Origin: Thermodesulfobacteriota bacterium
Lineage (GTDB): Bacteria; Desulfobacterota; DSM-4660; Desulfatiglandales; HGW-15
Reading direction: 5' to 3'
NCBI GenBank assembly: GCA_042573485.1
Contig: JBHPCX010000002.1
Coordinates: 26,984-90,983, forward strand
Length of the DNA stretch: 64,000 bases
The position numbers and the translations under genes were made by a program. Below are positions 1-64,000 of the stretch, piece after piece. The notes under the pieces were generated by a model, which had not been told where the DNA came from, made no database searches, and saw nothing but the letters and a program-made list of their open reading frames with translations. Within the stretch, counting starts at the first letter, position 1. Each line of letters starts with the position of its first letter.

Positions 1-193
1 ACCGGCGGGAATCAAGTATAACCTTACGTTTCAGGAAACGTAGAAAAACGTTCTGCAGAACATCCTCGGCGTCGGTCTGATTTCCGGTTACCCGCAACGC
101 GGTATGGTAAACCGGATCAGCATAACGCTGGTAGAATTCATGAAAATCATCTGTTACGTTCATAACCACCGCTGCAATGTTGGCATTTTTCAT
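1..193 (-). CDS. ECF-type RNA polymerase sigma factor, N-terminal fragment (gene continues past left edge)
   Basis: My own translation of the minus strand from the ATG at 193 gives MKNANIAAVVMNVTDDFHEFYQRYADPVYHTALRVTGNQTDAEDVLQNVFLRFLKRKVILDSRR, open to position 1. It fits the sigma-70 region 2 pattern F..FY..Y...VY..A.R..GN..DAEDV.Q.VFLR. It is absent from the supplied ORF track because it is truncated. Confidence 0.5.
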   Translation of the reverse strand, partial: MKNANIAAVVMNVTDDFHEFYQRYADPVYHTALRVTGNQTDAEDVLQNVFLRFLKRKVILDSRR

Positions 194-418
194 ATTAACC
201 GTCCTTTATCCAGTAATACGCAACAAAGGGCGGAAAAGTTCCCTCACCAAAACACTTTTTAAGATAAGAAGATATCTCAGGTTTCATAAGTATCGTTTCT
301 AGGGCATTATTCTTTTCTCCCAACTTCAATGGACTTGAGATATCATTTATTAAATCTCTCCGCGATCACAGTGCGGGTAAAACGATAATCCGTATTATGG
401 TAATATTAAATAAAATTT

Positions 419-3400
419 CTAGATAATTTTATTCAAATCTTCACCGGGAGCAAAACCTCGTCGAAGTGTGTTTTCCGAGACATTTCTGGGTACCATGAAC
501 TGGAGCAGGTAGTCCGGACCTCCCGCCTTTGATCCCACACCTGACAACTTGAATCCTCCAAAGGGGTGCCTTTCCACAAGTGCGCCGGTACAGCCGCGGT
601 TGATGTAAAGGTTACCGACCCGAAAATCTTTCCTGGCCATGGCGATGTTCTGGGGACTTCGTGAAAACAAGCCGCCTGTCAACGCATACTCAGTATTGTT
701 TGCCACTTCAAGTGCTTCATCAAAGTCCGAAACCTTTATGACTGCCAGAACAGGCCCGAAGATTTCTTCCTGCGCGATCCGGCTTCGGCTCTGAACATCT
801 GTGATGATAGTGAAAGGTGTAAAATGACCTCCTGAATCCGGGAAACTTCTTTCAAGTAAGGTCTTTCCTTCTTTTTTCCCGATTTCTATATACTGGAGAA
901 TCTTCTTCCTGGCGTCATTACTAATAACCGCGCCTATAAAGTTTTTAGGATCTTCCGTAGGCCCTATCTCTATGCTTTCCGCGGCGGCTTTGAGCCGTTG
1001 GATAACATTGTCATAATTTTCTTCAAGTACAATTAAACGGGAACAGGCTGAGCATTTTTGTCCCTGGTAGCCAAAAGCAGACTGGAGAATGTAGCCAACA
1101 GCTTCATCCAGATCGGCATCAGCGTCTACAATAATGGCATTTTTCCCTCCCATCTCGACAATAACATTTTTGACGTGTGTTGATCCTTCAGGCATTTTGC
1201 CTGCCAGCCGGATGATTCGAAGCCCTACATCCTTGCTTCCGGTAAAAGCGATAAGTGCTACATCAGGATGTGTAACTAAAAGATCGCCAACCTGATCGCC
1301 CTGGCCTGGAACGAAATTGAGAACACCACGGGGAAGCTTTGCTTCTGAAAAGATATCAATGATCATTGAGCCGGTCACGCAACTCTGTGATGAAGGTTTA
1401 TAGACAACACTGTTCCCCGTTACCATGGCTGCGGATACCATACCCAAAGAGATGGCAAGAGGGAAGTTCCACGGGGCGATTATTGATGCTACACCCCGGG
1501 GCTCATAGAATATATGGCTGTCTTCTCCCGGCACTTCGGCCGTACGCCTGGGATCGGCGAGGCGGATCATCTCTCTGCCATAGTATTCGAGAAAGTCGAT
1601 AGCCTCACATACATCGCCATCGGCTTCACTCCAGTCTTTTCCCACTTCATAGACCTGAAGGGCAGCCAGATCATAGCGCATTTTACGGGCTATGGCGGCT
1701 GCCTTAAAAAGATATTCGGCTCGATCTACTGGATCTGTGTCTCTCCACACAGGAAAAGCCGCCCTGGCAGCTGCTATTGCACTTTGAGTCTCCGTTTTCC
1801 CCGCCATGGCTACAATTCCCACTATCTCTTCATGGTTATTGGGATTTTTAGAATAAATTTCTCGGCCTGTAGTTACTTTTTTTCCATCTATTAAAGCTGG
1901 TATCCTGTAAGGAAACCCTTTCTTCACCTTTTGCAGTGCTTTACTGAAAAGTTCCCTGTGTATGGAAAGATTCCAATCCCAGAGCGGCTCATTCCGAAAA
2001 GGCCCTTTGTTCTCATATTTTATGGACTCTTCAACTGTATCCGATAAAGAGGTTTCCTTTTCCTTAAAATCAAGAGGATTTGTCAATAGTTTTTCCCGGG
2101 AAATACCTTCCGCGAAACTCTGGCGGAGAAAGGATTCGTTGGAAGTGTTTTCAAGGAGCCGTCGTACCAGATATGCCATGCCGGGGATCATTCCCCCTAC
2201 AGGTGTGTAAAGGCGGACCGGAAACCCTGCTTTTTTCAATGCGTTTTGGACAGGCTCGGCCATTCCGTACAGGATTTGGAATTCCAGTTTTTCTCGTGGA
2301 ACATTAAGTTCTTTAGCCGTCTCTAAGATATAAGCAATGGATCTAATGTTATGGGTGGCACATGCCATATGAACCAGGTGATGATTCTCCAGAATACGGC
2401 GGGCCAATTTTTCAAAGTTTGCGTCTGTTTCATGCTTATTTGTAAATACCGGGATGGGCCAATTTTTTTGCTCTGCCCAGACAACTTCCGAATCCCAGTA
2501 TGCCCCTTTCACCAGGCGAATTGTAAACCTCTGGTTCCTTTTGCCGGCCCACTTTAAAAAATCATTCAGGTCCTGCTCGCTATCTTTCAAATAGGCCTGT
2601 ATTACAATTCCTGTATGAGGGTATCCCGTGAATTCCTGTTCCTCCATGAGACTTTGGTAGACGGCAAGTGTGAGGTTTTTCAGAGCATAATGTTCCATAT
2701 CAAGCGTTAAATGAGCCCCTTCATCCATTGCCCTGCGGAATATCTGTCGAAACCTTTCCCTGGCCTGGGACACTGAATAATCAAAAGACCTTGCATTCAT
2801 CTGAGAATAGGTAGTGGAAGGCTTTATCGAGACATTAATTTTGGGATGAGTTCCCCAATCAAGTTCATTCCTTTCAGATTCGATAGATTTCCACTCTTCC
2901 TTTGCTTTTTTAAGTATCTCGAAGAGTTCCAGGTAGCGATTGAGATATTCCTCCGCCTCAATTTCAGATACCACAGCTTCTCCCAGCAGGTCGGCTGTAA
3001 AAGCGATTCCCTGAGAGCGAAGCTTTTCCCATTCGGGAAGGGCCTCCTTAGGAGTCGCTCCCGCGATGAATTGCTTTCCCATGATTTCAATGTTCTTGGC
3101 AATACCTTTGGCAACTATCTTTGTAACTATGGATTTGGGAGAAACAAAGTGGAGCCCCCATTTCAAAGCGGTGGGAAACTCCTGTTCGGGCCTGCCGAAA
3201 TATTCCGTTAGGTGTTGAGCAATGGATTCAGGGCGTTTCAGACAGGGAAAAACATCAATAAACCTGAAGAGTTCAGTTTTAAATGCTTCATCCTTCATGC
3301 ACCAATCCATGATTTTTCCCATCCAATATTCTTTTTTAAAAACAGCAGGTGATTCTCCTTCAATCAGTTGATAAAGCCAAAGACCTGTCTTTCGAATACG

Positions 3401-3421
3401 GGATTCAAGATCGTCACTCAT
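419..3421 (-). CDS. putA: Bifunctional proline dehydrogenase / L-glutamate gamma-semialdehyde (P5C) dehydrogenase
   Basis: 1000-aa ORF. The N-terminal half resembles a proline dehydrogenase barrel. The C-terminal half is an aldehyde dehydrogenase with EMGGKNAIIVD and the catalytic-Cys motif GQKCSACSR. ATG start. Confidence 0.8.
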   Translation of the reverse strand: MSDDLESRIRKTGLWLYQLIEGESPAVFKKEYWMGKIMDWCMKDEAFKTELFRFIDVFPCLKRPESIAQHLTEYFGRPEQEFPTALKWGLHFVSPKSIVTKIVAKGIAKNIEIMGKQFIAGATPKEALPEWEKLRSQGIAFTADLLGEAVVSEIEAEEYLNRYLELFEILKKAKEEWKSIESERNELDWGTHPKINVSIKPSTTYSQMNARSFDYSVSQARERFRQIFRRAMDEGAHLTLDMEHYALKNLTLAVYQSLMEEQEFTGYPHTGIVIQAYLKDSEQDLNDFLKWAGKRNQRFTIRLVKGAYWDSEVVWAEQKNWPIPVFTNKHETDANFEKLARRILENHHLVHMACATHNIRSIAYILETAKELNVPREKLEFQILYGMAEPVQNALKKAGFPVRLYTPVGGMIPGMAYLVRRLLENTSNESFLRQSFAEGISREKLLTNPLDFKEKETSLSDTVEESIKYENKGPFRNEPLWDWNLSIHRELFSKALQKVKKGFPYRIPALIDGKKVTTGREIYSKNPNNHEEIVGIVAMAGKTETQSAIAAARAAFPVWRDTDPVDRAEYLFKAAAIARKMRYDLAALQVYEVGKDWSEADGDVCEAIDFLEYYGREMIRLADPRRTAEVPGEDSHIFYEPRGVASIIAPWNFPLAISLGMVSAAMVTGNSVVYKPSSQSCVTGSMIIDIFSEAKLPRGVLNFVPGQGDQVGDLLVTHPDVALIAFTGSKDVGLRIIRLAGKMPEGSTHVKNVIVEMGGKNAIIVDADADLDEAVGYILQSAFGYQGQKCSACSRLIVLEENYDNVIQRLKAAAESIEIGPTEDPKNFIGAVISNDARKKILQYIEIGKKEGKTLLERSFPDSGGHFTPFTIITDVQSRSRIAQEEIFGPVLAVIKVSDFDEALEVANNTEYALTGGLFSRSPQNIAMARKDFRVGNLYINRGCTGALVERHPFGGFKLSGVGSKAGGPDYLLQFMVPRNVSENTLRRGFAPGEDLNKII

Positions 3422-3563
3422 GATCCACTCTCCTTTGGGCTATATAATATTAAATATGTCTGATTTTATCCTACATTTATTAGGACTAAGGTCAAGAAAT
3501 TTGCTATAATAATTTCTTACTCGAACATGGCAGATAACTATAAGGTATGGACAGGGGGTAATT

Positions 3564-4889
3564 ATGGTTGAAAAGGTTATCATAATGGGGGCTGCAGGCA
3601 GGGATTTCCATAACTTTAACGTCTATTTTAAGGATAATTCTCGTTATGAGGTGGTTGCCTTTACAGCAACTCAAATCCCAACTATAGAAGAAAGATCCTA
3701 TCCATCTGAACTTGCTGGAAAGCTCTACCCGGAGGGGATCCCAATTCACACCGAAGACCAGTTAGCCACTCTTATCCGTGAGTACAGGGTGGACCTGGTG
3801 GCCTTTTCCTACAGTGACGTACCATACGCTGAGGTGATGCATAAGGCATCTATTGCAATGGCAGAAGGGGCGGATTTTATTTTTATAGGCGCTACATACA
3901 CAATGCTCAAATCAAAGAAACCCGTTTTAGCGGTTTGCGCTGTAAGAACAGGCTGTGGAAAATCGCAAACTACCCGAAAGGTGTGCAGCATACTTCAAAA
4001 GCTTAATAAACAGGTGGTAGTCGTTCGCCACCCCATGCCCTACGGAGATTTGCGAACCCAGGTGGTTCAACGATTTTCATCCTATGAGGACTTTGAAAAA
4101 CATCAGTGCACCATTGAGGAGCGGGAGGAATATGAACCTCTCGTTGATCAGGGGATTGTAGTGTACGCAGGGGTCGACTATAGAAAAATTCTAAAGGCGG
4201 CAGAAGAGGAAGCCGATTTTATCGTATGGGATGGCGGGAACAACGATACCCCGTTTTTTTGGCCGGATATACACATTGTTCTTTTTGACCCTCACAGAGC
4301 AGGTCATGAATTGTTGTACTATCCGGGTGAGACAAACATGTTAATGGCGGACATCGCGATTATAAACAAGGTGGATACAGCTTCTCTGCCCCAGACAGAA
4401 CGGGTCCGAAAGAATATTGAACAATATGCGTCAAAGGCCAGGATTGTGCTGGCAGAATCCCCTGTTATTGTCAGTGATCCTGAACGGATTAAAGGGAAAA
4501 AGGTTTTAGTGGTGGAGGATGGTCCAACCCTTACCCATGGGGATATGCCCTATGGAGCCGGTGTTATTGCCGCAAAAACTTACGGTGCACGAGAGATTGT
4601 TGATCCACGTCCTTATGCTGTCGGATCCATCCGGGAGACCTATATCCGTTATCCACACACCGGCCCTGTACTTCCAGCCATGGGTTATAGCAGAGATCAG
4701 ATCAATGACCTGGAAAGCACAATTAATAATGTGGATTGTGATCTGGTTCTTTTTGCAACACCTATTCAGCTTAAAAAAATCCTTTCTATTGATAAACCAG
4801 CTATTCGCGTGCGCTATGAGTATCAAGATCATAATCACCCTATACTGGAAGATGTTCTTTTGGAGCTGCTTGATAAACGGATATCATAG
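3564..4889 (+). CDS. COG2403-type P-loop protein (predicted GTPase / cyclic 2,3-diphosphoglycerate-synthetase-like)
   Basis: 441 aa with Walker A RTGCGKSQTT and N-terminus VIIMGAAGRDFHNFN. RBS GGGGG lies upstream of the ATG. The family is recognised from memory and its function in bacteria is unproven. Confidence 0.55.
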   Translation: MVEKVIIMGAAGRDFHNFNVYFKDNSRYEVVAFTATQIPTIEERSYPSELAGKLYPEGIPIHTEDQLATLIREYRVDLVAFSYSDVPYAEVMHKASIAMAEGADFIFIGATYTMLKSKKPVLAVCAVRTGCGKSQTTRKVCSILQKLNKQVVVVRHPMPYGDLRTQVVQRFSSYEDFEKHQCTIEEREEYEPLVDQGIVVYAGVDYRKILKAAEEEADFIVWDGGNNDTPFFWPDIHIVLFDPHRAGHELLYYPGETNMLMADIAIINKVDTASLPQTERVRKNIEQYASKARIVLAESPVIVSDPERIKGKKVLVVEDGPTLTHGDMPYGAGVIAAKTYGAREIVDPRPYAVGSIRETYIRYPHTGPVLPAMGYSRDQINDLESTINNVDCDLVLFATPIQLKKILSIDKPAIRVRYEYQDHNHPILEDVLLELLDKRIS

Positions 4890-5011
4890 AGATATCATAA
4901 AGAATTTTTACCCCTTTTTGAGTTCGTGTCCACTGACAAAATGAAAAAGGCCTCATCGGCGAATATGCTTTTTGATGGTAACATTGTCGGTATTCTGATC
5001 AGGAGCAGGTT

Positions 5012-5965
5012 ATGAAAACACAACAGGATAAGGAGATTTTATTAGTGGCACTCGGGGGTAATGCCCTTATTAGAAAGGGACAGGAGGGCACTATAGAGGA
5101 ACAACTGGAGAACTTAAGAGGTCCCATAGGACAGATTGCCCGGCTCTCTAAATATTATAGAATTATTATCACCCACGGAAATGGGCCGCAAGTTGGTAAC
5201 CTGCTGCTTCAGCAGGAGTCCTGTGAAGAAGTCCCCAGATTACCCCTGGAGATCCTGGTGGCGCAAACTCAGGGGCAGATCGGTTATATGATCGAGTCTA
5301 CTCTGGATAGCGAGTTGATGGCATTGGGGATGGATGCCCAAAAACCCTTGATAAGCCTGATTAGTTATGTGGTTGTGGATGAAAAGGATTCAGCTTTCAA
5401 GAACCTTTCGAAACCCATCGGTCCTGTATACCAGGGAGAGAAAATAGATACCCTGCCTTTCCCCGTTCAAAAAACTGCTAAGGGATACAGGCGGGTAGTT
5501 GCCTCACCCAAACCTATAACCATTGTAGAAAAGAGGGAAATTAAAAAGCTTATTGAGATGGGCTTCATCGTCATCTGTTGCGGCGGAGGGGGCATCCCGG
5601 TAATCCGGGAGGGCCGGACCTTTTGCGGTGTGAATGCTGTCATCGATAAAGACCTGGCGAGTGCAAAGCTTGCTGAAGAAGTAGGTGTCGATATCTTCCT
5701 TATTGCGACCGATGTTGAAGGAGCCGCCCTGCATTTTGGCCAGCCGGATCAGAAATACCTCCGGAATGTCACGCTGAAAGAAACCCTGAGGTACCTGAAA
5801 GAGGAACACTTTCCTCCCTATTCCATGGGGCCCAAGATCGAGGCTGCCATGGAATTTATTCGAGGCGGCGGGAAGAGAGCACTAATCTGTTCCATTGAAA
5901 ATATTGAGAAGGCCGTGGAAGGAAAAGCAGGGACTGAAATCAACTCCCTATCCCTTACCTCCTGA
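5012..5965 (+). CDS. arcC: Carbamate kinase
   Basis: 317 aa. N-terminus LVALGGNALIRKGQEG and THGNGPQVGNLLLQ are typical carbamate kinase motifs. CCGGGGIPV is also present. RBS CAGGAG. Confidence 0.85.
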   Translation: MKTQQDKEILLVALGGNALIRKGQEGTIEEQLENLRGPIGQIARLSKYYRIIITHGNGPQVGNLLLQQESCEEVPRLPLEILVAQTQGQIGYMIESTLDSELMALGMDAQKPLISLISYVVVDEKDSAFKNLSKPIGPVYQGEKIDTLPFPVQKTAKGYRRVVASPKPITIVEKREIKKLIEMGFIVICCGGGGIPVIREGRTFCGVNAVIDKDLASAKLAEEVGVDIFLIATDVEGAALHFGQPDQKYLRNVTLKETLRYLKEEHFPPYSMGPKIEAAMEFIRGGGKRALICSIENIEKAVEGKAGTEINSLSLTS

Positions 5966-7075
5966 AAGGTTTTCACCATACTTTTTCCGGAGGCCCCTTT
6001 CCACGTTTACCACGAAATCCTGAACATTGGTAAGAACAGACCTGGCAGTAAGGGATCCGCGATCGGCCAGCTTGTTTACGGCAAATTCTGACATGTCCAC
6101 GGTGTAAAAGTATACCGGACGAACCTGATATCCACTTAAAACCTTATAAGAAGGAACCATGTTTCCCGTTGCTATGGAGTGAAGCTGTGTTGCCAGTGCT
6201 ATCACTGTTGTTGCACGCCGCAACAGGGCCCGCATCTGGTCCTGGGCCTGGTAGACATCGCTGATCACTTCGGGAAGCGGCCCGTCATCCCGTATAGACC
6301 CTGCCAGCACATAGGGAAGATCTTTCTGGATCACAGCTTTCATGATCCCATCAGGAATGAACCCTTCATCAATGGCTTTTCGGATGGATCCGGAGGCTCT
6401 AATTCTGCTGATAGCGTCTAAGTGGTTGTAATGGCCGAGGAGAACTCTTTGCTTAGAATAAATTTCCTGACCCAAAGCTGTTGTAAAGAGAGCAGCCTCC
6501 AAATCGTGAGTGGCAAGGGCATTTCCAGCCAGCAACGCGTGGACGTATCCATTTCCGATCAACTCCACGAAGGCATCCCGTGCATCCCTGTCAAACACAA
6601 CCGCCGGCCCCAGTACCCAGACGACGAACCCTTCCTGCCTTTCAAAATCCAACAGGTCGTAAAGCTCGTCATAGTCGATGGAGAAGGATGTCTCCCTCGT
6701 GGTGTTTGTCCGGAAAGAGAATTTTTCGGAAGCATTCTGGTAAAAATTGAATGGCTGGGCATGAACAAAAATGCCCTGTTCTCCATTCTCCTGTCTGCCA
6801 AGGGCCACAAGATCCCCCTCCTTCAGATGCCGGAACTCAGTGACAGAGAGGGTACCGTCTTCTTTCCGCACCACAACACAGTCCATTCTTGATTCTTCGA
6901 GAAGAGACCACTCCCCTTTACTAATGTGAAAGTGTTCAGGATAGACTGATGTAGCATGATAGTTTTCCGGTGGCACACCTGACTGCCTTACCCTTTCGAA
7001 TTTCACAATGGGCGCATCAAGGAGCGGGGGCTGTTTGAAATCAGGAGGACTATATGGGGGAAGGATAAATGACAT
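5948..7075 (-). CDS. TIGR00300 / LOR-SDH-like protein, putative ornithine cyclodeaminase (AgrE/ArgZ C-terminal-domain type)
   Basis: 375 aa with motifs GHYNHLDAI and VLAGSIRDDGPLPEV, which I associate with the TIGR00300 family. Strong RBS AGGAGG. The function is inferred from the cyanobacterial AgrE/ArgZ C-terminal domain and from neighbouring PutA. Confidence 0.5.
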   Translation of the reverse strand: MSFILPPYSPPDFKQPPLLDAPIVKFERVRQSGVPPENYHATSVYPEHFHISKGEWSLLEESRMDCVVVRKEDGTLSVTEFRHLKEGDLVALGRQENGEQGIFVHAQPFNFYQNASEKFSFRTNTTRETSFSIDYDELYDLLDFERQEGFVVWVLGPAVVFDRDARDAFVELIGNGYVHALLAGNALATHDLEAALFTTALGQEIYSKQRVLLGHYNHLDAISRIRASGSIRKAIDEGFIPDGIMKAVIQKDLPYVLAGSIRDDGPLPEVISDVYQAQDQMRALLRRATTVIALATQLHSIATGNMVPSYKVLSGYQVRPVYFYTVDMSEFAVNKLADRGSLTARSVLTNVQDFVVNVERGLRKKYGENLSGGKG

Positions 7076-7177
7076 CTTGCATCACCTCCTAAACTTTGTA
7101 TATTGTGCTGTCTTTCTCTTGATCATATGTTCCTTAAGAAAGAGTCTGACCTGTCCCAATTAACAGATTCTGCACAA

Positions 7178-7193
7178 TGGTACAATTATTGCG
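7178..7193 (+). promoter_or_regulatory. Candidate sigma-54 (-24/-12) promoter, one mismatch
   Basis: TGGTAC-aatta-TTGCG with correct GG-N10-GC spacing. It lies about 420 nt upstream of the aminotransferase ATG, so a long leader would be required. Confidence 0.25.
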
Positions 7194-7611
7194 AATGTTA
7201 AATCATAATCCATATGACTAATTTTTTCAAGCTTCTCTAAATCCGTGGGAGATATATGACTGATTTAAAAAGATCCCCGCAGGCAAGCATCCGTAATGAT
7301 GAACCGGCAGACCCTGGAAGAAATATGGAGTCTGAGATTGCCAAAACTTTAAAAAAACAGTATTATTTCATCTATAATACATAACATCGGATTATACGGA
7401 TTATAAGTCTTTTCATTTACCTGTTGGACACCCTATTAAGTATATGTCATTTAAGCTTTTCTTTTAATATTTTACCCCCGTAAAAGGTCCAGAGGGTGGG
7501 GGTAAGTTTGATTCTCGAACCCCGTTATTTAAAGGTTAAGTCTCTTGTTTAATTTTCCCATTTGAACGGGGATTCAGAATCCTTCTTTCACATGTCTAAA
7601 GAGAGGTCCCT

Positions 7612-8937
7612 ATGAAATATCCCAAGATAAAGACAGTGCTTCCCGGTCCAAAAGCTTCGAAATTAATCAGTATTGATGCGGAGCATGTCTCTCCGTCATA
7701 TACCCGGGATTATCCACTCGTAGTTGACAAGGGCGAGGGCGTTTGGGTCCATGATGTGGATGGAAATATGTTCCTGGATTTCACGGCCGGTATTGCCGTG
7801 TGTGCTACAGGCCATTGCCATCCAAAAGTAGTTCAGGCCATAAAGCAGCAGGCTGACAAGCTTTTGCATATGTCAGGAACTGACTTCTATTACACCTCTC
7901 AAATTGCTCTGGCAGAAAAGCTGGCGTCTTTAGCCCCGGGAGATGAAGCCAAAAAAGTTTATTTTGGGAATTCAGGAGCAGAGGCCGTGGAAGCGGCCTT
8001 CAAATTAGCCCGTTATCATACTCGACGGGAACTGAACATCGCTTTTTTCGGAGCGTTTCATGGACGCACAATGGGGGCCCTCTCCCTTACAGCGAGCAAG
8101 ACAATCCAGAAGAGGCATTATTATCCCTTTGTACCCGGTATTACACACATTCCATATGCCTACTGCTACCGATGCCCATATAATCTCTCTTACCCGCAAT
8201 GTGGAATTGAATGTGTGCGCTGGGTGGAGGAAACGCTTTTCAGGACAACCATGCCTCCTGAAGAGGTGGCAGCCATCATTGTAGAACCTATTCAAGGTGA
8301 AGGGGGATATATTGTTCCGCCTCCTGAGTTTCACAGGGAGCTCTTCAAGATTGCACAAAAGTATGGAATTCTCTATGTGGTCGACGAGGTCCAGTCGGGG
8401 ATGGGCCGTACAGGGAAAATGTTTGCCATGGAACATTTTGGAGTTGTTCCTGACATAATGTCCCTGGCTAAAGGGATCGCCTCGGGGATGCCGCTGGGGG
8501 CAGTGATCTCAAGGTCTGATATTATGGACTGGGAAGCCGGTTCTCACGCATCCACTTTCGGGGGAAATCCGATTTCCTGCCAGGCTGCCCTGACGACCAT
8601 TCAGTTACTTGAAGAGGAACTCATGGCGAATGCCTCAGAGCAGGGAGAGCGGCTGCTGGCAGGTCTTAAGACAATGCAGAAATCCTACGAGTGCCTGGGT
8701 GATGTCCGTGGAAAGGGACTCATGGTGGCTGTTGAACTTGTTAAAGACCGTGAAAGCAAGGAACGGGCAACCCTATGGCGTAATGAAGTTCTCATGGGGG
8801 CATTCAAGAAAGGCCTGATACTTCTCGGATGCGGTGAGAACAGTATCCGTTTTTGTCCCGGTCTGACTGCAACCACAGAAGAAGTGGACCTTTGCCTGTC
8901 TATTTTTGAGGAAGTTCTCAAAGAAGTGGCGGGATGA
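7612..8937 (+). CDS. Class-III (omega) aminotransferase, GabT / acetylornithine / lysine-6-aminotransferase-like
   Basis: 441 aa with GNSGAEAVEAA, DEVQSGMGRTGKMFA and the PLP-Lys context SLAKGIASGMPLG. RBS GAGAGG. Confidence 0.8.
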   Translation: MKYPKIKTVLPGPKASKLISIDAEHVSPSYTRDYPLVVDKGEGVWVHDVDGNMFLDFTAGIAVCATGHCHPKVVQAIKQQADKLLHMSGTDFYYTSQIALAEKLASLAPGDEAKKVYFGNSGAEAVEAAFKLARYHTRRELNIAFFGAFHGRTMGALSLTASKTIQKRHYYPFVPGITHIPYAYCYRCPYNLSYPQCGIECVRWVEETLFRTTMPPEEVAAIIVEPIQGEGGYIVPPPEFHRELFKIAQKYGILYVVDEVQSGMGRTGKMFAMEHFGVVPDIMSLAKGIASGMPLGAVISRSDIMDWEAGSHASTFGGNPISCQAALTTIQLLEEELMANASEQGERLLAGLKTMQKSYECLGDVRGKGLMVAVELVKDRESKERATLWRNEVLMGAFKKGLILLGCGENSIRFCPGLTATTEEVDLCLSIFEEVLKEVAG

Positions 8938-8950
8938 TGTAGAGCATAGT

Positions 8951-9030
8951 GAAGTTCGGAGTTGGAAGTGCGAAGTTCGGAGTTGGAAGTGCGAAGTTCG
9001 GAGTTGGAAGTGCGGAGTTCGGAGTTGGGG
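8951..9030. repeat. 21-bp tandem repeat, about 3.8 copies (GAAGTTCGGAGTTGGAAGTGC)
   Basis: Three perfect units at 8951-8971, 8972-8992 and 8993-9013, plus a diverged partial unit at 9014-9030. The array starts 14 nt after the aminotransferase stop codon. Confidence 0.9.
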
Positions 9031-9147
9031 ATGACATTAAATTAGTTTTTCCTGACTGTCTGTTTTCAATCATCAATCATCATACCGGGTGTGGGGAGGC
9101 ACCCTTAACAGTCTGATTTTTTATCCGGTTGTTAAAAGCTAAAGGCA

Positions 9148-10677
9148 ATGGAAGAAATTCTGAAAAAACTGGATTTATTGGGTGAGAATTCAGGGGCGGG
9201 CACAGGTTCCTGGCTTGAATGCAGGGGTGAGATCATCGAGTCATTTTCACCTGTTCATGGTAAGGCCATTGGAAGAATACGCTGTGCCGGTAAAGAAGAA
9301 TATGAAGAAGTGGTAGCCAATTCGATCGAAGCCTTCCAGGAGTGGCGTATGGTGCCTGCCCCAAAAAGGGGGGAGATTGTCCGTCAACTGGGAAATGCCC
9401 TGCGTGAACACAAAGAAGCACTTGGAGCCTTGATAAGTCTGGAAGTGGGGAAGATCCGGGCTGAGGGAGAAGGAGAGATCCAGGAGATGATTGATATTGC
9501 TGACTTTGCGGTAGGGCAGTCCCGTATGCTTTATGGTTTGACTTTTCATAGCGAACGGACACGGCATCGGATGTACGAACAATGGCACCCTCTGGGACCC
9601 GTCTGTGTAATCACGGCTTTTAACTTTCCCATGGCCGTGTGGGCCTGGAACGCCATGATTGCCCTGGTTGCCGGGAATTCAGTTATCTGGAAGCCTTCTT
9701 CCAAGGCTCCTTTATGCGCTATTGCAATTATGAATATTGCATGGCAGGTAATGAAAGAAAATGGAATTCCGGAAGGGCTTATCAATTTAGTAATAGGAAA
9801 TAGAGATGAAGTTGGAGAGTCTCTAATTAATGACCGACGCATTCCTCTTATCTCTGCAACAGGTAGTGTGCCCATGGGACGGCATGTTGGAGAGGTAGTA
9901 GCCTCACGCTTTGGGAAAACTATCCTGGAGCTTGGGGGGAATAACGGTATAATTGTTACTCCCACGGCGGATTTAGAACTGGCTGCGAGGGGTATCCTCT
10001 TTGGTGCAGTGGGAACTGCCGGACAGCGGTGTACTACCACACGACGGTTGATCGTACACAAGGATATCTACAAATCCTTTACCCAGGCACTGATAAATGC
10101 CTACAAGCAGGTTCCAATCGGCGACCCCCTGAAAGAAGGGATCCTTATGGGACCGCTGATCGACAAAAAGGCTGTAAAAGATATGCAGGAGGCCTTGAAG
10201 AAATTGAAGAAGCAGGGAGGGCGGGTACTCTATGGCGGAGAAACTCTATCAGGTGGGATTTTTGATACGGGAACCTATGTAACACCCTGCATATGTGAGG
10301 CTGAATTCAATTACCCAGTTGTCCGGGAAGAAACCTTTGCGCCCATTCTTTATCTGATTCAGTATGAGAACCTGGAAGAAGCCATACAATATCATAATGC
10401 GGTTCCTCAGGGACTTTCATCGGCTATTTTCACCAATGACCTCCGCCAGGCGGAAAATTTTCTAAGCCATGCAGGGAGTGACTGTGGTATTGCAAATGTG
10501 AACATAGGAACCTCGGGAGCTGAAATCGGCGGTGCCTTTGGAGGGGAGAAGGATACAGGCGGCGGCCGGGAGGCTGGATCGGATGCCTGGAAAGCCTATA
10601 TGCGGCGCCAGACTTGTACTATAAACTGGTCCGGTGAACTTCCGCTGGCACAGGGAATCCGTTTTGAAACTGAATGA
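9148..10677 (+). CDS. ALDH7-family (antiquitin-type) alpha-aminoadipate-semialdehyde / piperideine-6-carboxylate dehydrogenase
   Basis: 509 aa. Long collinear matches to my memory of human ALDH7A1: PAPKRGEIVRQLGNALRE, ELGGNN, AVGTAGQRCTTTRRL, and SDCGIANVNIGTSGAEIGGAFGGEKDTGGGREAGSDAWKAYMRRQTCTINWS..LPLAQGI. Confidence 0.85.
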   Translation: MEEILKKLDLLGENSGAGTGSWLECRGEIIESFSPVHGKAIGRIRCAGKEEYEEVVANSIEAFQEWRMVPAPKRGEIVRQLGNALREHKEALGALISLEVGKIRAEGEGEIQEMIDIADFAVGQSRMLYGLTFHSERTRHRMYEQWHPLGPVCVITAFNFPMAVWAWNAMIALVAGNSVIWKPSSKAPLCAIAIMNIAWQVMKENGIPEGLINLVIGNRDEVGESLINDRRIPLISATGSVPMGRHVGEVVASRFGKTILELGGNNGIIVTPTADLELAARGILFGAVGTAGQRCTTTRRLIVHKDIYKSFTQALINAYKQVPIGDPLKEGILMGPLIDKKAVKDMQEALKKLKKQGGRVLYGGETLSGGIFDTGTYVTPCICEAEFNYPVVREETFAPILYLIQYENLEEAIQYHNAVPQGLSSAIFTNDLRQAENFLSHAGSDCGIANVNIGTSGAEIGGAFGGEKDTGGGREAGSDAWKAYMRRQTCTINWSGELPLAQGIRFETE

Positions 10678-10738
10678 CTGGGCAAAGGGGCCAAGGGTTC
10701 TAGGATTTAAAGGTTCAAGTGTCCAAAAGATACTTGAC

Positions 10739-10767
10739 GTCATTCCCGTGCAGGCGGGAATCCATTT
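10739..10767 (+). repeat. REP-like palindromic element, copy 1 (GTCATTCCCGtgcaggCGGGAATCCATTT)
   Basis: Identical to copy 4. Imperfect hairpin ATTCCCG/CGGGAAT. Confidence 0.85.
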
Positions 10768-10849
10768 AAAATTTTTAACTGAGTATTTGAAGCTACACTT
10801 CATCTGAAATAACGTCTGTTTGATCCAGCCTGGAAATGGTGAATGATCT

Positions 10850-10877
10850 GGATTCCCCGATCAAGTCGGGGAATGAC
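10850..10877 (-). repeat. REP-like element, diverged copy 2 (GGATTCCCCGAtcaagTCGGGGAATGAC)
   Basis: Same architecture in the opposite orientation, with the stem sequence changed in a compensatory way (CCCCGA/TCGGGG). Confidence 0.6.
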
Positions 10878-10907
10878 TGAGGGTTGATTTCCGCGGTTTT
10901 AAGGTAT

Positions 10908-10939
10908 GTTATTCCGCGGCTCCGACCGAGGAATCCATA
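10908..10939 (+). repeat. REP-like element, degenerate copy 3 (GTTATTCCGCGGctccgaCCGAGGAATCCATA)
   Basis: Shares the flanks GT.ATTCC and GGAATCCAT. The stem is partly decayed. Confidence 0.45.
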
Positions 10940-11008
10940 ATATCAAACACCTACTGAATATCATGAGGTGTTGCAGAGATGAAAAATGAACCAAGACCGT
11001 TCAAATCC

Positions 11009-11037
11009 GTCATTCCCGTGCAGGCGGGAATCCATTT
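11009..11037 (+). repeat. REP-like palindromic element, copy 4
   Basis: GTCATTCCCGTGCAGGCGGGAATCCATTT, identical to 10739-10767. Confidence 0.85.
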
Positions 11038-11240
11038 TTTATTTGTTTTTCCCAAAGAGCTGCAAAATCAAATCTGAATCCAATCCATAGTATAAAAGCA
11101 TTATATTTCTTTGCGAAATCAGCAACTACGCCGTTTTTATGTTCTCATAGACGTTTAATCACAATTATTTAAAACATCATTATAAAGGGTTTATTTACAT
11201 TTACTGCTAATATGTAAACAGGAGGTTGTTTTATTATTTT

Positions 11241-11269
11241 AAATGGATTCCCGCCTGCGCGGGAATGAC
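11241..11269 (-). repeat. REP-like palindromic element, copy 5 (inverted orientation)
   Basis: AAATGGATTCCCGCCTGCGCGGGAATGAC. Identical to the copy at 58091-58119. Confidence 0.85.
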
Positions 11270-11405
11270 GGTATTGAGGGGGACTGGCCTGTCCCTCTAT
11301 AGCTGAAAGCGACGGCGGAAGCTAAAAGCCTAAACTTCCAAGCTTCCTGGCATCACAGCTTTCTAGCTTTCCAGTTTCTCAGCTATCTACTCCCTTCTCC
11401 ATGCT

Positions 11406-12710
11406 CTATGCTCTTTGCTCTATCCTAACCCGTTCAACCACTTCAATAGCAGATTTGAGGATAGGTTCCTTATATTTAATTTTAAGGGCGGATTGCAGCA
11501 TCTCAGGATTTATAACTCTATTGAGTTTCGACAGGACTGATAAGAAAGCAAGGGACCAATCAGGCTTCTTAACCTGCTGCCCTTTCAAATCGATCTGCAG
11601 TAGTTTAGCACCGGAAGGAGGGACTTCTACTCCACTGGCCTGGATGACCAGGGTATCCTGGTCAATCTGATCAAACAGATGCTTTCTGCGGGTGACTCCT
11701 TCCTGGTTTATGGCCGCGATAATAGATGGTTTGCCTATGCCTGTAAAGTCAATCTCATCCCGGGATAAAATCAATTCACTGATGGAAGGCCCTCTCAGAA
11801 CGGTAATATCGAACTCATTTTTTTGTGAGACCTTTAGTCCGGCAGTAAGTCCTGCGAGGCATAGTATTTCACCGGCTGTTTGTACTCTCTGGCCGGCACC
11901 TCCAAGAATGATCACTTCCTCTCTCCCAAATTCAGGTGAATTGAGCCTTGCGTCAATTTTGACAGGGTGTGTAACAGGTTTTAAATTTTCAGCCAGTTCC
12001 CTGTAATACCTGCCATACTCCTTCCTGGCGTTTGCCGGTACCATGCCCTCAGCAGGGGGCAATTTGGCAAGGCTTTCCTCAATGATTTGAGGGGTTATTC
12101 TGTTATGTTTTGTATATCGTCCTGTACAGATACCCCAGATATCCAGTATTGAAAAACCGTCATTTTGGATAGCTTTTTCTATGTCCACCGCCAGATCCTT
12201 TTTAAAACTTGAACATCGGCTGATATATGATGCTCCCGCGGCAAAAGCAAGCTGACTCACATCCATAGGACGCTCCAGCCGGTTAAGAAATCCCGATCCC
12301 ACTTTGGCGCTATCGGGGGTGGTTGCTGAAAACTGACCTCCGGTCATTCCAAAGTTGAAATTGTTCAGAATAAGCAGTGTCAAATCCAGGTTTCTGCGGC
12401 ACGCGCTGATGAGGTGCGCGCCCCCTATGCCCAGGCCGCCATCTCCCATGATAACCACAATGTTCAACTCGGGTCTGGCCAGTTTCAAGCCTGTCGCATA
12501 AGTCAGTGCACGGCCATGAAGACCGTGGAAGGTGTGAGTGTGAAAATAAGTGTCAAAAAGACCTGAACACCCGATGTCACTGACAAGGGCTATCCGGTTG
12601 CCTTTTAGATCCATATGTTGAAAGCACCTGTCAAGGGCACGGATAACACGGTCATGGGAGCAACCCGGACAAAAGGCAGGAGGCCTGTCGGTGTTCAGCA
12701 AACTAGGCAC
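11406..12710 (-). CDS. 2-oxoacid:ferredoxin oxidoreductase, beta (TPP-binding) subunit fused to a gamma-type domain
   Basis: 434 aa. N-terminus FCPGCSH and the TPP motif MGDGGLGIGGAHL. The C-terminal 170 aa are gamma-like (IILGGAGQRVQTAGEIL). GTG start overlaps the upstream alpha gene by 8 nt. Confidence 0.8.
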   Translation of the reverse strand: MPSLLNTDRPPAFCPGCSHDRVIRALDRCFQHMDLKGNRIALVSDIGCSGLFDTYFHTHTFHGLHGRALTYATGLKLARPELNIVVIMGDGGLGIGGAHLISACRRNLDLTLLILNNFNFGMTGGQFSATTPDSAKVGSGFLNRLERPMDVSQLAFAAGASYISRCSSFKKDLAVDIEKAIQNDGFSILDIWGICTGRYTKHNRITPQIIEESLAKLPPAEGMVPANARKEYGRYYRELAENLKPVTHPVKIDARLNSPEFGREEVIILGGAGQRVQTAGEILCLAGLTAGLKVSQKNEFDITVLRGPSISELILSRDEIDFTGIGKPSIIAAINQEGVTRRKHLFDQIDQDTLVIQASGVEVPPSGAKLLQIDLKGQQVKKPDWSLAFLSVLSKLNRVINPEMLQSALKIKYKEPILKSAIEVVERVRIEQRA

Positions 12711-13827
12711 TGTTTATAACCTCCTTGACCTGATCCGGAGTGATGAGCCTGCCGTCCATCTGGCCAAAGAATTGTACCTTTTTGTCAGGAAGGATACGTT
12801 TGATTTCCCTGATGTACTGGCCCAGGTTCATTTCAATAACAATAACCCGTTTTGCTTTCCCGGCCTTTTCTTTGATCAGATTCTCCGGAACGGGCCAGAG
12901 GCTTTTAAGGATAAGGAGGGAGACCGGCTTTCCCATGTTTTTTTGCTCTTTATAAACTTCTATCGCTGACCTGGAAGTGACTCCATAGGTGAGGAGCAAT
13001 GTATCGGTGTCATCCTCATAATATTCTTCATATATACAAAACCTGTCCACGTTTGAAAGGAGTTTATTCTTAAGCCTTTGACGGGTTTCAGAAATTTCAT
13101 GGTGATCAGTGGTAATATAACCGTTCCGCCCATGGGTGGAAGAGGTCTGACGGACAAGGGCCTTACCTCCAATCGGTAAAAAGTCCGGAGCCATACGATC
13201 AGGGGAGGGGATGTCAAAGGGGAGAAAGGGCTTACCTGATGGAGATGCTTTACGCTCCAGGATTTCCGGTTTCTTAATTGCATCGATGTCAACACTTTCT
13301 CTGGTCGTCGCGATTTCTTTGTTTGATGCAATGAATACCGGGCATCTATACTCTTCCGCAAGGTTAAAAGCGTGCATTGTCAGTAGAAAGCAATCTCTGA
13401 CATCAACCGGTGCAAGTACGATGACCGGTAAGCCCCCGCTGCTGCCCCAGTACATAAACTGTATATCACCATCTGCTCCTCGGGTAGCTGAGCCGGTAGA
13501 GGGTCCCAACCTCTGAACATCAACAATTACAATGGGGATCTCGCTTCCAATAGCAAAGGAAATATTTTCACTGTAGAGGCTCAGGCCGGGCCCTGATGTG
13601 GCTGTCATAACCTTTAAACCGGCCATTGAAGCGCCCAGGCAATATCCAATTGAGGCAATTTCATCCTCACCCTGCAGGCATATACCTCCTTCAGGAGGTA
13701 AAAGATTGAGCATAGTATTGAATATCGAGGTTGCAGGCGTGATAGGGTACCCGGCATAAAACCGGCAATCTGAAGTAACAGCTCCCCAGGCAATTGCCTC
13801 ATTGCCATCTAAGAAAGACAAGGCCAT
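12703..13827 (-). CDS. 2-oxoacid:ferredoxin oxidoreductase, alpha subunit (KorA/OorA-like)
   Basis: 374 aa with GNEAIAWGAVTSDCRFYAGYPITPATSI at the N-terminus. RBS GGAGG. Confidence 0.8.
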   Translation of the reverse strand: MALSFLDGNEAIAWGAVTSDCRFYAGYPITPATSIFNTMLNLLPPEGGICLQGEDEIASIGYCLGASMAGLKVMTATSGPGLSLYSENISFAIGSEIPIVIVDVQRLGPSTGSATRGADGDIQFMYWGSSGGLPVIVLAPVDVRDCFLLTMHAFNLAEEYRCPVFIASNKEIATTRESVDIDAIKKPEILERKASPSGKPFLPFDIPSPDRMAPDFLPIGGKALVRQTSSTHGRNGYITTDHHEISETRQRLKNKLLSNVDRFCIYEEYYEDDTDTLLLTYGVTSRSAIEVYKEQKNMGKPVSLLILKSLWPVPENLIKEKAGKAKRVIVIEMNLGQYIREIKRILPDKKVQFFGQMDGRLITPDQVKEVINSA

Positions 13828-14387
13828 TTACACACCTCCATACCAGAAGTACAATATGCTGCCCAAATCTGTTGAGATCTTTATACATAACTTCCTGTGT
13901 AAATGTAAGGAAAAAGACAAAAGTTATCTGACTGATTAATTTATATGAAAATTGCATTAGAATATTCAAAGCATCCAATCATCTGTTTTATATCTTATTC
14001 ATTACCTTCCATGGCAAATCGTCCTGACTTTGAATTGCGGATACTTGTTTAAAAGTTTGATTTCATTTCTTTATTTGATATAATTTTCTCATTAAAGACT
14101 TTGAATAACCTGTAAATATAATAGGGACAAAAAGTAAACAGGCCGGGTTATATCAATATAACTCTTCATGACAAACAGTAGGTATTAAGCTGAATTCCGC
14201 CATAGTTTGTAACGGAAGATGAGTTGATCAATGAGGATTCAAGGATTCGAGAAGTCGCTGAATCTTTATATTATTGTTTAAAGAATATCAGCTTATATTT
14301 TTTTAAAAAAGGGCTGTTTTCTTTTATTCCAAATTAAATAGATTTAGCTGAGTGTTGATGGTTGACAGCTGAAAGCTCCACAAATAA

Positions 14388-14894
14388 ATGGTCTATTTTC
14401 TCTATAATATTAATGAAGAAATTGAGAGGTCAAAGGACCTTTATTCCCGCTATGGCAGTGAGATTCTGGAGGATAAAAGATGTGCAGGGCTTCTAAAAAA
14501 ATACAGGGCATCAATAGAAGAATCCCGGGATTTGATGAAAGACCTTGGGGTTATTGAAATCTGTTCCTCCTGTGCGGATGAAAGACTCGGGGGATGCTGC
14601 TATTACGGCGTTGAAACATGGTATTCAAAAACTGTTCTGCTGATGAACCTGTTGATGGGTATCGAAATACAGGGAACAAGGAAATTTGAAAAGAATTGTC
14701 TATTTGTAGATGAAAAAGGGTGCCGGCTCAAGGCGCGTTTTAATCCGTGCATCCACCATCTGTGTCAGAAAATCAGGAATACACTCAGCCATCATGATTT
14801 TTTAAGACTAAGGGCAGTGACAAACCATGAAATTAAACTGGGAGTACGGGCTGAATCAGCAGTAAGGGACTTTATAAAGCCTATTAGGCTGTAG
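14388..14894 (+). CDS. Cys-rich hypothetical protein, YkgJ/UPF0153-like (CxxCxxCC-type metal-chelating pattern)
   Basis: 168 aa with CSSCADERLGGCCYYG and CLFVDEKGCRLKARFNPCIHHLC. No clear RBS, so the start is uncertain. Confidence 0.35.
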   Translation: MVYFLYNINEEIERSKDLYSRYGSEILEDKRCAGLLKKYRASIEESRDLMKDLGVIEICSSCADERLGGCCYYGVETWYSKTVLLMNLLMGIEIQGTRKFEKNCLFVDEKGCRLKARFNPCIHHLCQKIRNTLSHHDFLRLRAVTNHEIKLGVRAESAVRDFIKPIRL

Positions 14895-14981
14895 GCTGAA
14901 GACTGTCAGGTTCAGCCTTGCTTGCAGCCCGCTGTACTTCTTGTTCCTGGACAAGAGTTATCCAGGCTATAAGTATGATCT

Positions 14982-15920
14982 TCAGTTCGTGGCACTCTCG
15001 CTCATACCGCAAAGAGCCTTCAAAACATTTAACCGCTTATCGGACTGTTGCTGTAGGACACTTACTTCATCATCTCCCAGGTGGTTGAACTTTCCTATGA
15101 GTTTCAGCATTTCGGATATTGGTTTTTGTTTTTTGACGTTTTGTGTAATTCTATACTCTCCATCTTCTACTTCATATAAAGGAAAATAATTTGTCCGGAC
15201 TGCCTCACGGCATACCTGAATACAGGCGTCAGGCTGTACTTTCCAACCAACTGTACAGGGGCAGAATACATGCAGGTATACAAACCCTTCCTTCACTTTT
15301 TCCTTTGCCTTGGTAAGCTTCTTAGCGTAATCCTCCAGGTGGCTCATTGTGGCGGTGGCCACATAGGGTATATTATGCATTGACATAATCATGGGCATGT
15401 TCTTTGAAGCTGTTGTCTTGCCTATGCTTTCTGAGCCAACCGGAGTGGTGCTGGTGGCCGCACCATAGGGTGTAGCGCTGCTTCTTTGAACACCCGTGTT
15501 CATATAACCTTCATTGTCATAACAGAGATATATGACATTTTCGTTACGTTCAGCAGCCCCGCTGATGGTTTGAAATCCTATATCCTGAGCACAGCCGTCC
15601 CCTGTGTGGCAGAGGATTGTGGCATCGATTCCCGCCTTTTTATAATAACGGGCCAATCCGGTTGCACTTGAAGCCACTCCTGTCATCACATTGGCATAGT
15701 AGGAGTGCTTATGCCAGGCCTTATCGTTCTGGCCATGGAGGGTAGGTGCGCTGCAGCCGGGGGTTCCCAGCAAAATAGTTTCTTTCCCCATAATTTTAGA
15801 AACCAGACGAAGATTCAATTCCATTAAACAACCGGGGCAGCATGCGTTCCCGGGAGAAAACTGGTCTTCGTCACAGTAGTACTCAGTTACTTTAGGCTTT
15901 TTCTGTATATTTTCGGCCAT
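14982..15920 (-). CDS. Four-subunit 2-oxoacid:ferredoxin oxidoreductase, beta subunit (Por/Vor/Ior-type)
   Basis: 312 aa with CPGCLMEL near the N-terminus and the TPP-binding motif GDGCAQDIGFQ. Confidence 0.8.
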   Translation of the reverse strand: MAENIQKKPKVTEYYCDEDQFSPGNACCPGCLMELNLRLVSKIMGKETILLGTPGCSAPTLHGQNDKAWHKHSYYANVMTGVASSATGLARYYKKAGIDATILCHTGDGCAQDIGFQTISGAAERNENVIYLCYDNEGYMNTGVQRSSATPYGAATSTTPVGSESIGKTTASKNMPMIMSMHNIPYVATATMSHLEDYAKKLTKAKEKVKEGFVYLHVFCPCTVGWKVQPDACIQVCREAVRTNYFPLYEVEDGEYRITQNVKKQKPISEMLKLIGKFNHLGDDEVSVLQQQSDKRLNVLKALCGMSESATN

Positions 15921-15937
15921 GATAAATCCTTTCCTGC

Positions 15938-17131
15938 TTATGGTAACCAGGTGACTTCCTGGTAGGGTTTGTCCTGTGATGCTTTATATATTTCATCCAC
16001 CATACTTGCAATATGCTCTTTAGTAATATCCATATTGGCCAGACCATCTATGAAGCTCAGCATGGGTATGATACCTATGTGCCGTGCGAGGGCGGTCACT
16101 TCCATATAGATAGGACCGCAATTCCATCCGAAACAAATGCTGCGGTCCAGAACACCGATTGCCTTTTTACCCTTCAAGGCGTGGCTCAGTTTTTCTACCG
16201 GAAAAGGTCGAAAAAGACGCATTTTAACCAGGCCAACCTTGATACCTTCTTCACGTTTGGCATCGATTACCGTTCTGGCTGTTCCAACGGCACTTCCCGA
16301 TGTTACCAGAACAATATCAGCGTCATCGCAGCGATATTCTTCGATCTGACCGCCATAGCTGCGTCCGAAATCCTTCTGAAAAAGATCGTCGACCTCTTCC
16401 CATTTATCTTTGACACGTTCCATGGCCGCCATATGCTTCTTGCGGTATTCGACAAATCCTTCCCCGATACCATGGCTGCCGCAGCCGATTCCCTTGCCGG
16501 GAAGCAGTTTCATTCTTTCCGGTTGGTCCTTCAGGGGTGCCAGATAGTTATCGACATCTTCCTCCTCAGGTATATCCACGGTCTCGGCCAGAAACGAGAG
16601 ATAGTAACCATCGTAATTTACCATGACAGGCAATTGAATGTCATAGTCTTCAGCCAGCCGGTAAGCCATGATGACCGTATCCAGGATTTCCTGGCAGTTT
16701 TCAACGATAATCTGTACCCAGCCAGAGTCCCGGGTGGAAATCATATCCTGTTGTCCGGAATAGACCGCGTGAATTCCCGGCGGCTCACGATTAACATTCA
16801 CCATGACAAGGGGGGCACGATAACCGGCGGTTTGAAGCAGTGTATCATACATGTATACCAGACCATATGATGAAGTAGCGGTAAAACCCCGCCCGCCAGC
16901 CATTACGGCGGCACAAGCCACGTTCTGGGCCGAGTTTTCACCCTCCACCGCGACATACTCGCAGTCAAGCATGCCGTTGGCGTGAAATTTGGCAAGCTGT
17001 TCAACCAACTCACTCTGGGGAGTTATCGGATAGGCCGCAACCACATCGGGCTTGCATCGCAGGACCCCATACGCCGCCGCGGTATTTCCGGTAATTACTT
17101 TCATATTTTTAGATTTTGCAGTCATCAGCAT
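15938..17131 (-). CDS. 2-oxoacid:ferredoxin oxidoreductase, alpha subunit
   Basis: 397 aa with VITGNTAAAYGVLRCKPDVVAAYPITPQSE. RBS GGAAGGAG. Overlaps the delta gene by 23 nt. Confidence 0.8.
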   Translation of the reverse strand: MLMTAKSKNMKVITGNTAAAYGVLRCKPDVVAAYPITPQSELVEQLAKFHANGMLDCEYVAVEGENSAQNVACAAVMAGGRGFTATSSYGLVYMYDTLLQTAGYRAPLVMVNVNREPPGIHAVYSGQQDMISTRDSGWVQIIVENCQEILDTVIMAYRLAEDYDIQLPVMVNYDGYYLSFLAETVDIPEEEDVDNYLAPLKDQPERMKLLPGKGIGCGSHGIGEGFVEYRKKHMAAMERVKDKWEEVDDLFQKDFGRSYGGQIEEYRCDDADIVLVTSGSAVGTARTVIDAKREEGIKVGLVKMRLFRPFPVEKLSHALKGKKAIGVLDRSICFGWNCGPIYMEVTALARHIGIIPMLSFIDGLANMDITKEHIASMVDEIYKASQDKPYQEVTWLP

Positions 17132-17414
17132 ATTCTCCTTCCGGCGTCATGGTTATCGCTTTCTTCGGGCATTCTTTGGCGCAGATACCGCAACCCTTAC
17201 AGTACTCCAGGTCAATGTCGTAGCCGTCAGCGTAATCGATACATTGCGGCGGGCAGAATACCATGCATATACCGCAGATATTGCAGACCTCCTTGTTGAT
17301 TACCGGCCGCTGGGTTCTCCAGTCACCGGTTTTTAAACAGAGGAGAGGTTTGTTGCCGTCAGACCAGGCAGACTCTGTATCATAAATATATTTTTCTTCC
17401 TTTTTTAATCCCAT
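17109..17414 (-). CDS. 2-oxoacid:ferredoxin oxidoreductase, delta subunit (2x[4Fe-4S] ferredoxin)
   Basis: 101 aa with CNICGICMVFCP and CKGCGICAKECP. Confidence 0.8.
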   Translation of the reverse strand: MGLKKEEKYIYDTESAWSDGNKPLLCLKTGDWRTQRPVINKEVCNICGICMVFCPPQCIDYADGYDIDLEYCKGCGICAKECPKKAITMTPEGEYADDCKI

Positions 17415-17962
17415 GAATACACCTCCACTTCATTAAACCCTCTTTGGGCATTGCGGATATTTCTCTCAAGCATATCTCCGTCCAGGTAATCTGCAAGTCC
17501 CTTGAGAACCGAATCCAGGCCGACCCATCCGGTTGTAGCAGCCAGCGCACCTATAAGACATGTGTTAGGAATGTCTCTGCCTATTTCACACAGGGCTACC
17601 TGGGTAGCATTTATGACACCTGCCTTGCTCAGATTTTCTGCCGGCTTTTTCTCAAGTGCCTGTGCGCTATTATGAATAATTACGCTGTCAGGCTTCAAAC
17701 CCTCATACAATACTGGAAGACCCATGAGAGTGGAGTCGATCACCATTATGCAGTCTGGAGTGTAAACCTGGGTCTTTTCCCGGATTGGTTCTGTGTCAAA
17801 ACGAGTGAATGCAATGACCGGCATACCTCTTCGTTCGAATCCATACATGGGGAAACTTGCAACATGCTGCCCCTCATAGGCGCAGGCGGATGCAAGCATT
17901 TTTGCTGCCAGAACGGCACCCTGTCCACCCCTTCCATGAAATCTTATTTCTTTTACAGACAT
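17405..17962 (-). CDS. 2-oxoacid:ferredoxin oxidoreductase, gamma subunit
   Basis: 185 aa with IRFHGRGGQGAVLAAKMLA, a typical PorG-type start. Confidence 0.8.
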   Translation of the reverse strand: MSVKEIRFHGRGGQGAVLAAKMLASACAYEGQHVASFPMYGFERRGMPVIAFTRFDTEPIREKTQVYTPDCIMVIDSTLMGLPVLYEGLKPDSVIIHNSAQALEKKPAENLSKAGVINATQVALCEIGRDIPNTCLIGALAATTGWVGLDSVLKGLADYLDGDMLERNIRNAQRGFNEVEVYSWD

Positions 17963-18005
17963 TATGAAATATCTCCTTTCTATTACCTGAATCTTGCACC
18001 AGGTA

Positions 18006-19670
18006 TCACGTTACGGCTTCATCTAGTATCTTTTTTTCAATATCTTTACGCAAGGCTGTTTTGTCCAATTTCCCGACTTTTGTCATCGGCATGCTTTCTG
18101 TAAAAACTATCCGTTCAGGAAGCTGAAGCACGGACGCGTTTTTGGATTTCAAAAATTCAATGATATCTTCAAATGTCAGAGCGGCGCCTCCTTCCGTCTC
18201 GATATAGGCGCAGATCCGTTCTCCCAGGAGCTTGTCAGGCATGGGGATAACTGCTACTACGGAAACACTGGGGTGAAGAATGATCAGCTTTTCAATATCT
18301 GTCGCGCTGATACTTTCGCCTCCACGGTTAATCATCTCTTTGATTCTTCCGCAAAGGGTGATGTAGCCCTCTTCGTCTATTGTCGCCAGATCACCTGTTT
18401 TAAAAAAACCATCTTCATTAAAGATCCTGGAATTCTCTTCAGGGTTTTTATAGTATCCTGAAAATACACTTGGACCCTTTACCAGTAATTCACCGGATTT
18501 TTCCGGCGGTAATTCATTTCCACTGGCATCGACGACTTTGTAAATGTCGTGGGGGAATGTCTGTCTTCCCACCGTACAGCAGATAGTCTCATAATCATCC
18601 GCTCGGCGGGTAATGGTTGTCATGCCCTCTGTTCCACCGTAACCATTGTAATAACATATTCCGAAACGATCCATTATCCCTTTGACCATCTCACGGTGGC
18701 TGGCACCTCCGCCGGAGTGCATTTTTTTGAGGCAACTGAGATCAAAATTGTCAACATCTTCAAACTGCAGCATTTTCTGCGCCAGGCTTGGTACCCAGAT
18801 GACTGAGGTAACATTTTCCCTCTCAATAGTCCTGCATATATCCGCGGTATCCGTTGAACTCTGAAAGACCAGTTTTCCCTGGGTAATTACACTTCCCAGC
18901 ATACCCTTGGAAAAAGAGAGATCGTGCCCCACGGGGCCGGCAATCATATTGATATCTTCGCAGTTCTGGTCCCAGGACATGGAACAGAATTCAACCGCAC
19001 ATGCCAGACTGTTATGGGTGCGGGGTACAATTTTAGGAGCCCCGGTTGTTCCGCCTGTAGGCCCCATGTGGCCAACCTGCCGGGGATCCGGTCTCCTTTC
19101 TGCAAGCATAGACCGGTCATCCTGTGTGAGCTGGTTTTCTTTAATCAACTCTTCAAGGCTCTTGAAATGGGTTCCGTCAACTTTTCCACGGACTGTGATA
19201 ACCTGTTTTATTTGAGGATTATCTTTCAAGACGTCATTGACCATGGGTATGAAATCAAACTTGCTCGTTTTTTGAGGCACAATCCAGGCTGTAGCTCCGG
19301 TAAGCTTCAGCAACCGATCGATTTCAAATTTGCGGTATCTTTCAATCAGGAGGACGGGAATAGCTCCGATCTTCTGACATGCAAAATAAGCGAATATGAA
19401 TTCATTCCAGTTAGGAAGCTGCACCAGGACCCGATCAAGGGGATTAATGCCCATCTTTACCATACCGATTGCTAACCGGTCCGCTTTTTCACGCGCCTGT
19501 CCATAGGTGTAGCGTCCAATCCGGTCCACGAAAGCTTCCTTATTAGGATGTATGTCCGCCGCCCTGTCCAGGTAGTCGCCCAGTGTCAAACCGCGCCACC
19601 AGCCCCGGGTGATGTATTCCTGTTCATCTTCTAATTTATAGGGTATTGCGCCTTCTAAAAGTTTAAACAT
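18006..19670 (-). CDS. AMP-forming acyl-CoA / aryl-CoA ligase (adenylate-forming superfamily)
   Basis: 554 aa with the AMP-binding motifs GPTGGTTGAPK, GYGGTEG and GDLATIDEEGYITLCGRIKEMINRGGE. Confidence 0.8.
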   Translation of the reverse strand: MFKLLEGAIPYKLEDEQEYITRGWWRGLTLGDYLDRAADIHPNKEAFVDRIGRYTYGQAREKADRLAIGMVKMGINPLDRVLVQLPNWNEFIFAYFACQKIGAIPVLLIERYRKFEIDRLLKLTGATAWIVPQKTSKFDFIPMVNDVLKDNPQIKQVITVRGKVDGTHFKSLEELIKENQLTQDDRSMLAERRPDPRQVGHMGPTGGTTGAPKIVPRTHNSLACAVEFCSMSWDQNCEDINMIAGPVGHDLSFSKGMLGSVITQGKLVFQSSTDTADICRTIERENVTSVIWVPSLAQKMLQFEDVDNFDLSCLKKMHSGGGASHREMVKGIMDRFGICYYNGYGGTEGMTTITRRADDYETICCTVGRQTFPHDIYKVVDASGNELPPEKSGELLVKGPSVFSGYYKNPEENSRIFNEDGFFKTGDLATIDEEGYITLCGRIKEMINRGGESISATDIEKLIILHPSVSVVAVIPMPDKLLGERICAYIETEGGAALTFEDIIEFLKSKNASVLQLPERIVFTESMPMTKVGKLDKTALRKDIEKKILDEAVT

Positions 19671-19749
19671 CTATAACCTCATTAAGCATTATTGATACTG
19701 AATACCGAATATTCCGCCATATATTCATGGAAAAGTTATATAAATCTTT

Positions 19750-21870
19750 TTATATCGCACAACCGGCCTCAGCCCCATCTCTCATGGCTTCAACAATCAA
19801 ACCGGGCTCTTTGCAACTTCCTACAACATGGATTTCCTTCACCAGGTCCTTAAACTGGTCAATGACATCATTGTTGGGTGCCCATTCCTGGGTGCTGATG
19901 ATGTTTTTACCTCTCATAATATACTTGCGTTTGTCCTTTAAACTGATCTCGAGTCCTTCGTCGGTGATCTTACGGTACTCAACATCCGACCAGATGGGCA
20001 CATGGTTCTGTTTGAGCCATGGCCATAGACTGACCATATCATCAATGGTCATTCTGTCCCCCAGTTCTTCCTCGGGGCCATTGTGTACCATGACCACACT
20101 GCGATTGCGCTTTGTCAGAAATTCAACAAGTTCACAGCCATGCAGGGTGCCGCCCATAACAACCACGCTTTTTCCCACGGGCATGAAGATTTTGGATAAT
20201 TTTTCCATTTGTGCGGAAGAAAAGAATTTTAAAAAGAATTTTAACATACCGTGCAGCTTCTCGGTTTTAATCACTTTCGGGCTGTCCGCACCCGGTATAT
20301 CAAGGCCGGTATGAGCAGCACCAGCGGCAATAACCAGTACATCAGGGAGCTCATGTTGTACAACTTCCCTTGTTACCTCGGATTTCAAATGGACCTTGAC
20401 CCCTTCTTTTTTCAACTGGGTGGCCAGATACCGGACAAACATGGTCATGTCCTCGGTCTCAAGATCCTTCACAATCGCTGCCAGGGGGATCAATCCACCC
20501 AGGTAACTGTTTTTTTCATAAAGAACAACTTCATGTCCCCGCTGTGCCGCAATACGGGCTGCTTCCATCCCTGATGGACCGCCCCCTATTACTAGGACTT
20601 TCTTTTTCCTGGTGACTGGTTTGGGTTGAAATTCGGGGAGGTGTTCCTTACCCAGGTATGGGTTTGTCCTGCATGCCAGTACCTGGTTCCGATTGCGGCA
20701 ATCAAAACAGTAAAGGCATCCGTTACACCAGCGGATATCATCCATCCGGCCTTCTTTGGCCTTATTCGGCAGGTCCGGATCAGCCAGAAGACGCCTTGTC
20801 ATGCCTACAAAATCAAGGCTGCCCTTTTGAAGATATTCTTCGCCCAGTACAGGGTCCAGCCGGCAGGCAGTCCATACGGGGATTTTAACTCCCTTGGCTT
20901 TTACTGCTTCGCACAGTGGTACTGATGCTCCCCTGCCGTTGCGGCTCCAGTCATAATCTTTTGGCAGATCATCCGGTGGGGCAGGGTAGAGTAGACGGTC
21001 CGGCTGTATCAATCCTCCCCGGTGACCATAGCGTTCGCCCCTCAAATTAATACCGTCCGCCACTTCAGCTACACATTTTACCAGTTCAGTGCCCTCTTCA
21101 AGGGTAGTAGCTTTTGGATGGTTGTACTCCACCGCGTTCATAAGAACATGAATTGCAAACTCGGGTCCGGTTCGCCTTCTTGCTTCTTCTACGCATCGAC
21201 GCAGAAACCGGGTCCGGTTCTCATAACTCTGGGGACCGTATTCGTCAGTTCTTTTATTCCAGATTCGGGAGAGAAAGGTATTGCCCTGGTGGGCAGTGCC
21301 ATGGTTTATCTCACAGGCATCGAATCCCGCTCTGTAGGCTCTTTCTGCCGCACCTGCCCACAAATCGATTTGCTCTTCTAATTCGTCCCTTGTCATTTCA
21401 CGGCAGGGCAGAAAGTCGGGGCCGGGCAGCTCTTCTTCTGTCATGGCTGAAGCGCATTTGATATCCCGGATTTTCATATCCTTCGGAAGCAATCCTGTTG
21501 GGTTCCAGGGACCCGCATGCTGAAATTGTATAGACACTTTGCAATCGTGTTTATGTACTGCATCTGTCAGCTTTTGAAAACCGGGGATCAGCCGGTCATC
21601 GTCCATGTGAAGCTGCACTCCTTCATAATTGCCCTCAGCATCATAATGGACATGCTGTATACCCAGCGGATATTCTGTTCCGCAGGATTCAACTACCAGG
21701 AATCCAACTCCACCTTTAGCCAGACGCTCATAATAGGTGATCATACGTTCGCCGACAGTCTGATCCGGATCTACAAAGGATGTACCGTTGGCGGTTTTTA
21801 TTATTCTGTTCTTTACTTCTATCGGCCCGATCTTTCCAGGCCCAAACAATTTGCGGAACTGACTGCTCAT
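19750..21870 (-). CDS. OYE-family FMN/FAD/[4Fe-4S] oxidoreductase (2-enoate reductase / 2,4-dienoyl-CoA reductase family)
   Basis: 706 aa. N-terminal OYE barrel (QFQHAGPW, NHGTAHQG), Cys cluster CNGCLYCFDC..ACRTNP, and a C-terminal dinucleotide fold VLVIGGGPSGMEAA. Confidence 0.75.
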   Translation of the reverse strand: MSSQFRKLFGPGKIGPIEVKNRIIKTANGTSFVDPDQTVGERMITYYERLAKGGVGFLVVESCGTEYPLGIQHVHYDAEGNYEGVQLHMDDDRLIPGFQKLTDAVHKHDCKVSIQFQHAGPWNPTGLLPKDMKIRDIKCASAMTEEELPGPDFLPCREMTRDELEEQIDLWAGAAERAYRAGFDACEINHGTAHQGNTFLSRIWNKRTDEYGPQSYENRTRFLRRCVEEARRRTGPEFAIHVLMNAVEYNHPKATTLEEGTELVKCVAEVADGINLRGERYGHRGGLIQPDRLLYPAPPDDLPKDYDWSRNGRGASVPLCEAVKAKGVKIPVWTACRLDPVLGEEYLQKGSLDFVGMTRRLLADPDLPNKAKEGRMDDIRWCNGCLYCFDCRNRNQVLACRTNPYLGKEHLPEFQPKPVTRKKKVLVIGGGPSGMEAARIAAQRGHEVVLYEKNSYLGGLIPLAAIVKDLETEDMTMFVRYLATQLKKEGVKVHLKSEVTREVVQHELPDVLVIAAGAAHTGLDIPGADSPKVIKTEKLHGMLKFFLKFFSSAQMEKLSKIFMPVGKSVVVMGGTLHGCELVEFLTKRNRSVVMVHNGPEEELGDRMTIDDMVSLWPWLKQNHVPIWSDVEYRKITDEGLEISLKDKRKYIMRGKNIISTQEWAPNNDVIDQFKDLVKEIHVVGSCKEPGLIVEAMRDGAEAGCAI

Positions 21871-21928
21871 TTTTATCTCCTGCTTTCAGAGAACTTGCAT
21901 ATTAATTCGATAAGGATACAAGTTGGAA

Positions 21929-22846
21929 CTATATATTTTTATCCACAATCTTTGCTGCTGCTTTCAGTGTGGTAACGGTCTTTTTAAGTCCTTCCTGTTC
22001 ATCGGGAGCGAGCTCATACTCCAGAATATCAGATATTCCATCTTTTCCAAGTTTTACAGGAACAGACATGCTGATTCCACTCACACCGTATTCTCCATCC
22101 AGCATGACCGAGCAGGGAATAACCTCGCCGGAGTTCTCAACTACAGCCCTGACGATTTTTTCAAGACCTATGGCACAGGTCCACCCGGCCGTTCTCCCCG
22201 ATTTGAGTTCCTCGTATGTTTTCAGTATATTCGGAATTTCGGAGCGAACACTGGCTTTGATTTCTTCACTCACAGATACTTCTTCACCATCGATACTCGC
22301 GGTACTGAAGAGATATACCTGGGTAGAGCCATGCTCTCCTATTACCGTACCATCCACCTGGCTGACTTTAACCTTGTAGGCCTTGGCAAGCATTTCCCGG
22401 AAACGAAATGAGTCATTGATGGAATAGCCGATCAGTTTTTTAGGATCAAATCCACCACTCAGATAGGTAGCATAGTTCAAAGGATCTACCGGGTTGGTAG
22501 CAGTAATTATAAAGGCGTCGGGACAGTATTGCTTTATGTGACCTGAGATATGCTTTATCAGCTCTATATTATTAGGCAGCATCTCCATCCGGTCGGCGAT
22601 CAGTCCCTGAGGAGCGCCGGCAGCATTAATGACAATATCTGAACCGGCCATATCGCTGTAATCTCCTGCCCGGATGATTATATCTCTTGATGAAACCGCA
22701 GTACTGATATCCATGGCGTGCTGCTGAAGGACATTTTGCCTCTTCCCGCCAATCATTAAAAATTCATCAGCCAGCTTGCTGGCCGCAAGATAAAAGACAG
22801 CCGGAGCTCCTACGCTGCCTCCCGCTCCTATTACCGCAATTTTCAT
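21929..22846 (-). CDS. LDH/MDH-family 2-hydroxyacid dehydrogenase (lactate/malate dehydrogenase-like)
   Basis: 305 aa with MKIAVIGAGGSVGAP, the substrate-loop context DRMEML, and IGEHGSTQV containing the catalytic His. RBS GGGAGGG. Confidence 0.7.
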   Translation of the reverse strand: MKIAVIGAGGSVGAPAVFYLAASKLADEFLMIGGKRQNVLQQHAMDISTAVSSRDIIIRAGDYSDMAGSDIVINAAGAPQGLIADRMEMLPNNIELIKHISGHIKQYCPDAFIITATNPVDPLNYATYLSGGFDPKKLIGYSINDSFRFREMLAKAYKVKVSQVDGTVIGEHGSTQVYLFSTASIDGEEVSVSEEIKASVRSEIPNILKTYEELKSGRTAGWTCAIGLEKIVRAVVENSGEVIPCSVMLDGEYGVSGISMSVPVKLGKDGISDILEYELAPDEQEGLKKTVTTLKAAAKIVDKNI

Positions 22847-23014
22847 ATTCCCTCCCGATTATTGAGTGATAATTTTGTACTGTAAAGTAAATTTTATTGT
22901 CTTCATTCCTGTTTTACGAGGAGAACTAGGCATCCGAATATATATCATGGACATGTATCATGTCAATAAGAAGGGATGGTTTTTCTTGCTGGAGTGAATA
23001 GCAATTGTCAGCTT

Positions 23015-23584
23015 TTATTCACGGATTAAATTATTAATATATTCAACAACTTCCGGGGATGTCCAGTCAAGCGCTCCTTCAATTTTTCCATCAACAATTC
23101 CATCTTTACGGATAATAAAACTTTCAGGAACACCTGTAGTCCTGTACAGTTCCATGATGCTTCCTTCAGGGTCAACAAGGACAGGGAAACTGAGCTTATT
23201 TCTTTCCATAAAAGGAACTATAACACTCTCTCCACCCTCATCAATGCTGACAGTTAATAACTTGAAATCATCATCTTTAAACCTTTTATTAAGTTTTTCC
23301 AGTGACGGGGCTTCAGCCACACAGGGGGGACACCAGGTGGCCCATATATTTAAAAGCACGACTTTACCCCTGTAATCATCAAGGCTGACTGATTCACCAT
23401 CAAGCCCCGGGAGGGTGAAGTTTGGAGCGGGAATGCTTTCTTCAGTAATTGGCTCATCTTCATAAACAAGCTGGTTTTCCCAGCGCATTAATATAAAGAT
23501 AACTACTATTATTATGGCAAGAGGAATAAACAGGATTAATCCCGTGTTCATTTTTTTCCCTGATTGAGATTCTTTTTCTTCCAT
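23015..23584 (-). CDS. Membrane-anchored thioredoxin-fold thiol:disulfide oxidoreductase (TlpA/ResA-like)
   Basis: 189 aa with one N-terminal TM helix and WATWCPPC. Confidence 0.75.
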   Translation of the reverse strand: MEEKESQSGKKMNTGLILFIPLAIIIVVIFILMRWENQLVYEDEPITEESIPAPNFTLPGLDGESVSLDDYRGKVVLLNIWATWCPPCVAEAPSLEKLNKRFKDDDFKLLTVSIDEGGESVIVPFMERNKLSFPVLVDPEGSIMELYRTTGVPESFIIRKDGIVDGKIEGALDWTSPEVVEYINNLIRE

Positions 23585-23797
23585 TCTTTTAACCTGGTGT
23601 TATATTATTTCAGGTAATAGACTGCCGCTTGAAATGCTGAAAGGGTAATATATAGATAAACAGCTTTGAAATCAACCGTGAAGAGGGGGCTGATAATAGA
23701 AATCATGAGGCAGTCATACAAATAAAAACATTGGAAAGCTAGGAGGATGGGATGCTGGGCACGGGATGCTTGATGCTGGCAGACTAGCCAGCAGTGT

Positions 23798-23826
23798 GTC
23801 ATTCCCGCGGAGGCGGGAATCCATTT
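23798..23826 (+). repeat. REP-like palindromic element, copy 6
   Basis: GTCATTCCCGCGGAGGCGGGAATCCATTT. Confidence 0.8.
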
Positions 23827-23840
23827 GGATTACTGTAAAA

Positions 23841-23869
23841 AATTGGATCCCCGCTTCCGCGGGGATGAC
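23841..23869 (-). repeat. REP-like palindromic element, copy 7 (variant, inverted)
   Basis: AATTGGATCCCCGCTTCCGCGGGGATGAC. It forms an inverted pair with copy 6, separated by 14 nt. Confidence 0.7.
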
Positions 23870-24033
23870 GTGTTCGATAGTTTTTCGAATGAGCTAGATA
23901 TTATCTTTATAATTAATTGATAAAAATCAGAGATGTTAAGCATAAACTTGTCAATTATTTTAGGACGAAACATCTTTTCACATTGCAGGCTTAAGGAAAT
24001 ACAGGGAAGCAAAATCGCAGGTAAAGCTATCTA

Positions 24034-25413
24034 ATGAAAGATTTTAAAAACAATCAGGAAAAGGAGAGCAGGAGCGAAGCAATGGGTAAGGATCCTGTTT
24101 GGCGCCTGCTCTTTCATTTTTCCGGCCCGGCTCTTATTTCAATGACAGTGGCTTCGACCTATAACCTGGTTGATGCAATATTTGTCGGACGCCTGGGTGC
24201 AGGTGCACTGGCAGCCATGACGGTGACATATCCCTTACTGCTATCATTTATAGCAGTTGCCTCGGGCACGGCTGTTGGAGTTACTTCACTCATTTCAAGG
24301 CGCCTTGGTGCAGGGGAAAAGAAAAGCGCTGATATGGCTGCCTGCGTTTCCATAACCCTCTGCTTTATTTTGAGCGCTGTTATCGCATTTGTATGCCTGC
24401 CTAATATTGAGAGTATACTGGTTATTCTGGGCGCAGGGGATGTCGTTCTTCCTCTGGCAACAAAATATACGTCTATCCTGATTAAATTTGTTATTTTTTC
24501 TTTTCTGTTCATGATCCTCGGCAGCATCATCAGGGCTGATGGTAACCCTGTTTTTACCAGCTCAGTCAGTGTATTTTCCTCCATAATGAATATCATCCTT
24601 GATCCTGTTTTTATCTTCGGCTTCGGACCGATACCAGCCATGGGTATTTCAGGTGCAGCAACAGCTACTGTAATCGCTCAGGCTATTAGTACAATTATTT
24701 ATCTCATCTATATTTTGCTTAACAAAACCGGTTATGAATTCCGTCCGGCCTATTTTCTGCCATATCCAAAAGTTATAGCCGATATATATCGAATCGGTGT
24801 GGCTTCAATTGTCAGGTCGGGAGTCCAGTTTCTCGTAATGGGAATTATAAACAGAAAGGCAGCCTTTTTCGGTGTTATTCCACTGGCTGTTATCGGCATT
24901 CTTATACGTATGGGCCGGTTTGTCCAGATGCCTTCTATCGGACTGGGACAGGGGCTACTGCCGCTTATAGGGTATAATTACGGGGCGCGTAAAAAGGAGA
25001 GAGTAGCTGAGCTGGTATTAAAGGCGGCCATATCCGGGATCACCTGGTCAGTATTATGCTGGACGATAATCATGCTGTTCCCCGGCCTTCTTATGAATTT
25101 GTTCAATTCTGATCCGGCCTTTCTAAATGAAGGTATTCCCGCGGCCCGAATATATTTTATATGTATCTTTATACTCGGCGTTCAGATGATCCCGGGATTC
25201 TTTTTCCAGGGTATCGGAAAAGGACTACCGGCAACGGTCCTGTCATCTGCCAGGCATATTTTTTTCCTTTTACCCATGGTCCTCCTGTTGCCACGCTTAT
25301 ATGGTTTGAAAGGTTTATGGATATCTTTTCCAATTGCCGATATTCTGACATTTCTTCTTGGTATCTTCTGGATCAGTATGGAATTCAGGAGGCAGGGGAT
25401 ACTCTTTAGATAG
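24034..25413 (+). CDS. MATE-family multidrug/toxic-compound efflux transporter
   Basis: 459 aa with about 12 predicted TM segments. N-terminus LLFHFSGPALISMTVASTYNLVDAIFVGRLG is typical of MATE proteins. Confidence 0.75.
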   Translation: MKDFKNNQEKESRSEAMGKDPVWRLLFHFSGPALISMTVASTYNLVDAIFVGRLGAGALAAMTVTYPLLLSFIAVASGTAVGVTSLISRRLGAGEKKSADMAACVSITLCFILSAVIAFVCLPNIESILVILGAGDVVLPLATKYTSILIKFVIFSFLFMILGSIIRADGNPVFTSSVSVFSSIMNIILDPVFIFGFGPIPAMGISGAATATVIAQAISTIIYLIYILLNKTGYEFRPAYFLPYPKVIADIYRIGVASIVRSGVQFLVMGIINRKAAFFGVIPLAVIGILIRMGRFVQMPSIGLGQGLLPLIGYNYGARKKERVAELVLKAAISGITWSVLCWTIIMLFPGLLMNLFNSDPAFLNEGIPAARIYFICIFILGVQMIPGFFFQGIGKGLPATVLSSARHIFFLLPMVLLLPRLYGLKGLWISFPIADILTFLLGIFWISMEFRRQGILFR

Positions 25414-25527
25414 GTTCAGGATAATGCTGCAATAGCTATATGAAATCATTTTAAACAGCATTCAGGCTGCTTTTACATCAGGTGTTAATGCAAAATCTGC
25501 TGGAATTATAATGTGTTAAAATATTGA

Positions 25528-25543
25528 TGTGACCAAATGTGAC
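25528..25543 (+). repeat. Two TGTGAC direct repeats 10 bp apart (same motif as 55282-55319)
   Basis: gaTGTGACcaaaTGTGACag in an AT-rich non-coding gap. Confidence 0.3.
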
Positions 25544-26264
25544 AGATTTTTTATGAAATTTGTGTTTTATAGCCTCATTTAAATGTATCAAAAAGTGTGG
25601 ACTTCTTATCGTTATACGCACTTTTAAGACATGTTAAGGTTACTAATACCAAAGGTTAGTCTAACCTTTTCAAATACTGAGTTCAAGGTCATATATGTTG
25701 AAGATATCCAAAGTTTTAAACCGTATTGGAAACTGGGGATACATAGAGCAGATACATGCAATTCCAAGATATGACTTATTTGGGAAGTCTGAACTTTAGG
25801 AAAAGTGAAGATCAGTGCCACAAGTCATAAGTATAGAGTCAATCAAAGATCTCATTTACTTATATTATTCTTCTTTTCCAACATTACAATTGGATATTTT
25901 TCATTGCTTGATACAATTTGGGCACAGTAAGGGAATATTTAATTTTTCAAGATAAAAACCGGAATTTTAGCTTCTTTTTTTAACCTTTTTAGAATTATCA
26001 GTTCCTCAAATACGATTTGAATAAGATATCCTTTTTTTCAATCAACAAAATTTCAATCTTTTCAATATGAACTTATTTATATGGATTTTATTGTTTTTTT
26101 TCAGAAAGCTTTAAAAAATTTCAGTTAATCATTTCTGATACTTTAATCTCTGTTAATCCATATTTACTAACAATGAGAGCGCAGGTTTAAAAAACGGAAT
26201 ATAAAGTTCTTGTTTTCCGAACATCCTTAATATCTTATGTTGTCATTTCAATATGTTATGATCA

Positions 26265-26280
26265 TGGCACGCTGATTGCT
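26265..26280 (+). promoter_or_regulatory. Sigma-54 (-24/-12) promoter
   Basis: TGGCAC-gctga-TTGCT, a perfect match to the TGGCAC-N5-TTGCW consensus. It lies 94 nt upstream of the ATG at 26374, at the end of a 960-bp AT-rich ORF-free gap. Confidence 0.7.
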
Positions 26281-26373
26281 CTGTATAGAATGTGTTTATG
26301 AAGTTATCCGGAATAGTTATTTAAAACGCCGGACATTTTAAATAATAAAAAAAATGATACAGGAGAAATAAAT

Positions 26374-26784
26374 ATGAAAACAAAGGGCAAATATATCCTA
26401 AGTTACCTTAGTATTATTTTAATAACAGTTATTGCTGTCGGAACAGCCTGTTCGGCTGACAAAAACAAGACTATCGAGGGAATAGTAAATGACACTTACG
26501 AGATAGTTACAGACGACGATGAAGTATACTATATTACTGACAATGAGAAGGGCGAACAGATAATGGATCATGTCGGTCAAAGAGTACAAGCAACCGGTAT
26601 TATTAAGTATGATGAAGACATGGATAGCAACACAATAACTATTGAAAAATTCAGTGTAATTGAAGATAAGGGTGCTATCGAAGATGAAGGTGATTTTGAT
26701 GTAATAGATGATGAGGAAGATTTTGATATAATCGATGATGAAGATAATATTAACATAGTTGAAGAAGAGGATGATGAGGAATAA
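26374..26784 (+). CDS. Exported small protein: signal peptide, about 65-aa conserved core, then a hyper-acidic repeat tail
   Basis: 136 aa. RBS CAGGAGA. Signal peptide MKTKGKYILSYLSIILITVIAVGTAC (possible lipobox Cys). 24 of the last 40 residues are D or E, including the tandem DFDVIDDEE/DFDIIDDED encoded by a 27-nt duplication at 26692-26745. Confidence 0.7.
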   Translation: MKTKGKYILSYLSIILITVIAVGTACSADKNKTIEGIVNDTYEIVTDDDEVYYITDNEKGEQIMDHVGQRVQATGIIKYDEDMDSNTITIEKFSVIEDKGAIEDEGDFDVIDDEEDFDIIDDEDNINIVEEEDDEE

Positions 26785-26818
26785 TAGTTCCCAGATTATT
26801 CAAAGACCTCCTGTAGAC

Positions 26819-26851
26819 AGGGAAGATGTTGAATATCTTCCCTTTTCTATT
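26819..26851 (+). terminator. Intra-operon intrinsic terminator / attenuator hairpin
   Basis: aGGGAAGAT-gttgaat-ATCTTCCCt followed by TTTTCTATT, sitting between the first and second genes of the operon. Confidence 0.5.
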
Positions 26852-26879
26852 ATCAAGAAAAATAGATAGGAAAATAAAA

Positions 26880-27143
26880 ATGGAAAGTAACAGAGATAAT
26901 ACCATGACCATTACAGGTATAATCTATCCCTCAAAGCGGGATAATAAGGGAAAAATAATAGAAGTGCTAATAGACTCACTTGATGATGACCAGGAGACAT
27001 ATTTAGTTTTCCCGGGCAAAAGAAGCGTAGGACTGTTTGAGTCGCTTAATAAAAAAGTAGAAGTTTGTGGGAATCTCAGGGAAGATGAAAAAGGCAATTT
27101 AATATTAAATGTGAAAACATTTAAAAACCTGGAAGACACCTAG
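26880..27143 (+). CDS. Small cytoplasmic protein, paralog of the core of the 26374 product and of the 47866 product
   Basis: The track ORF is 26826-27143, but the ATG at 26826 lies inside the terminator hairpin, so I prefer the ATG at 26880 (88 aa). The core is TITGIIYPSKRDNKGKIIEVLIDSLDDDQETYLVFPGKRSVGLFESLNKKVEVCGNLREDEKGNLILNVKTFKNLED. Confidence 0.55.
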   Translation: MESNRDNTMTITGIIYPSKRDNKGKIIEVLIDSLDDDQETYLVFPGKRSVGLFESLNKKVEVCGNLREDEKGNLILNVKTFKNLEDT

Positions 27144-27152
27144 GGAGTAATA

Positions 27153-28259
27153 ATGGTTAGCACCGGCGATGAAAAGATAACAAACAACAGCACTCTCTCT
27201 CTGCTTGATAATGCAAGCCCCAATGCTCCTATCATAGCTCCTGAACTGAAAACACAGGAACAGATTGCAGCAGATGTTAATATGCCTCTTGATGCAAGAT
27301 TAGAGGCTTATGAGGATATAATGGAATCTGAAGTTGGTGATACCACACTAACCAGATCCAGAAATATAGAAAGGGAAATAGGTTTAAGACAGATATACTT
27401 GAAATTTGAAGGCAGTAATCCGACAGGAGCACAGAAAGACAGGATAGCCTTTTCCCAGGCAATGGATGCCCTCAGAAGAGGATTTGATTCCATAACAGTA
27501 GCCACATGCGGAAATTATGGTGCCGCAATGGCCCTTGCCTCATCAATGGCAGGACTCAGATGCATAACCTATATCCCTGAAAACTATCATACTAATAGAA
27601 CACGCGAAATGGAGAATTTCGGAGTTGAAATTGTAAGAGTTCCCGGAGACTATGAAGCGGCAGTAACGGCATCAAAAGAAAGAGCGGAAAAGGATGAAAT
27701 ATACGATGCCAATCCCGGAGGGGCTAATACTGATATCCAGTTAAGGGCATACGGAGAAATCGCCTATGAAATTTACGATGAACTCAGGGATGCCCCGGCA
27801 GTCGTAGCAGTTCCTGTATCAAATGGAACCACACTGGCCGGAATATATAGAGGCTTTGTAAGTCTTTACAGGAGAGGCAAAACATCACGAATTCCAAAGA
27901 TAGTGGCAGGATCTTCACACGGGAAAAATCCAATAATAAAAGCCTATTTAAAAAATATACCCACCTGTGAAGATCTCGAACCAGGTGTTATACGTGAAAC
28001 CGCTATAAATGAACCTCTCATAAACTGGCATGCCATTGATGGAGATCTTGCACTTTCGGCCATTCGAAAAACAGGAGGCTGGGCAGCCTATGCCAGCGAC
28101 AGGAACATGCTTGCGCATTCAAGATTACTGAGGGAAAAGGAGGGATTAAATGTCCTTCCTGCCTCTACTGCAGGTTTGATTATACTTATTGACTACCACA
28201 AAAAAATGCCATTACCGGGTGATCGGTATGTTGTGCTGCTCACAGGGAGAAAATCATGA
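27153..28259 (+). CDS. Fold-type-II PLP-dependent enzyme, threonine-synthase / cysteine-synthase-like
   Basis: 368 aa. Schiff-base Lys context FEGSNPTGAQKDR, with TCGNYGAA and a phosphate loop PVSNGTTLAG. The C-terminal region (INEPLINWHAIDGDLALSAIRKTGGW..ASD) is like threonine synthase. RBS GGGAG. Confidence 0.65.
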   Translation: MVSTGDEKITNNSTLSLLDNASPNAPIIAPELKTQEQIAADVNMPLDARLEAYEDIMESEVGDTTLTRSRNIEREIGLRQIYLKFEGSNPTGAQKDRIAFSQAMDALRRGFDSITVATCGNYGAAMALASSMAGLRCITYIPENYHTNRTREMENFGVEIVRVPGDYEAAVTASKERAEKDEIYDANPGGANTDIQLRAYGEIAYEIYDELRDAPAVVAVPVSNGTTLAGIYRGFVSLYRRGKTSRIPKIVAGSSHGKNPIIKAYLKNIPTCEDLEPGVIRETAINEPLINWHAIDGDLALSAIRKTGGWAAYASDRNMLAHSRLLREKEGLNVLPASTAGLIILIDYHKKMPLPGDRYVVLLTGRKS

Positions 28260-29347
28260 TCAAATATCCTGAAGGAAACGCTATAGTTTACTGTGAAGGA
28301 GCTTTTGAAACTCCCAATGGGAAGACTGCCCATGGGTTGGTGAGAAGGACGGACAGGTATGATGTTCTGTCAGTAGTGGATTCAACTAAAGCCGGATTGG
28401 ACGCCGGCCTGCTGCTTGATGGTAAAGCTGCAGGCATACCTGTTCATGCAAGCATAAAGGAATCCTTGGATCATTTTTCCTTGTGGGGTCAAAAGCCTAC
28501 CCACCTTGTTATTGGTTTAGCACCCGATGGAGGGAGAATCAGCAAAAACGCAAAGGAAGATATTAAGGAAGCTATCAAGCTCGGTTTGAATATTGATTCC
28601 GGGCTTCATGACTTTTTATCAGAGGATGCTGAAATATCTAAATTGGCCAGAGAAAAAGGAGTTGAAATCAGGGATGTAAGGAAAACTCCTCCCAGAGAAG
28701 AACTTCATTTTTTTTCAGGTAAAATTGAAAAGGTCAAGTCATTGGTGATAGCCATACTTGGTACGGACAGCGCTATTGGTAAAAGGACAACTGCCTGGAT
28801 ACTAAAGGACGCCCTTGAAGATATGTCATACAAGGCTGAATTGATAGGTACGGGTCAGACAGCCTGGATGCAGGGTGTGCGTTATGGAATAATACTTGAT
28901 TCACTTATTAACGATTTTGTTTCCGGGGAAATTGAAGACGCTGTGTGGCAGGCCTGGCAGGAGGTTTCTCCTGACATTATCATAATTGAAGGTCAGGGAA
29001 GCCTTATGAATCCGGCATATCCAGGTGGATTTGAAATACTGGCAGCCGGAAGGCCTGATATTGTTGTACTTCAGCATGCTCCGGCCAGAAAGGAATATGA
29101 TGGTTTCCCCGGGTATGCCATACACCCTCTGGAAAAACAGATCCAAGCCATTCAGCTTCTTTCCGAAAAACACGTTGTTGCCGTTACAGTAAATCATGAG
29201 GGGCTTGAAAAAGAAACGATTCCATCCATTTGTGAAGAAATAACCCAAAGCACCGGTTTGCCCGCATTCGACGTGCTCCTGGAAGGTGCTAATGGTCTTG
29301 CCAAGCTGATCACAAGTCATCTGAAAAAATTCAGTAAAGCAGGGTAA
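28256..29347 (+). CDS. DUF1611-family P-loop protein (family of the D-glutamate N-acetyltransferase DgcN)
   Basis: 363 aa. N-terminus NAIVYCEGAFETPNGKTAHGLVR and the P-loop-like ILGTDSAIGKRTTA. The start overlaps the upstream stop (ATGA). Confidence 0.6.
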   Translation: MIKYPEGNAIVYCEGAFETPNGKTAHGLVRRTDRYDVLSVVDSTKAGLDAGLLLDGKAAGIPVHASIKESLDHFSLWGQKPTHLVIGLAPDGGRISKNAKEDIKEAIKLGLNIDSGLHDFLSEDAEISKLAREKGVEIRDVRKTPPREELHFFSGKIEKVKSLVIAILGTDSAIGKRTTAWILKDALEDMSYKAELIGTGQTAWMQGVRYGIILDSLINDFVSGEIEDAVWQAWQEVSPDIIIIEGQGSLMNPAYPGGFEILAAGRPDIVVLQHAPARKEYDGFPGYAIHPLEKQIQAIQLLSEKHVVAVTVNHEGLEKETIPSICEEITQSTGLPAFDVLLEGANGLAKLITSHLKKFSKAG

Positions 29348-29352
29348 TAGAC

Positions 29353-31689
29353 ATGTCTGAATTAAATTCTGACCCGCTGGAAATACTTAAAGTTATTCCT
29401 CTTATGGAAGTAGGTCCTGCGCGCTTGAAAGAGAATCGCATGCAGGTTTCTTACAGGATTAATAATGGAAAAGAAACTGATTCCTTTGACCTTATTTACA
29501 AGTTCGAAGAGCAGGTATTTATTCCCAATGACCCTGTTTCCATAAATTTAGCCAGTATTATTGCCGCACAGGTGGCGATCAATTACGGACTTTTTTGTGA
29601 GAAAATAATTTTCCATGGGTTATATGACAAAAATGATATAAACTTTATTAAAAAGGCTGCTGAAAATACTGCCAGAGAGATATATGTAAAAAAATTTCTT
29701 GAGCCCAATCCTTATCTAATCGGTTCCGCTTCTGAAATACCTTTAACAAAGAAGAAGAACTACTTAGCTGCCGAACTGGAGTTCGATAATAGTAACAAAA
29801 ATAGGATCGTCAAACAAAAAAAGGATCGGTCAATAAAGGGAAACAAGTGTGCCGTGCTTTCAAGCGGAGGAAAGGAGAGTCTTCTAACCTATGGTATCAT
29901 GAAGGAAATAGGATACGATACTCATCCTGTCTTCATAAATGAATCAGGAAGACACTGGTTTACCGCTCTCAATGCCTATCGTTATTTCAGTCCCAAAGTT
30001 CCTGAAACAGCCAGGGTCTGGACAAACGCTGACCGTGTTTTCAATCGTATGCTTAAACATCTGCCATTTATCCGTCCGGATTTTTCAAAACTGAGATCAG
30101 ACGAATATCCAATAAGACTCTGGACTGTAGCTGTTTTTCTTTTTGGCGCGCTTCCAATTATGAAAAAAAGAAATGTCCAATATCTCCTGGTAGGAGATGA
30201 ACATGATACAACTGAAAAAGTTAACTATAAGGGAATCCAACATTATGATGGCCTATTTGATCAAAGTATATTCTTTGATAGATTTATCACGGACTATTTT
30301 GAAAAAAAGGATTGGGGAATTAGCGTATTTTCCATACTGAGAACATTCTCCGAGTTCTTGATTGAGAAAGTACTTATTGAAAGATACCCATACTTGCAGG
30401 AACACCAGGTATCCTGTCACGCGAGCCATATGGAAGGCGAAAGGGTAAAGCCTTGCGGACATTGTGAAAAATGCAGGCGGGTTGTTGCTATGCTGTCAGC
30501 CCTTGACAGAGATCCTGTTCTTTGCGGATATACAAAAGAAAATATTAAACACTGTCTCAAAAGCCTTTCTATAAAAAGTATTCACCAGGAAATAAAGGCA
30601 ATAGAACATTTAAACTTCGTTTTAAATCAAAAGAGAATAGATGACTTTTCCGGTATAGTTTCCCATAAGGCGGCTGAGCATCCGGAAATTATGAAACTGC
30701 GTTTTGATCCGGAGAAATCACCTTTGGATTATGTTCCGGATGACCTTCATGTCCAAATATATGACCTGCTTAAAGATCACATACCGGGAGTAGTGAAGCG
30801 GGACGGGAAAGTATGGGTGGATTACAAACTTCCCAATCCTAAAAAGGCACCTGTTAAAAATGAAACAACAGGAAAATCAACCGTAAAAAATGTAAATATT
30901 AAGATTGAACATGATTATCTTCTTGGCGAACTTACCTGGCCTGAAGCTCAAAAAAAATTCAAAGAAGTTGATATAGCATTGTTGCCTGTTGGAGCCATTG
31001 AACAGCACGGGCCCCATCTTCCACTCGATTCGGATGCCTATGATGCAGAGTATCTTGCCAAAAAGGTTGCTGAATCCTGTAAAGATCCAAAACCGATTGT
31101 CATGCCCCTGATTCCCTATGGTGTGTCCTACCATCATGAAGATTTTAGCGGCACCATCAGTGTCAGCCCCGAAACACTTTCTGCTATTGTTTATGAGACA
31201 GGGATGAGCATAGCGCGCCATGGAATCAGGAAGTTGGTGATAATAAACGGGCATGGGGGAAACAGCCCTGCTCTTCATTTTGCTGCCCAGATGATAAACA
31301 GGGATGCACATATATTTACATGTGTGGATACAGGGGAGACAAGTGATCCTGATATAAATGCCATGACTGAAACACCAAATGATGTGCACGCCGGGGAGAT
31401 TGAAACCAGTACATCACTTGTTACACGTCCGGATCTTGTGAGATCAGACAAAATAAAGAAATTTATTCCCAGGTTTTCAAACCGATACCTGGATTTTACA
31501 TCAAAGAGAAGTATCGGCTGGTACGCTATGACATCAAAAATTTCAAAATCCGGTGTTATGGGTAATCCATTAAAGGCTAACAGGGAAAAGGGAATGCGAA
31601 TCTGGGATAGGATGATAAATAATCTCGTTGAATTTGTTGAAGATCTCAAAAAAATGACACTCGATGAAATCTACCAAAAACGGTATTGA
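29353..31689 (+). CDS. Three-part fusion: unknown N-domain, PP-loop ATP pyrophosphatase (QueC/Dph6-like), and creatininase-family amidohydrolase (MftE/ArfB family)
   Basis: 778 aa. PP-loop CAVLSSGGKES (nt 29851-29880). VGDEHD. Zinc knuckle SCH..PCGHCEKCRR. The C-terminal roughly 260 aa (from about nt 30904) carry LPVGAIEQHGPHLPLDSD and IINGHGGN, typical of creatininase. Confidence 0.6.
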   Translation: MSELNSDPLEILKVIPLMEVGPARLKENRMQVSYRINNGKETDSFDLIYKFEEQVFIPNDPVSINLASIIAAQVAINYGLFCEKIIFHGLYDKNDINFIKKAAENTAREIYVKKFLEPNPYLIGSASEIPLTKKKNYLAAELEFDNSNKNRIVKQKKDRSIKGNKCAVLSSGGKESLLTYGIMKEIGYDTHPVFINESGRHWFTALNAYRYFSPKVPETARVWTNADRVFNRMLKHLPFIRPDFSKLRSDEYPIRLWTVAVFLFGALPIMKKRNVQYLLVGDEHDTTEKVNYKGIQHYDGLFDQSIFFDRFITDYFEKKDWGISVFSILRTFSEFLIEKVLIERYPYLQEHQVSCHASHMEGERVKPCGHCEKCRRVVAMLSALDRDPVLCGYTKENIKHCLKSLSIKSIHQEIKAIEHLNFVLNQKRIDDFSGIVSHKAAEHPEIMKLRFDPEKSPLDYVPDDLHVQIYDLLKDHIPGVVKRDGKVWVDYKLPNPKKAPVKNETTGKSTVKNVNIKIEHDYLLGELTWPEAQKKFKEVDIALLPVGAIEQHGPHLPLDSDAYDAEYLAKKVAESCKDPKPIVMPLIPYGVSYHHEDFSGTISVSPETLSAIVYETGMSIARHGIRKLVIINGHGGNSPALHFAAQMINRDAHIFTCVDTGETSDPDINAMTETPNDVHAGEIETSTSLVTRPDLVRSDKIKKFIPRFSNRYLDFTSKRSIGWYAMTSKISKSGVMGNPLKANREKGMRIWDRMINNLVEFVEDLKKMTLDEIYQKRY

Positions 31690-31693
31690 GTAA

Positions 31694-32758
31694 ATGAAAA
31701 TTAGAAACATAGAAGCCTGGCCTGTATCCATGAAATTGAGTGAACCTTATTCGATAGCCTATGAGACTATTCATGAAGTCACCAATGTATTTATCCGTGT
31801 GGAAACCAGCAGAGGGATAAACGGGTTCGGATGCGCGGCACCTGATGAGAATATAACCGGTGAAACACCTGAGACTGTAATAAGGAGCCTGAATGACAAA
31901 ATATTTCCATTGATAAATGGCTCTGACGCCCTTAGACCCGTAATGCTCATTGAAAAACTTAGACCAACTTTAAAGGGAAATGCCTCTGCACTTGCCGCAA
32001 TAGATATGGCTCTTCTCGATATTCTCGGCAAAAGTTGCAATATCCCGCTGTGGAGGATTCTCGGAGGTTATAGGGACAGAATAAAAACGAGCGTCACTAT
32101 AGGGATATTACCCATTGCAGAGACAATTGAAAAAGCTATGGGTTGGGTAAACCAGGGATTTAGATGCCTCAAGCTAAAGGGAGGAATAGAAGTTGATTCT
32201 GATATACAGAAAATAATCAGGGTTCGGGAAGAAGTGGGGAAAAACATCGAGTTAAGGTTTGATGCCAATCAGGGTTATACACCTGAACAGGCAATAAGAT
32301 TTGTTAATGAAACAAGGAAGGCTAACCTTGAACTATTGGAACAACCAACCCCTAAAGGACAACCGGACCTGCTGAGGAGTGTTACAAATAAAGCCCATAT
32401 TCCGATTATGGCGGATGAAAGCCTCATGACTTTAAGAGACGCTTTCAGGATTGCCCGCCGTGAGCTGGCGGATATGGTTAATATTAAGTTGATGAAAGTG
32501 GGCGGAATAATGGAATCGCTCCAGATCAATTCGGTGGCAAGATCTGCCGGACTCGAAGTAATGGTTGGTTGTATGGATGAAGCAGGACTTGGAATTGCCG
32601 CAGGTCTTCACTTTGCTCTCGCGCGACCAAACGTTGCATACGCCGATCTGGACGGCAATATCGGTTTAATTGGTGACCCATCCTCTAATGCTTTAAAATT
32701 AAGAGATGGAATTCTTTACCCCAGCAATAAACCAGGCCTTGGATATGATCTGCCTTAG
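31694..32758 (+). CDS. Enolase-superfamily (MLE subgroup) dipeptide / N-acyl-amino-acid epimerase
   Basis: 354 aa. KxK motif CLKLKGG, metal ligands in RFDANQG, LEQP and MADES, and a second catalytic Lys in NIKLMKVGG. Confidence 0.75.
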   Translation: MKIRNIEAWPVSMKLSEPYSIAYETIHEVTNVFIRVETSRGINGFGCAAPDENITGETPETVIRSLNDKIFPLINGSDALRPVMLIEKLRPTLKGNASALAAIDMALLDILGKSCNIPLWRILGGYRDRIKTSVTIGILPIAETIEKAMGWVNQGFRCLKLKGGIEVDSDIQKIIRVREEVGKNIELRFDANQGYTPEQAIRFVNETRKANLELLEQPTPKGQPDLLRSVTNKAHIPIMADESLMTLRDAFRIARRELADMVNIKLMKVGGIMESLQINSVARSAGLEVMVGCMDEAGLGIAAGLHFALARPNVAYADLDGNIGLIGDPSSNALKLRDGILYPSNKPGLGYDLP

Positions 32759-32875
32759 GATTTTACAATAGGAAATAACATTTAAGAGATTAAATGTATT
32801 ATTTTAATAAACATGGCAAAATAGTGTAGAATAATTATTCAACATCCGCTATCTTATTGGTGGTTTCTTTTCTTA

Positions 32876-33313
32876 TTAAGTTCCGTTGTGTGAAATTAAT
32901 TTTTCTCGCTGGTAAACCAATATAGACGCAATACGGAGTGCGCCAAGCACAAACAAAACTGTAGAAAGAGCATATAACATTTCTTGCGCTATTTCATGCT
33001 TGAAAAGTGAAATAAGCATTTCACGTATTATGAAGACAATCGCAGAATCAATTATGAATGTAAGCCGGAGTTTATGTGAGTCGAAATAATCAATAAGAGA
33101 ACGGGATAGCTCAATCAACACATAAAGTGTGAGAACGTCTGCTATAACATTTATGTATTGTCCTGTGATCCCTTTGAATTTAAATAATTCCCATATAGTT
33201 ATGAATAATTGAACTGTGCCTATAGCGATACCAAGTATTATAAAAATGAGAATAATACCAAAAACAATATCTATTACCTTATTAAAATATTCACTAATTT
33301 TTTTACTTATCAT
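32876..33313 (-). CDS. PsiE-like small integral membrane protein
   Basis: 145 aa with 4 TM segments. The pattern VLTLYVLIELSRSLIDYF...IIREMLI resembles phosphate-starvation-inducible PsiE. Confidence 0.45.
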   Translation of the reverse strand: MISKKISEYFNKVIDIVFGIILIFIILGIAIGTVQLFITIWELFKFKGITGQYINVIADVLTLYVLIELSRSLIDYFDSHKLRLTFIIDSAIVFIIREMLISLFKHEIAQEMLYALSTVLFVLGALRIASILVYQREKLISHNGT

Positions 33314-33417
33314 TTCTTTTCCCTGTCACATAAGATTAGTTATTCATTAAAATGCTTCCTTTTGTCCTGATTAGATCATTTCACCTGCTTTTTTCAATTT
33401 AATATTTTTCTGATTTT

Positions 33418-34428
33418 TCAACATATCCTTGGTAATTGCTCGGCTGTAAGGGTATCTATGATTCGCTTTCCCCCTATCCTTGTCTTCATGACAACCATGC
33501 CCGGATTCTCCGAAACCACCTCTCCTATTACCCCAGCCTCCCTGCCATTGGTATCTCCTCTCATAACTTCAAAGGTTTTTTCCACTTCTTCCGGTGAAAC
33601 AAAAGCCAGAAGCTTTCCCTCATTCGCTAAATAGAGCGGATCAAAGCCCATTAACTCGCATATTCCCGCGACTTCATCCCTGACGAATATACTTTCTTCA
33701 TTTATAATAATCCCAACTCCTGAACTCATGGCGATCTCATTTAAGGCTGTACCGACACCTCCCCTGGTCGGGTCCCTTAATGCGTGTATTCCCCTGCTTG
33801 ATTCAAGCATAGAATTAACCATATGATTCAGGGCGGCTGTATCACTTGAAACCGGGCAATCAAAATTCATACCTTTTCTTTTCAGGAGTATTGCAATTCC
33901 ATGATCACCGACACTCCCACTGAGGATAATTTTATCCCCGGGTTTTGCATTGCGTCCCGATACATCAACACCTTCGGGAATTAGTCCTATACCTGATGTA
34001 TTTATAAAAATCCCATCCACAGATCCTTTCGGCACAACCTTGGTATCGCCTGTAACAATAATCACCCCTGCATCAAGGGCCGAAGCGTGCATGCTTTCAA
34101 GTATTTTATTGAGGTCCGACATGGAAAATCCTTCTTCAATAATCAGGCCTGAGCTTAAAAAAAGGGGCTCTGCACCGCACATGGCTATATCATTAACAGT
34201 ACCGTTGACTGCCAGGTCACCTATATTTCCCCCCGGGAAAAAAATAGGATCAACAGTGTAACTGTCCGTTGAAAATGCCAGCTTTATCCCATTGATATCA
34301 AGCACTGCTCCATCATCGAGATGGGATAGTACGGGATTTTCAAATAAGGGCAGAATCATCTCCGATATAAGGTTGTGAGATATCTTGCCTCCGCTCCCAT
34401 GGTCTAGCAGTATTTTATTATATTTCAT
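33418..34428 (-). CDS. hypE: Hydrogenase maturation protein HypE (carbamoyl dehydratase)
   Basis: 336 aa with an AIR-synthase-like fold and the C-terminal PRIC motif. Confidence 0.9.
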   Translation of the reverse strand: MKYNKILLDHGSGGKISHNLISEMILPLFENPVLSHLDDGAVLDINGIKLAFSTDSYTVDPIFFPGGNIGDLAVNGTVNDIAMCGAEPLFLSSGLIIEEGFSMSDLNKILESMHASALDAGVIIVTGDTKVVPKGSVDGIFINTSGIGLIPEGVDVSGRNAKPGDKIILSGSVGDHGIAILLKRKGMNFDCPVSSDTAALNHMVNSMLESSRGIHALRDPTRGGVGTALNEIAMSSGVGIIINEESIFVRDEVAGICELMGFDPLYLANEGKLLAFVSPEEVEKTFEVMRGDTNGREAGVIGEVVSENPGMVVMKTRIGGKRIIDTLTAEQLPRIC

Positions 34429-34499
34429 TATATATCCTTATGTAAAACATCCCGATTCAATAGTATGTTTTCGATATCCCTTATCAATAATTCTTCCCG

Positions 34500-35603
34500 T
34501 TATAAAACCTGCGTTTTGTCATAATATCGGTAATAAGCGGCGCAGGTGCCTTCACTTGAGACCATACACGGACCAATCGGGTTTATCGGAGTGCATATCT
34601 TCTTGTACGCAGGACATTCCGGTGGTATCTTCATACCTCTTAGAATATCACCGCAGGCGCATTCTTTTGACTCCGGGGATTTATGGACACAAATATTAAA
34701 AACTTTTTCCGCGTCATAATTCCGGAAGGCTTCTCTTATTTCCAGGCCGCTATCCCTGATCATACCCAGGCCTCTCCATGATGCGTCCTTTTTTATAAAT
34801 ACCCTGGACATGACCTCACAGGCCTTTCTATTGCCTTCAAAGGTAACAACCCGCTTATATGCATTGCTAAGCTCCGGACAGCCTTTTTCAATCTGTTCAA
34901 CTAATATGTTTATAGCCTGCAGTAAATCATTAGGCTCAAAACCAGCGATAACACTGGGAATCCGATACTTTTTAAAAAAAGAAGCGTATGCGTTTGTCCC
35001 TATTATTACGGAAACGTGTCCAGGCAGGATAAAACCATCAATCCTTATATCCTGGCTGTACATAAGGGCATCCAACGCCGGTGGGATAATCTTGAGGAAA
35101 GAATATACAAAAAAATTTTTAAGGCCTTTCTCATAGGCAGATATTATAGAAGCCGCGATTGTCGGGGCAGTAGTTTCAAAACCTACACCTGAAAAAACAA
35201 TCCTTTTATCCGGGTTTTCTTCGGCCAGTTTAAGGGCGTCAAGGATTGAATAGACAACCCTGATATCCCGACCTTCCCCACGCTCTTTTTGAAGGGAGGT
35301 ACTCGTTCCGGGAACTCTCATCATATCCCCGAAGGTCACGAGCATAACGTCATCATTGCGTCCTGTTTTAATAAATTTGTCGATCTCTTGTTGAGTAGTA
35401 ACGCATACGGGACATCCCGGGCCTGAAAGAAGATCGATGGTTGCAGGGAGCATTGATCTTATCCCGCTCCTGAAGATGGAGACGGTATGGGTTCCACACA
35501 CTTCCATAAGTCGCACATTCTTTTTGCTGTTCTTTTTTATATTGGCAAGGAGCTTCTCTGATATCTCAAGGTCCTTGTATTCCTCAATATGTTTAATTGG
35601 CAT
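34500..35603 (-). CDS. hypD: Hydrogenase maturation protein HypD
   Basis: 367 aa with GPGCPVCVT, GFETTAPT and PGHVSVI. Confidence 0.9.
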   Translation of the reverse strand: MPIKHIEEYKDLEISEKLLANIKKNSKKNVRLMEVCGTHTVSIFRSGIRSMLPATIDLLSGPGCPVCVTTQQEIDKFIKTGRNDDVMLVTFGDMMRVPGTSTSLQKERGEGRDIRVVYSILDALKLAEENPDKRIVFSGVGFETTAPTIAASIISAYEKGLKNFFVYSFLKIIPPALDALMYSQDIRIDGFILPGHVSVIIGTNAYASFFKKYRIPSVIAGFEPNDLLQAINILVEQIEKGCPELSNAYKRVVTFEGNRKACEVMSRVFIKKDASWRGLGMIRDSGLEIREAFRNYDAEKVFNICVHKSPESKECACGDILRGMKIPPECPAYKKICTPINPIGPCMVSSEGTCAAYYRYYDKTQVL

Positions 35604-35624
35604 GACATATCCATATGATTTATT

Positions 35625-37916
35625 TCATAACTTAGACACAGAATGTGCAGCGACAACTGCCTGACCCAGGCTGATGCCTCCGTCATTTGGGGGCAGCAGA
35701 CGGTGAATGTATACCTCGAAGCCTTTTTCCTTAAGAGACTTTATAAAACCCGATAGAAGTATTGAATTTTGAAAAGCACCCCCGCTCAGGGCAACCCTGT
35801 TGAGGCCATTATCCGCTCTTATTTTCTCACAGAGATGTGAAAACATCTTAATAATAGTCATGTGAAATTTCGCGCTTATTATATGAGGGTTAACCCCCTT
35901 TTTTATATCTTCGACAACTCCTGCTATAACAGGTTGGAGCATAACCCTGTATATATCCCCCGAACTCCATTCATAATCGTAGAACCCATCTATATTTTCA
36001 GCGGCCATCATCTCCAGTTCCATGGCTGCCTGGCCCTCAAAAAAAACATTATTCCTTACACCGATTATGGAAGCGACTCCATCAAACAAACGTCCAAGAC
36101 TTGATGTTACGGGGGAATTGACCTCTTTACCCATCATCTCGATCAGAATACCGGCTTTTTTTAAATCAACTCCGTTAATAAAAGGTATGCCCAGGTTCCG
36201 GTACTCATCACCAAAAGTATTATAAAGATAACTTATAGCCATCCGCCATGGCTCCTTGACTGCAGCCTCACCTCCCGGCATCGGAACCTTTGATAGCGTG
36301 GCACATTGAAGGAATTTCTCTGCTTCAGCGATCAGGATTTCCCCCCCCCACATGGTGCCGTCAAGTCCATAACCTGTACCGTCAAAGGAGAGGCCGATAA
36401 CCTCGCCTTCAAGCCTGTTTTCAGCCATACAGGCAGCAATATGAGCATGGTGGTGCTGAACCTGTATTTTTGGAACATCATTCTGCTCAAAGGCATACCT
36501 GGTGCTAAGATAATCTGGATGATAATCACAGGCAATAATCTCAGGTTCAATGCATAACATCTGTCTCATATGCTCAATAGTCCTGCAGAATAATTCATAG
36601 GTAATCATATTCTCCAGGTCTCCCAGATGCTGGCTTAAAAATGCCTTGTTTTCCCTGGTCAGGCATATGGTATTTTTCAGCTCGGCCCCGCAAGCAAGAA
36701 TCCGGGGAATTCTTTCTTTTAATAAGATAGGTGCCGGAACATAGCCCCTTGACCTGCGGATAGGCTGGATCACTTCTCCAGTCTTCTTTAAAATGGAGTC
36801 ATCAACAGGAATGTATATATCCCTGTCATGGATTAAAAAATAATCAGCGATCCCTTCAAGCCTGTTAAAAGCGTCATTATTATCAATAATCAAGGGCTCT
36901 CCGCTGATATTCCCGCTTGTCATGACCAGGGCAATGAAACCATGACTTAGAAGAAGGTAATGGAGAGGAGTATAAGGGAGCATTACTCCAAAATAATTAT
37001 TCACGGGAGAAACTTCATATGATATTGGATTATGTTTCCGTTTTTTCAAGAGAACGATTGGACGTATTAAAGATGTAAGGATTATTTCTTCTTCATGATT
37101 CACATAGGCATATATGTTAACCTTTTGCAGGTTATATGACATGAGGGCTAATGGCTTTTCTTCACGATGTTTTCTTTCTCTAAGATCGATAACCGCCTTG
37201 CTGTTTTCGGCATCTACTACAAGATGAAACCCGCCCAAACCCTTAACAGCCAGAATACATCCCTCGTTTAACAAAACTGCCGCCTGTCTTACTGGATTGG
37301 GAGTATCTATCTTTTTCCCGGAACTGTCATGGAGCGAAACCTTCGGACCGCAATTCAAACAGGCATTCGGCTGTGCATGAAACCTCCTGTCTGCCGGATC
37401 ATCATACTCCGCCATGCAACTATCACACATCTGAAAATTTTTCATGGAGGTGTTTGGCCTGTCATAGGGGATTTTATCAATGATCGAATAACGAGGCCCG
37501 CAGTTAATACAGTTTATAAAGGGATATAGATATCGGCGATTTCCGGGGTCAAATAGTTCCCGAAGACAATCATCACAGATCGACACATCCGGCATTATCA
37601 AGGCTGAAACTTGCTTATCGCTTTTACTCTCGGTGATTACAAGTTTTGTCATGTCCCTGAAAGACTCAGGCTTTATCATGATATCAGTAATAACAGCAAG
37701 GATCGGGCTTTTTTCCTTTAGGCTGGTTAAAAAATCCTCTATGTCAGACTGGTTTCCCTCTATATGGGCGAATAGACCTGAAGAGGTGTTTGCAATTTCC
37801 CCCTTAAGGTTGAACCTGCCTGCAAGCCGGTACAGAAACGGGCGGAACCCCACTCCCTGGACAATACCTCTTATTTCCAGCCCTTTAGCAATTAGATTAA
37901 TATCCCTGGGATCCAT
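35625..37916 (-). CDS. hypF: Carbamoyltransferase HypF
   Basis: 763 aa. Acylphosphatase domain (GIVQGVGFRPFLYRLA), two zinc-finger pairs (CDDC..CINCGPRYSI and CDSC..CLNCGP), and YrdC and Kae1-like domains. Confidence 0.9.
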   Translation of the reverse strand: MDPRDINLIAKGLEIRGIVQGVGFRPFLYRLAGRFNLKGEIANTSSGLFAHIEGNQSDIEDFLTSLKEKSPILAVITDIMIKPESFRDMTKLVITESKSDKQVSALIMPDVSICDDCLRELFDPGNRRYLYPFINCINCGPRYSIIDKIPYDRPNTSMKNFQMCDSCMAEYDDPADRRFHAQPNACLNCGPKVSLHDSSGKKIDTPNPVRQAAVLLNEGCILAVKGLGGFHLVVDAENSKAVIDLRERKHREEKPLALMSYNLQKVNIYAYVNHEEEIILTSLIRPIVLLKKRKHNPISYEVSPVNNYFGVMLPYTPLHYLLLSHGFIALVMTSGNISGEPLIIDNNDAFNRLEGIADYFLIHDRDIYIPVDDSILKKTGEVIQPIRRSRGYVPAPILLKERIPRILACGAELKNTICLTRENKAFLSQHLGDLENMITYELFCRTIEHMRQMLCIEPEIIACDYHPDYLSTRYAFEQNDVPKIQVQHHHAHIAACMAENRLEGEVIGLSFDGTGYGLDGTMWGGEILIAEAEKFLQCATLSKVPMPGGEAAVKEPWRMAISYLYNTFGDEYRNLGIPFINGVDLKKAGILIEMMGKEVNSPVTSSLGRLFDGVASIIGVRNNVFFEGQAAMELEMMAAENIDGFYDYEWSSGDIYRVMLQPVIAGVVEDIKKGVNPHIISAKFHMTIIKMFSHLCEKIRADNGLNRVALSGGAFQNSILLSGFIKSLKEKGFEVYIHRLLPPNDGGISLGQAVVAAHSVSKL

Positions 37917-38155
37917 CAGCTTTCGCTTTCTTCCTCAAAAGAGATGGCGGTTATTTCACGCAGTGCCTTAAGGGCCTCCATGGCCTCTTTCTCATCAATT
38001 TTATGGATAGCAAATCCGGCATGAACAATGACATATTCACCGATTTTTGGATCTTCAATTAGTAAAAGACTGGCCTCTGTATTTACACCTCCAATCTCAA
38101 TGATAGCAGTGCTGTTATCAATCTCGATAATTTTACATGGAATCGCGAGACACAT
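37916..38155 (-). CDS. hypC: Hydrogenase assembly chaperone HypC
   Basis: 79 aa starting with MCLAIP. One-nucleotide overlap with hypF. Confidence 0.9.
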   Translation of the reverse strand: MCLAIPCKIIEIDNSTAIIEIGGVNTEASLLLIEDPKIGEYVIVHAGFAIHKIDEKEAMEALKALREITAISFEEESES

Positions 38156-38612
38156 GATGTTCTATTCCGTTCTTTTTAATATCCTCGGCTACTTTTACAA
38201 TAATGTCTTTCTGTTTCACCAAAATTTCAGGAGATACTTTCGTCCCGAAAGAGCAGTTATCCCTGATTACAATGCCATATATCCCTCCGATTTCAGGAAT
38301 CTTATATTTCAACTCCTGTCCCAGTTTTAAGAGTTCAAAAAAATGAAGGCCATGGGAGGAATAGAGATGCAGTGACGGTGAATCCCGGGAGATCTTTTTA
38401 ATGGTGCCTATTTTGTCATCATTGCTTATAAGGGCATCAATGACAAATAACATGTCATAATCGGCCAGAATTTCAAGTAGTTGCAGATCGATCATAGTCG
38501 TAGTGGTAACTGAAACATCAGGGATCATGCCTTCCAGAGCATTGGCGATATGGAGGCCGATTCCATCATCGCACATGAAGGGATTGCCTATACCGAGTAT
38601 GAGTGTCTTCAA
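38133..38612 (-). CDS. NiFe-hydrogenase large-subunit C-terminal maturation endopeptidase
   Basis: 159 aa with LILGIGNPFMCDDGIG. TTG start one nucleotide after the large-subunit stop codon. Confidence 0.8.
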   Translation of the reverse strand: MKTLILGIGNPFMCDDGIGLHIANALEGMIPDVSVTTTTMIDLQLLEILADYDMLFVIDALISNDDKIGTIKKISRDSPSLHLYSSHGLHFFELLKLGQELKYKIPEIGGIYGIVIRDNCSFGTKVSPEILVKQKDIIVKVAEDIKKNGIEHHVSRDSM

Positions 38613-38613
38613 C

Positions 38614-40080
38614 TTATCCCCTCTTTATAGTCCTTATGAGATCCCCTTTAGGATTTCTGATATTCAGTGTTAAGGGCATTTGACCGGGCAAGGCATGGGT
38701 GGCACAGGATAAACAGGGATCATAGGCTCGAAAGGCCATCTCAACCCTGTTTAGCAGACCTTCTTTGATTTTGTCCCCTTTGATGAAGCCCCTGGCCGCC
38801 TTTTTAATTGATAGAGATATTGGTCCAGCATTGTTCTGGGTTGCTACAATCAGGTTGACTTTTGTAAGGATGCCTTGATCATCCGTCTCGTAGTGATGAA
38901 ACAGGGTCCCTCTTGGTGCCTCAACACAGCCTATCCCTATATTTTTTAAGGACAGATTCGTATTACGTATATCTTTGCTGGTCAACAGGGGATCATCGGC
39001 AATCATTTGATTATGTTCAGCCGCCTGAAGAGCACAAATCAATCTGGCCCAATGCATGGCCAATGTCTGATGAGCAGGCTTTCCACCCAGAGTTTCGAAC
39101 ATGAACTCATATTCCTCCTGCGCGAGAGGTGTTGCCATTCCGTCCGCCACATTCAACCGCGCCAGAGGAGCCACTCGATAAAGAGAAGTCCCCTCTCCCT
39201 CGATGAAACCTTTCCATCCAATCTTTTTTAAATGGCAGAATTTGATATAATTCCAAGGCTCCACCCATTCACCAATATGATCTAAATAATCACGGGGATC
39301 AAACCTGACAAATTCCTTACCTGCTGGATCTATTACTTTAACCTTCCCATCGTAAAAAGTCACTTTATCGTTCTCATCCACAAGGCTCATGTAATAGGTC
39401 TTGAGGTCGTAGGCATCATGGAGAATCAAGTCAAGATTATTCTTGTTTTTTAAAACTATATCCTTAAATAATCCCAGAGCAAACCTTGCAAACTCAACGG
39501 AGTAGTCGGCAGTTTCTTTGATCCATTCTCTCTCTTCAGAGGTTACGCCTCTTGATACACCGCCGGGCAGCCCCCCTTCGGGATGGGGTGCCTTACTGAA
39601 AAGGAGTCTGATAATATCTCTATTTCGTCTTCGTACTTCTATTACTTTGTTACCGATCTCCTTTCCCACCTGTTGAATCACACCGAGAATATTTCTTTTG
39701 GAGGGATCCCCATCCGGACCGATGATAAAATCAGGCGCCGCAAGGAAGAAAAAATGGATATAATGATCTTCAATATAAAAGGCATTGAATTCAAGCTGTC
39801 TAATGAGTTTGGCGGTTTTGGTAGGTTCCGCATCATAGAGATCGTCGAGAGCCTTTGACGCAGCCATGTGATGAGCGGATGGACATACACCGCAGATGTT
39901 GGGCACGATTCTTGTCATTTCTTCCGCCGGTCGCCCGATGCAGAATTTTTCAAAACCTCTCAGTTCGGTTACCTGCCAGAAGGTCTCTTCAACATCCCCA
40001 TTTTCATCAAGAAAAATTTCTATTTTACCATGGCCCTCAAGCCGGGTTATTGGATCAATTGTTATCCTTTTTGCCGTCAT
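38614..40080 (-). CDS. Cytoplasmic (group 3, Mvh-type) NiFe hydrogenase large subunit
   Basis: 488 aa. N-terminal RLEGHGK and CGVCPSAH, and C-terminal DPCLSCATH followed by a cleavable extension. All four Ni ligands are Cys, with no in-frame TGA. Confidence 0.85.
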   Translation of the reverse strand: MTAKRITIDPITRLEGHGKIEIFLDENGDVEETFWQVTELRGFEKFCIGRPAEEMTRIVPNICGVCPSAHHMAASKALDDLYDAEPTKTAKLIRQLEFNAFYIEDHYIHFFFLAAPDFIIGPDGDPSKRNILGVIQQVGKEIGNKVIEVRRRNRDIIRLLFSKAPHPEGGLPGGVSRGVTSEEREWIKETADYSVEFARFALGLFKDIVLKNKNNLDLILHDAYDLKTYYMSLVDENDKVTFYDGKVKVIDPAGKEFVRFDPRDYLDHIGEWVEPWNYIKFCHLKKIGWKGFIEGEGTSLYRVAPLARLNVADGMATPLAQEEYEFMFETLGGKPAHQTLAMHWARLICALQAAEHNQMIADDPLLTSKDIRNTNLSLKNIGIGCVEAPRGTLFHHYETDDQGILTKVNLIVATQNNAGPISLSIKKAARGFIKGDKIKEGLLNRVEMAFRAYDPCLSCATHALPGQMPLTLNIRNPKGDLIRTIKRG

Positions 40081-40082
40081 AT

Positions 40083-41066
40083 TTAATCCTCCATGCGCTT
40101 CTTTGTGCTTCTTTTTCCCAAAATGGATGACGGTTGAGTGAAGCGATACAGGTATCCGGCAGGGTCATCAATAGAATCGATGGCTTCTTCAACGTCTTCA
40201 TCCTTTTCAACGGTAATCAAAGAAGTAAGAGTGGACAGGAATTTAGGGCCTGAACCCGCTACACTTGGAACAGGACCGAAGCAGCCGCGACAGGGTATAT
40301 TGATCCGGATGCAGCTTTCCCCGCAACCTGTGCGGGTTGCCGGCCCCAGGCAAATGATTCCCTCGGCAAGGAAACAGGCATCAGGATCCGCGTCAACTTC
40401 ATGAATCCGGGTAATTTTTTTAATCTCAATTCGGCTGGGTTTTCTCTTGTTCCTGGGGCATGTATCACAAAGTGCCTTTCGCGGCGCCAGGGTTGAACCT
40501 TTGGGCGGAAGGTCCCCTGAAAGTGTTCCCTTCATGACATTGGCAATCAAATCAGTTGTCGGCGGACATCCGGGGAGGTAATAGTCCACATCAATAATCT
40601 GGTCCAGAGTATAGACATGCTCAAAAAATTCCGGAAGGGTTAGATTTTTTCCTTCTAACCTCGTCTCACTTTGGGGAAAGGAATTGTTCGGATTTACGAC
40701 TGTAGGTGCATCCCGATAGACCCAATTGAATATTTCTTCCCTGGATGTAAAATTTGCCAGCCCAGGACTGCCGCCGAAGCAGGCGCAAGTTCCAAGGGCG
40801 AGGACCAGTTGGGATTTTTCGCGTAATAATTCTGCCATTTCCTTATGGTCGGAATTTCTCACAGAACCTGATAAAATGCTAAGTGTAATTTCATTTTCTC
40901 CCATGGAACGAAGGCTTTCATACTTCATATCCATGGCCACAGGCCAAAAAACGATTTCAATGGATTCAGCTATCGTCAGTAACTCCTGGTTGAGATCCAC
41001 AATAGCTTCATCACACCCTGCGCATGCCCCTAACCAGTATATGGCAACCTTGCTTTTTTGTTGCAT
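40083..41066 (-). CDS. Mvh-type NiFe hydrogenase small subunit
   Basis: The track ORF starts at TTG 41090. I prefer the ATG at 41066 with RBS GGGGGA. Motifs are VAIYWLGACAGCDE, GTCACFGG and a C-terminal Cys cluster. No Tat signal, so the enzyme is cytoplasmic. Confidence 0.8.
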   Translation of the reverse strand: MQQKSKVAIYWLGACAGCDEAIVDLNQELLTIAESIEIVFWPVAMDMKYESLRSMGENEITLSILSGSVRNSDHKEMAELLREKSQLVLALGTCACFGGSPGLANFTSREEIFNWVYRDAPTVVNPNNSFPQSETRLEGKNLTLPEFFEHVYTLDQIIDVDYYLPGCPPTTDLIANVMKGTLSGDLPPKGSTLAPRKALCDTCPRNKRKPSRIEIKKITRIHEVDADPDACFLAEGIICLGPATRTGCGESCIRINIPCRGCFGPVPSVAGSGPKFLSTLTSLITVEKDEDVEEAIDSIDDPAGYLYRFTQPSSILGKRSTKKRMED

Positions 41067-41086
41067 CCTTATTTCCCCCGATGGTT

Positions 41087-41482
41087 TCAAATACTTTTAA
41101 CCGGTCCCAGTTTAATCAAAGAGGCCTTCATGTCCTGGATAAGTTGAGGTATCATCCGGCCTTCCGGATCGAGTGACAGATTGATGTCCAGTCTTTCGGG
41201 TTCAATGCCGAAGTCATCCATGACTTTTTTAATAAGATAGACCTTCTTTCGGGTTTGATAGTTCCCGTCCTGAAAATGACAATGTCCTTCCGGGCATCCA
41301 AGGATAAGAACGCCGTCCGCGCCTGATCGAAAGGCCTTCAAAATATGGCTTGTCTCAATCTTCCCGCTGCAGGTTACAGGTATCCAGTTTTGTTTATCGA
41401 CCGACAGGGAGAAGTGATCATTCAGGTAACCCCACCCAAATTTACAGGAAAAATAAACCAGCTTGGGATCATATTCATCCAT
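41087..41482 (-). CDS. mvhD: MvhD/FlpD-like hydrogenase delta subunit
   Basis: 131 aa with CSGKIETSHILKAFRSGADGVLILGCPEGHCHFQDGN. RBS AGGAGG. Confidence 0.7.
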   Translation of the reverse strand: MDEYDPKLVYFSCKFGWGYLNDHFSLSVDKQNWIPVTCSGKIETSHILKAFRSGADGVLILGCPEGHCHFQDGNYQTRKKVYLIKKVMDDFGIEPERLDINLSLDPEGRMIPQLIQDMKASLIKLGPVKSI

Positions 41483-41494
41483 ATCGTTCCTCCT

Positions 41495-43294
41495 TTATGC
41501 GCCTTGAAGCCCGGAGTAAACAGCTTCCATTTTTTGTTCAAATGTGTCTCCCTCCAGATGTCTTGCATTGGAGGGGCATGCCACAACACACATACCACAG
41601 GATTTGCACTTAAATACATCCGTCGTGGATATTCTCTTTTCCTCGATATCCCTGGATTCGGCTGCATTGTAATAGCAGACTGAAACACAGACACCACAGC
41701 CGGAACATCGATCCGGATTCACCTCCACCGCAGGGAGTGATTCCTGAATGCCGACCGACAGGCATGCCTTACATGAGATACAGGGGCCGCAGGTAAGACA
41801 CCGTTTTGCCTCTTCAACGGCCTCAGGAAGGGTAAATCCCTTTTCAAATAGTTGAAAATGCATTCTTTTCTCCGGAGGAATCCAGAGAACTTCAGGTTCC
41901 ATCTCGTAGACCCTCCTTCGGGGAATATCCTGGGACTCATAATCTCTTTTTCTATCTTTGTTTATCAGGACTCCGTTCAGATATCTCTCGATGGATTCAG
42001 CAGCTACAAGTCCGTCCTTCATTGCATCCACCATAAAACCGATCCTTTTGACATCACCTCCGATAAAGACCCATTCTTTTTTGAGATTCTGTAAGGTCAA
42101 AGAATCAAGCGCCAAATGCCCTCGTTCGTTGAAAAGGTCTTCCTTTTCGAGAGAAAGGATATCCGGCCCCTGCCCGACCGTGATGATCAGGACATCGCCT
42201 TCCAGTGTGATTGTATCCTGCATATCAAATTCGGGATTAAATCCCGATTTGTCATAGACCCTTACGCATCTGGGACACACGATCTTTTTCATTCTTTCTC
42301 CCGCACCGATGATTTGACTCACCCCACGGGAATAGACTATCCGTATACCTTCTTCCCAGGCACCCCTTATTTCGTCCCAATCTGCGGGTATACGGTCTTT
42401 TGAACTCCTGTCCTCGGATTCAAGGCATACTATTGAAGCATCTCCCGAAAGTCTACGGACGGTCCTGGCTACATCAAAGGCCACATTACCGCCACCAATA
42501 ACAAGGACCTTTTTCCCCTTAAAATAATGGGGTTTGATATTGCCGTGACTGACTTCATAAAGAAATGTCTGCCCGTACATGACACCGGAAAGGTCCTGCC
42601 CGTCCACCTCTTTCCTGTTAAATGTCAGGGTACGCGGAGCGGGTGTTCCGGTGGCTATGAATACGGCCTGATATCCTTCATTTTTAAGCCTTTCAAGGTC
42701 CCACTTACCGTTTCCAACCTTGGTATTGTATTTCACATCAATCCCAACCAGCCTGACAAGATTTTCAAGACAGGAGGTCAGTGTTTTTTCAGGCAATCGG
42801 TAACGAGGGATAAGCCACAGGGCTCCGCCCAAGCGATCCGAAGATTCAAAAATAGTCACCCTGTATCCCCTCTTACTCAAATCGAAGGCACACATAAGTC
42901 CGGCAGGTCCCCCACCTACAACAGCGACATTTTCTTTGTTCTTAATTATTGATTGTTCTTCTTTTTTATCCAGCCGGTAGATGTAAGTATCCGCAATGAA
43001 TCTCTTAAGAAGTCTCCTCCTGATTGCCCCGCCCTTAGCCTGGTAATTGCACTCAAGCTCGCACAAGCCACACACATAACCGCATATGGGGAAAAACGGA
43101 TTTCTTTCATAGAGATAATCCCCTATTTGAGCAATTCCATCTGCTGCACTTTCCGGATCTTCGGGAAGGAGACCAATCAGAACATTGGTTCTTTGAATGT
43201 CCTCGTTAATGGGACAGCGTATCTGGCAGGGGGGTAAAAACTGTCTCACAGCGGGTTCAACTCTTGTAGAGTCTGTACTAAGCGATTTCCACAT
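41495..43294 (-). CDS. GltD/NfnB/SudA-like FAD- and NAD(P)H-dependent oxidoreductase with a C-terminal 2x[4Fe-4S] ferredoxin domain
   Basis: 599 aa. N-terminal Fe-S Cys (CQIRCP, CGYVCGLCELEC), VAVVGGGPAGLMCAFDLSKRGYRVTIFESSDRLGG, a second dinucleotide fold VLVIGGGNVAFD, and C-terminal CSGCGVCVSVC and CKSCGMCVVACP. Confidence 0.7.
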   Translation of the reverse strand: MWKSLSTDSTRVEPAVRQFLPPCQIRCPINEDIQRTNVLIGLLPEDPESAADGIAQIGDYLYERNPFFPICGYVCGLCELECNYQAKGGAIRRRLLKRFIADTYIYRLDKKEEQSIIKNKENVAVVGGGPAGLMCAFDLSKRGYRVTIFESSDRLGGALWLIPRYRLPEKTLTSCLENLVRLVGIDVKYNTKVGNGKWDLERLKNEGYQAVFIATGTPAPRTLTFNRKEVDGQDLSGVMYGQTFLYEVSHGNIKPHYFKGKKVLVIGGGNVAFDVARTVRRLSGDASIVCLESEDRSSKDRIPADWDEIRGAWEEGIRIVYSRGVSQIIGAGERMKKIVCPRCVRVYDKSGFNPEFDMQDTITLEGDVLIITVGQGPDILSLEKEDLFNERGHLALDSLTLQNLKKEWVFIGGDVKRIGFMVDAMKDGLVAAESIERYLNGVLINKDRKRDYESQDIPRRRVYEMEPEVLWIPPEKRMHFQLFEKGFTLPEAVEEAKRCLTCGPCISCKACLSVGIQESLPAVEVNPDRCSGCGVCVSVCYYNAAESRDIEEKRISTTDVFKCKSCGMCVVACPSNARHLEGDTFEQKMEAVYSGLQGA

Positions 43295-43448
43295 TTTCGG
43301 TCCTCCCGAAAAGAAGGTTTTTATATATACTTAGCATAAATATTTATAATGTTATTTTTTAACATATATGACAATAAAAATATTTCAATTTTGTAAAATT
43401 AAAAGAATTTATATCGTTCCAATAACCTTTACAATCTTCAATTCTGCC

Positions 43449-44843
43449 TTAATCCTTATTCTCTTTCTCGAAGGCTATGAAAGGATGTAAAAATGAATTA
43501 AAACCTGAAGCGACATTCAGACCACGTAGACCGCGGATAATCCGAACAATTTCAAAAGCAGGCATCTCTTCCGGTTCATTAACACTTCTCAAAATTTGAA
43601 AACTGATGAGTCTTAAAAAAGTTGAAGTTATAAAGATGAATTGAATGGGCAAAAGGTTCAAGTTAAACAGGCGAATATCCATGTTAACTAATTTATTAAG
43701 GAAAAATCCAGCAATAATTGGACTCGTTGCCGCCCCCAATCCTCCAATAATATTGAATACTGATAAGAAAAATGGTTTGTTATCGTGCTGTGAAATACGA
43801 AGAAGGAGATTGTTTGTGCAAAGGTTTATCCCTGACCAGAAAAATCCGCTGATAAGTTGAAGTACCATAGGTATCACCACATTGGTTGGATGAATTATGG
43901 CCCATGCCAAAGGTATGAAGACAACGATCCAACCCGCGAACCGGATTACTGCTTTGTTTTTCACTATATCTGATAGCCTCCCCCAGACAAGCATCCCAGT
44001 CAAATCTGCACTTGTTGAAAGTACGCCTAAAACAGCCACAAATCCGTAACTGAAACTCAACTCACGTAAAAAATAAAGAGTAAAAAAAGGGCTGGCAAAA
44101 TGAACTGAAAAACCCCAAAAAAAGGCAAAGATTAAATATTTTTTAAAATTTGAATCACTCAAAGGCTGGGATATCAGCATTTTAAAATCAGATGATTCAT
44201 AAGGTTGTACATTCTTCAGGGGTTCTGTAATTTTTTTCAGAAAATTTAAGCTTAAGATACCAAAGAGTATTGCAGAAAAAAACGTGATATAAAAAGGAAT
44301 CGGCAGTATGCCTAAAGAAATGTATTTAAAATGATCTAAAAATTGCCCAAAAATTATCATCACAATCATACCTGCGGCGCCACACAGCATGTTACGGGTA
44401 CCAAAAAAGCGGCCTCGCATTCCATCAGGAACCAGTTCAGAAGTCCAGGAGAGCCAGGCTATGTGGCTAACTGATGCAAAGGAATATGAAAAAAAGATCA
44501 ATGTGAGAATCAGGTATAAACGTGTCATAATGTCAATTAAAGGTAGGAAAGCAATAATAGTAATGGGTATCCAAATAATTCTGGTAAAAAATGCGCCAAA
44601 AAATGCAACTTTTTTTCTTCGCCCGTTTTTCCAGATAAAATAAGATGCGGGTAACTGGAAAAGAGTGGCAATAAAAGGCATGGATCCTAACAGGCCGATC
44701 ATGAATTCGTTCATACCGAGTTGAATGGCGAAACCTGTTAGAAAGACACCACCGGTAAGGGTCGCAAACATATTCGCAAAGATACCGTCGTATATGGAAT
44801 TTCTGAGGTCCGAGTTCTGCTTAAGCATTATTGATTTTTTCAC
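43449..44843 (-). CDS. MFS-type transporter
   Basis: 464 aa with about 12 TM segments. GTG start, so the exact start is uncertain. Confidence 0.55.
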   Translation of the reverse strand: MKKSIMLKQNSDLRNSIYDGIFANMFATLTGGVFLTGFAIQLGMNEFMIGLLGSMPFIATLFQLPASYFIWKNGRRKKVAFFGAFFTRIIWIPITIIAFLPLIDIMTRLYLILTLIFFSYSFASVSHIAWLSWTSELVPDGMRGRFFGTRNMLCGAAGMIVMIIFGQFLDHFKYISLGILPIPFYITFFSAILFGILSLNFLKKITEPLKNVQPYESSDFKMLISQPLSDSNFKKYLIFAFFWGFSVHFASPFFTLYFLRELSFSYGFVAVLGVLSTSADLTGMLVWGRLSDIVKNKAVIRFAGWIVVFIPLAWAIIHPTNVVIPMVLQLISGFFWSGINLCTNNLLLRISQHDNKPFFLSVFNIIGGLGAATSPIIAGFFLNKLVNMDIRLFNLNLLPIQFIFITSTFLRLISFQILRSVNEPEEMPAFEIVRIIRGLRGLNVASGFNSFLHPFIAFEKENKD

Positions 44844-44911
44844 TTTCTAAAAAAACAACCCCTCAAAAGCATTGAGGAGCCATACAATCCCATAAGGTTA
44901 TATTTACACCC

Positions 44912-45076
44912 TTAACTTTTTTTTGATGTTTTTACCTGAAAGTTAGTGAGTTGCTGCTTCACGTTCACACTTTTGCATTTTGGGCATTTGAAGTTCTTTT
45001 TCTCATATTCCGAAATAGACAAGGTCAGGATAAAGACTTTTTTACATTTTTCACATAAAAAATCGTAAAAAGGCAT
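44912..45076 (-). CDS. FmdB-family zinc-ribbon protein
   Basis: I prefer the internal ATG at 45076 (RBS GGAGA), giving 54 aa: MPFYDFLCEKCKKVF...FKCPKCKS. This is the canonical CxxC...CxxC pattern. Confidence 0.6.
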   Translation of the reverse strand: MPFYDFLCEKCKKVFILTLSISEYEKKNFKCPKCKSVNVKQQLTNFQVKTSKKS

Positions 45077-45241
45077 GTTAAATCTCCTGCCTTGATGGAT
45101 TCCCTGATAATTGGTGACGAGGTTCCTTGAAGGTAAATTAACCATCTCGGAAAGGAGGAGATTAATCCTCCTTAAAACCCCGTCATCCAATTATTATCCC
45201 ATTTCTCAGATACAATACCGTTATTAATATTAACCTGGAAT

Positions 45242-46879
<1,638 letters not shown>

Positions 46880-47167
46880 TTATTGTAATACTGCGAGAAT
46901 ATCATCCTCTCGCATAATCAAATGCTCAATGCCGTCTAACTTAATTTCACTACCCGAATATTTGCCAAACATTACGCGGTCTCCTTTTTTCACATCCATG
47001 GGTATTTTTTTTCCTTTATCATCTACCTTTCCTGATCCGACAGCTACTACTTTGCCTTCCTGAGGTTTTTCCTTTGCTGTATCAGGTATTACAATTCCTC
47101 CTTTTGTCTTTTGTTCCTCTTCGATTCTTAAAACAAGAACTCGATCGTTTAATGGCTTTATTTTCAT
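46880..47167 (-). CDS. groS: Co-chaperonin GroES
   Basis: [14 protein letters not shown]... The ATG at 47167 has better RBS spacing than the track start at 47173. Confidence 0.9.
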
Positions 47168-47218
47168 ATTCATATCCTCCTTTTCAAATAATTCATCTTG
47201 CTCTAAATCTTAGTCAAC

Positions 47219-47869
47219 TTATACTGTTATCTTTTTTAAATCTATTGTTAGTATATATTGGTTTTCACATGGAATTTTTAAAAGAGAAAAACCAAGCTGC
47301 CGGGCCAGAGAGAGCATGTGAATGTTTTCCGCTAATACATAACCACTCATTCTTTCAATATTTTTATCCCGTGCAATCATGATGAGATTTTCCAATAGGG
47401 CCCTTCCAATACCTTTTCCTTGATATTCATCACGTACAACCACTGCAAATTCTGTGTCTAATTGAAAAGGATTAAACATGTATCTGGTAACTCCCAATAT
47501 TTTATCATTTGAATCACTTTGATCTAAGGCTACAAGCGCCATATCCCTATGATAGTCAATCTGTGTAAATCTGGTTAACATGTCATGTGACAATTCCTTT
47601 AAGGGGCTGAAAAATCGATAATATATAGTTTTTGGTGACAGTGCCTTGAATAGGTCGATTAACATGGACACATCTCCCTTTTTAATCGGGCGTATAAATA
47701 CTTCTATCCCTGTTCTGGTAATAACTTTTTTCTCATATTGAAGTGGATATGAACTAATTGCCATATGATCTTGAAAGGCTGCCTTATGCTCTCCATAATT
47801 TGTATACTCATCATATGTTGTTGAATGTGTTTTCAATTTAATAGCCCTATTATTTTCATTTAGAGTCAA
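47219..47869 (-). CDS. GNAT acetyltransferase resembling the C-terminal domain of Pat-type protein acetyltransferases
   Basis: 216 aa with IRPIKKGD...YYRFFSP...SHDMLTRFTQIDYHRDMALVA and the acetyl-CoA loop QGKGIGRAL. The TTG start overlaps the upstream stop. An internal ATG at 47764 is an alternative start. Confidence 0.65.
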   Translation of the reverse strand: MTLNENNRAIKLKTHSTTYDEYTNYGEHKAAFQDHMAISSYPLQYEKKVITRTGIEVFIRPIKKGDVSMLIDLFKALSPKTIYYRFFSPLKELSHDMLTRFTQIDYHRDMALVALDQSDSNDKILGVTRYMFNPFQLDTEFAVVVRDEYQGKGIGRALLENLIMIARDKNIERMSGYVLAENIHMLSLARQLGFSLLKIPCENQYILTIDLKKITV

Positions 47870-48111
47870 TCTTTATCAAACTTTTCAACTTCTATTATAT
47901 CCACGTTATCTCTTTTGACTTTTTTTCCCCTGATTACTACTTTTTCATGTAATAAAGCCAACAAGCGTCTGCCAGTTTTATCCATTAGGACCGGAGATTC
48001 CATCTCATCATATCGGGCTATGGCAATGCCTGTAACAATTCCATCCTTATCCCACCTGGACGGAACAACTATGCCTTTGAATGTTATTAAATTAGTGCAT
48101 CCACTTTTCAT
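47866..48111 (-). CDS. Small protein, third paralog of the 26374/26880 core domain
   Basis: The track ORF starts at GTG 48129. The ATG at 48111 gives 81 aa: MKSGCTNLITFKGIVVPSRWDKDGIVTGIAIARYDEMESPVLMDKTGRRLLALLHEKVVIRGKKVKRDNVDIIEVEKFDKD. Confidence 0.55.
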   Translation of the reverse strand: MKSGCTNLITFKGIVVPSRWDKDGIVTGIAIARYDEMESPVLMDKTGRRLLALLHEKVVIRGKKVKRDNVDIIEVEKFDKD

Positions 48112-48164
48112 CACAAATTCACTCACCACAATAAATCATCTGTTTTTTACCATGAAAATATTAA

Positions 48165-48180
48165 AGCAATACCCATGCCA
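48165..48180 (-). promoter_or_regulatory. Sigma-54 (-24/-12) promoter
   Basis: The minus strand reads TGGCAT-gggta-TTGCT. It lies about 43-55 nt upstream of the small-protein start. Confidence 0.6.
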
Positions 48181-48228
48181 GATCATAACTTATTGTTTTA
48201 ATTGGAGTATTAATTTAAATGAATTGTG

Positions 48229-48255
48229 ACAACAGGAATGGAGATGCCCTGTTGT
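48229..48255. promoter_or_regulatory. Candidate activator-binding site (inverted repeat ACAACAGG-N11-CCTGTTGT)
   Basis: Centred about 61 bp upstream of the -24 GG of the 48165-48180 promoter. It contains GGAATGGAGA, which is also found at 49982-49991. Confidence 0.35.
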
Positions 48256-48403
48256 GCTAATTATTCCTTTTATCAGGGCATTGAATACAGGTAATCTCTG
48301 CTCTAGCTTTTTGAATTTAAAGAAGAAATAAGGATTGAAGAACTCTAAGTTCCTGTGTTTGGAATGAAAGAATTTATAGTTCTCTTAATAATTGAAATTG
48401 CGC

Positions 48404-49801
48404 TTATTTAAATTGCTCTTTTTTAATGCCATATTTCGACATCAGCTTATTAAGTTGACGCGTTGTAATTCCTGCTGTTCCCGCTGAAATTTTAACCTTC
48501 CCCTTGTTCTGTGACAATAACTCAACAAGATACATTCGTTCAAAACTCTCAACTGCTCTTCGTCTTGCATCGGAAAGTGTCATCGATGTGTTTAAAGGTA
48601 CACTACCTGTGTGCCCTCTGTTTTCAAAAAGTTCCGTGGGAAAACTCTCCGTTGTAAGTTGAGGAGTAACTTCAAGAATATAAGCTCTCTCTATGAGGTT
48701 CTCCAGCTCTCTTATATTGCCAGGCCATGAATAGCATATCAGGGCATCAATAACATCCGGATGAACCTGGGAGATATCTTTATTGTAAAATTTATTTAGC
48801 TTTGTGAGGAATATTTCAGCAAGGTTGGGGATATCTTCAATGCGTTCTCTCAAAGGAGGCACTTCAATAGGAAAAACGTTCAACCGATAATATAGGTCAT
48901 TTCTGAATGTTCCATCATCACACATCTTTTTTAAATCTACATTGGAAGCAGCTATTATCCTTGCATCACTTTTTCTGACATCCTCCCCCCCTACTCTTTG
49001 AAATACACCTTCCTGAAGAACCTGGAGAAGTTTGATCTGTGCTGCTGAAGTTATAGTGCCTACCTCGTCCAGGAAGATAGTCCCCCCGCTCGCGATTTCA
49101 AATTTCCCAAGTTTTCGTTTTACTGCCCCGGTAAATGAACCCTTTTCATGGCCGAAAAATTCACTCTCTAGTAGAGTATCAGGGATTGCTCCACAGTGAA
49201 TACTTATAAATTGGGCATCTCTGCGGTTGCTGTGGCGGTGAATGACGTTAGCGATAACTCCTTTACCCGTACCGGTTTCCCCGGTAATTAAAACCGTACT
49301 TTTTGTTGGAGCCACAGCTTTTACTTTATCATAGACCTTTATCATGGCTGGATTGTTTGTGTGGACTGTTTTTAACCATTCAGGGCTCCAGAATTCGCCC
49401 CGAAGATAATCGAGCTCAGATTCAATGATTAGGGATTTATTGACACTATAAATAACATGCCTGACTTCCTCCGGATCTAAAGGATATGTCAAGTAATCAA
49501 AAGCACCCATCTTAATCAGCTGTACAGCATATCTGACTTCCTGCTGAGGAGTCATTACAACTATTGGCATCGTTGGATAAAGATTTAAAAAAGGGTTCAA
49601 TATTTCTTTACTTGTTAGATCATCAGAAGTTTCACGAAGTACTGCCAAATCAATAAAGAATAAATCCGGCCGTTTTTTATTGAGAAGTGATATTGCCTCA
49701 TTGCTTGAATAGGATTCTTGTATATGGAATTCTGTTCCCAGATCTGGCTTAATCGGGCTTATAATATCCTTAGAAGAAGCAGCAATTAGTATTGATTTCA
49801 T
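48404..49801 (-). CDS. Sigma-54-dependent transcriptional activator (NtrC-family: receiver, AAA+ and HTH domains)
   Basis: Walker A GETGTGKG, ESEFFGHEKGSFTGA (the GAFTGA loop), and a C-terminal Fis-type HTH. I prefer the ATG at 49801 (RBS GGAGAG) over the track TTG at 49813. Confidence 0.85.
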   Translation of the reverse strand: MKSILIAASSKDIISPIKPDLGTEFHIQESYSSNEAISLLNKKRPDLFFIDLAVLRETSDDLTSKEILNPFLNLYPTMPIVVMTPQQEVRYAVQLIKMGAFDYLTYPLDPEEVRHVIYSVNKSLIIESELDYLRGEFWSPEWLKTVHTNNPAMIKVYDKVKAVAPTKSTVLITGETGTGKGVIANVIHRHSNRRDAQFISIHCGAIPDTLLESEFFGHEKGSFTGAVKRKLGKFEIASGGTIFLDEVGTITSAAQIKLLQVLQEGVFQRVGGEDVRKSDARIIAASNVDLKKMCDDGTFRNDLYYRLNVFPIEVPPLRERIEDIPNLAEIFLTKLNKFYNKDISQVHPDVIDALICYSWPGNIRELENLIERAYILEVTPQLTTESFPTELFENRGHTGSVPLNTSMTLSDARRRAVESFERMYLVELLSQNKGKVKISAGTAGITTRQLNKLMSKYGIKKEQFK

Positions 49802-49980
49802 TACACTCTCCAAAATTCCATATTATGCATAAGATTCTTTTTAAAAAAGAACCACCGGTTCCCACACATATCAATAAAGAACTGCCGATTCCGTCTTGCC
49901 AATTGTTTTTTTATTTTAACAGGTTACATAGTATTACCAAAATAAAATAATTATATCAATAACCAGTTAGACAATAACGC

Positions 49981-49997
49981 GGGAATGGAGAGTTCCC
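49981..49997. promoter_or_regulatory. Candidate activator-binding site (GGGAA-N7-TTCCC, contains GGAATGGAGA)
   Basis: Centred about 63 bp upstream of the -24 GG of the hsp20 promoter. Confidence 0.3.
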
Positions 49998-50049
49998 ATC
50001 AAAATAATGACTGGAAGATTATTTTCAGTAATTTCAAATAGTTATTTTT

Positions 50050-50065
50050 TGGCATGATCCATGCT
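50050..50065 (+). promoter_or_regulatory. Sigma-54 (-24/-12) promoter
   Basis: TGGCAT-gatcc-ATGCT with correct GG-N10-GC spacing, about 83 nt upstream of the hsp20 ATG. Confidence 0.5.
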
Positions 50066-50147
50066 TTTCCAAAAGTTAAATCTTCATTGTTAAATGATGA
50101 AATTGCCCGGGGACGGCAAAATAACAGAAATCAGGAGGTATCATATT

Positions 50148-50591
50148 ATGGAATTAATGCCTTGGAGACCAGCGGGAGGATTAACCTCTTTGAGAAGAGA
50201 AATGGATGATTTGTGGAGCCGCTTTTTCAATAATGCTCCGGTTATCGGTCAGTTTGAAGGAGAATGGACCCCTTCTGTGGATGTAACAGAAACAAAAGAT
50301 AGCTTCATAGTCAAAGCAGAACTGCCCGGTCTTGAAGCAAAAGACATAAATGTGAGTCTCACTGGAAACCTTTTAACAATTAAGGGAGAAAAGAAAAAAG
50401 AAAAAGATGAAAAAGATGAAAACCATCACTATGTGGAACGTTATTACGGCTCTTTTCAGCGTTCCTTTCAACTTCCTGCAAATATCAAATCAGGCAAGAT
50501 CGATGCGTCATTTGATAAAGGAGTATTGAAGGTAACGCTTCCGAAAACAGAGGACGCCAAGAAAAAAGAAATAAAGATAAATGTTAAGTAG
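50148..50591 (+). CDS. Small heat-shock protein (Hsp20 / alpha-crystallin family)
   Basis: I prefer the ATG at 50148 with RBS AGGAGG. The alpha-crystallin domain includes PSVDVTETKDSFIVKAELPGL and GVLKVTLPK. Confidence 0.85.
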   Translation: MELMPWRPAGGLTSLRREMDDLWSRFFNNAPVIGQFEGEWTPSVDVTETKDSFIVKAELPGLEAKDINVSLTGNLLTIKGEKKKEKDEKDENHHYVERYYGSFQRSFQLPANIKSGKIDASFDKGVLKVTLPKTEDAKKKEIKINVK

Positions 50592-50848
50592 AGATTCAAA
50601 ACATCCCCGGGCAATTCTAATTTGCAGGCATAAAATAGCACATAAAACTATTGATAATTTTAGTCTCTAATACTTATTGAAAAATAGAGATCATGTTTTT
50701 TATTCCCAGGTTTTTTTAATGCGCGTGAATCTTTTCATGGGGTTCTCTTCCAAAATTATTATGGGAGAGCAGCTCTTGAAAATATAACGCATTCAGGGTT
50801 GCCTGATTTGAAAAAACTTACATTAATAAAGTTATAAAGGAGCTCGTC

Positions 50849-51253
50849 ATGACCATAAATGCAGGTATCTGGATTGATCAGGAAAAAGCCTGTGTTGTTA
50901 AACTCGAGGATGGGAAAGTAAGGTTTAAGATGATTGAATCGAATGTTGAAAAACACATAAGGCTATCCGGTGGCGCTCGCTCAAAAAGTCCTTACGGCCC
51001 CCAGGATATTGCATCCGAAAGAAAAGCGGAAGAGAGAAGAAGGCACCAATTAACCCGTTTTTTCCGTGAGGTCATTAGATATATTGAAGATGCAAATAAA
51101 CTTCTTATCATGGGCCCTGGTGAAGCAAAAAAGATACTCAACAAAGAAATCGTAAAGATAAAAAGTCTATCATCTATGAGGGTTATAGTTGAAACTGCAG
51201 ATAAAATGACCGAGAGGCAATTAATCGCAAAAATAAAAAATTTTTACCTTTAA
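50849..51253 (+). CDS. Hypothetical 134-aa protein with a host-attachment / bacterial aeRF1-like pattern
   Basis: RBS AAGGAG. N-terminus GIWIDQEKACVVKLEDGK, and C-terminal LLIMGPGEAKKILNKEI resembling the GPG motif of Pelota/eRF1-related folds. The family call is tentative. Confidence 0.35.
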   Translation: MTINAGIWIDQEKACVVKLEDGKVRFKMIESNVEKHIRLSGGARSKSPYGPQDIASERKAEERRRHQLTRFFREVIRYIEDANKLLIMGPGEAKKILNKEIVKIKSLSSMRVIVETADKMTERQLIAKIKNFYL

Positions 51254-51317
51254 TAATTTGCTCTAAATACTCAGATTTCATTTACATAACAGATGGTCTG
51301 CATAAGGGAATAAAAGA

Positions 51318-52670
51318 ATGATTGATAAAACCCTGAAAAAGCTTAAAGATTTTCTTTCCGAATCTGAAGTAGTCGGCTTAAAGAAATTCTTGAAATACCT
51401 GGGCTCTAATGAAACTGCCCTCACCATCTCACGGCTGTCTACACAGGAACAGAATAAACTTCTCACAACACTGGATCCGCCAGATGCTGCTAATGTCATA
51501 AAAAAGGTATCAGATAAACAGGCAGTAAATCTTATCGCGGATCTCCCGATAGAAAATGCAGCAGCAATAGTTGATGAAATCCCGAGTGACAAGAAGGCAG
51601 CCATTCTCAGGCAAATGGGCAAGAAGGATGCAGAAGTAATCCTTGAAGAAATGAAACCTGATGTGGCAGAGGATGTCAGGAAATTATTAAAATATGACCA
51701 GGATACGGCGGGAGGCCTGATGATCTCGGAGTATGTAGCCTACGAAGAACAAAATCTTGTAAGCCAGGTACTACATGATTTACAGAACAACCGGGATAAA
51801 TATAAAAATTATAATGTACTATATCTATATGTAACGGATAGTAGCGGAAAGCTTACCGGTGTGCTTCGAATGCATGATCTTTTATTTAAACCAGATAATA
51901 TGATCTTGAAAGAATTCATGATTACAAAACCACATTGTATAAAAAACACTGCCAGTCTTGGTAAACTTCGTGAATTTTTTAGTGAACACAAATTATTTGG
52001 TGTACCGGTTGTTGATTCAGAAAAAAGATTAATAGGTGTGGTTCGCCCAAAAGCCGTTGAGGAAGCTTATCACAAACAGGCTGACAGGCAATTTCTGGGT
52101 TTCAGCGGGATTATTGGTGGTGATGAATTCAGAACCATGCCGCTAGTCTCAAGATCAAGAAGACGATTGTCCTGGCTTAGTATAAATATATTTCTGAATG
52201 TCCTCGCGGCAAGCGTTATAGCCTATTATCAGGATACCCTGTCGGCCGTAATTGTCCTTGCTGTATTTCTGCCAATGATAAGTGATATGAGCGGCTGCTC
52301 GGGCAACCAGGCCGTAGCTGTGAGTATGCGGGAATTAACACTTGGTCTTATTCGGCCGAAGGAGATTTTCCGTGTAATTTCAAAAGAGGCCTGGCTTGGA
52401 GTAATAAACGGCCTGGCCCTTGGAATTCTTTTAGGTTTAATTACATTCATATGGAAAGGAAATCCATATTTAGGTATAGTTGTAGGTTGTGCCTTAATGG
52501 TCAATACTGTAATTTCAGTTGTAATGGGAGGTTGTCTGCCGTTAATCCTTAAATCGGTAAAATTAGATCCGGCTCTTGTTTCAAGTCCCATACTGACAAC
52601 AATAACAGATATGTGCGGTTTTTTTCTTGTATTAAGCTTTGCCACGGTTCTGCTATCGAAACTCTCGTAG
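51318..52670 (+). CDS. mgtE: Magnesium transporter MgtE
   Basis: 450 aa with an N-domain, a CBS pair, and a TM domain carrying PMISDMSGCSGNQ and ITTITDMCGF. Confidence 0.85.
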   Translation: MIDKTLKKLKDFLSESEVVGLKKFLKYLGSNETALTISRLSTQEQNKLLTTLDPPDAANVIKKVSDKQAVNLIADLPIENAAAIVDEIPSDKKAAILRQMGKKDAEVILEEMKPDVAEDVRKLLKYDQDTAGGLMISEYVAYEEQNLVSQVLHDLQNNRDKYKNYNVLYLYVTDSSGKLTGVLRMHDLLFKPDNMILKEFMITKPHCIKNTASLGKLREFFSEHKLFGVPVVDSEKRLIGVVRPKAVEEAYHKQADRQFLGFSGIIGGDEFRTMPLVSRSRRRLSWLSINIFLNVLAASVIAYYQDTLSAVIVLAVFLPMISDMSGCSGNQAVAVSMRELTLGLIRPKEIFRVISKEAWLGVINGLALGILLGLITFIWKGNPYLGIVVGCALMVNTVISVVMGGCLPLILKSVKLDPALVSSPILTTITDMCGFFLVLSFATVLLSKLS

Positions 52671-52731
52671 AATTGTGGCTGATTAGATATATTTGACGGG
52701 GAAAGCAAAGAACTGCCCCGGGGAGATTAAA

Positions 52732-52956
52732 ATGAAAGACAGATCAATGATTTGCATCCAGTGCGGCAATCAATTCATTTTGACTTTTAATGAGCAGGAG
52801 AAGCTTCTGGCTCGTGGTTTCAGTTTTCCAAAACGTTGTTCTGAATGCAGAAAACACAAATCCCGTACTACTCGTGATGCACACGAAGAATGGTATTACA
52901 TGCGGAAGAACAAACAATCAAGAAGGGAAAAGAACTTCTTCGAAGAAACGATGTGA
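52732..52956 (+). CDS. Small zinc-ribbon protein (CxxC...RCxxC type)
   Basis: I prefer the ATG at 52732 (RBS GGGGAG). Sequence MKDRSMICIQCGNQFILTFNEQEKLLARGFSFPKRCSECRK. Confidence 0.5.
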   Translation: MKDRSMICIQCGNQFILTFNEQEKLLARGFSFPKRCSECRKHKSRTTRDAHEEWYYMRKNKQSRREKNFFEETM

Positions 52957-53072
52957 ATAAATTTTCTAAAATTGATTTTTAGATTCATAAATTAAGTGCT
53001 TGTATTATAGCAATACATTCAAGGATAAGTCATCACTATCCTTCAGATCAGTGATTGAAAAAGGTTATTGAT

Positions 53073-53933
53073 ATGAGAGCCTGTTTTAAGCAATTTTGTG
53101 TCATACTATTTAATATTGTTTTAATTACCGCTGGCAGTGTTTTATGTGCCATGGCGGTAAATTGTATCCTGATTCCACATAATTTTTTTGGAGCTGGCTT
53201 TACAGGCATTTCAATTGTCCTCCATTATATTTTCCCATTTCTACCCGTGTCACTAATTTATTTTGTCATAAATATACCTGTTTTCTCTCTTGGCTGGATG
53301 AGTGTTGGCCGAAGTTTCTTCCTGTACAGTATTGTCGGTATGGTAATCTATTCCACCACTCTGGAATATATAAATATTCCTATCACTATTCAGGATAAAA
53401 TTCCGTCTGCTCTTTTTGGAGGAATACTCATGGGTACTGGAGCAGGTCTTATACTGAAATCTATCGGTTCAGCAGGGGGTTTGGATATTTTATGTGTTAT
53501 ATTCATGAAACGGTTTTCAATAAGGCTTGGAACGACAATACTGGCATTCAATACAATAATACTGGGAACAGGTGCTATCTTATTTTCCCTGGAAGATGCA
53601 CTCTATACACTTATCTATATCTATGTTAACTCCCAGGTTGTAAACATTATGATAACAGGTCTTAATCAAAGAAAGGCCATTTATATAATTTCACCCAAAT
53701 GGAAAGAGATCTCAAAACAGATCATGGAAAATATAAAAAGGGGTGTAACTGTACTACAGGGATGGGGAGGCTATACAGGTAATGAACAGCATGTGCTCTA
53801 TTCTATAATTACATTCAGGGAACTCTCAAGGCTCAAGCCCATTATTAATCAGATTGATCCAGAGGCGCTGGTAGTAGTCAGTGAGACTCTGGAGGTTATG
53901 GGCCAGCGAATCGGAAATCAGCCACACTGGTAA
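53073..53933 (+). CDS. YitT-family membrane protein with a C-terminal DUF2179 domain
   Basis: The track start is TTG 53055. I prefer the ATG at 53073 (RBS AAAGG). It has 5-6 TM segments and a C-terminus GVTVLQGWGGYTG..VLYSIITFRELSRLK. Confidence 0.7.
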   Translation: MRACFKQFCVILFNIVLITAGSVLCAMAVNCILIPHNFFGAGFTGISIVLHYIFPFLPVSLIYFVINIPVFSLGWMSVGRSFFLYSIVGMVIYSTTLEYINIPITIQDKIPSALFGGILMGTGAGLILKSIGSAGGLDILCVIFMKRFSIRLGTTILAFNTIILGTGAILFSLEDALYTLIYIYVNSQVVNIMITGLNQRKAIYIISPKWKEISKQIMENIKRGVTVLQGWGGYTGNEQHVLYSIITFRELSRLKPIINQIDPEALVVVSETLEVMGQRIGNQPHW

Positions 53934-54086
53934 GATTTTGGGATATTTTAATACAGGCACATGTTCCATTGATTGTTAAACTCGTTAAAATCGACATATG
54001 CATTCAAGGAATTTAAGTCCGTGCCATAATAGTACAAATGGTTGTTAAACAATATTCATGAAAAATATTTATCTGGAGAACAGAAA

Positions 54087-54365
54087 ATGGTTAAAAAGAA
54101 GGAAAAAAGAAGGAGAGTCACATTTTCGCTATTCACTCCCGGAGCAAAAGATGTGCGTCTTACAGGAACATTTAACAACTGGGGTATAAATAAACATCAT
54201 ATGAAGATAAACAATGATGGGGTTTGGACGAAAACCGTTATTATAAATCCCGGAACTTATGAATATAAGTTTCTTGTTGATGATGAATGGCGGCATGATC
54301 CCACAAATGATCTTGTGACCTATAATGAATATGGAACGTTAAACAGTTTGATTGTTATAGAATAA
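54087..54365 (+). CDS. Stand-alone CBM48 / AMPK-beta-type glycogen-binding domain protein
   Basis: I prefer the ATG at 54087 (RBS GGAGAA). Sequence VTFSLFTPGAKDVRLTGTFNNW...GVWTKTVIINPGTYEYKFLVDDEWRHDP. Confidence 0.65.
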   Translation: MVKKKEKRRRVTFSLFTPGAKDVRLTGTFNNWGINKHHMKINNDGVWTKTVIINPGTYEYKFLVDDEWRHDPTNDLVTYNEYGTLNSLIVIE

Positions 54366-54489
54366 TTCCGGGATTTAAACCAAGTAAATGTCAACAGTGT
54401 TTTTTTATTAATCCATAGGTTCGGTAAATGCTGGTTTTTTCGACCTTATAATTCGCATCTGGTAGCCATGTGGCAAATTATCTGCTTAT

Positions 54490-54708
54490 TTATTCATAGT
54501 CTTCCTCATCATCTTTACTAAAAAAACCAGATTTAATAAACCATCCCGCTATTATTCCTATAGCTAGAAATATAAGCATGAGTAAGACACGCGACATGGC
54601 TATTGTCCAGAAAAAGATCTGAACCTCGACAACTGCAGCATTCTGGATAATGAAAATAACAACCAGGCATGCTGCGAATATTGCTATCAGGCGTTTATAG
54701 CTACTCAT
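54490..54708 (-). CDS. LapA/DUF1049-like small membrane protein
   Basis: 72 aa with two TM helices and IIQNAAVVEVQIFFW. Confidence 0.45.
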   Translation of the reverse strand: MSSYKRLIAIFAACLVVIFIIQNAAVVEVQIFFWTIAMSRVLLMLIFLAIGIIAGWFIKSGFFSKDDEEDYE

Positions 54709-55281
54709 CTCAATCCTCCCTTTTTAATCTTTCCTCATTAATATCATCTCTGTGATCATGAAATCCAACACTGTTACTTCCAAAAGCCCCAATGTTACAT
54801 TTACACACTACGAGAAACAGAACTGCTGGGTTTGATTCTGTAAAGCCTGACTAAATAATTACATTTCAGGTTTTTTTCTCTCTTATGCCGGGCCTGAAAT
54901 ATTAAATAGCTCAACACTTCCAATAAGTTACAGCAATAAATATGCCATTAACCATAACAGTTTGATATCGTTTAAATTTATATAATACGGAATTTAAAAT
55001 GTTGGATAAAAAGAACTTAAGGTTCTTGTTTTGGTGAATAAGTTCTTAAATAAACCACTTCACTACAAGTGAATAAGGGCGTTTTAATCCAATGCTCAAA
55101 ATGTGTGTAATCGTAGACATCGTACAACTTCTCCAAACTTTAGACCGCATGCAATCAATTGGTGATATATAATGACTTAGGTTACAAATACTAATAGTTA
55201 TTAACAGTTTTCCGACTTTCCCAAGGGCTACAGATACCCTGATTAAGTGTAACTTTCTCCTGAAGGGTAAAGAAGTTAATT

Positions 55282-55319
55282 TGTGTCCAAAATGTGACCA
55301 TTTTGTGATTAAATGTGAC
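55282..55319 (+). repeat. Four helically phased direct repeats TGTGTC / TGTGAC / TGTGAT / TGTGAC (spacing 11, 11 and 10 bp)
   Basis: ttTGTGTCcaaaaTGTGACcatttTGTGATtaaaTGTGACa in a non-coding gap. The same hexamer pair occurs at 25528-25543. Confidence 0.45.
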
Positions 55320-55383
55320 AAAAAATACTTTATATTTTCTTTATATTATTTATACAACTCAAGCGCGGTAAATTCAGGTAGTT

Positions 55384-55422
55384 AAGGGATTCGATTTAGT
55401 TGTTGGAATCCCTTTTTTCTTC
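55384..55422 (+). terminator. Orphan intrinsic terminator hairpin (no upstream plus-strand ORF)
   Basis: AAGGGATTC-13 nt loop-GAATCCCTT followed by TTTTCTTCTTTTT. It lies 65 nt downstream of the phased repeats and 160 nt upstream of the 55584 ATG. Confidence 0.5.
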
Positions 55423-55583
55423 TTTTTCCTCTTGCTTTTTAAGCCTTTTGATTCTAATCATTAATAATCGTTTTAAAACGGACAAAATATACTGCCTTTA
55501 GATCCATTATCAACTTATTATTTTTTTAGGCTATCCTTTAGTATCTTATTTAATTTAAAGAACTTACTAAGAAGGAGCTTCTT

Positions 55584-57947
55584 ATGGAATTCATGCAGCC
55601 GTTAACTTTATTCAAGAAAAAACTAAAGGAGGGAATACATAAAGCCTGGCAATTTTTAAAACCCGGACCGGAAGCATGGAAAGGGGCAGGATTGGGCCTG
55701 GTATGCACGCTTATCTTATTTATATTATATAGTTTTTACCCTGTCCTGACGGTTGCTTCTCCGAACTGGGTTGCTCCATTGACTGTTCTTTATTTCCTTG
55801 TTTGTACTATTCTGCTCGTCTTTCTTTTGCAATTGCTGCTTCATCTCCTTGCAGGATTGCCTGATCTATTTCAAACCATGTTGTTTGCTACAGTTATTTT
55901 TTTCGCTACAGCCTTTTCATCGGTTTTTACAGGAGCAGGGACAAATGCCATTATCGTCAGCGTGGTTATTGCATTTTCTATGGCAGGTGCCGGTGTGTGG
56001 GTGATAATTCGAGGAGAAATTAAGAAGCGAACCTTTGGCAATAAAGTACTTCTCACGATTACGACTCTAACAGGACTGGCCGGGATTGTCTTTATGCTTT
56101 CATGGTTCTTGATAGAAGGCTATTCGACGGAAGCACCCCCAAATGCTGCAGCTTTGAAAGGAACTCCTCTTGCATTGATTTCAAAAACAGATCCCTCCTT
56201 ACCAGGTCCATTGAAGGTAAAATACCTTGCCTATGGCAGTGGCACTGATAAACGGCGTGTAGAATATAGTTTAAAAGCTGATCTTATCAGCCGATCTGTT
56301 GACGGATCCAAATTTATAGAAGGGTGGGACGGCCCCGGAGGATGGGCGCGAACACGCTACTGGGGTTTTGATGTCAAAGAATTACCACTTCAGGCCAGGG
56401 TTTGGTATCCAGATGGTCCGGGACCATTTCCGCTGGTGTTAATTGTACATGGTAACCATTCAATGGAAGACTTTTCCGAACCTGGTTATGAATACATCGG
56501 GCAGCTTTTAGCAAGTAGGGGATTTATCTTGGCATCAATTGATGAGGACTTTTTGAATGGATCTATGTCAGATGCTTTCTTATCTCTGCCTGGTGGTAAA
56601 AGCGGACTCCGGGTGGAGAATGATGCACGGGCCTGGCTGCTTTTAGAGCATCTTAGACTATGGCGTGAATGGAGTGAAAAGACCGATAATCCTTTTTATG
56701 GGATAGTTGACTGGAATAACCTTGCCTTGATTGGCCATTCTCGAGGCGGAGAGGCTGCTGCCACCGCAGCGGCATTCAATCGATTGCCATTTTATCCAGA
56801 TAATGCCCTGGTTAAATTCAATTATGGATTCAATATACGTTCAGTTGTTGCTATCGCACCCTGCGATGGACAATATCAACCTGCATCATTACCCACTAAA
56901 CTGGAAAATTTAAACTACCTTGTCCTGCAGGGGTCACATGACATGGATGCTCAATCATTTTTAGGGGCGCGACAGTTTTCCAGGATATCTTTCTCAGGAG
57001 AAGAACATTTTTTCAAGTGTGCTCTATATATTTATGGTGCCAATCATGGCCAATTCAACAGCGTCTGGGGTCGGCATGACTATTCATCCCCGATTATTGA
57101 AATGATGAATGTTAAACCTGTTATGCCCTTTGAAGATCAGCAAAAAATTGGTAAGGTTTATATTTCTGCTTTCCTGGAAGCTACACTCCATGGGGTAAAA
57201 GGATATGAAAGGATCTTTCAGGATTATCGCAGTGCCAAAGAATGGCTGCCACCAACAATCTATCTCAGTCAATATGTAGATTCAGATACCCGGATGATCT
57301 GCACTTTTCAGGAAGATATTAATTTAACCAGTGCTGATCTACCGGATGTTCAGCTTAATGGTGAAAACCTGAAATTATGGTCTGAAAAGAAAGTCTCAAT
57401 GAAGTGGGGTACCAGGGACACCAACGCGGTTTACCTGGGCTGGGACAACAGCAAGGATCAGAAAAAGGCCTCTTACACAATCACTTTGCCGGAGACGGAA
57501 TTTAACTGTTCACCTGATTCCAGCCTGGTTTTTGCCATGGCTGATACAGGGCAAGATCCTCCTGAGGATGATTCTGAAAAGGACTCTGATAAGCCAGTCC
57601 AGGAATCCGAACCGGATAAAACGGAAAAACCTGAGCTGAAGTTTATTGATTGTTCTATTGTCGTTAAAGACCGGGCCGGTGTTTCGGCGGTTTTACCATT
57701 AACTCATTATTCAGGTCTTCAACCTGTAATCAAGGTACAGGTAGCAAAAGCGGCTTTCATGAATAAAAATAAGGATTCCGAAGTTGTTTTTCAGAGTTTT
57801 GAATTTCCCTTTTCTGATTTTGTAAAAGTCAATCCGGATTTTAATCCGGAGGAATTGCACCAGGTGGCTTTTGTTTTTGACAGGACCACTAAAGGAGTGG
57901 TAGTGCTGGATGACATTGGATTCCGGACTGAAAGGGGGCATCCTTAA
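55584..57947 (+). CDS. Polytopic membrane-anchored alpha/beta-hydrolase with an acidic linker and an unknown C-terminal domain
   Basis: 787 aa. About 6 N-terminal TM helices, PLVLIVHGNH, the nucleophile elbow GHSRGG, the linker DPPEDDSEKDSDKPVQESEPDKTEKPE, and a C-terminal domain of about 130 aa. RBS GAAGGAG. Confidence 0.55.
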   Translation: MEFMQPLTLFKKKLKEGIHKAWQFLKPGPEAWKGAGLGLVCTLILFILYSFYPVLTVASPNWVAPLTVLYFLVCTILLVFLLQLLLHLLAGLPDLFQTMLFATVIFFATAFSSVFTGAGTNAIIVSVVIAFSMAGAGVWVIIRGEIKKRTFGNKVLLTITTLTGLAGIVFMLSWFLIEGYSTEAPPNAAALKGTPLALISKTDPSLPGPLKVKYLAYGSGTDKRRVEYSLKADLISRSVDGSKFIEGWDGPGGWARTRYWGFDVKELPLQARVWYPDGPGPFPLVLIVHGNHSMEDFSEPGYEYIGQLLASRGFILASIDEDFLNGSMSDAFLSLPGGKSGLRVENDARAWLLLEHLRLWREWSEKTDNPFYGIVDWNNLALIGHSRGGEAAATAAAFNRLPFYPDNALVKFNYGFNIRSVVAIAPCDGQYQPASLPTKLENLNYLVLQGSHDMDAQSFLGARQFSRISFSGEEHFFKCALYIYGANHGQFNSVWGRHDYSSPIIEMMNVKPVMPFEDQQKIGKVYISAFLEATLHGVKGYERIFQDYRSAKEWLPPTIYLSQYVDSDTRMICTFQEDINLTSADLPDVQLNGENLKLWSEKKVSMKWGTRDTNAVYLGWDNSKDQKKASYTITLPETEFNCSPDSSLVFAMADTGQDPPEDDSEKDSDKPVQESEPDKTEKPELKFIDCSIVVKDRAGVSAVLPLTHYSGLQPVIKVQVAKAAFMNKNKDSEVVFQSFEFPFSDFVKVNPDFNPEELHQVAFVFDRTTKGVVVLDDIGFRTERGHP

Positions 57948-58090
57948 TTTGTCACCTTTCGAATAAAAAACAGGAAACTGACCTTATATTTAATAGTGTC
58001 TCTCTCTGGGTTGGTTGAAACCCTTCGCTCCAGTGACCAGGTAATGATAGCCGGGATCGGATAAGTAATGGAATAAATAAGAATCTTAAA

Positions 58091-58119
58091 AAATGGATTC
58101 CCGCCTGCGCGGGAATGAC
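58091..58119 (-). repeat. REP-like palindromic element, copy 8
   Basis: AAATGGATTCCCGCCTGCGCGGGAATGAC, identical to 11241-11269. Confidence 0.85.
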
Positions 58120-58180
58120 AGATTTGGAGAGTTCCGGTTTATATGCCACCATAAAGCAGGAAGCTGTCCTCATACTTAAC

Positions 58181-58227
58181 AGAAAAACTAAAGGCTGAAG
58201 TTATTAGACTTCAGCCTTTAGTTTTTG
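58181..58227. terminator. Bidirectional intrinsic terminator
   Basis: A perfect 14-bp stem, CTAAAGGCTGAAGT-tattag-ACTTCAGCCTTTAG, flanked by AAAAA on the left and TTTTT on the right. It sits between the convergent hydrolase gene and the AOR gene. Confidence 0.75.
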
Positions 58228-58246
58228 ATGTATATGTTTCTTGAAA

Positions 58247-60322
58247 TCAGGTTCCCAGCTTCCCCTTGCCGGCCATTACACTGGCGACCTTATTCATTCC
58301 CAGTCCCTCCAGGGTTTTTCTGGTAGGCCAGCCCCGATCAATACTCCAGCCTTCAAGCCTGTAGAAGTGAGTCTTGAATTCCTCTACACCATCCCTATCA
58401 AGATACAGGTCATTCTGGTCTTCAAAAATCCACTTTCCATCCCTGTAAACAGGTTTGTTTCCTCCTATGGGAAAGGTTGCTCCCGGCATATACATGAAGG
58501 GGGCAAATTTTTCCTGGTCCCGATGCCTGCCCGCCATTACCCGGATGGCACGCTCCATGTTCCAGATTTTCCTGCCGGTTTCTATAGTGTCTGCCAGGCT
58601 GTTTTTACTGCCTGTCACAGCCTTGTAGTACCGGTATTCCAGTTCCGGACTGGGACCGGCAAGTCCCTGGGGAGCCCTGCCAATAAAGCTTGGAAGGAGC
58701 ATTTCACAAATGGACATGGATTCGTTGTAAAATCCCGCGTAACGCCTGGCCCAGGCCAGCATTTTTGCCTTATGGGGAGAGTATATCCCGGTTTTCCTTG
58801 CCTCTTCACCCTTCCAGGAATTACTGAACATGATCGGATCATCATCAAATGGTACAGCTTTTTTTGCCAGCGTTTCTACCAGCTCTTCAGCCGTGTAGGA
58901 TGGAGGGCCTCCGAATCCTCCGCCGCCGGATATACCGAAAAATCCGTGCCACATGGGATCACCGGACATGAATATATAACTATAGGCCCAGTCGACACCG
59001 GGAAGGCAGTGATGCCAGCTTGCGCCCCAGGCAGGAAGCCGCAATGTGCCGGCGTTCATGTCTTCTTCCAGCCGTCCCCATTTTTTGACAGCTTCCAGAA
59101 ATCCTTCCGCCAGATCAGCTCCGATTCCTATTCTCCGGGAGATGGCATCACAGAAGATTTCACGGAATTTTAACGTGTCCCATTGATCCATAGGCAAGGG
59201 ATAGGAATCGATTTTTTTACCCGGGCCCAGTTCACCTATTTCATAGAGGTATTTGATATACCAGCCCATACCGGGTTCCATGGGCACCATTCCCTTAAAG
59301 GCTGCAGGGGCATTTTGAACTGGCAGTGTTATAGCGCCGCCGAATTTTGTCGCCCATGTGCAAATCCCCCATTTCATAGCGATATCTGCTCCCCGCATCA
59401 GCGCTCCCTGATCACCTCCCCCCATCTGGCCAGTCTGCTGTTTTCCCATATACCAGTATTCGTCAGCGCACATGGATTCACCACCGTAATATGAATTCCG
59501 TTTCCTGTCGTTGTTAATGCAGGGCATACACGCGGAAGTCCCGGGTTGAGCGTTCATGATTCGCGGATGGTTCCTTGTATGCCAGAGCCGGGTATCCACA
59601 ACTCCTGCAGGGTCAGCGACCTCAATACCTCCGGTACCGATAACACTTACAGCCTTCAGATTTTTCGATCCGAAAACTCCTCCGAATCCTCCTGTCCGGG
59701 CACTTACTCCACTGCCGTGTATCAGGGCGGCTACCCTTGTCATGGATTCCCCGACAGGGCCGATGCAGACGATTTGCGGGAGTGCTGTGGTATAGTCCTT
59801 ATCTATCTCCTGCCATTGCTGCCCGAACCTTGTTCGTCCAACCACGGCGGATGTTATTTCGTCCTGTGTTTCGTAAGTATCCATTCCCCACAAACGGTTA
59901 CCGTCTTCAAATGTGACTTTATCATTAATTATGTTTATCCAGACCGGGCTGTCCGCTCTGCCCTGGATTGCGATCCCGTCCCATCCCGCAAGCTTCAGCA
60001 TTGTAGCAAACCTGCCTCCGAAACTCGTTCGATGAAACAGGGGAGTAGGAAAGGTCTCCGGAGCTATACCGCAGACACTGGTCCTTCCGCCGCCAGGTAC
60101 ACCTGTAGCTGCAAGAGGGCCCGACATCAATGAAATTATATTTTGAGGGTCAAAGGGGTCCTGCAAATCCCAGTCTCCCGGGACAACGGCCATGTCCCAG
60201 AACATGGCGGCGCCCATCCCTACACCTCCTCCAAACTCTTCATATTTTGCCGTCTCAATAATATTTATTTCTTTTGTTGTCAGATTGATCTTCAGAATTT
60301 TCCCTGCATATCCATTTGCCAT
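58247..60322 (-). CDS. Aldehyde:ferredoxin-oxidoreductase (AOR) family tungsto/molybdo-pterin enzyme, YdhV-like
   Basis: 691 aa. N-terminus GYAGKILKINLTTKEI and the overall AOR family pattern. No signal peptide. The start lies 2 nt after the stop of the Tat-signal Fe-S gene. RBS GGGAGGGG. Confidence 0.7.
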   Translation of the reverse strand: MANGYAGKILKINLTTKEINIIETAKYEEFGGGVGMGAAMFWDMAVVPGDWDLQDPFDPQNIISLMSGPLAATGVPGGGRTSVCGIAPETFPTPLFHRTSFGGRFATMLKLAGWDGIAIQGRADSPVWINIINDKVTFEDGNRLWGMDTYETQDEITSAVVGRTRFGQQWQEIDKDYTTALPQIVCIGPVGESMTRVAALIHGSGVSARTGGFGGVFGSKNLKAVSVIGTGGIEVADPAGVVDTRLWHTRNHPRIMNAQPGTSACMPCINNDRKRNSYYGGESMCADEYWYMGKQQTGQMGGGDQGALMRGADIAMKWGICTWATKFGGAITLPVQNAPAAFKGMVPMEPGMGWYIKYLYEIGELGPGKKIDSYPLPMDQWDTLKFREIFCDAISRRIGIGADLAEGFLEAVKKWGRLEEDMNAGTLRLPAWGASWHHCLPGVDWAYSYIFMSGDPMWHGFFGISGGGGFGGPPSYTAEELVETLAKKAVPFDDDPIMFSNSWKGEEARKTGIYSPHKAKMLAWARRYAGFYNESMSICEMLLPSFIGRAPQGLAGPSPELEYRYYKAVTGSKNSLADTIETGRKIWNMERAIRVMAGRHRDQEKFAPFMYMPGATFPIGGNKPVYRDGKWIFEDQNDLYLDRDGVEEFKTHFYRLEGWSIDRGWPTRKTLEGLGMNKVASVMAGKGKLGT

Positions 60323-60324
60323 TT

Positions 60325-61068
60325 TTATTCCCCTCCCTTCTTTGCCGCCGGCTTGGGAGCCATTTTAGGAAATCCCATTCCCTGGGATTTGCCGGGAGGT
60401 GGCGCAAGATTGACGTCGTAATAGTCAATATCCCGCTGGCGCGGTGCCTTATTGACGAGTTTTAGCGCATTGACAGGGCAGGTTTCGACACAGGCCTGTT
60501 TCCCCTCAAAACCTCCCTTTTCATTCCAGTATGGCGCACCCTCGCAAAGATCGCATTTGGTCGATTTTCTTGTTATAGAATTCCATATTGTCCTGTGGGG
60601 TTTATGGGGACAGGACTGGATGCATTGTTTACACCCGATGCATTTGGACTGATCAATCCGTCGAATATTACCGTTGGCCTCGTCAACATGACACGCGCCT
60701 GTAGGGCAGTTCTGTACACATAGAGGTGAAACGCATTGCCTGCATACCGACATTACAACGTCATGGGGATACCTGGTGAAGGAAGGCGCGTCCCGGATGA
60801 TTTGAATCCTCGAGAGGGAGGGATTTGCTATACCCTCGTGAGTCATGGAACAGGCGAACATACAGCTCTGACAGCCAAGGCAAAGCCTGCTGTCATAAAC
60901 AAGATAACCTTTAGACCTTGAATAGGATGTTTTTTTGGAAGCAGCCCCGGCAGTGCCTGGAACACCTGCTGCCAGAGCCCCTGAGGCAATGGCAGCCCCG
61001 CTGCCAACGAGAAACTCACGACGGTTTATCTTTTTTTTCTTGTCTCCGGGTTTTTCAGGTTCAGCCAT
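60325..61068 (-). CDS. Tat-signal 4x[4Fe-4S] ferredoxin-type subunit (YdhX / DmsB / HybA-like)
   Basis: 247 aa. Twin-arginine motif NRREFLVGSGAAIASGALAAGVPGTAGA. Cys clusters CLGCQSCMFAC, CRQCVSPLCVQNCP, CIGCKQCIQSCP and CDLC..CVETCP. Confidence 0.75.
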   Translation of the reverse strand: MAEPEKPGDKKKKINRREFLVGSGAAIASGALAAGVPGTAGAASKKTSYSRSKGYLVYDSRLCLGCQSCMFACSMTHEGIANPSLSRIQIIRDAPSFTRYPHDVVMSVCRQCVSPLCVQNCPTGACHVDEANGNIRRIDQSKCIGCKQCIQSCPHKPHRTIWNSITRKSTKCDLCEGAPYWNEKGGFEGKQACVETCPVNALKLVNKAPRQRDIDYYDVNLAPPPGKSQGMGFPKMAPKPAAKKGGE

Positions 61069-61147
61069 AGGGCATTCTCCTTGTAGCTAATTTTAATCGC
61101 AGACTTATATGTACATTTAAAATTTTACGGTGTAATATAAATTTCTA

Positions 61148-64000
61148 TTACTTTGCTGCGAGACAGGTGACATCACCGTTCATCGTTGTCAGATACAGTC
61201 TGCTGTCAGCCGCAATCATACCGTCCCAGACAGGCAGAGAATCCAGCTTATATTCTGAAAGCTTTTTTCCGTTTTCAGTGGATACTGCCCAGATTCGGGC
61301 ACCGTCTTTCCCTTTCAGGAGTTCGCTCTGCTCTGCAAGCTTTTTCAGGACGTCCGCATCATCCATTGCGAAAAATGCATCTTCTTCATCCACAATATCC
61401 GGGGGGCCGGCAATAAAGAGCGTTTTATCAGCAATTACCATGGCCCGAACCTGAATGTCCGGTTTATCCATTTGCCACTTGAAGTCCACAGCAGTTTGAT
61501 CAGCCATTGGAATACCCTGACGAAGTTTCCAGTCTCCAGTGGCCCTAAAACTTACAGGCATATTAGCCATCATCCCGCCGGTTTTTGGTTTGGGTCCCGG
61601 TTTTGCAACAGGTGTTTTACTAAGTGCCGTCTTTGCTATTGGAAATTTAGGTTTTGCCTTTGGCGCACCGAACATGGGCTGGTTTACTCTCTCTATATCC
61701 TCCGGGCGGCTTGATTTTGATGCTGCATAGAGCTGGTATTCCAGCACGATCGATTCGCTCAGAAATTCAGGTTTGCGCGCGAACCCGTAAACGTTCTTAT
61801 CATCAACCGCAATCAGCCTTCCTGAGGGGGTGAGTCGACCCATGACTTCCCAGGCACCCCATCCGCTGGTAACACTTTTTCCGAACATCATATAAGAACG
61901 GGAAAATTGTGAATCATCCAGAAATCCGATAGGGGAGAATACATGCGCGCCTTCTCCGATCTGATCGCCTACGTTTCGCACGCCGATATGTTTTCTGTTC
62001 CCATCAAGATCGAATTGCTGGGAACGCATATATAAATACTTCCCGTCACTGGAGAGAATATCGGATAAACCGACAGGCATATTCAAACCCTGGACATACT
62101 CATGCAGGTTCTCACCTGTTTGGGGATCGATTTCGTTAAGGATATTTTCAGAAAGCATCTCTCCTGTTGCCGGATCCAATTGAAGCATACGCAGACCACC
62201 GTCCATGAACATGGATCTTCCGGCTACACAGTAGATTCTATCATTCTGGACAAGAATGCTTCCGTGTACCGGCCATACTGATTCCAGCTGCTCGTACGCA
62301 ACCATACGCAGATTCATTGGTGCTGCGCGAAAGCGCCATATAAGAGCTCCGTCTTCTGAATTAAGACAGTAAACATATCCGTCAGCCGAACCCAGCAGGA
62401 CGCGTCCCATGTAAATTGTTGGGGGTGAGTCGATTCTTCCTCCAACTGTATAATTCCAGAGAACTTTTCCATTAGTTGCATTCATAGCGTATAGTGTGTG
62501 TGCATCCACATTTGCTACATACATCCTGTTGTTTGCAACAACAGGACTGCTCAATTTACCACCAAGCGTTACTTTCCACTGGAATTTGACCATCGATGGG
62601 ACATTTGTTCCGGTATAGGCGCTGCGTTTTGTATCATGCCTGTAGGTGGGCCAGTCTTCATCACCTGATATTTCAGTAATTTTTTTATTATAGGCCGGTC
62701 CTTTTTCAAGCCTGTTTGCAGAAGCAGCAACAGTATCAAGGCTGGAATTGTGATCAGAACCCAGGGCACCGAACCCGTTCAGTTTTGCTTCCAGGTAACA
62801 GGCACATGCGTGGGGTGGAGTATAAATCAATCCGTTACTGGGCATAATGCCGTAAGCACATCCACCCCTGGTATAATGGTTTATATCCCAGTCTTTCTTT
62901 TCAAGGTCAACAAATTCAATGCCTGTTCGGGAAGGTAGAATGTATTTTTTAGTCGCCTTGCTGATATAGCACCTCTGGTGAAACCAGTATTTTGCCTTAA
63001 AACCTGGTATTTCTTCAACTACTTTTCCGGTATGAAGATCCCGTCCGGTGTATTTCCCGTCATCCTGGACGTTTGCGGTTCGTCCGGTCCATACGACTCC
63101 ATCTATCACAAAGATATCTTCGGGAGAATAATGCCCGGAACCGGGTTGCGGTGCATCCCACATTTTTTTTCCGTTCCCAGCAGAAAGGGCGATTACCATT
63201 CCAGGCTGGCCAAACCCTTTTGCTCCAATAGAAAAAAGAAGGACATCGTCATAGGCCACTATTCTGGGTGCGTATGATGTATCGATCTTTTTTGTCTGAA
63301 TCGACTCGGACTGCCATTTTGTCTTTCCATTTCTCCTGTCCATACAGATGATTTTATCCCCGTCATAAAAGTAAACGGATTTTGAATTGGCAGTAAGAGA
63401 AAGAGGGGCGACAGGAGATTCCGTTTCCCATAGGGAATTCCCGTTTGAAACATTGATGGCCCTGATCTGACCGGGCTTTTTACCCCACCCCCATTCCGAT
63501 CTAGCCCAGTCTGCATTGCTCCAGACATATGTTTCTTTTGGAGTATATTTTTTGTCTGTCTTCTCCGGGCGTCCGATGAGAATAAAGAGGGTGTTATCTG
63601 AAAAAATAATCTCTGAAGTTTTATCGGTATCCTGGAAAGTCCGTATAATCTCGCCGGTTGCGGCATCCAGTTCGCTTAATGGGGCGTTGATACCGAGGGT
63701 GACATAAACTCGATCTCCAATGGCCACCAGTCGTCTGGGCAGGTAAGCCGGTCCGCTCTTCAGGCTGAATAAGTGGCTGAACCATTCCTTAATCGGTTTT
63801 TTCCAGAGGATGGTTCCATTGTATGCGTCACGTGCTACAAGATAATTCTCGGGCGGCAACTGGATTGATTCCGTCGGTCCTTCATCCATGATGTAGAAAA
63901 TCCGGCCATTAGCGGAAACAAGCGCGGACATACTTGCCGTGGTGTCATGGTGCCGTCCCCACCTTGGGCTGCCTATCCACTGATAATTACGAACAGGCCC
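61148..64000 (-). CDS. Very large PQQ-like / BamB-like beta-propeller repeat protein (N-terminus beyond right edge)
   Basis: More than 950 aa. The reading frame stays open upstream of the track Met to position 64000 (...GPVRNYQWIGSPRWGRHHDTTAS-MSALV). It has repeated A.D..TG..LW blades (DAYNGTILW, NVSNGNSLW, DRRNGKTKW, NATNGKVLW, NSEDGALIW). Confidence 0.65.
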   Translation of the reverse strand, partial: GPVRNYQWIGSPRWGRHHDTTASMSALVSANGRIFYIMDEGPTESIQLPPENYLVARDAYNGTILWKKPIKEWFSHLFSLKSGPAYLPRRLVAIGDRVYVTLGINAPLSELDAATGEIIRTFQDTDKTSEIIFSDNTLFILIGRPEKTDKKYTPKETYVWSNADWARSEWGWGKKPGQIRAINVSNGNSLWETESPVAPLSLTANSKSVYFYDGDKIICMDRRNGKTKWQSESIQTKKIDTSYAPRIVAYDDVLLFSIGAKGFGQPGMVIALSAGNGKKMWDAPQPGSGHYSPEDIFVIDGVVWTGRTANVQDDGKYTGRDLHTGKVVEEIPGFKAKYWFHQRCYISKATKKYILPSRTGIEFVDLEKKDWDINHYTRGGCAYGIMPSNGLIYTPPHACACYLEAKLNGFGALGSDHNSSLDTVAASANRLEKGPAYNKKITEISGDEDWPTYRHDTKRSAYTGTNVPSMVKFQWKVTLGGKLSSPVVANNRMYVANVDAHTLYAMNATNGKVLWNYTVGGRIDSPPTIYMGRVLLGSADGYVYCLNSEDGALIWRFRAAPMNLRMVAYEQLESVWPVHGSILVQNDRIYCVAGRSMFMDGGLRMLQLDPATGEMLSENILNEIDPQTGENLHEYVQGLNMPVGLSDILSSDGKYLYMRSQQFDLDGNRKHIGVRNVGDQIGEGAHVFSPIGFLDDSQFSRSYMMFGKSVTSGWGAWEVMGRLTPSGRLIAVDDKNVYGFARKPEFLSESIVLEYQLYAASKSSRPEDIERVNQPMFGAPKAKPKFPIAKTALSKTPVAKPGPKPKTGGMMANMPVSFRATGDWKLRQGIPMADQTAVDFKWQMDKPDIQVRAMVIADKTLFIAGPPDIVDEEDAFFAMDDADVLKKLAEQSELLKGKDGARIWAVSTENGKKLSEYKLDSLPVWDGMIAADSRLYLTTMNGDVTCLAAK

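Follow-up and report, generated by a model that had tools for sequence, protein, structure and literature searches.

The window, which is the whole 64-kb stretch of DNA analyzed, carries six co-directional ORFs (g1 to g6) with intergenic gaps of 95, 9, -4, 5, and 4 nt. A sigma-54 (-24/-12) promoter, TGGCACgctgaTTGCT, lies at 26265-26280 on the forward strand, 94 nt upstream of the g1 start codon. It is the sole exact match to TGGCAC-N5-TTGCW within the 64 kb. Shuffled sequences gave a mean of 0.07 matches, with at least one match in 6 of 100 shuffles. The promoter stands near the 3' end of a 960-bp gap (25414-26373) with 29.1% GC, compared with 43.3% for the window. This gap holds a single ORF of 65 aa and has no match in Rfam. 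The promoter of the original prediction is confirmed, and its six-ORF layout, coordinates, spacings, and AT-rich gap were all reproduced. We add two structures to it. Between g1 and g2 there is a hairpin with an 11-bp stem and a 3-nt loop, followed by the T-rich UUUUCUAUUAU (26819-26843, forward strand). The whole 95-nt spacer has an MFE of -20.2 kcal/mol (z = -1.9). This hairpin is possibly an attenuator or a partial terminator. A terminator-like hairpin with a T run lies downstream of g6 (32846-32863, forward strand), in the spacer before a PsiE-family gene (32876-33313, reverse strand) that converges on g6.

The first two genes encode small OB-fold-family proteins. The g1 product (26374-26784, forward strand) is exported, and its N terminus, judged by eye, is a signal or lipoprotein-like sequence. 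Its acidic tail has 41 residues, 24 of them D or E, and contains a 27-nt unit repeated 2.1 times at the DNA level. A DUF5818 match in g1 is weak (16.5 bits, under the cutoff). The g2 product (26880-27143, forward strand) is a cytoplasmic protein of 87 aa. It is a paralog of the g1 core (22-24% identity, common family alignment) and, in the family alignment, of a protein encoded at 47866-48129. The AlphaFold model of g2 has a pLDDT of 85; only one of the five models is confident. Its best Foldseek matches are RPA, SSB, PriB, and tRNA-synthetase OB domains (TM 0.5-0.6).

The g3 gene (27153-28259, forward strand) encodes a ThrC-like, fold-type II PLP enzyme (PALP 187 bits), in which K95 of NPTGAQKDR is the PLP lysine. 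In NCBIfam it scores 424 bits for PRK06381 (cutoff 266) and 96 bits for TIGR00260 thrC (cutoff 167). Aligned to ThrC 1uim, T88 is replaced by Y, N154 by D, and R160 by T. These residues form the phosphate site of threonine synthase, and g3 lacks them, so its substrate need not be that of threonine synthase.

The g4 gene (28256-29347, forward strand) encodes a DUF1611 protein with a Rossmann-like N domain and a P-loop domain (DUF1611 215 bits, DUF1611_N 89 bits). The P-loop motif GTDSAIGKRTT is at residue 169. With 155 bits against the profile NF041892 (cutoff 480), it is distantly related to DgcN, a D-glutamate N-acetyltransferase. Its PDB relatives are 2g0t, 7xrj, and 2obn. In one metagenomic protein (P0124), DUF1611 and the N-half of g5 are fused.

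The g5 product (29353-31689, forward strand) is a fusion of 778 aa. Its N-half (aa 1-430, 29353-30642, forward strand) comprises an N-terminal domain and a MurL/QueC-like PP-loop ATPase with a four-Cys ribbon. The N-terminal domain (aa ~10-150) is conserved, carries the motif NYGLFC, and has no assigned fold family. The PP-loop SSGGKES begins at residue 170. S170-S171-G172-G173-K174-x-S176 and C355, C368, C371, and C374 are invariant in 20 of 20 sequences, and the mean column identity of the alignment is 74%. The structural model is only moderate (pLDDT 65.6); Foldseek matches of the N-half are QatC (E 3.7e-3), QueC 3bl5 (TMt 0.69), and Cap9. MurL is the only NCBIfam match, in 9 of 25 family members, and the best (E 7e-10) covers MurL positions 130-354 via protein P0239. 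Among named proteins, the N-half, a divergent PP-loop ATPase, has MurL as its sole relative, by distant homology. MurL is an ATP-dependent peptidyl-glutamate epimerase that acts on a peptidoglycan precursor. Stand-alone homologs of the N-half, of about 500 aa, also exist. The C-terminal part (aa 526-762, 30928-31638, forward strand) is a creatininase/MftE-family metal amidohydrolase domain (PF02633, 238 bits). It scores 147 bits for MftE (cutoff 172) and 105 bits for creatininase (cutoff 235), and matches PDB creatininases with E 1e-16. The motifs EQHGPHLPLDxD, NGHGGN, and HAGEIETS are invariant.

The g6 gene (31694-32758, forward strand) encodes an enolase-superfamily (MR_MLE) dipeptide or N-acyl-amino-acid epimerase. 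The catalytic set is complete (K160/K162, D190, E216, D241, K265), and a DLD (DxD) motif occupies 319-321. In characterized dipeptide epimerases, the DxD motif binds the free N-terminal ammonium of the dipeptide. The best PDB matches are the L-Ala-D/L-Glu epimerase YkfB (229 bits), 3rit, and 3jva. Unlike YkfB, which has Arg24, g6 has Glu23, kept in at least 70% of 57 sequences. Profile scores support the enzyme families first assigned to g3-g6, including the link of DUF1611 to DgcN and the PP-loop, and the earlier assignments of g1 and g2 hold as well.

The operon was first described as an orphan. However, more than 3,000 homologs, at about 60% identity, were scored for the g5 family, and species-representative genomes contain 585 g5-matching stretches. 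The order g3-g4-g5-g6 is kept in 65 of 82 loci, and contig ends interrupt 9 more. Across loci, identities are 64-90% (g3), 56-72% (g4), 52-66% (g5), and 52-73% (g6). The loci come from more than 10 phyla, among them Desulfobacterota, Acidobacteriota, Gemmatimonadota, Planctomycetota, and Latescibacterota. Krumholzibacteria, Calditrichota, KSB1, Spirochaetota, and others also have the cassette. In all, the hosts are hundreds of bacteria from lineages typical of sediments. On the other hand, relatives of g1 and g2 are present in only about 15-20 loci, often divergent on the opposite strand. Judging by synteny, the conserved unit is not six genes but the four-enzyme cassette g3-g6 only, and g1 is by the same comparison an accessory gene outside this core.

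Variant loci retain, in all cases, the PALP gene and the N-half of g5, so these form an invariant pair. The g6 gene is absent from 8 main loci and from all 5 variant loci examined. In L087, a GCS2 carboxylate-amine ligase takes the place of DUF1611, and in L089 an ADP-forming CoA ligase follows DUF1611; in both, the creatininase domain is a separate gene. In L088, an HDAC-family deacylase replaces this domain.

Automatic annotation would read these as unrelated housekeeping genes (threonine synthase, creatininase, muconate cycloisomerase, etc.) adjacent by chance. The PRK06381 match of g3 is indeed named 'threonine synthase', and relatives of g5 are publicly named 'creatininase family protein'. 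Nevertheless, g3 misses the thrC cutoff and differs at three ThrC active-site positions, and g5 and g6 are below every equivalog cutoff. The parts are also linked by fusion proteins, and their order persists across more than 10 phyla with genes that overlap or nearly abut. Synteny contradicts chance adjacency, and we regard it as very improbable.

The original prediction listed no regulator. A sigma-54 activator with a receiver-like N domain is encoded 16 kb from the operon (48404-49813, reverse strand; Sigma54_activat 223 bits). It is 53-58% identical to the activator adjoining the cassette in 11 other loci, versus about 36% for unrelated sigma-54 response regulators. By this orthology, it is likely the cognate regulator of the operon. 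Sigma-54-like promoters also precede the orthologous genes in many other loci. Of 48 such promoters, 22 have an exact GAAC-N5-GTTC site in the 250 bp upstream (background, 0.05 sites per kb). Within 1 kb on either side of the promoters, 27 of 31 sites are located from -300 to -1. In the window, 6 sites occur where 0.84 would be expected. Promoters with this enhancer precede genes for OB proteins, Hsp20, Usp, and DksA-like proteins, as well as g3-g4-g5.

A second unit of the putative regulon (45242-48180) is on the reverse strand, with an enhancer at 48340-48352 and a sigma-54-like promoter at 48165-48180. It runs from a third OB paralog (47866-48129) through a GNAT-like gene (47219-47869, assigned by sequence motif) and GroES (46880-47173) to GroEL (45242-46864). 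No CIRCE element occurs anywhere in the window. Likewise, the enhancer GAACcaccgGTTC (49849-49861) and a weaker sigma-54-like site, TGGCATgatccATGCT (50050-50065), precede Hsp20 (50094-50591), all on the forward strand. The same pairing precedes Hsp20 in L006 and L076. On the reverse strand, an enhancer (55013-55025) and a sigma-54-like promoter (54932-54947) lie upstream of a gene for a LapA-like 72-aa membrane protein (54490-54708).

Upstream of the cassette promoter, we found only one-mismatch enhancer sites: GAATataaaGTTC (26197-26209, forward strand), 68 nt from the -24 element, and a second at 25992-26004. The sole exact site is downstream, inside g1 (26441-26453). The position of GAATataaaGTTC fits exact sites at -67 to -78 in L042, L054, and L062 and at the window promoter 54947, and we tentatively assign it to the cassette promoter. 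The 16 nt directly upstream of TGGCACgctgaTTGCT, CAATATGTTATGATCA, are a near-repeat of the flank of the 48180 promoter. The cassette thus appears to belong to the regulon of the 48404-49813 activator, with groESL, hsp20, and further OB proteins; given the mismatched enhancers, its membership rests mainly on orthology and flank similarity. In most loci outside Desulfobacterota, no sigma-54 promoter was found, so this regulation may be lineage-specific.

No transporter had been noted either. A YitT/DUF2179-family membrane protein, named from Pfam-annotated orthologs, is encoded at 53055-53933 (forward strand). In 14 loci, the gene that immediately follows g6 encodes a protein 45-62% identical to it. 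A shorter DUF2179 protein has the same place in 9 more, which gives about 23 loci in this context. This protein is a candidate exporter or partner of the pathway.

In all the nearest characterized relatives, the site of action is the alpha-centre of an N-acyl or peptidyl amino acid. These relatives are DgcN (g4), L-Ala-D/L-Glu epimerase and DgcA (g6), and MurL (N-half of g5). From the families, motifs, and synteny, we infer that g3-g6 form an ATP-dependent pathway for the synthesis or stereo-inversion of an N-acyl or peptidyl amino acid, in a heat-shock-like regulon. We favor this reading with moderate confidence. The four genes would act, with ATP, on one small amino-acid-derived substrate. 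The ThrC-like g3 may make or transform the amino acid, and the DUF1611 protein g4 would form an N-acyl or peptide-type amide. Inversion of the stereocentre adjacent to the carboxylate would then fall to g6, to the MurL-like PP-loop domain of g5, or to both; on paper, two epimerase-type activities in one pathway are redundant. The PP-loop domain may activate the carboxylate with ATP for epimerization or amidation. Finally, the creatininase-family domain would cleave a protecting or cyclic amide. We would expect an amino acid or dipeptide as the output, either D-configured or amidated, and it may protect against stress or be built into the envelope. Here, transcription appears to start at the sigma-54 promoter and to pass through the two small OB-fold genes before it reaches the cassette. 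A product with a D-centre, as first proposed, remains a good guess. A literature search found no description of the cassette or of a matching pathway, in agreement with the earlier statement that no characterized pathway combines these families.

The direction could also be catabolic. D-amino acids or D-containing peptides (peptidoglycan, necromass) would be salvaged to the L form through acylation, racemization, and deacylation, and the PLP enzyme would deaminate the product. DgcN and DgcA convert D-Glu into N-acetyl-L-Glu in this manner (PMC11747546). The resemblance of g4 to DgcN, and of g6 to DgcA and Ala-Glu epimerase, agrees with this, and the amidohydrolase domain would supply the remaining step of the known three-step scheme for stereo-inversion. 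The variant cassettes of L086 and L088 adjoin M15 peptidase, YkuD, and beta-lactamase-domain genes, and the sediment-typical hosts also fit. However, the matches to DgcN, DgcA, and Ala-Glu epimerase are all far under the curated cutoffs, g3 is nearest to biosynthetic ThrC-type enzymes rather than dehydratases, and an ATP-consuming PP-loop step is unusual for salvage. No recurrent peptide or amino-acid uptake system was found near the cassette, which clusters and is co-regulated with chaperones, not catabolic genes. We consider salvage unlikely.

Modification of a macromolecule is less probable still. Here, the MurL/QueC-like domain would attach or epimerize a residue on a peptide, a peptidoglycan stem, or the N- or C-terminus of a protein, with trimming by the MftE-like domain; in Desulfobacterota, the targets would be the co-regulated OB proteins, among them g1 with its acidic tail. 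MftE processes peptides, and the MftE score of the g5 C-domain and the homology to MurL are in line with this. The g2 gene also abuts g3, by a 9-nt gap here and by overlap in L002. The fold of the N-half resembles QatC and Cap9. Cap9 couples a deazaguanine to the N-terminus of a protein, and an equivalent modification of QatB by QatC has been proposed (10.1101/2025.04.06.647259; PMC13279940). Nevertheless, the six proteins have no match among the PADLOC defence families, and no mur genes lie beside the cassette in Pfam-annotated loci. The DxD motif of g6 points to a dipeptide. About three quarters of the loci are without g1/g2 relatives, and no other conserved short ORF accompanies the cassette. 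Because of this sparse and often divergent occurrence, g1 and g2 are not the pathway substrate, and the acidic tail is an unlikely target for modification, contrary to the second half of the original proposal.

For the ATP-dependent pathway on a small substrate, the neighbours may indicate the inducing signal. The immediate ones in this window (MATE, Prx, MDH, HypE) never recur at other loci. The recurrent ones are GroEL/ES in about 8 loci (within 8 kb), Hsp20 in 6, and CorA in 10. The link to chaperones points to stress of a heat or proteotoxic kind. Near cassette loci there are also Mg2+ transporters and polyamine genes, with which ionic stress would fit as well.

The sigma-54 promoter of the operon (TGGCACgctgaTTGCT; TGGCAC-N5-TTGCT) lies at positions 26265-26280 of the forward strand. 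It presents the exact -24/-12 spacing, the GG and GC dinucleotides and a match to the consensus. The pattern TGGCAC-N5-TTGCW has this single exact match in the window (shuffle mean, 0.07). The promoter ends a 960-bp gap with a GC content of 29.1%, compared with 43.3% for the window, and no Rfam families were found in this gap. Six ORFs follow on the same strand: g1 (26374-26784), g2 (26880-27143), g3 (27153-28259), g4 (28256-29347), g5 (29353-31689) and g6 (31694-32758). Their intergenic gaps are 95, 9, -4, 5 and 4 nt. We re-derived these coordinates and spacings, and the promoter, gap and ORF layout of the original prediction proved accurate. A hairpin with an 11-bp stem and a T-rich tail is located between g1 and g2 (26819-26843) and may attenuate transcription past g1. 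A terminator-like hairpin lies 3' of g6.

The operon had been described as an orphan. Nevertheless, the 778-aa fusion protein encoded by g5 has more than 3,000 scored homologs at E <= 1e-5, and the best 120 are full-length with 59-77% identity. We also scanned genomes, one per species, using the g5 alignment as query; the single g5 protein as query gave no match. The scan recovered 585 stretches. The best 80 of these 585 were all full-length, and they come from Desulfobacterota (including the cultured Desulfosarcina variabilis, D. alkanivorans and strain NaphS2), Acidobacteriota, Gemmatimonadota, Planctomycetota, Latescibacterota, Krumholzibacteria, Calditrichota, KSB1, Spirochaetota and others.

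The order g3-g4-g5-g6 (a ThrC-like PLP enzyme, a DUF1611 protein, the fusion and an enolase-type epimerase; hereafter the cassette) is kept in 65 of 82 non-redundant loci. Among the rest, 9 are cut by contig ends, 5 are without g6 and 3 have only g3 and g5. Identity to the window genes across loci is 64-90% for g3, 56-72% for g4, 52-66% for g5 and 52-73% for g6. This synteny contradicts a chance adjacency of the genes. Relatives of g1 and g2 are present in only about 15-20 of the 82 loci, mostly in Desulfobacterota, upstream of the cassette and on either strand. Therefore, the conserved unit has four genes instead of the six first proposed, and g1 and g2 are lineage-specific accessories.

By alignment, the window gene at 47866-48129 belongs with g1 and g2 to one family of small proteins. 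This family includes cytoplasmic and signal-peptide forms, with acidic tails on some of each. The tail of g1 contains 24 D/E in 41 residues and is underlain by a 27-nt repeat. The model of g2 shows an OB fold (pLDDT 85); it was built on a shallow alignment of 5 sequences, and only one of five models was confident. Its best matches are the OB domains of RPA, SSB, PriB and tRNA-synthetase. The homolog search with g2 returned only 3 near-identical proteins. Modification of the g1 acidic tail had been offered as a possible function of the operon. We discarded the tail as a substrate because the conservation of the cassette does not extend to g1 and g2. Likewise, no other conserved small ORF family accompanies the cassette as a RiPP-like precursor or target among the loci examined. 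That the cassette modifies a macromolecule is, in our judgement, improbable.

The g3 product consists of a fold-type II PLP domain (PALP, 187 bits). Its Schiff-base lysine, K95, aligns with K61 of ThrC 1uim. It reaches 424 bits against the NCBIfam model PRK06381 'threonine synthase' (cutoff 266) and remains below the cutoff of TIGR00260 thrC (96 vs 167 bits) and of every other ThrC model. In Thermus thermophilus ThrC, T88, N154 and R160 are presumably the phosphate-binding residues for O-phosphohomoserine. The aligned g3 residues are Y, D and T, respectively. Across 55 sequences of the family, the Y and D substitutions are kept in at least 70%, and the third position is variable. We do not regard g3 as a true threonine synthase because it misses TIGR00260 and differs at these active-site positions of ThrC. 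PRK06381 is an equivalog model, and therefore pipelines such as PGAP would label the whole family as threonine synthase. This naming is probably a systematic misannotation. Members of the g3 family are always located within the cassette.

The g4 protein combines DUF1611_N (89 bits) with the DUF1611 P-loop domain (215 bits), and its P-loop, GTDSAIGKRTT, starts at residue 169. Its sole strong NCBIfam match is the DgcN equivalog NF041892. DgcN and DgcA convert D-Glu to N-acetyl-L-Glu (PMC11747546). Like this pair (EC 2.3.1.312 and 5.1.1.25), the cassette joins the DUF1611 acyltransferase family with an enolase-superfamily N-acyl amino acid racemase family. However, its scores are well under the cutoffs (155 vs 480 bits for g4 against DgcN; 149 vs 400 for g6 against DgcA). 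In addition, g4 and g6 are separated and always accompanied by the PLP enzyme and the PP-loop/amidohydrolase fusion, both absent from the Dgc pathway. The regulation of the cassette appears to be of a stress type and not catabolic.

The g6 epimerase is an MR_MLE protein. Its full-length PDB matches, at 186-229 bits, include the Bacillus subtilis L-Ala-D/L-Glu epimerase YkfB (1jpm/1tkk), 3rit, 3jva and the Bacillus cereus N-succinyl-Arg/Lys racemase 2p88; the best relatives are YkfB and two other dipeptide epimerases. The catalytic set K160/K162, D190, E216, D241 and K265 aligns with YkfB. The motif D319-L-D321 aligns with DFD of YkfB and DLD of 3rit and is conserved in the family. In dipeptide epimerases, we take this DxD motif to bind the N-terminal ammonium of the dipeptide. 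Arg24 in the 20s loop of YkfB is presumably the residue that binds the glutamate side chain. At this position g6 carries Glu23, which at least 70% of 57 sequences share. This replacement argues for a different substrate, possibly a cationic one. Besides that of DgcA, the g6 protein misses all other NCBIfam equivalog cutoffs, including those of NF041118 (234/500 bits) and NF011708 (95/343).

In g5, the PP-loop SSGGK(E/D)S occupies residues 170-176 (SSGGKES in the window). Residues S170, S171, G172, G173, K174 and S176 are invariant in 20/20 sequences. The nucleotide-binding fold is followed by a four-Cys ribbon (C355, C368, C371 and C374), invariant in the g5 alignment. Among 25 distant homologs of the N-half (aa 1-430, the PP-loop ATPase), three of these cysteines show no variation, and at least 90% of the homologs retain C374. 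The pattern C-x12-C-x2-C-x2-C is one that we take to be QueC-like. The AlphaFold model of g5 is moderate (pLDDT 65.6, and about 90 for residues 10-100). Using it, Foldseek related the C-domain (aa 526-762) to creatininases and the N-half to QatC (E 3.7e-3), QueC 3bl5 (TMt 0.69) and Cap9. In a PDB sequence-profile search, nothing beyond the creatininase domain and the PP-loop itself was detected. The QueC Pfam PF06508 had no match in g5, and the first ~150 residues matched nothing.

Against NCBIfam, 9 of the 25 members of the N-half family match MurL (UDP-MurNAc-L-Ala-L-Glu epimerase), the sole named family with detectable sequence similarity. The best match is the homolog P0239 (E 7e-10, MurL positions 130-354), which aligns with g5 150-427 at E 6e-28. 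The family scores against the MurL model (NF041275) are 21-38 bits vs a cutoff of 700. MurL needs ATP and epimerises a terminal glutamate. This ATP dependence was reportedly described by Feng et al. in JACS in 2017. Like MurL of the MurD2-MurL route to D-Glu in Xanthomonas peptidoglycan, the N-half has a PP-loop and a Cys ribbon. Its stand-alone forms (about 500 aa, with 31-44% identity to the N-terminal 430 residues of g5) are near the 447-position MurL model in size. However, neither MurD2 nor any other mur gene was found next to the cassette in the Pfam-annotated loci, and in most genomes the N-half is fused to a creatininase-family hydrolase. The PP-loop fold is also common to the QueC family (QatC, Cap9), where adenylation of a carboxylate precedes amide formation, and some g5 homologs bear the JGI name 7-cyano-7-deazaguanine synthase. 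Unlike the QueC family, the cassette has no queuosine or defence context, and the sequence similarity is confined to the PP-loop. The N-half is related to MurL and QueC by distant homology only. None of the six operon proteins matched the PADLOC defence models (QatABCD, type IV CBASS), and we ruled out a defence system.

The C-domain of g5 matches PF02633 Creatininase with 238 bits (gathering score 31.3). Residues E550, H552, D561, H634 and E682/E684 are invariant, and we take them to be metal ligands. The domain falls below the equivalog cutoffs of MftE (147/172 bits), creatininase (105/235), IolN (71/245) and ArfB (32/180). Unlike MftE, it occurs without mycofactocin genes. To our knowledge, no characterised member of the creatininase/MftE/ArfB group is fused to a PP-loop ATPase. 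A survey of the QueC family does not mention a creatininase fusion (PMC13329287). The Pfam and NCBIfam searches upheld every family assignment made originally.

Five variant loci were examined. One (L086) encodes a sigma-54 activator, PALP, DUF1611 and N-half proteins, and then YkuD and an M15-type peptidase. In L087, PALP, a GCS2 carboxylate-amine ligase, the N-half and a separate creatininase come after RimK, AstE/AspA and GNAT-nitrilase genes. L088 has an HDAC-family deacylase, a gene without a named family and the N-half, facing GNAT-DUF1611-PALP. L089 presents a sigma-54 activator, then PALP, N-half, creatininase and an ADP-forming CoA ligase. The fifth has PALP, DUF1611 and N-half. Moreover, one metagenomic protein fuses DUF1611 to the N-half. 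Based on these loci and this fusion, the invariant pair is the PLP enzyme and the PP-loop protein. Both the amide-forming (DUF1611, GCS2) and the amide-cleaving (creatininase, HDAC) partners are interchangeable, with the enolase epimerase added in the main form.

Protein P0335, from the L086 contig (JGI 3300044959), bears the label 'Candidatus Methanosuratincola sp.' in one source. However, this contig carries nos-type genes as well as genes for two sigma-54 activators and a YkuD L,D-transpeptidase. Its origin is probably bacterial, with mis-binning into an archaeal MAG.

For g4 (DgcN), g6 (Ala-Glu epimerase, DgcA) and the N-half (MurL), the closest relatives with a characterised activity share a site of action, the alpha-centre of N-acyl or peptidyl amino acids. 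On our best reading, held with somewhat more confidence than doubt, the cassette is a conserved ATP-dependent small-molecule pathway, whose chemical steps we infer. The PLP enzyme g3 would supply or transform an amino acid. The DUF1611 protein g4 would then form an N-acyl or peptide amide. The alpha-centre would be inverted by the epimerase g6, the MurL-like domain, or both; alternatively, the MurL-like domain would amidate a carboxylate. Finally, the creatininase-family domain of g5 would remove the acyl group or open a ring. This route would follow the acylation-racemisation-deacylation logic of DgcN-DgcA with two new steps. The N-succinyl-amino-acid racemase operon of B. cereus also uses acylation, racemisation and deacylation. 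The NAGGN (Ngg/AsnO) and D-cycloserine (DcsC/D/E/G) pathways make small amino-acid derivatives via acyl transfer and ATP-dependent amide or ring formation. The D-cycloserine pathway adds a PLP beta-replacement and a racemase, and NAGGN is an osmotic stress solute. None of their enzymes is homologous to the cassette at the family level, and the resemblance is one of pathway logic only.

The original prediction reported no regulator. However, the window encodes, at 48404-49813 on the reverse strand, a sigma-54 activator (Sigma54_activat, 223 bits) orthologous to those adjacent to the cassette elsewhere, with 53-58% identity to them vs ~36% to unrelated activators. A sigma-54 activator with a receiver-like domain adjoins the cassette in 11 loci. 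Compared with an approximate E. coli NtrC sequence, the receiver domain of the window protein and of its orthologs in L002, L009, L012, L042, L048, L053, L054, L061, L067 and L078 seems degenerate, with other residues in place of the N-terminal acidic pair and the conserved Lys and an insertion of 4-9 residues after the Asp. Usually, there is no histidine kinase gene near these orthologs. The activator may be phosphorylation-independent.

In other loci too, sigma-54-like promoters recur 5' of g3 and of the genes for the small proteins. The palindrome GAAC-N5-GTTC emerged when the window's three sigma-54 promoters were compared. Exact copies are found at most 250 bp upstream of 22 of 48 sigma-54-like promoters from the window and the loci, over a background of 0.05 per kb. 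Most sites within +/-1 kb (27 of 31) sit at -300 to -1. The window has 6 copies vs 0.84 expected, a seven-fold excess. On the reverse strand, the enhancer at 48340 and the promoter at 48180 precede the OB paralog, a GNAT-like gene, GroES and GroEL. On the forward strand, the enhancer at 49849 and a weaker promoter at 50050 precede Hsp20. A LapA-like gene follows the enhancer at 55013 and the promoter at 54947 on the reverse strand. The operon promoter has the palindrome with one mismatch at -68 and -273, and an exact copy at +176 inside g1. As the upstream sites are mismatched, yet 15 of 16 nt of the upstream flank are common to promoter 48180, its membership in the GAAC-N5-GTTC regulon is only likely. 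Three of the exact palindromes lie inside ORFs, at 2299-2311, 41887-41899 and 26441-26453; the last is the copy at +176, in the signal-peptide region of g1.

In the reverse-strand segment 45242-48180, groES-groEL are apparently co-transcribed with the OB-fold and GNAT-like genes from the sigma-54-like promoter 48165-48180. A GAAC-N5-GTTC site lies 160 nt upstream of this promoter, and groES begins only 45 nt after the stop codon of the GNAT-like gene. The whole window is devoid of CIRCE elements. The D. vulgaris sigma-54 regulome paper presents neither the GAAC motif nor a chaperone regulon.

Within 8 kb of the cassette, GroEL/ES are encoded in about 8 loci, Hsp20 in 6, CorA in 10, and DksA-like and zinc-ribbon proteins in about 8 each. 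The claim that no transporter is associated did not stand. YitT or shorter DUF2179 membrane proteins are present within 8 kb in 23 loci, usually directly 3' of g6. The YitT (53055-53933) and MgtE (51318-52670) genes of the window are part of an island at 45-55 kb.

Salvage of D-amino-acid peptides by the cassette seems unlikely. We favoured the synthesis of a stress metabolite over salvage because uptake genes are absent, the route costs ATP, g3 is ThrC-like and the regulon includes chaperones. Tentatively, and with considerable doubt, the product of the cassette may be a new stress metabolite, namely an amino-acid or dipeptide derivative that is D-configured or amidated and possibly cationic. 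A sigma-54 heat-shock-type regulon would control its production, and the DUF2179 protein would export or handle it. If so, it would represent a new class of bacterial stress protectant in more than 10 phyla of sediment bacteria. In a bolder version, the MurL/QueC-like domain would install the unit made by the cassette on a peptidoglycan stem or a protein terminus.

Our full-text literature searches gave no description of the cassette, in agreement with the initial view that no characterised pathway combines these families. As far as these searches show, the same holds for the fusion, for the MurL-like clade and for the sigma-54 chaperone regulon defined by the enhancer motif, none of which has been described. 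We do not consider them and the cassette a new kind of biology because all the domains belong to known superfamilies. Nevertheless, a four-enzyme cassette that keeps ~55-75% identity over more than 10 phyla and does not appear in the searched literature reveals a sizeable gap in what is known of bacterial metabolism. Its carriers include lineages that dominate sediments, among them Desulfobacterota, Acidobacteriota and Gemmatimonadota. The context offers testable substrates for several families of which little is understood, namely DUF1611, the MurL-like PP-loop clade, the ThrC paralog and the DUF2179 membrane proteins. A sigma-54-driven chaperone regulon (groESL without CIRCE, hsp20 and OB-fold proteins), to which the promoters and enhancers point, would be an unusual control of heat-shock genes. 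Desulfosarcina variabilis, D. alkanivorans and strain NaphS2 are available as cultured hosts.

None of the genes flanking the operon in the window (MATE, peroxiredoxin, MDH and HypE) is found near the cassette in any other locus. Beyond a PsiE-family gene (32876-33313), the reverse-strand segment 33418-37916, convergent with the operon, contains hydrogenase-maturation-like genes that show no recurrence near the cassette. AIRS domains mark the first gene as HypE-like, the second resembles HypD by eye, and HypF domains are present in the third. In several phyla, Mg2+ transporters are encoded close to the cassette. CorA occurs in L008, L013, L026, L027, L043, L057, L063, L065, L067 and L074, and also in L087, whereas L004 and the window have MgtE. 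This recurrence hints at a link to cation homeostasis. In the Desulfatiglandales/NaphS2 group (L013, L017 from NaphS2, L021 and L072; positions ~1-4200), the acidic-tail OB protein and the cassette are immediately preceded by a set of polyamine genes. This set consists of an arginine decarboxylase, a saccharopine-dehydrogenase-family (carboxyspermidine-dehydrogenase-like) enzyme, a PLP decarboxylase and an arginase-family (agmatinase-like) enzyme. Small forward-strand genes of the 45-55 kb island also recur near the cassette elsewhere. They encode a 134-aa protein (50849-51253), an 87-aa zinc-ribbon protein (52693-52956; 8 loci) and a 107-aa protein that is carbohydrate-binding-module-like by eye (54042-54365).
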